33,587 nt of DNA from a candidate division WOR-3 bacterium (lineage in GTDB: Bacteria; Hydrothermota; Hydrothermia; LBFQ01; DSFT01). The notes under the pieces are model-generated. The model saw only the letters and a list, made by a program, of their open reading frames with translations, was not told the origin of the DNA and did no database searches. Made by a program: the position numbers and the translations under genes. Positions 1 through 33,587 of this stretch are shown piece by piece (the stretch's first letter is position 1; every line of letters starts with the position of its first letter). Location: assembly GCA_965649115.1 (NCBI GenBank), contig CBFGJN010000016.1, positions 1-33,587 on the forward strand, given 5' to 3'.

Positions 1-128
1 TTAAGGAAATTAAAAATTTTATGGGGGACAAAGCCCCCCTAGACCGAAAAATGGGCATTTATAAGCCGAAGGCTTATTATTAGGGTGGGTGGGAAAAATA
101 TATGTTTTCAGAATTACTAGACACAGCA
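1..128 (+). mobile_element. MITE-like repeat, right part (left part lies outside the window)
   Basis: GGGGGACAAAGCCCCC and ATAAGCCGAAGGCTTAT hairpins, GGGTGGGTGGG tract and right TIR AATTACTAGACACAGCA, all matching the copies at 31077 and 26272. Confidence 0.85.
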
Positions 129-158
129 ATTTTAAATATACTTTAAAATTTAAAAACT

Positions 159-1643
159 ATGAAACATTACAAAAATTTTATAAATGGTAAGTGGATGGAT
201 GCTAAAACTGATAGGACTTTTGAAAGTAGAAATCCTGCAAATTGGGATGAAATTATAGGAATTTTTCCTGATTCTTCAAAGGAAGATGTTGATTTGGCTG
301 TTCAAAGTGCTAAAAAGGGCTTTGAAATATGGTCAAAAATTCCCGCTCCAAAAAGAGGTGAAATTTTAAGAAAAGCAGGTGAGATTCTATTAAAAAGAAA
401 AAAAGAGATAGCTCAATTAATGAGTAAAGAAATTGGTAAGACTATTACAGAAGCAGAAGGTGATGTTCAGGAAGCAATTGATACTGCATTTTATAGTGCA
501 GGAGAAGGTAGAAGATTATTTTCATATATAACACCTTCTGAACTTCCCAATAAATTTGCATTAACTTTTAGAAGACCAGTTGGTATTGTTGGAGTAATAA
601 CTGCTTGGAACTTTCCAATTGCTGTCCCATCTTGGAAAATTTTCCCTGCTCTTCTTGCTGGAAATAGTATTATATTTAAACCTGCTCCTGATGGTTCAGC
701 AGTTGGTTCTATATTTGCGGAAGTTTTACAAGAGGCTGGGCTTCCTGATGGTGTATTTAATATCGTTTTTGGTTATGAAGCTGGAAAATTTATCGTTGAG
801 CATCCAGAAATTAAAGTTATAGCTTTTACAGGTGGAACAGAAACAGGTAAAATTATTTATCAAACATCTGCCAAGTTTTTAAAAAAAGTTTCCTTAGAAT
901 TGGGAGGAAAAAATCCTCAAATTGTAATGCCTTCTGCAAATTTAGATTTAGCAGTTGATGGGGTTTTATGGGGTGCTTTTGGAACAAGTGGTCAAAGATG
1001 TACTTCAACATCAAGGCTTATATTACATGAAAAAATCTATGATGACTTTATGGAAAGATTGAGAAAAAGATTACCTGAACTTATATTAGGTGATCCACTT
1101 GATCCAAAAACAACGATGGGACCAATTATAAATCCTCAATCTTTGGAAAAGATAAAGAAATATGTTGAAATAGGAACAAGTGAGGGAGCAAAATTAACTT
1201 ATGGAGGAAAACAGTTAAAGGATGGTTATTATTCAAAAGGTTGGTGGTTTGAACCAACGATATTTGAAAATGTCCAAACCAATATGAAAATTTTTCAAGA
1301 TGAGATATTCGGACCTGTTCTTTCTGTAATAAAGGTTAAGAGTTTTGAAGAAGCTATTGAAGTTGCTAATAATTCAAGATATGGTTTATCTTCTTCTATT
1401 TATACTAATGATATTAATGAAGCTATGAGAGCAATTGAATTATTACAGGCAGGTATTACTTATATAAATGCTCCAACAATTGGTGCAGAAAGTCATTTAC
1501 CATTTGGTGGAGTTAAAGAAACAGGTAATGGATATAGGGAAGGTGGTTGGACAGTATTTGACATATTCACAGAATGGAAAACGGTTTATATTGATTTTTC
1601 AGGGAGATTACAAAAAGCACAAATTGACACTTGGAAAGAATAA
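159..1643 (+). CDS. NAD(P)-dependent aldehyde dehydrogenase
   Basis: ITAWNFP, FTGGTETG, LELGGKNP, GQRCTS (catalytic Cys), EIFGPV and PFGGVK motifs. Confidence 0.95.
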   Translation: MKHYKNFINGKWMDAKTDRTFESRNPANWDEIIGIFPDSSKEDVDLAVQSAKKGFEIWSKIPAPKRGEILRKAGEILLKRKKEIAQLMSKEIGKTITEAEGDVQEAIDTAFYSAGEGRRLFSYITPSELPNKFALTFRRPVGIVGVITAWNFPIAVPSWKIFPALLAGNSIIFKPAPDGSAVGSIFAEVLQEAGLPDGVFNIVFGYEAGKFIVEHPEIKVIAFTGGTETGKIIYQTSAKFLKKVSLELGGKNPQIVMPSANLDLAVDGVLWGAFGTSGQRCTSTSRLILHEKIYDDFMERLRKRLPELILGDPLDPKTTMGPIINPQSLEKIKKYVEIGTSEGAKLTYGGKQLKDGYYSKGWWFEPTIFENVQTNMKIFQDEIFGPVLSVIKVKSFEEAIEVANNSRYGLSSSIYTNDINEAMRAIELLQAGITYINAPTIGAESHLPFGGVKETGNGYREGGWTVFDIFTEWKTVYIDFSGRLQKAQIDTWKE

Positions 1644-1728
1644 TATTATTGCGTTTTATTTATCAGTAAAGGGGGGCTAACGCTCCCTTGCCAAAAAAGT
1701 GGGTGGGCAAGTAAAGAAAAATAAATAG

Positions 1729-1840
1729 TGCCTTGTCCAAATAAATGGCGTTAAGTCTTTTAAAAAATTCGTTAAAATGCTTGAAATAAAGGGGGTTTTA
1801 TGGGGGTATAGCCCTCCACAGCCTGAAAATAGACACAGCA
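1729..1840 (+). mobile_element. Internally deleted MITE copy embedded in further degenerate repeat remnants (about 1670-1903)
   Basis: Left TIR TGCCTTGTCCAA at 1729 and right TIR TAGACACAGCA ending at 1840. A 9-bp spacer is followed by another TGCTTTG at 1850. Confidence 0.65.
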
Positions 1841-1906
1841 AGGAAAAATTGCTTTGATTTTATCGTGGGAATTTTAGGAGGCAAAGTTTTTAAAGCGAAG
1901 CTTTAT

Positions 1907-3289
1907 CTATCCTTCCTTTAAATTCTTATATTTTTCTACTATTTTATCAAGATATTTTAAAGCTTCTTCTCTCGTTTTAATAATTCCTTCTGCTCTTAAA
2001 TCTTCAATTTCTTGAAGAATTTTTTTATAGATTGGAGATGGTTCAATTCCTCTTTCCATAATATCATAACCCGTTATCAATCTTGGTGGTTTGTTTGCTT
2101 CTTTTTCTCTTTCTACAAGTAAATCTTCCATAATTCTTGCTAATTTTAAATGTCCAGAAACACCATAATGTGATAATTTTGTAGCAAGGGCATCACAGAA
2201 TGCCAAAAGAACTAATGGGAAAGCCCATTCACCCAATCTATTTAAAAATCTATTTATTGCTTTTCTTGTTGTTTCAGGTGCTGAAAGGTAATGAGGATGC
2301 ATATGATTGAGTATAAGATTACTAATGATTTTAATTTCATTTCTTGAAAAGCTTAATCTTCTACCAATTTCTTTAAACATTCTTGAACCTTCAACATCAT
2401 GTCCATAAAAATGAACTTCATTATTCTCATAACTATAAGTTTTTGGTTTTGCTATATCGTGGAAAATTCCCGCTATTACTAAAATTGCTTTATTTGAGCC
2501 TTCATTTAAAATTTTAAATCTATGGATATAATAATGAAATGGAGACATATTTAAAAATTTTAAATAAAAATCCAAAAATTCTATAACTTTTAATGTGTGT
2601 TCTAAAACATTTTGTTCAAGGTGTTCAAGCGGTTTTCTCAAATCTTCTAATTCAGGAAATATATGAAATGCCAAATTTAAATCAATTAAAAATTTAAATG
2701 CTTTGTACGGATTAGGACTTGAAAACATTTTAATTAATTCATAGTGTATTCTTTCACTTGCACTTTTCTTAATCAAATAGCTATCTTTTAAAATTTGATT
2801 ATAAGTATTCATCTCAATTTTAAAATTATATATTGATAAAAATCTAATTGCTCTTAGCATTCTAATTGGATCATCTTGAAATGCTGAATTATAACACATT
2901 CTAATTATTCCGTTTCTTAAATCATCAATTCCAAAAAGCGGGTCAATTATTAAACGATTTTTTATATCATAAGCAATAGCATTAATTGTAAAATCTCTTT
3001 TATTTAAATCCTCAAATATATTATTTCCTCTTGGCGATGAAATATCATAATTTATATCACTAACAACTCTTATTGTACTCTCATCAAGTTTAACAATTGT
3101 TCCCTTGGTTATTTTTGCTATTTGTTTTGAAATTTCATTAATATCGTTAAAAGTTAAAATATCTATATCTTCAATTGTTTCATCTAAAATCAAATTTCTA
3201 ATTGTTCCACCAACAATAAAACTATCCGTTTCCTTCAAAAATTCAAAAATAGGGTATTGTTTTAAATATAATTCTATTTTTTGTTCCAT
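1907..3289 (-). CDS. cca: CCA tRNA nucleotidyltransferase / poly(A) polymerase family protein with HD domain
   Basis: VGGTIRN, DIDI, DLNKRDFTINA, DDPIRMLRAIRF, FHDIAKP and HFYGHD motifs. Confidence 0.85.
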   Translation of the reverse strand: MEQKIELYLKQYPIFEFLKETDSFIVGGTIRNLILDETIEDIDILTFNDINEISKQIAKITKGTIVKLDESTIRVVSDINYDISSPRGNNIFEDLNKRDFTINAIAYDIKNRLIIDPLFGIDDLRNGIIRMCYNSAFQDDPIRMLRAIRFLSIYNFKIEMNTYNQILKDSYLIKKSASERIHYELIKMFSSPNPYKAFKFLIDLNLAFHIFPELEDLRKPLEHLEQNVLEHTLKVIEFLDFYLKFLNMSPFHYYIHRFKILNEGSNKAILVIAGIFHDIAKPKTYSYENNEVHFYGHDVEGSRMFKEIGRRLSFSRNEIKIISNLILNHMHPHYLSAPETTRKAINRFLNRLGEWAFPLVLLAFCDALATKLSHYGVSGHLKLARIMEDLLVEREKEANKPPRLITGYDIMERGIEPSPIYKKILQEIEDLRAEGIIKTREEALKYLDKIVEKYKNLKEG

Positions 3290-4437
3290 ATAAATGATGT
3301 TCTTTGCTTATTTTTCTCACCTTCAATGCTAATTATATATATTCCCGCTTTTTGTAAATCATTTATCTTAAATGTGCCTATTCCTTTGAATTTTCCTGAA
3401 TATATTGTCTTTATAGGAGAACCTCTTGTATCAAGCAATTTTATAATAATAAATTCATTATCTTTATTATTTAATTTAAGCTCAATACCATCATTTTGAT
3501 ATTTAATTTTTAATGAGAATGGGTCCTCTTTTAATGGTTTCTGTGAAGTTAAAATCATACCCCATAAACAACCACATTTTGTTTCAATTATTGGATAATC
3601 TAATTTTTCAGTTTCTAAATTTGTTTTTGGCATTTGTTCAAATAATTTAATTTCTTTGCTCGTTGATATTAAAAAGTCATAACTTCCATCATTATTAAAA
3701 TCTAGGGGAATAACACAATTTATACTATCTTTTGAACTATAAACAACTTCCATATCTCCATAATCTCTAAAAATGCTAACCCTTTTGTTGTCATATAAAA
3801 CAATCTCATTATTCCCATCATCTTCAATATCAATTAAAAAACCATCTTTATAGTTTCCATATATTTTTTTAATTTCATTTAAATTTTCATCAAGCACGAT
3901 AGCCATATTTGATTTAAAAACAATTAAATAATTCATTGATTTTGAAACATTAATAACATCTTCAAAAATGATTTTATCGTTGTCAAAATTTCTTAAATTA
4001 TTATTCTTGTCTATGTAAAGCTTTTTATCTGAGATCTCAATAATCCTATATCCGTACTTTTGATAATATGAACTATCAGAAAGGTTATAGCTTTGAGAGT
4101 TATAATAATTAGAGGATGCCAATAGAATTTTTGATTTTGTTGAGAAATCAGAAAATGTTCCTTTAATATCATAATAGTTTAGTTTTTTAGAATTTAAGTT
4201 ATAACTTAAAAAAGGTGTATCAACATTTTTCGTGATAAAGTAAATTATTGGATAATCAATATAGACTTTTTTTAATGAGTTTTCAAAAGGAAATAAGCTA
4301 TCAATTCCATTTCTGTTTAAAATGAAATTGTCCAAAAGGACTATGGATTTATTACCATCATATATAACATTTACATTCTTTGCTGTTAAATCCCAACTCT
4401 TCGTATTTATCCACAAACTCCAAACAACTAAACTCAT
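3274..4437 (-). CDS. Putative secreted FG-GAP/VCBS-repeat protein with T9SS-like C-terminal sorting domain
   Basis: DIEDDGNNEI and DFNNDGSYDF repeats; C-terminus IKLLDTRG...AGIYIISI. Confidence 0.6.
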   Translation of the reverse strand: MSLVVWSLWINTKSWDLTAKNVNVIYDGNKSIVLLDNFILNRNGIDSLFPFENSLKKVYIDYPIIYFITKNVDTPFLSYNLNSKKLNYYDIKGTFSDFSTKSKILLASSNYYNSQSYNLSDSSYYQKYGYRIIEISDKKLYIDKNNNLRNFDNDKIIFEDVINVSKSMNYLIVFKSNMAIVLDENLNEIKKIYGNYKDGFLIDIEDDGNNEIVLYDNKRVSIFRDYGDMEVVYSSKDSINCVIPLDFNNDGSYDFLISTSKEIKLFEQMPKTNLETEKLDYPIIETKCGCLWGMILTSQKPLKEDPFSLKIKYQNDGIELKLNNKDNEFIIIKLLDTRGSPIKTIYSGKFKGIGTFKINDLQKAGIYIISIEGEKNKQRTSFIWNKK

Positions 4438-4482
4438 ATAATCATAAGCTCCAAAATTTTAAAGGTAGAAAAAATAATTATT

Positions 4483-4685
4483 TGTTTTGTCTAGTAATTC
4501 TGAAATATAGATTATTTCTTATTTTCCCCACCCACCCTGAATTTAAGCCTACGGCTTTTAAATACCCATTCTTATGCTTTGGGGGGCTTTGCCCCTCTTA
4601 AATTCCCCCAATAAATCAATAATTTTCTTAAAAACTTTATAAATTACTGATAATCAATTATTTAGCATTATTTACTGGACAAAGC
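4483..4685 (-). mobile_element. MITE-like repeat, full copy (reverse orientation)
   Basis: TGTTTTGTCTAGTAA...TTACTGGACAAAGC TIRs with the family's internal hairpins. Confidence 0.85.
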
Positions 4686-4702
4686 TTAAAAAAATTCCCT
4701 AT

Positions 4703-4904
4703 TGTTGTGTCCAATAATTCTGAAATATAGATTATTTCTTATTTTGCCCGCCCACCCTGAAAATAAGGCTTCGCCTTATAAATACCCATTTTTCGGCTAT
4801 GGGGGGCTTCGCCCCCCTATAATCCCCCATAAAATCAATAATTTCTTTAAAAATTTTATAAGTTATTGACTATCAATCACTTAACACCATTTACTAGACA
4901 AAGC
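4703..4904 (-). mobile_element. MITE-like repeat, full copy tandem with the previous one
   Basis: TGTTGTGTCCAATAA...TTACTAGACAAAGC. The tandem pair is flanked by TAATTATT at 4475-4482 and 4906-4913. Confidence 0.85.
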
Positions 4905-4984
4905 TTAATTATTTAAAATTTTAAAAGGCTCTTATTAATTATTTGTCAAATTGCTATATTTTCGTTGAGTTTTAAAATTTCATT

Positions 4985-7900
4985 ATGTCAAATCTTGAAT
5001 TTGTTCATTTACATGTTCATAGTGAATATAGTCTTTTAGATGGTGTTCCAAGTGTTTCAGATTTAATAAAAAAAGCAAAAGAACTTGGAATGAATGCTAT
5101 TGCATTAACTGACCATGGTAATTTGTTTGGTGTTATTGAATTTTATGAAAAGGCATTAGAGGAGGGGATAAAACCTATTATTGGAATGGAAGGATATTTA
5201 GCACCAAATCATAGAACACAAAAACCAATAAAAGAAGATGAAAACTCTTACTTTCACATTACACTAATTGCCATGAATGATGAAGGTTTAAAGAATTTAT
5301 ATAAATTATCAACATATGCTTATTTAGAAGGATTTTATACAAGACCAAGGATAGATAAAGAACTTCTTGAAAAGTATTCTAATGGTTTAATTGTTTTATC
5401 AGGTTGTCCAAAAGGAGAAATTCCTCAAAATGTTTTAATTGACAATTATGAGAATGTAAAAAATTTAGTTGGTTGGTTTTATGAAGTATTTAAAGATAAT
5501 TTTTATTTAGAAATTCAAGATGTAGGAATTGAAGAAAATAAGAAAATAAATAAAGAGCTTTTAGAGATTTCAAAAAAATTTAATATAAAAGTCGTTGCTA
5601 CAAATGATGTTCATTATATAAATAAAGAGGATTACATTATTCAAGATATTCTTTTGGCTATACATAGCAAAACAACATTAAATGACCCAAAACGATTTAA
5701 AATTGAAACAAGGGAAATTTATATGAAAAGCAAAGAAGAAATGTACGAATTATTTAAAGGTTATGAATTTTCTTTGAAAAATACAATTGAAATAGCAGAG
5801 AAATGTAATTATAACATAAAGCTAGACCCTAATAACTTAAAACTTCCAAAACTAAATGAAGAATTAAATTTAAGAGAGCTTGCTTATGAAGGTTTAAAGA
5901 AAAAATTCAATAATGAAATTCCTGAAATTTATAAACAACGACTTGAAATGGAACTTGAAGTAATAGAAAAACTTGGATTTGAAGGCTACTTTTTAATTGT
6001 TTATGATATTGTTAATTATGCCAAAAAGAATAATATCCCTGTGGGACCTGGTAGGGGAAGTGCTGCTGGAAGTTTAGTTTTGTATGCACTTGATATTACA
6101 AAAATTGACCCAATAAAATATAACTTATTGTTTGAAAGATTCTTAAATCCCGAGAGAATATCACCACCTGATGTTGATTTGGATTTTGGAGATATTAAAA
6201 GAGATAAGGTTATTGACTATATATTCCAAAAGTACGGTATAAATTCAACTGCACAAATTATAACATTTAATACACTTGGACCAAAAGCTGCTATAAAAGA
6301 TGTTGCAAGAGTTTTTAATTATCCTTATTCAGAAATTAATTATTTAACAAAATTAATCCCATATAATCCTAATGTTCAAAAATCAAAAGATGAAATTTTC
6401 GCTGAAATTAGAGAAATTCCAGAAATAAAAAGCGCATTAAAATCAAATCCACTGCTTGAAGAAATTTTAAAATATGCCTATAAAATAACAGGAAAACCAA
6501 GAACAACATCTGTTCATGCAGCAGGTGTAGCAATTGCACCTGGGAATATAACAGATTATGTTCCATTAGCACTATCAAAATCTTCTTCTAAAAAAGAAAA
6601 AATTATTACAACACAATTTGATAAAGATATTTTAGAAAAATTAGGAATTTTAAAAATTGATTTGCTTGGTGTAACTGTTTTGAGTATTATTGAAAAAACT
6701 GTTGAACTTATAAGACAAAGAAAAGACCCAAACTTTGACATTGATAAAATTCCTCTTGATGATAAGAAAACTTATGAAATGCTTTGGAAAGGTTATTTGC
6801 TTGGTGTATTTCAGCTTGAATCTTCAAGAGGAATGAGGGAATTAGTTATGAAAATGAAACCTGATAGATTTGAAGATTTAATAGCACTAATAGCATTATA
6901 TAGACCAGGAGCACTTGCTTGGGCAAATGAATATATTGATAGAAAATTTGGAAGAAAGAAAATTGAATATGATTTTGAAGAATTAGAAGATATTTTAAAA
7001 GAAACTTATGGAATAATTGTTTATCAAGAACAAGTTATGCAAATTGCTAATAAGTTAGCAGGATTTACACTTGGGCAAGCTGATGTTTTAAGAAAAGCAA
7101 TTGGAAAGAAAAAGAAGGATTTAATGGATCAAATGAGAGATGAATTTATAAATGGGGCAATAAGTAGAGGTAAAGATCCTGAAAAAGTGAAAAAGCTTTG
7201 GGAAACTATTGAAAAATTTGCAGAATATTCATTTAACAAATCGCATTCTGCTGGTTATGCAATGCTAACATATCAAACTGCTTATTTAAAGGCAAATTGG
7301 ACAATTGAATTTTATACCGCTATATTATCACTTGAAATGTTAAAAGGACAACAATTTTATAAAAAAGCACCTGCTATTATTTATGAAGCTAAACAATTTG
7401 GAATTAATATATTACCACCTGATATAAATGAGAGTGATTTTGAATTTAAAATTGAAAATGAAAATTCAATTAGGTATGGACTTGGAGGAATAAAAGGTAT
7501 AGGAATAAATACTATTGAAGATATTTTAAAGGCAAGAAAACTTGGTAAATTCAGAAGTTTAGAAGATTTAAAGATGAGAGTTAAAGGAATAAATAAGAAG
7601 GCACTTGAAGCATTGATAAAGTCTGGTGCTTGTGATGGAATTATAAAGTCAAGAAAATCCGCTCTTTTAAGAATTGATAGTAACTTAAAAGTTGGTTCAG
7701 TTGAAGGAGGACTATTTTCCAGCGTTATAGTTAATAAAGAAGATAATATTCAAAAAGATGATGAAAACTTTCTTTTAAAATGTGAGATGGAATCGCTTGG
7801 CATTTATCTTACTAGACATCCTTTAAATCCATTTAAAAATTTATTTGAAAATTATAGAGGAATAACAATTGAGGATATTTATAATGAAGAAATAAAAGAT

Positions 7901-8380
7901 AAGGAAATTACACTTTATGTTGCAAAAGTTTTTGTTCAAACAAAAAAGAATTCAAATAAAGAAACATATTGTATTTTAACTGTTGAGGATTTTACAGGTT
8001 CAATTGATGTTTTTGTTCCCGCAGGAAAATATGCTCAATATAAAGATATTATTGAAGGTGATTATTTTGCTTATAAAATAAAGGGAATTTTAAATTATGA
8101 TGAAGAGGAAGATGAAAGAATTCCAGAAATTATGCTTGAAAAAATTGAGCCATTAACAATTAACAATTTTGGAAGTAAAGTTATTTTTGAGATTAGTTTA
8201 GATAATTTTGATGTTGAAAAGTTCATTAGCTTTATAAAAAACAATAATTCAAATGAAGGTATTGAAATATCTATAAAAATTAATGAAAATGGTTCATCAC
8301 AAATTTATAAATCCAAAAAATTTAAACTTGAAAGAAAAGCTCTTGAAAAATGTAATGAATTTAAATGGTATTTAGTTTAA
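4985..8380 (+). CDS. dnaE: DNA polymerase III alpha subunit
   Basis: HLHVHSEYSLLDG PHP domain; GPGRGSAAGSLV, FERFLNPER, PDVDLD, KIDLLG and FNKSHS motifs. Confidence 0.98.
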   Translation: MSNLEFVHLHVHSEYSLLDGVPSVSDLIKKAKELGMNAIALTDHGNLFGVIEFYEKALEEGIKPIIGMEGYLAPNHRTQKPIKEDENSYFHITLIAMNDEGLKNLYKLSTYAYLEGFYTRPRIDKELLEKYSNGLIVLSGCPKGEIPQNVLIDNYENVKNLVGWFYEVFKDNFYLEIQDVGIEENKKINKELLEISKKFNIKVVATNDVHYINKEDYIIQDILLAIHSKTTLNDPKRFKIETREIYMKSKEEMYELFKGYEFSLKNTIEIAEKCNYNIKLDPNNLKLPKLNEELNLRELAYEGLKKKFNNEIPEIYKQRLEMELEVIEKLGFEGYFLIVYDIVNYAKKNNIPVGPGRGSAAGSLVLYALDITKIDPIKYNLLFERFLNPERISPPDVDLDFGDIKRDKVIDYIFQKYGINSTAQIITFNTLGPKAAIKDVARVFNYPYSEINYLTKLIPYNPNVQKSKDEIFAEIREIPEIKSALKSNPLLEEILKYAYKITGKPRTTSVHAAGVAIAPGNITDYVPLALSKSSSKKEKIITTQFDKDILEKLGILKIDLLGVTVLSIIEKTVELIRQRKDPNFDIDKIPLDDKKTYEMLWKGYLLGVFQLESSRGMRELVMKMKPDRFEDLIALIALYRPGALAWANEYIDRKFGRKKIEYDFEELEDILKETYGIIVYQEQVMQIANKLAGFTLGQADVLRKAIGKKKKDLMDQMRDEFINGAISRGKDPEKVKKLWETIEKFAEYSFNKSHSAGYAMLTYQTAYLKANWTIEFYTAILSLEMLKGQQFYKKAPAIIYEAKQFGINILPPDINESDFEFKIENENSIRYGLGGIKGIGINTIEDILKARKLGKFRSLEDLKMRVKGINKKALEALIKSGACDGIIKSRKSALLRIDSNLKVGSVEGGLFSSVIVNKEDNIQKDDENFLLKCEMESLGIYLTRHPLNPFKNLFENYRGITIEDIYNEEIKDKEITLYVAKVFVQTKKNSNKETYCILTVEDFTGSIDVFVPAGKYAQYKDIIEGDYFAYKIKGILNYDEEEDERIPEIMLEKIEPLTINNFGSKVIFEISLDNFDVEKFISFIKNNNSNEGIEISIKINENGSSQIYKSKKFKLERKALEKCNEFKWYLV

Positions 8381-9416
8381 TAAAATGGATGATTAGATTT
8401 TTTGTTTTAGTAAATTCATCTAATTTTTCTGGATCAATTGGCTTTTCTGGTTGAATTTTTAATTTAAGAGGATTGATTAGCTTTCCATCTTTTCTCATTT
8501 CAAAGTGTAAATGAGGACCTGTTGATAAACCTGTTGAACCAACATTTCCTATGTATTGTCCAGCTGAAACTCTTTGATTAACAAAAACAGAGATTTTTGA
8601 TAAATGAGCATATCTTGTTTCATAACCCTTTGGATGCTTTATGATTACAATATTACCATATCCACCTTTCCAACCCGCATAAATAACAACACCATCTCCT
8701 AATGAAAATACTGGCGTGCCATAAGGAGCAGCATAATCAACACCATGATGTAATCTATACTCTCTTAAAATTGGGTGGAATCTATAACCCATATAGGATG
8801 TTATTTTATAAATTTTTAAAGGAGATTTTAAAAACATTCTTGAAAGTGTATTCCCGTTTTCATCATAATACTTATCACCAAATTTAATAGCTTTTTTTAT
8901 TCCTACTTTTTTTCCATAATAAACTGCATAATATATATCTCCATATCCTATAAGTCTTTCGTTATAATAGAGTTTTTCTAAAACAATCAAAAAGCTATCA
9001 CTATCTTCTGTTTCTACTAAAAAATCAATATCCCAAGCAAAAATATCTGCATATTTCTCAACAAGTTCAGGAAGCTCATTTAATTTTAAAATTGAATTAT
9101 ATAAATTACCTTCAATTGAACCTTTTATAATTTCAAGCTTTTTTTGAATAAATCCTTTTTGAAAATGAACTTCTCTAATTGTATCTTTTAATAAAATTTC
9201 AAGTTTATTGAAATTTTTCTTTATGGTAAGAATTATTGAGCTATCACTTAAAATTTTTATTTTTAATGTGTCATTTTTGTTAAATGTTTTATCATCAAAA
9301 TAATTTTTAATTGTTTGACTTAAAATGAAAATTTTTTTATTTTCAAGTCCTAAACTTGATAATATATTCCAAAGTGGTTGATTTAGACTATAAACTAAAA
9401 ATATATTATTTACCAT
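8361..9416 (-). CDS. M23 family peptidoglycan metalloendopeptidase (MepM-like)
   Basis: HHGVDYAA, YAHLS and STGPHLHFE motifs. Confidence 0.92.
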   Translation of the reverse strand: MVNNIFLVYSLNQPLWNILSSLGLENKKIFILSQTIKNYFDDKTFNKNDTLKIKILSDSSIILTIKKNFNKLEILLKDTIREVHFQKGFIQKKLEIIKGSIEGNLYNSILKLNELPELVEKYADIFAWDIDFLVETEDSDSFLIVLEKLYYNERLIGYGDIYYAVYYGKKVGIKKAIKFGDKYYDENGNTLSRMFLKSPLKIYKITSYMGYRFHPILREYRLHHGVDYAAPYGTPVFSLGDGVVIYAGWKGGYGNIVIIKHPKGYETRYAHLSKISVFVNQRVSAGQYIGNVGSTGLSTGPHLHFEMRKDGKLINPLKLKIQPEKPIDPEKLDEFTKTKNLIIHFIKLNTI

Positions 9417-10251
9417 ATCTTTCTACATAAGCTTTTGCAACCATTTTTGAACATTTTCTTATCCTTCCTATATAGATTGTTCTTTGAGATGGTGAAATTG
9501 CTCTTCTTGAATCAAGGATATTAAATGTATGTGATAATTTTATAACATAATCATAAGCGGGATAAATTAAGTTTAATTCAATCATTCTATAAACTTCCTT
9601 CTCATAAAAATCAAATGCCTTTTTATAAAATTCAACATCTGCAAAATCAAAATTAAAATAACAAAATTCTCTTTCAAAGTCTTTGTAAATATCACCCCAT
9701 TTCCATTTTTCATTCCATTTAATATCAAAAATTGTATCAACATTTTGTATAAACATTGCTATTCTTTCAAGTCCATATGTAATCTCAACTGCAGGAATTT
9801 TTAAATCAATTGAACCTGATTGTTGAAAATAGGTAAATTGAGTTATTTCTAATCCATCAATCCAAACTTCCCATCCTATTCCCCAAGCTCCAAGTGTAGG
9901 GCTTTCCCAATCATCTTCAACAAATCTTAAATCATGATTTTTTATATCTATTCCTATTGCTTTTAATGAATCAATATAAATATCAATAACATTATCTTCG
10001 GGAGGTTTTAGTATAACTTGAAATTGATAATATTGCTGAACACGATTTGGATTTTCTGCATATCTTCCATCTTTTGGTCTTCTTGTAGGTTCAATATATG
10101 CACATCGCCATGGTTTATTATCAAGAACTTTAAGAAATGTTGCTATATTGAATGTGGCAGCTCCAACTTCTGAATTATAAGGTTCAAATATAAGACAACC
10201 TTTACTTTTCCAATAATTTTTCAAGTTAAGAATAATATCTTCAAAAAACAT
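9406..10251 (-). CDS. glyQ: Glycine-tRNA ligase alpha subunit
   Basis: RRPKDGRY, EDDWESPTLGAWG, EITQFTYFQQ and EITYGLERIAM motifs. Confidence 0.97.
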   Translation of the reverse strand: MFFEDIILNLKNYWKSKGCLIFEPYNSEVGAATFNIATFLKVLDNKPWRCAYIEPTRRPKDGRYAENPNRVQQYYQFQVILKPPEDNVIDIYIDSLKAIGIDIKNHDLRFVEDDWESPTLGAWGIGWEVWIDGLEITQFTYFQQSGSIDLKIPAVEITYGLERIAMFIQNVDTIFDIKWNEKWKWGDIYKDFEREFCYFNFDFADVEFYKKAFDFYEKEVYRMIELNLIYPAYDYVIKLSHTFNILDSRRAISPSQRTIYIGRIRKCSKMVAKAYVERYGK

Positions 10252-10294
10252 AATATGATTTTTGAAAATTTTAAAGTTATCGGCATAGGGGGCT

Positions 10295-10921
10295 TTATTT
10301 ATTTATGAATTTTGAAAAATTTTTGTTATTGTAAAATGTTAAATTTTTTAAATTTTTATAATCTTCAATACTATGTGCATCTGAGCCAACTAAATCGCAA
10401 ATTTCATATAATTTTTGAGCTTTTTTCATAATTTCTGTCCCATAAGCTCCATTTAAACTTTTTACATTTACTTGAATTAGAACATTAAAATCTTTTATTT
10501 TCTTAACTTCATTAATTGTAAGGTAAGGGTATCTTTCTGGATGTGCTAAAATTGGTTTTAAACCATATTTCATAACCTTTATAAATGGTTCAATTATATC
10601 AGATGGTTTTTTATAAAAGTCAAATTCTAATAAAATAAAATTTGTTCTTTCAACAGCAAAAATTCTTGGATCATAGCTTTCAATTGCATCAATTCTAACT
10701 TCATATCCAATCAATATATTGAAGTCAATATGTTTTAATATATTTTCTCTAATTTCATTTAAAGTTTCTCTTTTCGGGAAATATAAACTATTAGCATGTG
10801 GTGTTGCTATAACACCTGAAAAATTATTTTCTTTTAAGAATTTTATCATTTCAATTGTTTCCTCTAAACTTTGAGAACCATCATCTACATTAGGCAGAAT
10901 ATGACAATGAAAATCAAACAT
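10295..10921 (-). CDS. PHP-family protein-tyrosine phosphatase (CpsB/CapC/YwqE-like)
   Basis: DFHCHILPNVDDG, ATPH, LAHPERY and GSDAH motifs. Confidence 0.88.
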   Translation of the reverse strand: MFDFHCHILPNVDDGSQSLEETIEMIKFLKENNFSGVIATPHANSLYFPKRETLNEIRENILKHIDFNILIGYEVRIDAIESYDPRIFAVERTNFILLEFDFYKKPSDIIEPFIKVMKYGLKPILAHPERYPYLTINEVKKIKDFNVLIQVNVKSLNGAYGTEIMKKAQKLYEICDLVGSDAHSIEDYKNLKNLTFYNNKNFSKFINK

Positions 10922-10964
10922 ATTTAAAAGTTTAAAATTTTAAAGGGAAGTAATTAAGAGGCTA

Positions 10965-11006
10965 TGCTTTGTTCAGTAAATTCGGGGGTTTTAATGGTGG
11001 GCGAAG
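10965..11006 (+). repeat. Degenerate MITE fragment upstream of the Argonaute locus
   Basis: TGCTTTGTTCAGTAAAT (TIR-like) joined to GGGGGTTTTAATGGTGGGCGAAG. Confidence 0.55.
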
Positions 11007-11029
11007 TTTTTATCCTTTAAAATTTAATT

Positions 11030-11743
11030 ATGTCAATTCATTTAAATATGTTTGAAATTAGACTTCCAAATGAAAAATTTAAAGTATTTAGTAAAAAAGT
11101 CAAAAATCCAAATTATCAAGAATTAAAGAATAAATATAAAAACGAAGATATAAATTTTTATTTAATAGGGAAATTTTTATACGCTTATGGCAAAGATATT
11201 TCAATTTTAAGAAATGAAAGATTTAGAGAACTTTCTATTTCTTTTAACGATGAGCCAAAATTAACAGGAAAAATTTTAAAAGATGCAATTATAAAAAAAT
11301 TAGAAAAATTACAAAATTATCAAATAGATAATAAAAAATTTGAAATTATAGTTTATGAGAAACTTCCAAAAATAATAGCTGAAAAACTTGAAGTTTATCG
11401 TGGTTTTAGATTACAAGTAATTTTTTTAAATGTAGAAAATGCTTTAAAATTTTTCTTAATAGTTAATAGAAAGTTTAAAACAAATTTAAGCCCAAAAGAA
11501 ATAAAAGAATTAGATGAGGAAATCTATGATAAATTCAAAATTGAACAAGGAGAGCTAAATGAAGATGGGAAAATAAATAAAAATCTAGGTAAAATGATAT
11601 TTGAAGATATTAAAAATTTCGTTTCTCAAATAGGATTTATAGACCTTCCTTATGGCCTAAAAGCTAATATAAATAATGAGCCTTATTGTTTGAAATATGA
11701 AGATAAAATTTTTTCATCTACCCACTTTAATTCTTGGTTATAA
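11030..11743 (+). CDS. Argonaute N-lobe subunit (N-L1-L2, AfAgo-N-like) of a split pAgo
   Basis: N-terminal LNMFEI strand, LYAYG, LTGKILKD, LEVYRGF...FLIVNRKF, LNEDGK and LPYG...EP pattern, as recalled for AfAgo-N-type subunits. Lies directly upstream of and overlaps a MID-PIWI gene. Confidence 0.7.
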   Translation: MSIHLNMFEIRLPNEKFKVFSKKVKNPNYQELKNKYKNEDINFYLIGKFLYAYGKDISILRNERFRELSISFNDEPKLTGKILKDAIIKKLEKLQNYQIDNKKFEIIVYEKLPKIIAEKLEVYRGFRLQVIFLNVENALKFFLIVNRKFKTNLSPKEIKELDEEIYDKFKIEQGELNEDGKINKNLGKMIFEDIKNFVSQIGFIDLPYGLKANINNEPYCLKYEDKIFSSTHFNSWL

Positions 11744-12704
11744 ATATCCTGTTGATTTATCCAAAGAAAAATTATACCCTGCGATTAAATCAGCCGGTCC
11801 CTATCAGCCTTTAAAAAACGAAGTTAGAGGAGCTATAATTTCAAAGAAAATTGAGGAAGATATTGAAAGTTTTAAAAATTATTTTGAAGCAGAGTTTAAA
11901 GGTCTTTTTAAGAAAGAAATAAAGCTTGATATTAGGCAAAAATTAGATAACATTGGTAATTATCAAATAATTATTTGGGTAGTTTGTGATGAAAGTGATT
12001 ATATAAATGCAAAAAATCAAAAAAGAATATCTAAGGTTCCTATTCAAATTGTAAGAAAAGAAAAAATAAATTCTAATAACAAAGGTTATAATTTTTTAAT
12101 TTCAAATCTTTGTCTTAATGTTTATTGTAAGCTTGGTTTTATTCCCTGGATTATAGAACCTAACTATGATGCTTATGTTGTAGGAATTAAGAAAAAGAAA
12201 AGGAATAATAATTTTGTTTATTTTGTTAAAGTTTTTAAAAATGATGGTTATTTGGTTTTCAAAGATGGTCCTAGTTCAAATTTTAAAGAACTATTAAGTA
12301 AAATTCCTAGATATACAAATAAATTTTCCTTCCATTTTTCTGTTAAACCCTCAAATGATGAAATTTCAGCTATTGAAGAAAATTTTAGAATTTATAAATA
12401 TGCCATAATTTATATAAATTTATATTCAAACTTTCTTATGTTTGATTTAAGGAATGAATGGTATATGCCAGAAAGTGGATATTTTATTAGATTGAGTGGA
12501 AATAGAGGACTTATATTATCTGATGGCTTATTTAATTCAAAAAGAAGCAAGCCTGGTTTTCCAAAAGTTTTAGATGTTAATATTTTAAAATCAAAAATAA
12601 ATTTTAATGAATACGAGAAATTATTTGAGCAAATTTATCATTTTCGTTATGTAAATTATAAGAGTTTTTTTAGTTTTCCATCAATTCCAGCTGAAATTAC
12701 TTAA
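11697..12704 (+). CDS. Argonaute MID-PIWI* subunit (long-B/AfAgo-like, catalytically inactive, probably C-terminally truncated)
   Basis: GPYQ; MID pocket YxxxK (YINAK), PIQ and NLxxNVYCKLGxxPW; PIWI VVGI (no Asp), VFKNDG, FHFSVK, YAIIYIN, MPESG, IYHFRYVNY and SIPAEI followed by a stop. Confidence 0.85.
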   Translation: MKIKFFHLPTLILGYKYPVDLSKEKLYPAIKSAGPYQPLKNEVRGAIISKKIEEDIESFKNYFEAEFKGLFKKEIKLDIRQKLDNIGNYQIIIWVVCDESDYINAKNQKRISKVPIQIVRKEKINSNNKGYNFLISNLCLNVYCKLGFIPWIIEPNYDAYVVGIKKKKRNNNFVYFVKVFKNDGYLVFKDGPSSNFKELLSKIPRYTNKFSFHFSVKPSNDEISAIEENFRIYKYAIIYINLYSNFLMFDLRNEWYMPESGYFIRLSGNRGLILSDGLFNSKRSKPGFPKVLDVNILKSKINFNEYEKLFEQIYHFRYVNYKSFFSFPSIPAEIT

Positions 12705-13461
12705 ACCAAACATTATATTCATATTTCTTTGCCCCAAATGATGATTTTATAAAACCTACACTTTCCTTAGTTTCAAGTCCAAAGTCAAGAATTTCTATTT
12801 TATTTTCAATAGCCCATCTTACACTAATTAAGAATAAAAATTCCCCCATATCAAAATTTAATAATTTTTTATAACCTGAAATCCAAAGTAGTGCATAGTT
12901 ATTTACTTTTACTATTAAAATTCCTCCCAAGTAGTTATCATTTTGAAAAACATTTATTAAATTAAGATATTTTTTTAGCTTTAAAATACTTTCTTTTTTA
13001 AAAGGTTTGTGATGTCCTGAATAAACAATTTTATAACTTTCATAGAATTTTTCAAAAAAGTCAAAACCCTCTTTAATTGTTAAATTTAACTTTCTCTCTT
13101 TGTTTTGAAGTTTTTTTAAGCTTTTATATCTATTTTTGCTAATCATTTTAAAAAAAATTTCAATAGATTGTGGCACTTCAAGAAGATAAGTAAAAACTTT
13201 CTTATTTTTTAGAAATTCAACATTTATTTTATTTTCAAAGTCATATATGTAAAATTTAAAAAAATTTTTTGATATTGATTTTAAAAACATTTTATCTACA
13301 CTATTTTTAAATCCTCCGTAAAATCCATAAGTTAATGAATAACCTCTTTTTATTAAATTCCCTTTTGATATAATAGCTATTGGTTCAAAAAACTCAACTT
13401 TTCCTTCTGAAAAATCAGCTAATTTTTTTATAAATTCTTCTTCACAAAATGGATTTTTCAA
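12697..13461 (-). CDS. GNAT/FemAB-like acyltransferase-domain protein
   Basis: C-terminal YLGGIL...LWISG...WAIENKIEILDFG...FIKSSFGA pattern. Confidence 0.7.
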   Translation of the reverse strand: MKNPFCEEEFIKKLADFSEGKVEFFEPIAIISKGNLIKRGYSLTYGFYGGFKNSVDKMFLKSISKNFFKFYIYDFENKINVEFLKNKKVFTYLLEVPQSIEIFFKMISKNRYKSLKKLQNKERKLNLTIKEGFDFFEKFYESYKIVYSGHHKPFKKESILKLKKYLNLINVFQNDNYLGGILIVKVNNYALLWISGYKKLLNFDMGEFLFLISVRWAIENKIEILDFGLETKESVGFIKSSFGAKKYEYNVWFK

Positions 13462-13853
13462 AGTCTAAACATAAGCAATATACCTGCAAATAAATCTAAT
13501 GTAGTATTTGGAATTAATCTGAATGCAGGTGTAATTTGAATACCAAGGTCTATTGGAGCTTCTGTAAATGAATAATTTAATGTAAATGGAATTCGTATTC
13601 CTACACCAGCAGATTGATTTTTATCAACTTTTACTGTCATTAAATAACCACCAATTCCAATATAAAACTTCAAAGGTTGAAGTTCTCTCGTTGGTATATT
13701 GAAATCTTTATCAAAACTAAAATAAATGTTGTTATCTATAACATCCCAGCCAGCCATAATTCTAAAATCTTGTTCAAACCTTAAAGATAAAGCAACAGGT
13801 GAACCTATATGAGCACCAATAGAATGAAGCTGGGTAGTGAGAATGAAAATCAT
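13458..13853 (-). CDS. Hypothetical small outer-membrane beta-barrel-like protein (start revised from 13925 to 13853)
   Basis: Alternating beta-strand pattern (FYIGIGG, GVGIRIPFTLNY, LFAGILLMFRL). The ATG at 13853 lies 7 nt from a TAAAAT box, and the 13925 extension runs through repeat DNA. Confidence 0.55.
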   Translation of the reverse strand: MIFILTTQLHSIGAHIGSPVALSLRFEQDFRIMAGWDVIDNNIYFSFDKDFNIPTRELQPLKFYIGIGGYLMTVKVDKNQSAGVGIRIPFTLNYSFTEAPIDLGIQITPAFRLIPNTTLDLFAGILLMFRL

Positions 13854-13898
13854 AGCTAAAATTTTAAAGGTTAAATTGAAGTAGTGTGTTTTATAAAT

Positions 13899-13951
13899 GC
13901 TAACGCCCCCTATTAAATCCCCCAATAAATCAAATAATTGATTAAAACTTT
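13899..13951 (-). repeat. Degenerate MITE internal fragment
   Basis: GCCCCCTATTAAATCCCCCAATAAATCAA matches the interior of the 4483 and 33252 copies. Confidence 0.55.
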
Positions 13952-13987
13952 AAGAAACATCTGCCTTACCTTTAAAATTTTAGACCT

Positions 13988-14482
13988 ATGATAACTTTCA
14001 AAGGAAATAAAGTTAGTGTAGTTGGCAGAATGCCCAATGTTGGTGAAGTGGCACCTGGTTTTGTTGCTATTGATAGTGCTTTAAATGAAAAAACACTTAA
14101 TGATTTCTCCAATAAAATAAAAATTATTTCTTCTGTTCCTTCTCTTGATACTTCTGTCTGTTCATTAGAAACAAAAAAAATTGATGAATTGATGAAGAAA
14201 TTTTCAGATGATTATGTATTTATAACGATAAGTATGGATTTACCATTTGCTCAAAATAGGTGGTGTGGAGCTAATGGTGTTAGCAAAGTTGTCACACTTT
14301 CAGATTATAAATATCGTTCATTTGGATATGCTTATGGATTGTATGTTATGGAACTTGGATTATTAGCAAGATGTTTGTTTATCATTGATAAAGAAAATAA
14401 GGTTAGATATATTCAGCTTGTAAATGAAATTACAAGTGAGCCAAATTATGAAGATTTAGAAAAAGCCCTAAATGCTATTTAA
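13988..14482 (+). CDS. tpx: Thiol peroxidase (atypical 2-Cys peroxiredoxin)
   Basis: SVPSLDTSVC, ISMDLPFAQNRWCGA and EPNY motifs. Confidence 0.95.
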   Translation: MITFKGNKVSVVGRMPNVGEVAPGFVAIDSALNEKTLNDFSNKIKIISSVPSLDTSVCSLETKKIDELMKKFSDDYVFITISMDLPFAQNRWCGANGVSKVVTLSDYKYRSFGYAYGLYVMELGLLARCLFIIDKENKVRYIQLVNEITSEPNYEDLEKALNAI

Positions 14483-14906
14483 ATATATTGGAAATTTTAG
14501 GTGGAAAGATATTTTTGAAAAACCTTATAAAACTAATGATAATTCATTTTTAAATGTTAAGCGTTTTGAGATCGTAAAAGGTAAGGATATTGAATTTAGA
14601 TATTTTGAAATTGAAAAAGGTGGTTATTCATCACTTGAAAGGCATGAACATGAACATATTGTAATGTTCATAAAGGGTAGAGGAATTGTTTTAATTGAAG
14701 ATGAAATTTATGAATTTGAACCATTTGATGTTATTTACATCCAATCATTTAAAGCACATAGATTTATAGCAAAATATGAAGATATAGGATTTATTTGTGT
14801 TGTAAAAAAAGATAGAGATAAACCTCAAAAATTAAATGAAGAAGAAATAAAAGCTTTAATTAACAAAAATCCAAATTTAAAGGAATTTTTAAAGTTCGGG
14901 GTATAG
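14472..14906 (+). CDS. Cupin-domain protein
   Basis: SSLERHEHEH and H-R-F metal-binding cupin motifs. Confidence 0.85.
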   Translation: MLFKYIGNFRWKDIFEKPYKTNDNSFLNVKRFEIVKGKDIEFRYFEIEKGGYSSLERHEHEHIVMFIKGRGIVLIEDEIYEFEPFDVIYIQSFKAHRFIAKYEDIGFICVVKKDRDKPQKLNEEEIKALINKNPNLKEFLKFGV

Positions 14907-14968
14907 CTCAATGGTAGAGCGTTCGGTTCGGGACCGAAAGGTTGCCGGTTCAAATCCGGCTACCCCGA
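14897..14968 (+). tRNA. tRNA-Pro (anticodon CGG), no encoded 3' CCA
   Basis: Acceptor CGGGGTA/TACCCCG, D arm GCTCAATGGTAGAGC, anticodon arm TTCGG-TTCGGGA-CCGAA, T arm GCCGG-TTCAAAT-CCGGC, discriminator A followed by ATT. Confidence 0.95.
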
Positions 14969-14969
14969 A

Positions 14970-16520
14970 TTGGTAGAAGAAAAATTAAAGAAAGTCGCTT
15001 CCGCTTTATTAGATAAATATAAACAAGTTTCAAAACCAAAAGAAAGTGTTATTATTTTTGTTTATAAAAAAGAACTTGGATGGGAAATTTTAAAATTAGC
15101 TTATGAACAAGGTTATAAAATTATAAATAAAACACTGCCATTTTATGTTGAATATAAAACTAATTTTGATTACTACGATTTCGGATTTCATAATGCTGAT
15201 ATTCCTTATGAAGAGAGAGAAGAAATTGAAGATGCTTTTAGAAAAGGAAAATTAAAGTGCTTAATTTCTACATCAACCTTGGCTTATGGTGTGAATTTAC
15301 CTGCTGATAGAGTAATTATATTATTAACTTCATTTTATGATAAAGAGAAAGGAAAAATGATAACACTTCCATCAATAACAGATGTTATCCAAATGGAAGG
15401 AAGGGCAGGAAGATTTGGTATTAAAGAAATAGGTTATGTTCATATATTGAGATACAGAACATCTAAAAAAACTTATGATAAAGTTTATGAAGAAACTTTT
15501 AATTCTTCTGATAGTGAAATTGTTAACGCACTTAAAAACATAGATAAAATTTTTGATGATTATTTAGGAGAAGCTGCAAGACTATCATCATTCATTTTAT
15601 CTGCTTATAAAATTAGTAATGGAGATGTTTTTGAATTTCTAAAAAGAACATTTTCATTTAAAGATTTTAACGATAAAAGAAAAATTACCTTTATTTTGGA
15701 TTTCCTAACTCAAAAAAAGTACATTGAAAACAATAAAGTTACAAAGAAAGGAGAATTTTGTTTAAGTAGCGGAATTCCACCAACTGCTTATGAAGAATTT
15801 TTAAAAAGAGCAAAAATAAAAGGTGATTTATTTGTAAAAATTAGACCATTAATTTGGACAAAAAGAATTAAAGATTGCTTAAAACCATTTTTAACTGAAG
15901 AAGATGTTATAAAATTTTATGATAAAAGCTTTTTAGAAGCTTTAAAGCCATTTGATTATCCTGAAGACGGCTCACATGAATTAATTTTCTATATTAAAGG
16001 TGGGCTTTTTAAATTAAGGAATATCCATAATCCTCCAAGTGAATTATATTTAGGAACAGAAGTTTTACACCTTTCAAAGGCACTCATAAAAATTTCTGAT
16101 TACTTCTTTCTTTCAAATGAAGATATTTTAAGAATTGCTCATTCACTAAGATATGGAATTGATTATGAATTTTCACCTATTGGTTCAATTGGAGGCATAG
16201 GTCATATGAGAGCAAACGCTATTAAATTAGCTATATCATTAAATCATAAAATTAAAAATTTTAGTTTTGAAAATAAGGTTAGTGATATTCTTGATTTATT
16301 AGATGAAAAAACATTAAAGGAAGTCCTTTCAATGAGATATACTCATTCTGAAAATATAAAAAGGGAAGCAAGCAATATCTTAAATGCGCTTTCAAAAAAT
16401 AGGGATAAAGTTCTTATAGATGAATATATTTTAAGAGGCATTAGTTTATTTAAGCTTGATAAAGAATCTGCATTAAAATTGCCAGTTAATGAGCTTCTTA
16501 ATAAATATCTTGAAAGCTAA
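14970..16520 (+). CDS. Ski2/Hel308-like SF2 helicase, C-terminal portion only (possible pseudogene)
   Basis: IIFV, GFHNAD, STSTLAYGVNLPA and QMEGRAGR (motifs IV-VI) plus GIGHMRA HhH-like motif. Walker A and DExH are absent. TTG start abuts the tRNA. Confidence 0.8.
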   Translation: MVEEKLKKVASALLDKYKQVSKPKESVIIFVYKKELGWEILKLAYEQGYKIINKTLPFYVEYKTNFDYYDFGFHNADIPYEEREEIEDAFRKGKLKCLISTSTLAYGVNLPADRVIILLTSFYDKEKGKMITLPSITDVIQMEGRAGRFGIKEIGYVHILRYRTSKKTYDKVYEETFNSSDSEIVNALKNIDKIFDDYLGEAARLSSFILSAYKISNGDVFEFLKRTFSFKDFNDKRKITFILDFLTQKKYIENNKVTKKGEFCLSSGIPPTAYEEFLKRAKIKGDLFVKIRPLIWTKRIKDCLKPFLTEEDVIKFYDKSFLEALKPFDYPEDGSHELIFYIKGGLFKLRNIHNPPSELYLGTEVLHLSKALIKISDYFFLSNEDILRIAHSLRYGIDYEFSPIGSIGGIGHMRANAIKLAISLNHKIKNFSFENKVSDILDLLDEKTLKEVLSMRYTHSENIKREASNILNALSKNRDKVLIDEYILRGISLFKLDKESALKLPVNELLNKYLES

Positions 16521-17329
16521 TGGAAATTTTAAATAATATCAATTACAAAAAATTTTCTTCAATTTCTGATTTTTTAGCATTTATTAGTATTTATGATGAT
16601 AATAATAGAACGATTGCTTGGAAAAATTTGATGCTAAAATATTCTAATTATTTTAAAAATGGTATTGTAGTTGAACTTGGTGCGGGTTTTGGATTATTTT
16701 CTGAATTCGCACTTGAACTTGGGGCAAAAAAGGTTTATGCAATTGAAAGAAATAGATATTTATTTAATGTTCTTAAAGAAAGGCTTTCAAAATATAAAGA
16801 AATAAAAGTTATTAATATAAATGCACTTAAATTTATACCAAAAGAACACATTGATGTTGTTATTCATGACTTTTATGGGCATTTACTTTATGATGAATCG
16901 TTATATATTCTTGATAATTTAAAATTTAAACCAAGTATTGTTATACCAAATGGCGGAAAGCTTAAACTTGGATTTTTTGATTTAAATGATATTGAAGATA
17001 ATGTTATTGATTATTCCATTTTAAGACAACTTAAAAATTTATTAATATCTGATTTATTTATAATTGAAAATAAACCTAAATTAACTATTGATTTAGCAAC
17101 TTGGTCATTTTCAGAAGGATTAAAAATTGATGAAATTGTTGATATTTCTAATTTCAAAGGTGAAATTCTATTGTTTTATCTTGAAGTTCTTCATAATAAT
17201 AACTTTGTTTGTGATGCTTTTGAATGTCAAAATTGGTCTTTGGTTTTTGCTTATAGATTTTCTGATAGATTTTCTTTGAAATTCAAGTGGGGTGGTGATT
17301 TTTGTAAAGTTTATTTTTCTTTTCTATGA
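16520..17329 (+). CDS. Class I SAM-dependent methyltransferase, PRMT-like
   Basis: DNNRT, VVELGAGFG, GAKKVYAIE, IDVVIHDFYGHLLYDE and VIP motifs. Confidence 0.75.
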   Translation: MEILNNINYKKFSSISDFLAFISIYDDNNRTIAWKNLMLKYSNYFKNGIVVELGAGFGLFSEFALELGAKKVYAIERNRYLFNVLKERLSKYKEIKVININALKFIPKEHIDVVIHDFYGHLLYDESLYILDNLKFKPSIVIPNGGKLKLGFFDLNDIEDNVIDYSILRQLKNLLISDLFIIENKPKLTIDLATWSFSEGLKIDEIVDISNFKGEILLFYLEVLHNNNFVCDAFECQNWSLVFAYRFSDRFSLKFKWGGDFCKVYFSFL

Positions 17330-18081
17330 ATTACAAAATTATAAAAAATGAAGATGAAATTTTAAAATTAGATGAGAAAATTAGATATGAGTTTTTAAAT
17401 TCAAGGAATCGTGTAAAAGTTGAAAAAATTCTAAATGGTTATTTATTCGTTCTTGTTATATCAATAAATAAAATGGTTGTTGTATTTTTTAATGAAAATG
17501 AAATGATATTTAGAAGCTTTGGTTTTGATATTGAAAATTACATTAGTAATAATTTTTCTGAAACATTATTTAGATTATTTCAGGAAATTGGAACAAATGA
17601 AATTGATAAATTAAGAGAAGAGCTTAAAAATCTTGAAGATAAAGTATTTTCAAAAATTGATTATCCAAAACTTGATAAATCATTACTTAAAAGTTTATAT
17701 TTTTATAAGAAATCAATAGATGAATTAGCGAGATATTATTTTCTACAAGAGGATTTATTAGAGGAAATGGAAATTGATAGAAAAGTCCTTTTTCAAATAA
17801 GAAGAATTAAAACTGCTCTTGAAAAAATTTCAAGTTCAACAAATTCCCTTATTGAAATATATCTTGAAATGATTGATACAGCAGCTAATGAAATTATGAA
17901 GTTTTTAACAATCATTGCTACAATTTTTATACCGCTATCATTTTTGGCAGGTGTTTATGGTATGAATTTTAAATATATTCCTGAACTTGAATGGAAATTT
18001 GGATATTTTTTGTTTTGGATTATTTGTATTGTTTTTTCAATTTTTTCAATTTTTTATTTTAAGAAAAAAAAGTGGATTTAA
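17326..18081 (+). CDS. corA: CorA family divalent cation transporter
   Basis: NEIMKFLTII, FLAGVYGMNF and IPEL motifs with two C-terminal TM helices. Confidence 0.9.
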   Translation: MNYKIIKNEDEILKLDEKIRYEFLNSRNRVKVEKILNGYLFVLVISINKMVVVFFNENEMIFRSFGFDIENYISNNFSETLFRLFQEIGTNEIDKLREELKNLEDKVFSKIDYPKLDKSLLKSLYFYKKSIDELARYYFLQEDLLEEMEIDRKVLFQIRRIKTALEKISSSTNSLIEIYLEMIDTAANEIMKFLTIIATIFIPLSFLAGVYGMNFKYIPELEWKFGYFLFWIICIVFSIFSIFYFKKKKWI

Positions 18082-19684
18082 CTTTTAATTTGCCTTTTTC
18101 CATATATATGATTTTAAAACCAATTGACTTGTTTATTTTATAGACTAACTTATAAATTGAAGAATTTTTTAATGAAGAAACGCGAATAATTTGAAATTTA
18201 TTTAGTGTTTTGTTTTCAAAAAGTTTTTTAATAAGTTTCATTTCTTCATTTGAAAGTTTAATTCTTATTAATTTTTTGGCAATTTTAAAAATTAAGAAAT
18301 TTTGATTAAATTTATATTTTAAGTTCAATGATAAATGAAAGTTCTTGTAAAATTCTTTAATAAAGTCCTTCAATTTTTCGGTTTTAAAAAGAATATATCC
18401 CAATCTTAATGTGAATGTGTTAGAATATCTTTTTGATAAATTTATTGCTCTTTTGTATTGACGATTTTTTAAAGCTAATAAAATTAAACTATCAATTGAA
18501 AATTTTGTTTTTGTATCTAAAAATAAGCAAAATTCTAAAATTTCCCTTGCTCTATCAGTTATAATATAATTCTTTATTTCATTATATATAGAAATTGCTT
18601 TTTCCCTTTCTCCAATTGCCACATAACAAATAGAAAGTAGTATTCCTGTTTGAACTTTTAAATGTTTAAATTGATAAGTTTTTTGAAATTCTCTAATTGC
18701 TTTTTCAATATAACCTTTCATAAAATAAATATAACCTTTTGCTAATGCTTTATCTCTCCTATCATCAATGTATTGAAGAATTGTGTTTGCTTTCTTAAAA
18801 TTGTTTTGATTTGTAAGGATAATAATAGCTGTTGAAGGATAAGCATATTTTTCTATATTCTCAATTGGAATGTTATAATAACCTTTCGTTGAAGAAACAG
18901 CTATAAAGTCAGATGTTAAGATATTAGGAAAATTTAATTTTTTAAGAATTTTATAAGCTGATTTTAAGAACTTTAATGAATGTTCTCCTTCACTTATTAA
19001 ACTACCTATTAATAGTGTATAAAACTTAATACAAATATCATTATGTTTAATGATATTCAAATTCTCAAAGGAAATTTTCATCAGCTCTTTATTACCAAGC
19101 CATAAAGCACATGAACCAAGTATAACATATGCTCTAATTAGTGAATAATTTAATTTCTCTTCTTTTAATTTTGGAATTATTTTATTTATTTCATAAATTG
19201 CTTTTTCATAATTTAGATTATAACTTAAATCAAGTGCAATTTTATTTAATTTTAAATGGGCAGGAAGTTCATCAAAATTGTACTTGCTTAATAATTCTAT
19301 ATTTGAAACAGTTCCAACAAGCTGAAAAATACCCATTTTTAAAAACTTTTCGGAAATATCAGTTTTTACATATCCAAAGTATAAAACCTCAAATTTTTCT
19401 TTATTAAATCCACATAATCCATAATCTCTTAAAATTCTAAATACTTTATCCTTGGATATGTTTAAAGTTTTACTAATTTCCTCAATCTTTAAACTTGGCT
19501 GTTCTTCTTTTAATCTAAAAATTCTATATCTTAATTCTATAAATTCCTTTAATTTTTTTTCCTTTTTCAAATATCTAAATACTGTTCTTTCTGAAACATT
19601 TAGGATTTGTGATATTTCTTTGATTTTAAATCCTTCATTTTTAAGTTTTATTGCCCTCAAAATTTTATCCAAGTTATCTGACAT
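18059..19684 (-). CDS. Putative transcriptional regulator with N-terminal HTH(s) and TPR-like helical repeats
   Basis: EISQILNVSERTVFRYL and EISKTLNISKDKVFRIL HTHs; AKGYIYFMKG..EKAI TPR-like segments. Confidence 0.6.
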   Translation of the reverse strand: MSDNLDKILRAIKLKNEGFKIKEISQILNVSERTVFRYLKKEKKLKEFIELRYRIFRLKEEQPSLKIEEISKTLNISKDKVFRILRDYGLCGFNKEKFEVLYFGYVKTDISEKFLKMGIFQLVGTVSNIELLSKYNFDELPAHLKLNKIALDLSYNLNYEKAIYEINKIIPKLKEEKLNYSLIRAYVILGSCALWLGNKELMKISFENLNIIKHNDICIKFYTLLIGSLISEGEHSLKFLKSAYKILKKLNFPNILTSDFIAVSSTKGYYNIPIENIEKYAYPSTAIIILTNQNNFKKANTILQYIDDRRDKALAKGYIYFMKGYIEKAIREFQKTYQFKHLKVQTGILLSICYVAIGEREKAISIYNEIKNYIITDRAREILEFCLFLDTKTKFSIDSLILLALKNRQYKRAINLSKRYSNTFTLRLGYILFKTEKLKDFIKEFYKNFHLSLNLKYKFNQNFLIFKIAKKLIRIKLSNEEMKLIKKLFENKTLNKFQIIRVSSLKNSSIYKLVYKINKSIGFKIIYMEKGKLKVKSTFFS

Positions 19685-19764
19685 ATTTTACAAAATTTTA
19701 AAGTTAGTTTGAAAATAGGAAAAACCCATTTTGAAAATATAGTAGTTAATATACTTTTTTGCTA

Positions 19765-19810
19765 TTGACATATCCAAATTTTTCAGTTTAAAATATGGAC
19801 AAGAAGGAGG
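19765..19810 (+). promoter_or_regulatory. Sigma70-type promoter plus Shine-Dalgarno for the 19817 operon
   Basis: TTGACA (19765-19770), 18 bp spacer, TAAAAT (19789-19794); AAGGAGG (19804-19810) lies 6 nt before the ATG. Confidence 0.7.
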
Positions 19811-19816
19811 ATAACC

Positions 19817-21460
19817 ATGATAAGAAAGATAATAAAAATAATGATATTGACGATGGGGGGGATATATTATCTAAATGCTCAAAACTATCAACCATATATG
19901 GTCTCTGATTCACACTGGGTAATGGGAAGACATGATATAAAGAGAACAGGTTTCAATCCAATCAGATGCACATCTCCTGCTAATGTTAGTAGAAGTTGGT
20001 ATCATGCAACTGCTGGAAGTGATGGCAATGAAGTAAATACTATTATTCCTCCAAAAAGAGTTTTTTCATCAGGAAATGCTCTATCTGCTACTGATAACAA
20101 TTTAAATTTAGCTATGTACAATGCTTATAATGGAAGTATAATATGGTACCATAGTAGTCCTGGTGATGCAGATCTTGAGCATTCTGGTTGTGTTTATGCT
20201 TATAATAATCTTGTTTTTTGTCAGTGGATAAATGAAGCAAGCGACCCTTGGAGTAGCGATAAATCAAAAGCCCAATTATATGATGCAAATAATGGCAATA
20301 TACTATGGACAAATCAAGATGCTAGTAGTAAAGTCCATTATTCACCACCAGCAGTTTATCAGATAGGAAATGAACATTGGGTTTTTAGAGGGGTTAATGG
20401 CAATGCTAGAGCTGCCAAAATAATGCCAGTTAGTCCATTTTATCAGCAAGTTTGGTCAGTGAATTTAGGTTATGTAATAGGGGCACCGGCAATTCTTAAA
20501 ACTGATGGATTGAATAATTATGTATTATATCCTGTTAGTAATTTTAATAATAACTCTTTGAAGGATAGGGTTGTAGCACTAAATATACCTGATGGAACTA
20601 CAAGGTGGGTATGGGATTTGCCGCCTGGCAAAAGATTTTTTGTTAATTATAATAATGACCCTTATCCTTGCAGACCTTATAAATGCGCCAACATATCTGG
20701 TTATGATATTGATAATGATGGTAAAGATGAAATTTTTGTAAGATATGATAGTTTTCTTGTTATGTTAAGAGAAATAAACAATAGCCCTACTTTAATATGG
20801 TCAAGAAAATTATCTTCTTATCTTCCTACTGCAATTGCTATTGGTCCTATTTTACCTAATAATAAAATAGGGATAGCTGTTATCCCATTTAGAACAATGG
20901 GTGGTGGTCCTGCATATTGCGGAAATAATCTTGTCATATTGGATGCCACAAATGGTAATATCGTATGGACAATAAATTTGCCAGAAGACTATTGTAATTC
21001 ACCTACAATAGCGGATGTAAATGCTGATGGAATTTACGATGTTATTATAGCAAGTAGAGGCTGTTCTAATCCTGCTGCTTATAGTAGTTCTAATAATTTC
21101 TCATCACCTGTTTGGCAATCAACTGGCTGTTCCCAAGCAGCACCATTAAGTTCAGATCTAGCAGTTGGTTTAATAGATACAGTAATGGCATTTTCAATTG
21201 GAGATGAAAGTTGTTATACAAATGTATGGTTATGTAAAAAAGCTATTACACCTGTTTCATTTAATGAAAATTGGGGAGTAAATTATAAAATTATAAAGGG
21301 AGGGATTGAATTTGAAGGTTATGGAAATGTTGAAATTTACAAAATTGATGGTTCTTTGATAGGAAATTACGAGATTAGGAGTTTCAGAAAAGTTAATCTA
21401 TCAAGGGGTATTTATATAGTTAGAATAAACAAAGAAAATAAGAAAATTATTATAAACTAG
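19817..21460 (+). CDS. Secreted PQQ-like beta-propeller / FG-GAP protein with T9SS-like C-terminal domain
   Basis: Signal peptide; W..GRHD..RTG; repeated A.NG.I.W; DIDNDGKDEI and DVNADGIYDV; C-terminal IYKIDG...LSRGIYIV...KKIII. Confidence 0.7.
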   Translation: MIRKIIKIMILTMGGIYYLNAQNYQPYMVSDSHWVMGRHDIKRTGFNPIRCTSPANVSRSWYHATAGSDGNEVNTIIPPKRVFSSGNALSATDNNLNLAMYNAYNGSIIWYHSSPGDADLEHSGCVYAYNNLVFCQWINEASDPWSSDKSKAQLYDANNGNILWTNQDASSKVHYSPPAVYQIGNEHWVFRGVNGNARAAKIMPVSPFYQQVWSVNLGYVIGAPAILKTDGLNNYVLYPVSNFNNNSLKDRVVALNIPDGTTRWVWDLPPGKRFFVNYNNDPYPCRPYKCANISGYDIDNDGKDEIFVRYDSFLVMLREINNSPTLIWSRKLSSYLPTAIAIGPILPNNKIGIAVIPFRTMGGGPAYCGNNLVILDATNGNIVWTINLPEDYCNSPTIADVNADGIYDVIIASRGCSNPAAYSSSNNFSSPVWQSTGCSQAAPLSSDLAVGLIDTVMAFSIGDESCYTNVWLCKKAITPVSFNENWGVNYKIIKGGIEFEGYGNVEIYKIDGSLIGNYEIRSFRKVNLSRGIYIVRINKENKKIIIN

Positions 21461-21470
21461 GGGGTGGAAT

Positions 21471-21977
21471 ATGATGTTCTTTATTTTAAATTTAACCTTA
21501 GATGAGCTTAAAGTTAAATATGGAGCTATAACAAGCGCTTCAGGTAATGCTTGTGTTTATATAAGTCATGTGATAAGTTTAGATGGTTGTGGCAACTTTA
21601 ACTATCAAAATAATTCATACACTGGCTATGTATTTTATCTTGTTTGGACTAATGTTTATGGAAGTGTAAGTATAACCCAAAATGATACTTTATTCATATT
21701 CCACTTTGCTAACAAGAATAAGAAGAGGAGTGCTTATAAACATCCATATCTAAGTCCATATAAGTTCTTCTATTTACTTACGGAAAATCTTGATAAGGTT
21801 CAATATAATATCCAAGAAAATGATAAATTTTATATCGTTGAGTTCTACAATGCTTACAGAAAATGGATATTTGAGATTGATAAATCAAGCTATATAATAA
21901 ATTCTATAACTGCTTATGATAGTGATGGGTTTGTTCAAGCGAAAATAACATTTTCAAACGTAAATTTAAATTATTAG
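21471..21977 (+). CDS. Hypothetical exported protein, possible LolA-like fold
   Basis: C-terminal FEIDKSSYIINSITAYD...ITFSNVNLN resembles LolA-family ends; GGGGGTGG SD upstream. Confidence 0.45.
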   Translation: MMFFILNLTLDELKVKYGAITSASGNACVYISHVISLDGCGNFNYQNNSYTGYVFYLVWTNVYGSVSITQNDTLFIFHFANKNKKRSAYKHPYLSPYKFFYLLTENLDKVQYNIQENDKFYIVEFYNAYRKWIFEIDKSSYIINSITAYDSDGFVQAKITFSNVNLNY

Positions 21978-21978
21978 T

Positions 21979-23508
21979 ATGATGATTTTTGTATTTTGTT
22001 TTAATGGCTATTTAACGTTTGGAACAAGCGGAGGGGATTATATAAGAGCTGTTTATAAAGAAGGTAATAGTTTTTACTTTGTATCTACCACAAATGGTTG
22101 GACAAATACTAATGCCCATGCCGTCTTGGGAATAATGTCTCAATATGGAACTGTTTCAACTTTAAAAAGATATTACGTAAGTGCTTCAAATCCTTCTTAT
22201 AATTTGTGGATCCAAGATATAAAAACAACATCTAATAACATATATATGGTTGGTTCAGTTTGTAAATATGAACAATACTATTATATTTGCTCAAATAGTT
22301 CATCTCCCTTTTCATCATTTGTAAGTTTAGCTGTTATTATAAAAACTGATAAAAGTGGTAATATATCTTGGTATAAAATATATGATTATTCCTCAATTTT
22401 AAACTGCTACAATAATAATCAAAGATTTTCTCATATTTACTCTTCTTATATTACAAGTGATGGTAATCTTCTTATTGGAGGAGAAGCAACATTTTGTGAT
22501 TATTCTGGTCTTATTCTTGGAAGTGCTGGTTTCATATCAAAAATAAATTCATCATCTGGTAATGTATTATGGAATATATTCATTTACGATTCTTCAAATG
22601 GCGTTTGGGGTAATAGTGCTGTTATATCAGTTTTTGAAAAAGGAGGTTATTATTATGCTATAAATCAAACTACAAGAAGTATAGGAATTATAAAAATTCA
22701 GACAGATGGCTCATTTTGGTATTGGAATAGATTTCAATTACCTTTCAATATACCACAACAACAACGGGCAGTAGGTAGGGCTATTCCTTCAAGTGATGGA
22801 AATTATCTATTTGCAGGGGTTAGTCATCCAGGTGCATATTCAACAGATATCTTAGTTGTCAAAATTGCTTCTGACCCTCCGAATTCATATATTGTATTTT
22901 CAAAAGTCTTTCCTTATAATGGAAATGATATTTCAAGAGATGTTATTGAAAGGACTTCTGATTATGTCATTGGAGGTAATCTGAATTTTAGTTATTCAAG
23001 TAGCTCAGCAGTTTTAGTATCAATAAGTAAATTGAATGGTAATATAAACTATGCATATACACCTTCCCAAAACAATAGTTATATTGATAGACTTTTTCTT
23101 CATTCTGATGGAACAAGTATTTATATTTTCGGGAATACATTTCCTCTTTTATCTGGACAAAACTTAGTTATATTGGATGATGGTTATTTGAATAATTGTT
23201 ATTCATTTACTAATTATAATTTAAGTGCTAATGATTACAACTTGACGCGAACAGGTTATTATTATTTTTCTACTTATTTGCCATCTTCTTATAATTTAAT
23301 TATTTCAACATCTACTGCTAACTTTCAATACAGTCAAAGGTGTGGTTATTTAACACCATTAAATTATAAAGAATGTTTGAAAGATATTGAGGATTATGAA
23401 ATTTTTTCAATTGATGGAAGAAAATTAAATAGTTTTGATAGAAAGAAGAAAGGTGTGTTTATTTTAAAACTAAAAAATGAATCTTTTAAAGTTTTGTTAA
23501 ATCCTTAA
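21979..23508 (+). CDS. Secreted Ser/Tyr/Asn-rich beta-propeller protein with T9SS-like C-terminal domain
   Basis: KTDKSGNISW, TSDG and KINSSSGNVLW repeats; C-terminal IFSIDGRK...KGVFIL...KVL. Confidence 0.65.
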   Translation: MMIFVFCFNGYLTFGTSGGDYIRAVYKEGNSFYFVSTTNGWTNTNAHAVLGIMSQYGTVSTLKRYYVSASNPSYNLWIQDIKTTSNNIYMVGSVCKYEQYYYICSNSSSPFSSFVSLAVIIKTDKSGNISWYKIYDYSSILNCYNNNQRFSHIYSSYITSDGNLLIGGEATFCDYSGLILGSAGFISKINSSSGNVLWNIFIYDSSNGVWGNSAVISVFEKGGYYYAINQTTRSIGIIKIQTDGSFWYWNRFQLPFNIPQQQRAVGRAIPSSDGNYLFAGVSHPGAYSTDILVVKIASDPPNSYIVFSKVFPYNGNDISRDVIERTSDYVIGGNLNFSYSSSSAVLVSISKLNGNINYAYTPSQNNSYIDRLFLHSDGTSIYIFGNTFPLLSGQNLVILDDGYLNNCYSFTNYNLSANDYNLTRTGYYYFSTYLPSSYNLIISTSTANFQYSQRCGYLTPLNYKECLKDIEDYEIFSIDGRKLNSFDRKKKGVFILKLKNESFKVLLNP

Positions 23509-23558
23509 TCTATGAGAGGCAGCTTCCAAGATTTTTAAGCCGAAGGCCTTAGTTTAGG

Positions 23559-23637
23559 TGCTTTGTCTAGTAACTTGTGAAAATTTATTAAAAATCTTTA
23601 TTTTATGGGGGGTTTTAGTGGGGGGCTCCGCCCCCCA
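23559..23637 (+). mobile_element. Truncated MITE copy (left TIR plus first hairpin), next to a remnant at about 23533-23558
   Basis: TGCTTTGTCTAGTAA...GGGGGGCTCCGCCCCCC; AAGCCGAAGGCCTT immediately upstream. Confidence 0.7.
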
Positions 23638-23976
23638 ATGAAAAATTAAAAAACCAAATTTTAGATATTATTTTCAAGTTTGTAAATAAGGAAGAATGTG
23701 CTATTTTTTTTATTTGGTTCATTTGTAAAGGGTAGGGTAAGGCAAAGCTCAGATATTGGTATCGGAATTATTTGTAATGAAAAAATAGCTCCTATATTGA
23801 TTCAAAAAATTAGAGATGAGTTAAATGAAAAAGCTTGGACACTAAGAGAAATTGATGTTATTGATTTTAATAATATAAGTGATAAAGTTTTTTTAAAGTC
23901 TGCCTTAAAGGAGATTGAGATATGGCATATAGGCAAGAAATTGAAAATCAATTTAGAAAGTTTGAAAGTGCCTTAA
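23637..23976 (+). pseudogene. MNT (minimal nucleotidyltransferase) antitoxin pseudogene
   Basis: NEKLKNQILDIIFKFVNKEECAI (23637 onward) joins FLFGS only if one T is removed from the T8 run at 23704-23711. The DxD motif reads SDIGI, and no start codon follows the MITE. Confidence 0.75.
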
Positions 23977-24282
23977 AGAGATTAGAAGAAGTCCTATTAA
24001 TTGAAAATTACAATGATATTGTAAGGGATTCTGCTATAAAGAATATCATATTTTGAGGGAAAATTTTGTAATAGTCCAAGACAATGTTTTAAATTTGCTT
24101 TTAGTATAGGTTTAATAGAAGATGAGAATTTATTCTTAGAAATTTTAGAATATAGAAATCTAACAGTCCATACTTATTATGAACTTAATGCTAATCAAGT
24201 TTATGAATTTTTAAAAGAAAAAGGAATTATAGCATTTAAAAGTATTTATGAAAAATTAAAAGTCTATATTGATAGTATTTAA
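23922..24282 (+). pseudogene. HEPN (HI0074-like) toxin pseudogene with internal deletion and frameshift
   Basis: MAYRQE...RDSAIK, then frame change to EGKFCNSPRQCF...RNLTVHTY (Rx4H)...DSI*. The expected RFEF..EL.WK segment is missing. Confidence 0.8.
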
Positions 24283-24346
24283 ACGTTTTTATTTTACACA
24301 TAATGAACCTTATGTTAACTAAAATTAATTTTTAAAAAAGGAGGGT

Positions 24347-25129
24347 CTAAAAACCCTCTTCTTCTTCCTCAATAATAGAAATTGTTGGAATTGTTTCTTT
24401 AAGTTTTCTCATAGCATTATAAAAGTCATCTTCAATAACTCTAACTCTTTTACCATATATAGCTTGCCAAGCTTTACTTACAATTGTTTCTTTACTTAAC
24501 GCATTTTTCAATCCAAGTTCCTTATATCTTTCATCTAAGACCTTTCTCAAATCAAGTAAAATTTCTGCTCTTTTCTTTCTTTCCTCTCTTGCTAAATTTA
24601 ATTCATATTCTGTCCAATTATCAACCTTTTGTAAAACTTTTTCAAACGCATAAGCAGGAAATCTTTTATCGTTATATTCATCAGTTATAAAGCCAATTGT
24701 TAAAAAATAAGGAAATTCAATCAAATCGGAAAGTTCATATTCTTTCATATTTGGAAATTTTTCAAGATGCTCTTTAAATATCTCGTACGATTGATGAGCT
24801 TTATCTTTTAAGTTTGGAGCTTTTTCTATATTCAAACTGATTATATATTTTTTCATTTCTTTTGGAAGAATTATTGAAGGAATTTCTCTTATTCCAAGAA
24901 GTTTGGCAGCTTCAAGCCTATGCTGTCCATTTATAACCTCATAATAAGAACCATCCTCTGATGGAATTATAATAATTGGATCTATAAAACCAAGCTTTTC
25001 CATAGACATCATTAGATTCTTAACAAGAGCATCTGATATTTCCCTTTGTATCGTAGGAATTCTAATTTTATCAGCTTGAACTAATTCAAATTCTATTTCA
25101 TAACCTTTATAAGGTTCTTTAAATTTCAT
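24347..25129 (-). CDS. ParB/Srx N-terminal domain protein
   Basis: IQRE...LGFIDPIII...YEVINGQHRLEAAK.LG..IP. Confidence 0.75.
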   Translation of the reverse strand: MKFKEPYKGYEIEFELVQADKIRIPTIQREISDALVKNLMMSMEKLGFIDPIIIIPSEDGSYYEVINGQHRLEAAKLLGIREIPSIILPKEMKKYIISLNIEKAPNLKDKAHQSYEIFKEHLEKFPNMKEYELSDLIEFPYFLTIGFITDEYNDKRFPAYAFEKVLQKVDNWTEYELNLAREERKKRAEILLDLRKVLDERYKELGLKNALSKETIVSKAWQAIYGKRVRVIEDDFYNAMRKLKETIPTISIIEEEEEGF

Positions 25130-25197
25130 AGTGCTAAAATTTTAAAGCACAAGTAAATAAAAGCTTCGCCTTTAAAAATAGGGCTTAAAATTTTATT

Positions 25198-26196
25198 GTG
25201 ATACTAAAAAACCTTCAACTTATAAATTTTAAAAAATTTTCTTATTTAAAATTGGAATTTTCGGAAGGTGTTAATTTTATTATTGGAGGAAATGGTTCAG
25301 GAAAGACAACAATTATTGAAGCAATAAGTTATCTTTCAATTCCAAGGTCTTTTAGAGGTGTAAAAGATGAATTTTTAATAAAATTTAATGAAATTGGATG
25401 GACAATTAAAGCAGAAATTTCTAATTTAATAGAACATAATATTCAAATCACTTATAAGAAAGATGGATTTAAGGTAATATATCTTGATGGGAAAAAACTG
25501 AAAACATTTTTAAAATTATTTGAAACATTTTCCGTCCTAACCTTTCATTCAAATAATTACAATTTAATAGACCAAAGTCCAGAACTAAGACGCAAATTTT
25601 TTGATTGGTTTTTTTCAATTCTAAATTACGAATACTTTATATCACTATATAAGTATAAAAAAATTTTAATACAAAAGAACAAAGCTCTTAAATTAAAGTC
25701 TGATATTTCAATATGGAACAAACAACTAAAACAATATTCAGATTACATAATGAAATTTAGAAAATTTTATATAGAACAATTAAATTCTATTATAATAGAA
25801 CAAAATGATAAAATAAAAATTGAATACAAAAGTTCATTAAATGATAAAAATTTTGACGATTTTATAGAACTTGAAATGAAAAGGGGATTTAGTGTTATTG
25901 GTCCTCATAGAGATAACTATGAATTTTATTATGAAGGGAAAAATGCAAAATTTTTTGCATCAGAAGGTGAAAAAAGAAAAATGTTATTAAACCTTGTTAT
26001 TGCTATGGTAAAACTAACACAAAATATCAAAAAACTAAAACCTGTCATTGCTTTTGATGACCCTTTTAATGTTTTAGATGAAAAAAATTTTAAAAATTTT
26101 CTTGAGGAAATTAAAAATTTAAATGTCCAAATTATTATTAGCTCTACAAGTCTTAAAATTGAAAGTAATAATTATAATATAATAACTCTCAATTAA
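25198..26196 (+). CDS. recF: DNA replication and repair protein RecF
   Basis: GGNGSGKT Walker A, RSFRG, RRKFFD, GPHRD, ASEGE and FDDPF..LD motifs. Confidence 0.9.
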   Translation: MILKNLQLINFKKFSYLKLEFSEGVNFIIGGNGSGKTTIIEAISYLSIPRSFRGVKDEFLIKFNEIGWTIKAEISNLIEHNIQITYKKDGFKVIYLDGKKLKTFLKLFETFSVLTFHSNNYNLIDQSPELRRKFFDWFFSILNYEYFISLYKYKKILIQKNKALKLKSDISIWNKQLKQYSDYIMKFRKFYIEQLNSIIIEQNDKIKIEYKSSLNDKNFDDFIELEMKRGFSVIGPHRDNYEFYYEGKNAKFFASEGEKRKMLLNLVIAMVKLTQNIKKLKPVIAFDDPFNVLDEKNFKNFLEEIKNLNVQIIISSTSLKIESNNYNIITLN

Positions 26197-26271
26197 AGTG
26201 TTGTGGGCATAGCTTCCCTTAAAAATCCCCCTATTCTGCTTTAAAATAATCAAATTAAGGCATTAAAAAAC

Positions 26272-26459
26272 TGCTTTGTCCAATAAGTGATGTTAAGTCC
26301 TTGATTATCAATAACTTATAAAAATTTAATGGGGGGAATTTAAGGGGGGCGAAGCCCCCCAAGGCAAAAGATGGGGTATTTTAAAGGCTCTGCCTTTATT
26401 TCGGGGCGGGTGGGGAAAATATAGAAAAATAAATAATTTTAGAATTACTAGACAAGGCA
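26272..26459 (+). mobile_element. MITE-like element with 9-bp target-site duplication
   Basis: TIRs TGCTTTGTCCAATAA and TTACTAGACAAGGCA; TTAAAAAAC at both 26263-26271 and 26460-26468. Confidence 0.9.
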
Positions 26460-27140
26460 TTAAAAAACTGATTTTAAATTTCTAATATAAAACAAATCAA
26501 AACTTCCAATATCCAAAATTAATTCAAAATTTTTATTTACTTGTAAAATTTTTCCTTTATAAATTTTTCCCTTATATTCAAATTCAACAACTTCTTTTGA
26601 AATAAAATTATTGTACTGACTAATTATAAAATCAAAGTCAAAATTCAATAGAATTTTTAAATTCTCGTAAATTTTAAAAGCAATTTCATCTATATTAAAA
26701 AACTTATTCTTTATTAAGAACATAGAAGTAGCTAATAGATTTTGAGGAAATTGAGATTGATTAACATTTAAACCAATACCCAAAACAACTTCACTGTCTT
26801 TCATTTCAATTAAAATTCCACAGATTTTTTTATTTTCATAATAAATATCGTTTGGAATTTTGATTTTGGCATTAATTTCATAAAATTTTAAGATATCTAA
26901 TATACAAATTGGAGTTATTATTAAAAGTTTTTTGGAAAATTCAACAGATTTATTTTTAAATCCAATTGACATATAAAGTCCTCCTAAATCACTAATCCAA
27001 TAATTACCATATCTTCCCCTACCCTTCTCCATTCTATCAGCAATTACAATAACTTCATCAAAATTTTTTAATAATTCAAATGCTTTATCTTGTGTAGAAT
27101 CTAAAACATCAAATTTAAATAAATTTTTTAACAATTTCAT
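26460..27140 (-). CDS. birA: Biotin-[acetyl-CoA-carboxylase] ligase (no HTH, group I)
   Basis: DSTQ, GRGRYG..W, KIPND, KKICGILIE and GIGLNV motifs. Confidence 0.92.
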   Translation of the reverse strand: MKLLKNLFKFDVLDSTQDKAFELLKNFDEVIVIADRMEKGRGRYGNYWISDLGGLYMSIGFKNKSVEFSKKLLIITPICILDILKFYEINAKIKIPNDIYYENKKICGILIEMKDSEVVLGIGLNVNQSQFPQNLLATSMFLIKNKFFNIDEIAFKIYENLKILLNFDFDFIISQYNNFISKEVVEFEYKGKIYKGKILQVNKNFELILDIGSFDLFYIRNLKSVF

Positions 27141-27525
27141 TTATATTTTTTGGAATTCTAATAAGTTTTTTTTCACTATTTAAGAATGCATGTCTTGTTT
27201 TGGCAGAAACACTTAAATAGTCTTTTGTTTCATTATAAATAGAATAATAATAATCAAATGTAATTCCGTTATCTTCAATCTTTAAAATATCTACTCTTAA
27301 AATATCACCATAATATGAAGGTTTTCTATATTCCAAATTAGCAGAAAGGACAACCACAAAATAACCTTCTTCCTCCATTTTATAGTAAGGATAACCAATA
27401 CTTTCCCAAAGTAATGTTCTTGCCTCTTCAAGATAAATAAGATATACTGAATGATGGATAAAACCCATTTTATCTGTTTCAGCATATCTTGTTTTAATTT
27501 TATGTGAGTATATCGGAGATTTCAT
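27115..27525 (-). CDS. Acyl-CoA thioesterase (YbgC/4HBT family)
   Basis: RYAETDKMGFIHHSVYLIYLEEAR motif. Confidence 0.9.
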   Translation of the reverse strand: MKSPIYSHKIKTRYAETDKMGFIHHSVYLIYLEEARTLLWESIGYPYYKMEEEGYFVVVLSANLEYRKPSYYGDILRVDILKIEDNGITFDYYYSIYNETKDYLSVSAKTRHAFLNSEKKLIRIPKNINEIVKKFI

Positions 27526-27856
27526 TTTTTTCTTTAAAAATAATTATTTTAGGTTTATAAAATTTATAATCTTCCTCGTTTATATATCTAAAAGACATTA
27601 CAATAATTTTATCACCAATTTCTCCATTTCTGGCTGCTGCTCCTCTTAAAACTACAAGACCACTGTTATATTCCTCTTCAATAACGTAAGTTTCAAATCT
27701 TTGACCATTATTTAAATTTACAACTAAAACTTCTTCATAAGGTAGAATTCCAGAAATTTCTAAAAATTTCTTATCAATTCCAATACTACCTTCATAATAT
27801 AAACTTTTATCTATTATTGTTAAATTTTGAAGTTTAGCTTTTAAAATTTTTATCAT
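27500..27856 (-). CDS. panD: Aspartate 1-decarboxylase
   Basis: LKAK, YEGSI (Gly-Ser self-cleavage site), NGQRFETY and GAAAR motifs. Confidence 0.95.
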   Translation of the reverse strand: MIKILKAKLQNLTIIDKSLYYEGSIGIDKKFLEISGILPYEEVLVVNLNNGQRFETYVIEEEYNSGLVVLRGAAARNGEIGDKIIVMSFRYINEEDYKFYKPKIIIFKEKNEISDILT

Positions 27857-28329
27857 ATCTCTTGTCCGTCTAAATAAACAACAGATTTAGGATATATTGC
27901 CTTAAACATATCTATAACACTATCAATTAATCTACTTTTAATTAAAACATAAACTTCTTCTCTTGAAGAGCTTATCATTTCTATATTTGCCCCTGAACTT
28001 GCTATTAAATTAAAGGCATCTGCTATTAGTTGAGTATTTCCTTCAATTCCTGAAAAAATTAAAAGTGCAACATTCTCATCTACAAAAACCTCTACATTAT
28101 CTTCATCATATAAAATTGAATATAAATTTGCTCTTGTATCTTCCAGTTGACTTTCATATACTACAAATGCTAAATCTGCCCTTCCTTTTATAGCTGTATC
28201 AAAACTAATACAAATAATATCTATTTTTTTCTTTGAAAGTTCATTAAAAATATCTGCTGCTACACCAGGTTTATCTTTAAGACCTCTTATAACAACTTTA
28301 CCAACTTTCGTTTTAATATCCAAATGCAT
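27853..28329 (-). CDS. Stand-alone tandem ACT domain protein (aspartokinase beta-subunit-like)
   Basis: GLKDKPGVAADIF and GANIEMISSS motifs. Confidence 0.8.
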   Translation of the reverse strand: MHLDIKTKVGKVVIRGLKDKPGVAADIFNELSKKKIDIICISFDTAIKGRADLAFVVYESQLEDTRANLYSILYDEDNVEVFVDENVALLIFSGIEGNTQLIADAFNLIASSGANIEMISSSREEVYVLIKSRLIDSVIDMFKAIYPKSVVYLDGQEI

Positions 28330-28385
28330 TATTAAACTTTGAAAATTTTAAAGGATAAATAGAAAGAACCTTAAAATTTCAATCT

Positions 28386-30143
28386 ATGTTAAGAACCCAT
28401 ACATGTGGTGAATTAAATAAGAATGATATTGGAAAAGAGGTTGTTGTTTGTGGTTGGGTTAGAAGGATTAGAGAAATTGGAAATATAAATTTTATAGATT
28501 TGAGGGATAGATACGGAAGAGTTCAAATTGTAGTTGAAGAGAAAAATTTAATTAAAAATTTAGATATTGGTCTTGAATATGTTATAAAAGTTAAGGGAAT
28601 TGTAAGAAGAAGGCCTGAAAAAGATATAAATCCTTCACATCCAACAGGAGAAATTGAGGTATTAGCTACGGAAATAGAAGTTTTAAACACATCTAAACAT
28701 TTACCTTTTCTTCCAGAAGATGAAATAAATGTTAATGAAGAAACAAGACTAAAATATAGATTTATAGATTTAAGAAGACCAAAAATGCAAAGAAATTTAA
28801 TAATTAGACATAAGACTGCTTTAATTGTAAGGAATTTTTTATCTGAAAATGGATTTATAGAAATTGAAACACCATTTCTAACAAGATCTACACCAGAAGG
28901 CGCAAGGGACTTTATTGTTCCATCAAGATTAAATCCTACTAAATTTTACGCACTTCCTCAATCTCCACAATTATACAAACAAACACTTATGATTTGTGGT
29001 TTTGATAAGTATTTCCAAATTGTTAGATGTTTTAGAGATGAAGATTTAAGAGCAGATAGACAGCCAGAATTTACACAAATTGATATAGAAATGAGTTTTG
29101 TAGATATTGAAGATGTTCTAAATTTAGTAGAAAATTTAATGGTAAAAATTTTTAAGGAAATTTTGGACTATGAAATTGAAAAACCATTTTTAAGAATAAG
29201 TTATAAATCTGCAATTTTAAATTATGGTTCTGATAAACCCGATTTAAGAAGTGATATTAAAATTATTGATTTGACTGAAAATATTGAAGGATTTAATATA
29301 TTTGATGAAATTAAGAAAAATAATGGAAAAATTATTTCCTTACCAATACCATTAGATTTATCAAGAAAGGAAATTGAAGAATTGAAATCAATAATTGAAA
29401 ACTTTGTGTTTTTCAAGAAATTCAACAATCAACTATCAGGACAAATTTCAAAGTTCATTAAAAATTATGAAAATTTACCTGATGGAACATATATTGTTAT
29501 TGGTGGATATGGTCTAAATGTTTATAAAAAACTTGGCACTTTAAGAAATGAAATTATCAAAAAATATAAATTATTTAATAAAAAATGGTCTATTTTGTGG
29601 GTTTTAGATTTTCCATTGTTTGAATATAATGAAGATGAAAAAAGAATTGAACCATCACATCACATATTCACTTCAATTTATGAAGAAGATTTAGATAAAT
29701 TAGAAGAACTTGAACGAAAATTAAAAAATGGAGAAGATTATTCTAACATAATAGAACAAATTAGGGGTAAGCAGTACGATTTAGTAATTAATGGAAATGA
29801 AATAGGTTCAGGTTCAATTAGAGTTCATAATAGAAAATTTCAAGAAAGACTTATGAAAATTATAGGTTTAACAGATGAGGAAATAAATAGAAAATTTGGA
29901 TTTTTCCTAAATATCCTTGAATATGGAGCGCCACCACATGGTGGAATAGCACTCGGTTTTGATAGAATAATAGCTCTATTAACTGATAATGAAAGTATAA
30001 GAGATGTTATTGCATTTCCAAAAACAACATCAGGACAAGCATTATTTGAAGATGCACCATCTGATGTTGATTTAGAATTGCTTAAAGAACATAAAGAAAC
30101 ATTTTTAAATGCCATTTTAAAAATTAACCAAGATAATGGCTAA
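28386..30143 (+). CDS. aspS: Aspartate-tRNA ligase
   Basis: [40 protein letters not shown] and [12 protein letters not shown] motifs. Confidence 0.98.
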
Positions 30144-30938
30144 AAATATAAAAATCATTCCTAATAATTGAGAAAATTCAAGTTTTTCATTTAACAAAAT
30201 AACTGATAAAATAACTGAAACTAAAATTTCTACTAAAAATGTTATTGAAATAATAATTGGTTTCTTATTTTCACTTGCCTTGGTGTATAGAAAGTACGAA
30301 ATAATTGTTGGAAAAACTGACAAATAAAAAATTAAATGAATTTTTGTAAAATTAAATTTTATTTTTTCAAATGGAATAAAAAACAGACTTAAAATACTTG
30401 CTATTAAATGTAAAGATTGATTAAAGAAAATCAAATCATAATTTTTTATATGTTTCGTTGTTTCAATAACAAACAACGACCAAATTATAGCACAAATTAA
30501 ATTTAAAATATCACCCAAATTCAAACTAACTATTAAATTCAAATTTAAGTTCGTTGCTATCAAAAAAACACCAATCATTGAAATAATAACTGAAATTATT
30601 TGATTAATTTTTATTTTTTCTTTATAGAACAAAGCCAAAAATAAAACTGTCCAAATTGGACTTGTATTTATAAAAATTGATGTTTTTGATGAAGTTGTAA
30701 GTGTTTGAGCATAAAATTGAAGTAAGTATCCTAGTGAATTCAATAATGATAAAAAAATTAAATTCTTATTAAAAATTTTTTTTAACGAAAATCTATTTGG
30801 AAACAAAATAAATAAAATTAAGAAAGCAAAAAAGAATCTAAAAAACATTAAAACCAAAGGTGAAAAGTAATTTAAAGAAATTCCAATTAAAGGAAAAGAT
30901 GTTCCCCAAATAATAGAAGCCAAAAGTAATAAAAACAT
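30117..30938 (-). CDS. EamA/DMT family transporter (start revised from 30959 to the ATG at 30938)
   Basis: IIWGTSF, RF, P.WT, LGD and LNEK motifs with about 10 TM segments; ATG lies 8 nt from a TAAAAT box. Confidence 0.85.
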
Positions 30939-31076
30939 ATTTGAAAATTTTAATTTCAACTAATAATACCAATTTTATATACTTTGTTCAATAAATAATG
31001 AAACTATTGATTTTATAAGGTTTATTAAGAAGCTTATTTTCAGAAAGGGGACGACAGCCCCTTGCCGAATAATTTC

Positions 31077-31282
31077 TGCTTTGTCTAGCAATTATTGTTA
31101 AGTCTTTGATTATCAATAACTTATAAAAATTTTAAGGAAATTATAGTTTTTATGGGGGGTTTTAATGGGGGGCGAAGCCCCCCAAAGCAAAAGATGGGGT
31201 ATTTATAAGCCGAAGGCTTAATTTTAGGGTGGGTGGGCAAAATATAGTAAAATAAATACTTTCAGAATTCTTAGACACAGCA
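31077..31282 (+). mobile_element. MITE-like element (206 bp) with 9-bp target-site duplication
   Basis: TIRs TGCTTTGTCTAG and TTAGACACAGCA; AATAATTTC at both 31068-31076 and 31283-31291. Confidence 0.92.
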
Positions 31283-31317
31283 AATAATTTCATAAAATCA
31301 GCTTTAAAATTTTAATT

Positions 31318-31926
31318 ATGAATTTAGATAGTATATTTGAAGAGTGGAAAAATAATAATTATAAAATTTTGGAAAGTATTAAGAGAAGAGTTAAAAATGA
31401 AAAAATTATTGAAGCATTTACTAAAATTCCAAGAAATTTATTTGTTGAAAATGAACCATTTGAAGATAAAGCAGTTTATTATGATCTTGGACAAACTTCA
31501 TCTCAACCGAGTTTAATTGCAGAAATGTTAGAATTACTTGAAATAAAAAAGGATGACAAGGTACTTGAAATAGGAACGGGAAGTGGTTATTTAACTGCTT
31601 TATTATGTGAGCTATCTTGCTTCGTTTATTCTATTGATATATTTGAAGAATTCATAATAAGAGCAGATGAAAAATTAAAATTACTAAATTATAAAAACTA
31701 TAAGTTATTTGTTAGAGACGGAAATTTTGGTTTAGTAGAATTTTCTCCTTATGATAAAATTATCGTTTCTGCTTATGTTGAAAATGTTCCAATCAGTCTA
31801 TTAGAGCAATTGAAAGTTGGAGGTATTATGGTTATTCCCATTGGCAAAAAAAACTTTCAACATCTTTACAAAATAATTAAAGGTGAGGCGGTTAGCTTTG
31901 TGCCATTAATTACTTTAAAATTTTAA
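31318..31926 (+). CDS. pcm: Protein-L-isoaspartate O-methyltransferase
   Basis: GQTSSQP, VLEIGTGSGY, PYDKIIVSA, QLKVGG.MVIPIG and FVPL motifs. Confidence 0.92.
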   Translation: MNLDSIFEEWKNNNYKILESIKRRVKNEKIIEAFTKIPRNLFVENEPFEDKAVYYDLGQTSSQPSLIAEMLELLEIKKDDKVLEIGTGSGYLTALLCELSCFVYSIDIFEEFIIRADEKLKLLNYKNYKLFVRDGNFGLVEFSPYDKIIVSAYVENVPISLLEQLKVGGIMVIPIGKKNFQHLYKIIKGEAVSFVPLITLKF

Positions 31927-31931
31927 AACTA

Positions 31932-32384
31932 ATGAAATTGAAAAGTAAATTGTCATTTTTTGCCTTTATAGGAATTATAACTATTTTATCATTTATTTTC
32001 GCAATTCTTTATTTAATAATTAATAAAAAAATTGGTTTCACTCTCTTTTTATTTACATTCTCATTAGTTTCTTTCTCAATTGTTTTCTATTTCATGTATC
32101 AAACATATAAGAGATTTGCTGATTTTGAAATTAGAATTGATGAAGAAGGTTTGTTTTTCAAAATACCAAAGGCTTATGCAGATTATTATGAACTTGAAGT
32201 TCAAAAGGGAAAATTCCTTTGGAAACAAATTAAAAGTGTTCAGTACGATAGTGAAGAAAAAATTATTTATTTAGTGCTTTTAAGTAAAGTAAAAATTCCC
32301 ATTCCCGTCTTTCTTTTTAGCAAAGAAAATATAGAAAAAATTTTAAAAGAAATTTCAAAACATACAAGTGTTGAGGTGGTATGA
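31932..32384 (+). CDS. Hypothetical membrane protein (2 TM plus possible PH-like domain)
   Basis: Two N-terminal hydrophobic helices; IDEEGL...W..I..V pattern. Confidence 0.55.
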   Translation: MKLKSKLSFFAFIGIITILSFIFAILYLIINKKIGFTLFLFTFSLVSFSIVFYFMYQTYKRFADFEIRIDEEGLFFKIPKAYADYYELEVQKGKFLWKQIKSVQYDSEEKIIYLVLLSKVKIPIPVFLFSKENIEKILKEISKHTSVEVV

Positions 32385-32878
32385 TTTATCCATTTCATGG
32401 TAGAAGATTATCAAGAGTTATCGTTATTGAAACGATTTATAATAGTGAATTGTTAAATTATAATTTGGATAAAACATTTGAAGATATTGTTAATATGAGG
32501 AAAGATTACTTTAAAGAAATTTTAAATGAAATTAAAAAAGATGATATAAAAAGGATGTTTTTATCAGATTTAGAAAATTGGGAAAAAATTATAAACTTTT
32601 CAAGAGAGTTATTATCCGCTTACAAATTAAATAAAGAAAAAATTGAAGAAATTTTAAAAGAAGTTATTGTAGGTAAATGGGATTATGAGAGAATTTTTCT
32701 TCTTGAAAAATCCATTTTAAAAACAGCAGTTTGTGAAATGATTAGTTTTGATACTCCTTATAAAGTAATAATAAAAGAAGCATTAAATATAGGAAATTAT
32801 TTTATTTCAGAACAATCCATAAAATTTATAAATGCAGTTCTTGATAAGGTAGCAGAAAAATTAAATTTAAAGGTTTAA
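32381..32878 (+). CDS. nusB: Transcription antitermination factor NusB
   Basis: RRLSR, W..ERI..LEK.IL, P.KVIIKEA and FINAVLD motifs. Confidence 0.88.
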   Translation: MIYPFHGRRLSRVIVIETIYNSELLNYNLDKTFEDIVNMRKDYFKEILNEIKKDDIKRMFLSDLENWEKIINFSRELLSAYKLNKEKIEEILKEVIVGKWDYERIFLLEKSILKTAVCEMISFDTPYKVIIKEALNIGNYFISEQSIKFINAVLDKVAEKLNLKV

Positions 32879-32880
32879 TT

Positions 32881-33168
32881 ATGAGATTAAAAGAAGATGA
32901 AAAGAAAATTTTAAAAGAAATTCTTAAAAATTATAAGGATATTGAGATATTTCTATTTGGTTCAAGATTAAATGATAATTTGAGAGGTGGAGATTTAGAT
33001 CTAATTATAAAAGCAAATAAAGAAGCACAGAAAATAGCCTTTGAAATTCAAACGAAGTTTTTATACGAAATAGATGAAAGCATTAATGTTATTGTTTATG
33101 ATGAAAAGAACGATTTTGTAAAGGAGATAATAAAAAATGCCAAAAGAATTACTATTGAAGAATTATGA
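32881..33168 (+). CDS. MNT minimal nucleotidyltransferase
   Basis: LFGSR.....GGDLDL motif. Confidence 0.85.
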   Translation: MRLKEDEKKILKEILKNYKDIEIFLFGSRLNDNLRGGDLDLIIKANKEAQKIAFEIQTKFLYEIDESINVIVYDEKNDFVKEIIKNAKRITIEEL

Positions 33169-33251
33169 TAATTTAAAAAAGACAATTTTACTTTTTGAAA
33201 TTGCTATTAAAGATGTTATTCAAATTTTAGAGAAGGAAAATTTTTCTGAAC
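33137..33251 (+). pseudogene. Probable HEPN partner gene, 5' part, interrupted by a MITE
   Basis: Overlaps the MNT stop. The helical N-terminus (about 38 aa) runs into the MITE TIR at 33252, and the rest of the listed ORF is repeat-derived. Confidence 0.5.
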
Positions 33252-33455
33252 TGCTTTGTCTAAGAATTCTGAAATTATTTATTTTTCTTACTTTCCCCAC
33301 CCACCCTAAATTCAAGCCTACGGCTTTGAAATACCCCAACTTTTGCTATGGGGGGCTTCGCCCCCTTAAAATCCCCCCATAAAATCAATAATTTCCTTAA
33401 AATTTTTATAAGTTATTGATAATCAAGGACTTAACACTATTTACTAGACAAAGCA
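33252..33455 (-). mobile_element. MITE-like element, full copy (reverse orientation)
   Basis: TGCTTTGTCTAAGAA...TTACTAGACAAAGCA TIRs with both internal hairpins. Confidence 0.9.
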
Positions 33456-33464
33456 ATAAAAAAT

Positions 33465-33587
33465 TGCCTTGTCCAATAATTCCCCCTCTACCTTCCCTAT
33501 GGATACCCCCACTATATTTTAACTCATCCCCTCCCATATCAACCCCTCAATCAGCCAAATTACTATAACTATAAAAACTATTCATTA
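33465..33587. mobile_element. Start of another element sharing the TIR, with a different C-rich interior
   Basis: TGCCTTGTCCAATAATT begins exactly 9 bp after the previous copy; the sequence then diverges and runs off the window. Confidence 0.45.

Follow-up and report, generated by a model that had tools for sequence, protein, structure and literature searches.

The locus described here, two overlapping genes in a candidate division WOR-3 bacterium, is probably a two-cistron split long-B prokaryotic Argonaute (pAgo) of the fAfAgo type, PAZ-less and catalytically inactive, which would load guide RNA, bind DNA without cutting it and still be functional, with an unlinked effector or none. It lies in a stretch of 33,587 nucleotides, the whole of which is referred to as the window. 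The first gene, ORF1, encodes a stand-alone protein with the N-L1-L2 fold of Argonautes, and the second, ORF2, a compact MID-PIWI protein that has lost its catalytic aspartates. The division into two genes is conserved among relatives, and no effector gene neighbours the pair.

Genomic setting and the two-cistron arrangement

A preliminary description of this DNA had reported two overlapping plus-strand ORFs between neighbours on the opposite strand. Both ORFs were found at the positions given in Table 1, with the overlap of 47 nt, and they are flanked by genes for a CpsB/PHP phosphatase and a GNAT-like protein that are indeed read in the other direction. ORF2 occupies the +1 frame relative to ORF1, and its ATG at 11697 is the earliest possible start past an in-frame TGA at 11691–11693. 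The start of ORF1 at 11030 is supported by the conservation of its first residues (in 31 sequences N6 never varies and F8 hardly does) and by the presence of residues 1–7 within the predicted interface with ORF2. One deposited gene call in the ORF1 family (P0008) begins at M7.

Table 1. Positions of the split Argonaute genes, their neighbours and the features discussed in the text
Feature	Position	Strand	Description
CpsB/PHP phosphatase gene	10295–10921	opposite to ORF1/ORF2	
Intergenic region	10922–11029	+	108 nt separating ORF1 from the divergent CpsB-like gene; promoter region presumed from position
ORF1	11030–11743	+	237 aa; stand-alone, PAZ-less N-L1-L2 (AfAgo-N-like/APAZ-like) subunit
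ORF1/ORF2 overlap	11697–11743	+	47 nt; non-conserved ORF1 tail over ORF2 start; includes an A4T6 run
ORF2	11697–12704	+	335 aa; compact MID-PIWI subunit without catalytic activity and with a truncated C-terminus
MID 5′-phosphate pocket codons	12000–12131	+	Y102 (12000), K106 (12012), Q117 (12045), K145 (12129)
Replaced catalytic-tetrad positions 1 and 3	12189–12341	+	K165 (12189–12191), S215 (12339–12341)
GNAT-like gene	12697–13461	opposite to ORF1/ORF2	convergent; 8-nt overlap with ORF2 end

A promoter consensus scan of 10200–13600 gave 29 sites against 24.5 ± 5.2 expected, with none in the intergenic region upstream of ORF1; around the pair, promoter and terminator scans stayed at chance level, and the flanking repeats found were AT-rich chance matches only. 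A search for RNA runs that contain the locus found none listed. Among the same-genus genomes compared, no clean empty insertion site was obtained, and the genes surrounding CpsB and GNAT are not in a constant order; both contigs of the related genome G002 stop at the junction. The GNAT-like gene is conserved in relatives that lack a pAgo. Between this genome and G002 the flanking DNA is about 90% identical, the pAgo DNA only 66%. This genome also encodes a 644-aa pAgo (G000:C21) with GLDV, RDG and HYAD motifs.

Judging from the sequences of relatives, the split into two cistrons is genuine. It is kept throughout in relatives at 28–55% identity and in one strain variant, with differing overlaps and frame relations. 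The genes of G002 encode 262 and 350 aa with an overlap of 38 nt, those of G085 265 and 418 aa with 26 nt, and those of G003 252 aa and a MID protein open at its 3′ end with 4 nt, as against 47 nt here; four metagenome loci have the same two-cistron arrangement. The variant (X6), about 93% identical, carries a net insertion of 40 nt at the junction, with no uncompensated indel elsewhere in either ORF. A single PAZ-less pAgo of about 560 aa whose reading frame is broken through an error in sequencing, a homopolymer subject to phase variation or a programmed +1 frameshift is conceivable insofar as the same PADLOC pAgo models hit ORF1 with their N-terminus and ORF2 with their C-terminus, the A4T6 run lies inside the overlap and ORF2 is in the +1 frame. 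It is nevertheless extremely improbable. A 1,521-nt contig from another sample, covering 11254–12774, has the identical junction and no differences, the relatives keep two ORFs across their varied junctions and frames, and ORF2 always begins with an ATG of its own. The insertion in X6 is not a multiple of three and should leave the TGA of ORF1 overlapping the ATG of ORF2. Stand-alone proteins of 237–269 aa make up 28 of the 34 non-self representatives of the ORF1 family, and AfAgo-N and AfAgo are two proteins by experiment (PMC10954474). No fused homologue was found among proteins of 588–2000 aa, which is weak evidence. Either kind of break at the A4T6 run, frameshift or sequencing error, was set aside as largely refuted by the junctions of the relatives, the identical contig and the X6 variant.

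Relatives of ORF2 are few. Within the range of 184–587 aa all six non-self homologues have 215–380 aa. Genome contigs yielded no further relatives in a single-protein scan and only the G002 contig in an alignment-based one, and an alignment-based scan of viral contigs yielded none. A tblastn search of plasmids returned only four distant matches (22–24% identity), and a profile search of a set of 5.8 billion proteins added no clade members.

The two subunits and their predicted complex

ORF1 had been suspected of an N-L1-L2 pattern, and its predicted structure bears this out. The AF2 model is confident (pLDDT 91.4, pTM 0.86), and its five best Foldseek matches are AfAgo-N chains without exception (TM 0.61–0.68, E 1.8e-9 to 8.7e-9), with RsAgo next. 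The family profile finds AfAgo-N as its best match in the PDB (2.5e-4), and the PADLOC pAgo model PDLC02395 aligns to ORF1 over positions 5–159 of 656 (E=1.3e-10). The N-L1-L2 fold accounts for all of ORF1 except a disordered tail of 12 residues (226–237, pLDDT below 50, not conserved); scans with Pfam and PADLOC gave no other domain and, in particular, no fused effector domain such as TIR, SIR2 or nuclease. The model also resembles the APAZ subunits of SPARSA, SPARTA, SPARDA and the S. islandicus system (E 1e-7 to 1e-5, TM about 0.5). One distant ORF1 homologue, P0028, is fused to an ADP-ribosylglycohydrolase in the effector-then-APAZ style.

For ORF2, the proposed MID-PIWI identity is supported by several comparisons. 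It matches the PADLOC model PDLC02436 with E=1.7e-30, and its clade profile finds EcAgo (1.8e-11) and AfAgo (2.3e-7, profile positions 30–333) in the PDB. Pfam Piwi alone gives 22 bits, under the gathering score of 28.9. The top Foldseek match is AfAgo (8ok9_A, 9.5e-15), at a TM of only 0.33 from a poor model; the pLDDT of ORF2 modelled alone is 57, so that its TM-scores are not meaningful. At E<=10 the PDB sequence matches are limited to EcAgo, AfAgo, KmAgo, a PIWI-clade protein and three chains named 'Uncharacterized protein' (5awh, 6d95 and 6d8a), with no short pAgo among them. In the Foldseek listing, chains 5awh and 6d8a are titled RsAgo.

Profile scores and the nearest solved relatives, EcAgo and AfAgo, favour a long-B placement of ORF2; EcAgo is described as a long-B pAgo in PMC10620215. 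The PADLOC pAgo_II (Class II) models score about 58 bits (about 1e-16) on ORF2, against only 15 bits (3e-3) for pAgo_I (Class I). The size of ORF2 is that of a short pAgo, ORF1 shares the APAZ resemblance just described, and the P0028 fusion is of a style typical of short pAgo systems, all of which would suit an APAZ protein with a short pAgo in place of a truncated or split long-B pAgo. Such a system is very unlikely here, given that AfAgo-N and then RsAgo outrank every APAZ chain, that ORF1 has no effector domain and ORF2 no short pAgo among its sequence matches, that the Class II models far outscore those of Class I, and that in G085, whose ORF1 homologue belongs to the same family, the partner is an Aga_HEPN that PADLOC assigns to 'Class II'. 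Of the original proposal of a compact bacterial split long-B pAgo, the split and the compactness are plain from the genes, and the long-B label goes by profile scores and nearest solved relatives. The features of long-A pAgos, an intact DEDX tetrad and a PAZ domain in one chain, are absent from the locus.

The pocket residues singled out beforehand (YxxxK, Q and K) are matched by alignment. Y102, K106, Q117 and K145, the last in the CKLG..PW motif, align by HMMER with AfAgo Y123, K127, Q137 and K163, whose role in the 5′-phosphate pocket is reported from structural work on AfPiwi. Q117 and K145 do not vary within the ORF2 clade; Y102 and K106 are kept in all seven of the sequences spanning these positions, as they are in the homologues from G085 and G003. 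The predicted loss of the catalytic aspartates also held, with K165 and S215 at the two Asp positions. In an hhalign comparison of the clade with the genome's own 644-aa pAgo, 'VVGIK' aligned with 'IIGLD' and 'FHFSVK' with 'ILRDGR', at low probability; EcAgo and AfAgo, both inactive, align over these strands too, in agreement with the assignment. Both alignable catalytic aspartates are therefore replaced, and the fourth tetrad position falls at or past the truncated C-terminus.

This truncation of the PIWI domain had been missed in the preliminary description. ORF2 ends 9 residues past the position aligned with AfAgo 384 (of 427) and 3 past that aligned with EcAgo 694 (of 731), and it stops 33 residues short of the end of the G085 homologue. 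The clade as a whole ends about 31–43 residues early, without the PIWI C-terminal segment, and all seven members share the end point. The C-terminus of AfAgo binds Mg2+ beside the guide 5′-phosphate (PMC10954474). The missing segment includes this Mg2+-binding terminus, so guide anchoring may differ or be impaired.

A heterodimer of the two proteins is predicted. Modelled together, ORF1 and ORF2 gave ipSAE values of 0.85, 0.85 and 0.84 against 0.02 for the best control, so that the interface looked for is predicted; the mark used for ipSAE is reached by 116 of 157 solved complexes and by 2 of 215 mismatched pairs. The runs shared at least 82% of contacts, with partner pLDDT of at least 83. A similar complex has already been solved, so the pass may reflect model memory (of fAfAgo and short-pAgo complexes). 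In the predicted contact the N-terminal strand of ORF1 adds onto a PIWI strand of ORF2 (residues 246–250).

These data suggest the following mode of action. ORF1 would form the N-L1-L2 lobe and ORF2 the MID-PIWI lobe, their translation being probably coupled through the overlapping stop and start. In the model, the ORF1 strand joined to the PIWI strand would close a channel that binds nucleic acid. Judging by fAfAgo, RsAgo and EcAgo, we infer that the heterodimer most likely loads short 5′-phosphorylated RNA guides through the Y/K/Q/K pocket and that complementary DNA would be bound and not cut. Most likely the pair is still functional, whether it interferes or senses by binding alone or relies on a partner encoded elsewhere; any part in defence is putative.

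The effector question and selection on the pair

Most long-B pAgos are reported to act through an effector and some to have no associated protein (PMC10620215). For split long-B systems, PMC10954474 places the effector immediately downstream and describes it as a helical domain with a TM, TIR, HEPN or PD-(D/E)XK domain, or as Sir2-like. The claim that no effector adjoins the pair is right for the window: neither neighbour has a PADLOC match, and in place of the conserved downstream effector stands the convergent GNAT-like gene. CpsB/PHP as a hidden effector was considered and rejected; it is conserved at 46–64% identity in four of the five relatives searched, three of which gave no ORF2 match.

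The closest relatives have a partner gene that the preliminary description had missed, and it is upstream, not downstream. In all five nearest loci, the G002 contig and four metagenome loci of that lineage (L010–L013; L006 and L014 are the same G002 contig, counted once), an ARPP-1 gene is coupled upstream of the pair. This ARPP-1 has 454–458 aa, overlaps the N-lobe gene by 11 nt and follows a TPR/Zn-ribbon gene. In the more distant G085 an Aga_HEPN (9.7e-84 in PADLOC) is coupled downstream. Neither ARPP-1 nor Aga_HEPN was found in the present genome, which is 94.5% complete, and positive-control genomes gave matches.

ARPP-1 is predicted to act on ADP-ribose-derived ribose. The coupling of the sister-lineage pair to ARPP-1, together with the fusion of a distant N-L1-L2 protein to an ADP-ribosylglycohydrolase, leads to a speculative and rather doubtful proposal: a minimal Argonaute clade without the segment that anchors Mg2+ and the 5′-phosphate could be wired to ADP-ribose chemistry rather than to effectors already known, of the nuclease, SIR2, TIR or membrane type. 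The window copy, effector-less, would then signal to an unlinked partner or work with the catalytically intact 644-aa pAgo. If true, this would be a new class of pAgo effector. In the literature searched, no link of an Argonaute to ARPP-1 or to ADP-ribosylglycohydrolase was found.

Constraint on the pair looks weak from sequence comparison. The NG86 dN/dS between the window and G002 is 0.41 for ORF1 and 0.52 for ORF2, against 0.16 for the flanking GNAT gene. In the X6 variant the 40 differences listed, of 96, lie in 30 codons outside the overlap, of which 25 change the residue and 5 are silent, a ratio near the roughly 81% of non-synonymous changes expected under neutrality. The elevated dN/dS, the mostly non-synonymous strain differences and the C-terminal truncation of PIWI could mark a decaying remnant, namely an ancestor coupled to ARPP-1 or HEPN that lost its effector and now drifts without function; the coupled ARPP-1 of all nearest relatives, the downstream Aga_HEPN of G085 and the failure to find either here point the same way. 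Such decay appears unlikely. Both ORFs are intact in the window, in the identical contig from the other sample and in the 93% variant, which has no uncompensated indel and in which none of the 40 listed differences creates a stop. Truncation and compaction occur in 7/7 clade members, including those coupled to ARPP-1, and are hence a clade trait and not local decay. The pair has kept its pocket residues and its predicted interface, and dN/dS is below 1 against G002. Defence genes, moreover, commonly show high dN/dS. A pair that still functions remains the preferred reading.

Comparison with known systems

Recognition of split long-B Argonautes dates only from 2024. As regards the window, the findings mostly confirm a known kind of system, the minimal effector-less form being new. 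Heterodimeric split long-B pAgos are found in both bacteria and archaea (PMC10954474). The reference case is fAfAgo of Archaeoglobus fulgidus, composed of AfAgo-N and AfAgo (Af1318) and termed 'truncated long-B' (PDB 8ok9, 8pvv; PMC10954474). Like the pair described here, it has an upstream PAZ-less N-L1-L2 protein and a downstream MID-PIWI protein with inactive PIWI and the Y/K/Q/K pocket, which form a heterodimer (predicted here). It is the best structural match for both halves and the best profile match for ORF1, at an identity of only 16–20% in structural alignments. Unlike the bacterial pair, it is archaeal and has an Af1317-type effector downstream; AfAgo has 427 aa, and ORF2, with 335, lacks the C-terminal 43 or so residues including the Mg2+-holding terminus.

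EcAgo/EcBPAN and RsAgo share the catalytically dead PIWI. EcAgo is the best PDB sequence match of ORF2, and by fold ORF1 is matched best, after AfAgo-N, by the N-terminal region of RsAgo. They differ from the present protein, which is split and has no PAZ, in being single chains of 731–778 aa with a reduced PAZ, and they usually have a nuclease, SIR2 or membrane effector downstream (PMC10620215), which is missing beside the present pair.

Within the same phylum, G085 has the same ORF1 family (3.3e-83 to the family profile), the same best PADLOC pAgo model, PDLC02436, and an overlapping two-cistron layout. Its MID-PIWI protein differs in its length of 418 aa, its full C-terminus and a Pfam Piwi score above threshold (84 bits), and its locus in the coupled Aga_HEPN and in the M78/HTH and DUF4411 genes beside the pair. 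The sister lineage of G002 and L010–L013 is closest, at 52–57% amino-acid identity and with the same compaction and C-terminal end point; it differs by the upstream ARPP-1 and TPR/Zn-ribbon genes and by its chromosomal site. Its ARPP-1 and, in a distant homologue of ORF1, the ADP-ribosylglycohydrolase fusion hint at what may be a new type of effector. Comparing close relatives that have a coupled partner gene with those that have none should be useful for learning what a dead Argonaute does alone, and the missing PIWI tail, which in AfAgo holds the metal beside the guide 5′-phosphate, offers a natural test of whether that tail is dispensable. At 237 + 335 aa, the pair is the smallest two-piece Argonaute among the forms compared here.

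Gene layout and identity of the two lobes

Two overlapping plus-strand genes, ORF1 and ORF2, lie exactly where the preliminary description had placed them. They share 47 nt, with ORF2 in the +1 frame relative to ORF1, and the ORF2 ATG is the first start possible past an in-frame TGA. The genes on either side lie on the opposite strand, as described: a CpsB/PHP-type phosphatase gene (Pfam CpsB_CapC, 1.2e-36) upstream and a GNAT-like gene downstream. The G+C content of the pair region is 22–25% versus 25–29% across most of the flanks. The GNAT-like gene (GNAT/FemAB-like, weak Acetyltransf_6 match) is present in all five relatives searched, and its adjacent pairing with a DUF3996 gene in three (G001, G002, G004). 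Further on, a tRNA gene is directly followed by a 516-aa Hel308-like ORF that is reduced to its C-terminal helicase half, with no N-terminal ATPase domain. Beyond it are genes for an rRNA-adenine-methylase-like protein and for a CorA-like protein with a short N terminus. This stretch may be a remnant island at the tRNA; G+C falls to 21–23% at 16.5–19 kb.

Coordinates of the Argonaute pair, its surroundings and related loci
Feature	Sequence	Coordinates	Strand	Remarks
CpsB/PHP-type phosphatase gene	window	upstream of ORF1	−	gap of 108 nt
ORF1 (N-L1-L2)	window	11030-11743	+	237 aa
ORF2 (MID-PIWI)	window	11697-12704	+	335 aa
GNAT-like and DUF3996 genes	window	12697-13925	−	GNAT-like 3′ end shares 8 nt with ORF2 end
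tRNA gene	window	14897-14968		
Possible remnant island	window	14897-18081		
Second Argonaute, L008	G000:C21	12828-13586 region; ORF 1435-3369	−	644 aa
Unrelated ORF, L038	G000:C2	24300-26600; ORF 445-1425	−	326 aa
Four-gene block, L006/L014	G002:C136	45-4341		
Four-gene block, L010	metagenome	4663-8966		
Four-gene block, L011	metagenome	130-4442		
Four-gene block, L012 and L013	metagenome	4721-9017		
Split pAgo with Aga_HEPN, L024	G085:C84	303-6198		
Distant split pAgo, L007	G003:C90	2586-5031		

ORF1 matches the N-terminal part (positions 5–159 of 656) of the PADLOC pAgo model PDLC02395 at 1.3e-10. Its single sequence finds no sequence match in the PDB; with a profile built from 31 family sequences the best match is AfAgo-N (8ok9_C, 2.5e-4). 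The AlphaFold model is confident (mean pLDDT 91.4, pTM 0.86), with predicted disorder confined to residues 226–237, the part encoded in the overlap. In Foldseek the model retrieves AfAgo-N chains at ranks 1–5 (E 1.8e-9 to 8.7e-9, TM 0.61–0.68), then RsAgo, then the APAZ subunits of short-pAgo systems. It superposes over its whole length on the PAZ-less AfAgo-N and leaves no room for a PAZ domain, and the proposed N-L1-L2 assignment thus holds.

ORF2 matches the PADLOC model PDLC02436 (1.7e-30), two ‘Class II’ pAgo models (~1e-16) and a ‘Class I’ model at only 3e-3; Pfam Piwi alone gives 22 bits, below the 28.9-bit threshold. In the PDB the sequence finds EcAgo (5.5e-8) and AfAgo (4.2e-7), and the profile of its clade of seven close sequences finds the same two (1.8e-11 and 2.3e-7); EcAgo is the long-B pAgo of the EcBPAN system (PMC10620215). 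A structure model of ORF2 alone is poor (pLDDT 57, 8-sequence alignment), and Foldseek places AfAgo first (9.5e-15) at a TM of 0.33 that is meaningless given that model. These matches bear out its reading as a MID/PIWI protein. Y102, K106, Q117 and K145 fall in the HMMER alignment on AfAgo Y123, K127, Q137 and K163, the 5′-phosphate pocket residues of the AfPiwi structures. All four are conserved in the clade, and also in homologues from two further genomes, G085 (same phylum) and G003, in keeping with the pocket first described.

The PIWI strands appear, as had been claimed, to lack the catalytic aspartates, with K165 and S215 at the two positions. This placement comes from a low-probability hhalign alignment with a 644-aa pAgo of the same genome (G000), in which VVGIK pairs with IIGLD and FHFSVK with ILRDGR; HMMER alignments of both strands with the inactive EcAgo and AfAgo agree. 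The 644-aa protein, a second, single-chain Argonaute, spans the full PADLOC model ‘PprPIWI’ (2.5e-66) and looks catalytically intact, since GLDV, RDG and HYAD motifs are present; membrane-protein genes lie on either side.

Complex prediction supports the anticipated interface, with ipSAE of 0.85, 0.85 and 0.84 against 0.02 for the best control, contact agreement between runs of at least 82% and partner pLDDT of at least 83. Among solved complexes 116 of 157 pass the mark used, as do 2 of 215 mismatched pairs. Since structures of fAfAgo and of several APAZ/short-pAgo complexes exist, the pass indicates likeness rather than binding and may reflect what the predictor learned from them. ORF1 and ORF2 are predicted to form a single Argonaute-shaped heterodimer, the lowest-error contacts joining ORF1 residues 3–6 to ORF2 residues 246–250. 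These contacts and N6, invariant across the ORF1 family (F8 is nearly so), favour the start at 11030 over M7, which one deposited gene call (P0008) uses.

Conservation of the split and the shortened C terminus

The two-cistron split is genuine on four agreeing lines of evidence. First, relatives keep it. The same-genus genome G002 has ORFs of 262 and 350 aa, 52–56% identical in amino acids to the window pair; their overlap spans 38 nt and differs in sequence. This layout recurs at four metagenome loci (L010–L013). G085 has 265 and 418 aa with a 26-nt overlap. In G003 a 252-aa ORF1 homologue (28% identical) shares 4 nt with the MID gene behind it, which the contig end truncates. Second, the homologues stand alone. 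All six non-self ORF2 homologues in the 184–587 aa search range are 215–380 aa, and no fused ones were found at 588–2000 aa, which is weak evidence. The ORF1 family has 34 non-self representatives among 1.84 billion proteins: 28 of 237–269 aa, three of 143–207 aa, two of 359–365 aa and one of 736 aa.

Third, a 1,521-nt contig obtained from a different sample (X2) matches the window over 11254–12774, junction included, with no differences; the figures for X4 are identical, probably because one data set was filed twice. Fourth, an insertion is tolerated. A separate study's run X6 contains a strain variant that differs at 108 of ~1,690 letters (about 6%); its 791-nt contig bridges the junction (window 11682–11695) with 26 extra and 14 re-used letters, a net 40-nt insertion that in part repeats local sequence. 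As 40 is not a multiple of three, the ORF1 tail shifts frame, and ORF1 would end at a TGA overlapping the ORF2 ATG (ATGA type), a reading that combines window letters with the X6 length and assumes a few flanking letters unchanged. A 1-nt loss at 12025 is made good 4 nt later (12029), and comparison of both ORFs found no further uncompensated indel. Variable overlap and frame with a constant ORF2 start are as expected for two translationally coupled cistrons and do not match a programmed frameshift.

ORF2 stops nine residues past the position aligned to residue 384 of AfAgo (427 aa), three past that aligned to residue 694 of EcAgo (731 aa), and 33 short of the end of the G085 homologue, relative to which it also has a MID deletion. 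The end point is common to all seven clade members across two genomic contexts, so the truncation is a clade trait, not a local break. AfAgo has a magnesium ion at its C terminus beside the phosphorylated 5′ end (PMC10954474), and by comparison guide anchoring in the clade may differ.

Distribution and associated genes

The pair is patchily distributed: the ORF1 family occurs in 4 of 272 phylum genomes (G000 counted), and among 41 relatives’ genomes ORF2 is found in two and ORF1 in three. The G000 and G002 pairs are not positional orthologues, since they occupy different sites and their DNA is only 66% identical against ~90% in the flanks. Where G002 has its 4.3-kb four-gene block, the corresponding site of G000 contains 1.3 kb with a 326-aa ORF that is unrelated. 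That ORF has a weak Por_Secre_tail (T9SS sorting) match, and the site, between RuvX and a TPR gene, is a variable hot spot. Such positional behaviour is typical for accessory defence-type genes.

A downstream effector is usual for both split and single-chain long-B pAgos (PMC10954474, PMC10620215), the survey in the latter including a ‘none’ category. Pfam and PADLOC searches of the neighbouring genes found nothing comparable in the window, as first proposed. The G085 split pAgo, in contrast, fits this pattern: an Aga_HEPN gene (9.7e-84) is coupled to it on the downstream side. The small island around it also encodes a regulator of the M78-peptidase/HTH kind and a DUF4411 protein, and contains a fragment of a restriction-modification system. 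In G003 the third split pAgo, a more distant one, lies directly 3′ of two fragmentary N6_N4 DNA-methylase ORFs.

In the sister lineage (G002 and L010–L013) four co-directional genes encode a TPR/Zn-ribbon protein (338–344 aa), ARPP-1 (454–458 aa; ~91 bits against PF20208, cut-off 27), the N-lobe and MID-PIWI, ARPP-1 overlapping the N-lobe gene by 11 nt. Searches for ARPP-1 and Aga_HEPN found neither in G000 (94.5% complete) and were positive in G002 and G085. ARPP is a predicted enzyme on ADP-ribose-derived ribose in ADP-ribosylglycohydrolase-centred conflict systems (PMC9503650); that text makes no link to Argonaute, ‘PIWI’ occurring twice in other contexts. The 736-aa ORF1-family protein (P0028) joins an ADP-ribosylglycohydrolase domain (23–362, Pfam 2.7e-42) to a complete ORF1-type N-L1-L2 domain (486–735; hhalign probability 100%, E=4.8e-57). 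This layout is of the effector-then-APAZ style. The pAgo literature searched had no example of this effector type and no paper that joined pAgos with ARPP or ADP-ribosylglycohydrolase. A link between Argonaute and ADP-ribose-processing proteins is a lead from one lineage and one fusion protein, located outside the window.

Evolution and proposed mode of action

The genes evolve fast. Window-versus-G002 dN/dS (NG86) is 0.41 for ORF1 and 0.52 for ORF2 against 0.16 for the flanking GNAT gene (ARPP-1 not applicable); between L010 and L012 it is 0.86 and 0.67, against 0.35 for ARPP-1 and 0 for an MtnA-like neighbour. In 40 of the 96 differences from X6, those outside the overlap lie in 30 codons, 25 residue-changing and 5 silent, with ~19% silent expected by chance.

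With no effector in cis the pair could interfere by binding only, signal to an unlinked partner, or be a non-functional relic. The relic reading would account for the missing effector; the frames, however, stay open in three strain-level versions, none with an uncompensated indel, modest evidence for selection rather than decay, and we consider a relic unlikely. Binding-only interference or signalling to an unlinked partner, taken jointly, is the probable role. The N-lobe and the MID-PIWI lobe of an inactive Argonaute are encoded here by two conserved genes that overlap and share their orientation; the lobes would assemble as one heterodimer, hold small 5′-P RNA guides and bind complementary DNA without cleavage. 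The analogues are fAfAgo, with 5′-P RNA guides and DNA targets (PMC10954474), and RsAgo and EcAgo (PMC10620215).

The initial call of a split, dead, PAZ-less pAgo was correct. Split PAZ-less long-B pAgos have been described in bacteria and archaea (PMC10954474), and the kind of system is therefore known. The clade, probably of this long-B type, is a new variant of it, set apart by an ARPP-1 partner or the absence of any effector, by a PIWI C-terminal segment that is missing throughout and by its minimal size.

Follow-up and report, generated by a model that had tools for sequence, protein, structure and literature searches.

A compact bacterial methyltransferase family with a predicted PRMT-like two-domain core

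The gene and its setting

The window, by which we mean the whole stretch of 33,587 nucleotides analysed here, comes from a candidate division WOR-3 bacterium and lies on contig C16 of an assembly of 1.85 Mb in 99 contigs that is 94.5% complete. Its G+C content is about 21–34%, and the DnaE, GlyQ, NusB and M23 peptidase genes that it also carries mark it as bacterial. The gene under study is complete, occurs once in the genome and encodes a protein of 269 residues, the features of which are collected in Table 1. It is flanked by genes for a helicase half (upstream) and for a CorA-like channel (downstream), and overlaps both of them, its ATG with the TAA stop codon of the former (TAATG) and its TGA with the ATG of the latter (ATGA).

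The original prediction had pointed, from the sequence alone, to a series of motifs reminiscent of protein arginine methyltransferases (PRMTs). All of them are found in this open reading frame, namely DNNRT, VVELGAGFGLFSEFALELGAKKVYAIE, IDVVIHDFYGHLLYDE and QNW (residues 237–239, nucleotides 17228–17236), and they are more than chance likenesses, since they are near-invariant across 77 distinct sequences of the family.

Table 1 Features of the methyltransferase gene in coordinates of the window
Feature	Position	Strand	Basis
Complete gene for a 269-residue methyltransferase with a predicted PRMT fold	16520..17329	+	ATG start, TGA stop
N-terminal helices and Rossmann SAM-binding domain (about residues 1–138)	16520..16933	+	Alternating strands and helices in the model; hhalign
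D..RT motif, DNNRT, residues 27–31 (D27, R30)	16598..16612	+	Aligned to D..RT of PRMT3 and PRMT8
Motif I VVELGAGFG and post-I GAKKVYAIE (E76), VVELGAGFGLFSEFALELGAKKVYAIE, residues 50–76	16667..16747	+	Alignments; conservation
Double-acid loop IDVVIHDFYGHLLYDE, residues 111–126	16850..16897	+	Alignments; D117, D125, E126
C-terminal all-β domain (about residues 139–269)	16934..17326	+	Strands of the model; superposes on the PRMT β-barrel
C-x4-C-x-N-W loop (C231, C236, N238, W239)	17210..17236	+	MAFFT; putative THW-loop counterpart, Asn for His

Relationship to PRMTs in sequence and predicted structure

We compared the protein with all PDB chain sequences, and the first 40 matches are arginine methyltransferases, headed by PRMT3 (1f3l, 3.9e-12); the first protein of another kind, PH1948, follows at 6e-5. 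When a profile built from 17 members of the family was used instead, arginine methyltransferases again took up the first 58 of the best 60 matches, among them PRMT3 (7e-19) and CARM1 (about 1e-17) as well as PRMT8, PRMT1, TbPRMT7, PRMT6 and PRMT2, before the first other protein at 2.3e-8. In the alignments with PRMT3, PRMT8 and CARM1, VVELGAGFG falls on motif I and E76 on the post-I acid. DNNRT is aligned with the DKVRT and DEVRT of PRMTs, the arginine of which (R30 here) would, by analogy, contact the SAM carboxylate. The stretch HDFYGHLLYDE, with two acids about eight residues apart after strand 4, is aligned with SEWMGYFLLFE, so that D117 falls on the first and E126 on the second glutamate of the PRMT double-E loop. 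An hhalign comparison of the family with a profile of seven PRMT-like proteins gave a probability of 99.65% and an E-value of 5e-25 over residues 12–163. The alignment ends at about residue 163–166 and the C-terminal barrel goes undetected by sequence profiles, which indicates that this domain is too diverged for them.

The public names of the relatives tell another story: they read 'hypothetical protein', 'SAM-dependent methyltransferase', 'rRNA adenine N-6-methyltransferase family protein' or 'RsmD', and never PRMT. It is nevertheless very improbable that the protein dimethylates rRNA adenines in the manner of KsgA and Erm, the function that automatic annotation assigns to relatives. The source name of one relative (P0009) agrees with this assignment, as does the Pfam RrnaAD match (E 5.3e-9, 36 bits against a cut-off of 24), which is confined to positions 28–119 of the 263 in the profile. 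Neither Pfam RrnaAD nor NCBIfam gave a full-length KsgA/Erm match that includes the C-terminal domain, and the NCBIfam models for Erm, TlyA, KsgA, RsmD, PrmA and others all score far below their cut-offs (KsgA, 28.1 against 171 bits; Erm, 27.7 against 212 and 32 against 475; RsmD, 16 against 117). The public labelling of the family as rRNA adenine methylases is probably wrong. Among the remaining Pfam models, FtsJ matches at an E-value of 2.6e-6 and PRMT5 lies below its cut-off (E 0.021), while the C-terminal half of the protein is matched by none. PrmA, the ribosomal protein L11 methyltransferase, belongs to the same broad Rossmann SAM-binding class and acts on a protein substrate; its models in both collections stay under their cut-offs (Pfam, 13 bits against 22, E 0.073; NCBIfam NF001785, 14.7 against 188). 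Neither Pfam nor NCBIfam holds a model specific to the family.

The AlphaFold2 model, built with the 17-sequence alignment, has a mean pLDDT of 92.1 and a pTM of 0.88. Its N-terminal half is of the Rossmann type and its C-terminal half is all-β, predicted to form a β-barrel packed on the Rossmann domain. A Foldseek search of the PDB returned Hmt1 (3.4e-15), then TbPRMT7, PRMT3 and others, over about 300 alignment columns; these structural alignments reach residue 269 at 12–20% identity, and the solved proteins that match both domains are all arginine methyltransferases. The original prediction had left the choice between PRMTs and PrmA to such a structural comparison, in which the best 50 matches listed are all PRMTs. 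The double-acid loop and the β-barrel, whose absence it had named as evidence against itself, are both present, the former in the alignments and the latter in the predicted model. Its description of a compact PRMT-like enzyme is thereby borne out by the PDB sequence matches, the profile comparison and the predicted structure. As sequence profiles miss the barrel, its likeness to that of PRMTs rests on the predicted model and one MAFFT alignment, and the predictor was presumably trained on solved PRMT structures, which calls for caution in reading this likeness.

The MAFFT alignment comprised nine family members, three other compact PRMT-like proteins and seven PRMT-like proteins. It places the xNW of the family under THW, HHW, NHW and KHW, with the tryptophan conserved in at least 90% of the rows. 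The order of elements agrees: in the family model, the strand LLFYLEVLH is followed by the short strand FVCDA, the NW loop and the strand LVFA, and in the PRMT-like consensus, WFDVxF is followed by LSTSP, xxxxTHW and QxxFxL. Together, the alignment and this order support N238 as the likely equivalent of the THW histidine. To our knowledge, PRMT5 likewise lacks this histidine.

PRMT1 and PRMT3 carry a helix-turn-helix dimerisation arm. At what we take to be the corresponding position, the model has a link of 35 residues (154–188), with one five-residue helix, between the barrel strand 145–153 and the strand 189–196, and in the MAFFT alignment the family sequences leave a long gap there against the PRMT-like proteins. 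The helical arm through which the eukaryotic enzymes dimerise thus appears reduced in the model.

Family, conservation and distribution

A word-indexed search yielded 17 clusters at 90% identity, with members of 251–282 residues. Among 1.84 billion representatives searched exhaustively with HMMER, 24 proteins match at E ≤ 1e-30 and 7,984 in total at E ≤ 1e-3; the last full-length family member scores 233 bits and is followed by family fragments, and proteins outside the family reach at most 93 bits. The next-scoring outside proteins carry canonical SEWMGY..E and THW motifs. Ten outside proteins were looked up and three of them are named: two as PRMTs of eukaryotes, namely a fungal CARMER and an insect PRMT6-like protein, and one as a generic 'SAM-dependent methyltransferase'.

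A genome scan, with one genome for each of 185,579 species, confirmed at least 86 stretches, of which at least 79 loci were kept. At least 49 of these (L002–L050) hold near-full-length relatives, with E-values from 6e-156 to 4e-52, labelled as Candidatus Hydrothermia (87% identity), Caldipriscus, Saprospiraceae, Bacteroidales, Cytophagia, KSB1, Kapabacteria, Rhodothermus, Calditrichota, Ignavibacteriae, Deferribacteres, Treponemataceae and others. The weaker loci (L051–L080) were set aside, as 29 of the 30 match in the motif I/post-I region only and are other methyltransferases; at L061, a 492-residue open reading frame can be aligned with the PRMT-like profile over about 270 positions. In a quick maximum-likelihood tree of 50 rows, the window joins L002 (support 100), and both fall in a nine-row group (support 92; 97 for a seven-row core) with Hydrothermia/Hydrothermota, Caldipriscus and 'Thermotogota'-labelled bins. 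Opposite this group stand 41 rows from Bacteroidota and further FCB phyla; the Treponemataceae branch from among the Bacteroidota, a placement suggestive of some transfer.

A phage origin was considered and rejected: tblastn against 50,697 phage records gave no match, and none of 65 pattern matches in a scan of viral contigs was confirmed. Several Uroviricota clusters occur among the feature look-alikes in the ESM Atlas, and one phage protein (A0A6J5L7A5) resembles the window's protein at the level of the fold only (Foldseek E 6e-13, TMq 0.66, 302 columns).

For the analysis of conservation, the 49 loci, the window and database members gave 80 sequences, or 77 distinct ones after three duplicates were dropped. 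R30, G54, G56, E76, G120, D125, P143, L148 and N238 are each kept in all 77, and D27, Y25, E126, W239, L19, P107 and L123 in 76. The original prediction had seen Asp/Glu in place of the Glu/Glu of PRMTs. This is true of the clade of the window, which has D117, and does not extend to the whole family: position 117 is Glu in 45 and Asp in 32 of the 77 sequences, so that the family loop is either Glu/Glu or Asp/Glu. The position of the THW histidine is Asn in every sequence, and that of the threonine is variable. Other traits are specific to the family, such as the invariant D125 adjoining E126, a conserved MEILN N-terminus (N5 in 73/77) and a Cys231-x4-Cys236 pair immediately before NW. The two cysteines covary, being both present in 68 sequences and both absent in seven, with one missing in two, which points to a paired role, for example as a disulfide or clamp. 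Between the window's gene and its 87%-identical relative L002, dN/dS is 0.22, and the family of the window is, judged from such sequence comparison, under purifying selection.

With the universal replacement of His by Asn, the additional D125 and Asp as residue 117, the specificity for the acceptor may have been remodelled. A PRMT-like fold could then serve another acceptor through a remodelled pocket, be it lysine or an N-terminal amine, a glutamine amide, histidine or a nucleic-acid base. We consider this unlikely, although the matches of the Rossmann half to RrnaAD and FtsJ and the rRNA-methylase and RsmD names of relatives fit with it, and the (D/E)-F-(Y/F)-G motif found after strand 4 in the family recalls, in our view, the (D/N)PP(Y/F) of amino-methyltransferases. 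Against it, both loop acids and the tryptophan occupy the exact PRMT positions, every solved protein matching both domains is an arginine methyltransferase, and the KsgA, Erm and RsmD models of NCBIfam fall far short of their cut-offs.

The distribution of the gene is patchy, and the carriers found in this analysis are all metagenome-assembled genomes. In the window's phylum, it occurs in 41 of 201 sampled genomes (E ≤ 1e-20) and in 27 of 152 of good quality; it is always present in some families (11/11, 6/6, 5/5) and never in others (0/8, 0/19, 0/14, 0/20). One of the four other genomes of the genus has it, and the three without it are 87–94% complete. All five genomes of the genus have the tRNA-Pro and the upstream helicase-half gene, but only the window and its nearest relative have the methyltransferase gene after them. 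A conserved operon was also discarded, as the translationally coupled trio of helicase half, methyltransferase and CorA-like gene recurs only in that near-identical relative (L002/G119), the sole locus among the 49 in which tblastn with ten neighbour proteins of the window found any of them. No shared partner emerged among the 91 immediate-neighbour open reading frames of the 49 loci, either by clustering or with Pfam (E ≤ 1e-6). Directly next to the gene lie unrelated housekeeping genes: S9 peptidase (four loci), S49 peptidase, CHASE2 cyclase, M23 peptidase and class-V aminotransferase (three each), RsmB/F (two), secreted fn3/FlgD_ig proteins (five) and many singletons.

Such an accessory pattern would also fit a small-molecule enzyme, acting on free arginine or on a small guanidino or peptide metabolite, as in natural-product pathways, and not on protein. 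There are precedents in SznE, which according to PMC12637814 belongs to the streptozotocin cluster and methylates arginine to omega-N-methylarginine, and in the bacterial PRMT-like peptide methylases summarised in PMC3417536. Pfam (E ≤ 1e-6) revealed no biosynthetic partner, such as an NRPS, a PKS or an oxygenase, among the neighbours at the 49 loci, which are mixed housekeeping genes, and the window itself offers a helicase half and a CorA-like channel. We therefore hold a small-molecule substrate to be quite unlikely.

Putative activity and significance

Methylation of a guanidino nitrogen is the best supported reading, because the conserved residues match the SAM-binding and guanidinium-clamping residues of PRMTs one for one and because the only solved proteins that share both domains are arginine methyltransferases. 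With somewhat more confidence than doubt, we propose from sequence and model that the protein is a SAM-dependent guanidino-N-methyltransferase, most likely acting on arginine in a protein or peptide, and a true, shortened and cytoplasmic homologue of the PRMT core. SAM would be bound by the Rossmann domain through GAGFG of motif I, E76 (ribose hydroxyls) and R30 (SAM carboxylate); these residues are present, and their roles are assigned by analogy with the structures of PRMT1 and PRMT3. The guanidino group, most likely of an arginine side chain, would enter the cleft between the Rossmann domain and the β-barrel, where D117 (Glu in most relatives) and E126 may clamp and polarise it with the help of D125. 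The N238-W239 loop, stiffened by Cys231 and Cys236, would close the pocket in the manner of a THW loop, Asn standing in for the histidine that pairs with the aspartate of D..R (D27), and an SN2 reaction would transfer the methyl group of SAM to a terminal nitrogen. With Asn for this histidine and Asp as the first acid in the clade, the pocket should not be identical to that of any characterised PRMT.

As a stand-alone accessory gene, the enzyme would probably modify one or a few specific sites and not Gly-Arg-rich tracts. No tract of the PRMT1 type was found in the genome, which has 4,374 open frames with 60 residues or more, which makes a PRMT1-style set of targets unlikely. Three of these frames pass a loose threshold for RG-richness: one belongs to a recognisable protein, with a stretch that we take to resemble the conserved motif of ribosomal protein uL2, another is short and unannotated, and the third has three scattered RGG/GGR.

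The eukaryotic type I/III enzymes (PRMT1, PRMT3, PRMT6, PRMT8, CARM1 and TbPRMT7) have chains of about 310–350 residues, compared with 269 in the window's protein. The family differs from them in the Asn of the THW-like loop, the Asp as first acid in the window's clade and the apparently shortened arm region, and adds the putative Cys-x4-Cys clamp, the invariant D125, the MEILN N-terminus and a bacterial host. Other compact PRMT-like proteins, some of which are named 'RsmD' by JGI, are 21–23% identical to the window's protein. P0051 (296 residues), P0060 (293), P0090 (284) and the phage protein A0A6J5L7A5 (313) are likewise short and two-domain; unlike the window's family, they keep a histidine before the tryptophan (HHW, NHW or KHW), along with an HE..(G/S)..E loop.

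Arginine methylation of the PRMT type is commonly regarded as a feature of eukaryotes. PMC12925635 calls it 'widespread among eukaryotes' in its abstract. Bacterial PRMT-like peptide methylases, homologues of the PRMT catalytic domain, were described by Aravind and co-workers; according to the summary in PMC3417536, they belong to antibiotic-like biosynthetic operons or are fused to giant synthetases, a description that sets them apart from the present stand-alone family of about 270 residues. No description of this family was found in the openly accessible full-text literature. Bacterial PRMT-like domains are thus already in print, and what is new is a compact stand-alone bacterial family with the PRMT core, Asn in the THW-like loop, a putative Cys clamp and an apparently reduced arm.

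On the evidence of its sequence and model, the window's protein is a credible candidate for a bacterial arginine methyltransferase of the PRMT type, its family being predicted to keep the whole two-domain PRMT core, well conserved, in about 270 residues. We advance a fuller proposal only tentatively: a minimal PRMT devoid of the arm and possibly monomeric, which truly methylates protein arginine, has been inherited largely vertically in free-living bacteria, both of the FCB group and WOR-3-like, and is one of the stand-alone prokaryotic proteins most closely related to the eukaryotic core. If this were true, these bacteria would possess a native arginine-methylation system and provide a model for the origin of the eukaryotic enzymes. 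Should the protein prove to methylate protein arginines, it would offer a tractable and probably thermostable minimal PRMT for work on mechanism and structure, give a first access to this type of modification in bacteria and add to the evidence on how the eukaryotic enzymes descend from bacterial ones.

A helicase apparently divided between two loci

The gene preceding the methyltransferase encodes only the second RecA domain of a helicase (Helicase_C, residues 20–150) and a winged-helix/ratchet part, with SLH1, ASCC3, Brr2, and residues about 300–472 of Hel308 as its top PDB matches. The same proteins are the top PDB matches of an ORF for the DEAD/RecA1 half, which covers Hel308 residues 24–210 and is flanked by PntB-like and Mur-ligase-like genes on a separate contig. 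A Ski2/Hel308-like helicase appears to be divided into two genes at distinct loci. Because all five of the genus's genomes carry the window half at a length of 510–520 amino acids, its recent truncation is ruled out. Its TTG start codon lies one base past the end of a tRNA-Pro gene (CGG anticodon), an adjacency common to the same five genomes (70–87% DNA identity).

Coordinates of the features described in this part
Feature	Location	Strand	Size	Remarks
Repeated stretch	window 13906..13957		~52 bases	start and upstream region of DUF3996-family gene (- strand)
tRNA-Pro (CGG)	window 14896..14969	+		
Helicase-half gene	window 14970..16520	+	516 aa	domain profiles and PDB matches
Short CorA-like channel	window 17326..18081	+	251 aa	
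HTH protein	window 18059..19684	-	541 aa	
Protein-L-isoaspartate O-methyltransferase (PCMT)	window 31318..31926	+		E 9e-46
DEAD/RecA1 half (ORF)	G000:C25 about 18941-19612 (= L089:1442-2113)		223 aa	separate contig C25

Other genes and a repeated stretch in the window

The CorA-like protein matches the corA model, which has 320 positions, at positions 141–320 only, and its score stays under the cut-off. In the nearest relative of the window (L002/G119) no more than fragments of the gene align, and another genome of the genus carries an intact copy of 253 amino acids, placed upstream of the tRNA instead. The CorA-like gene of the window converges with the HTH gene, the ends of the two overlapping; the HTH protein has a pair of helix-turn-helix units at its N terminus (HTH_23 among the matches) together with weak TPR-like matches. 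The stretch by the DUF3996-family gene has matches of ~79% identity on at least 25 contigs of the same assembly, many of them less than 100 bases from a contig end, and may be a dispersed repeat or belong to a family of paralogous genes at which the assembly breaks.

Other PRMT-like and protein-modifying methyltransferases

The window encodes a second protein-modifying methyltransferase, the PCMT, which is unconnected with the finding on the PRMT-fold enzyme. Elsewhere, at one of the weaker loci from the species-genome scan (L061, labelled Candidatus Tectomicrobia), an ORF of 492 amino acids around 6001–6363 matches positions 25–297 of the PRMT-like profile A2 (E 1.4e-27) and is a distinct, longer bacterial PRMT-like protein. 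Two BFVD entries from uncultured Caudovirales phages share the two-domain PRMT-like fold predicted for the window methyltransferase: A0A6J5L7A5 (313 residues), which Foldseek aligns to the model across 302 columns with E 6e-13 and TMq 0.66, and D6PIP9 (248 residues, E 2.7e-9). The feature look-alikes in the ESM Atlas include Uroviricota clusters of 265–290 residues. Phage-encoded PRMT-fold methyltransferases may merit a separate study.
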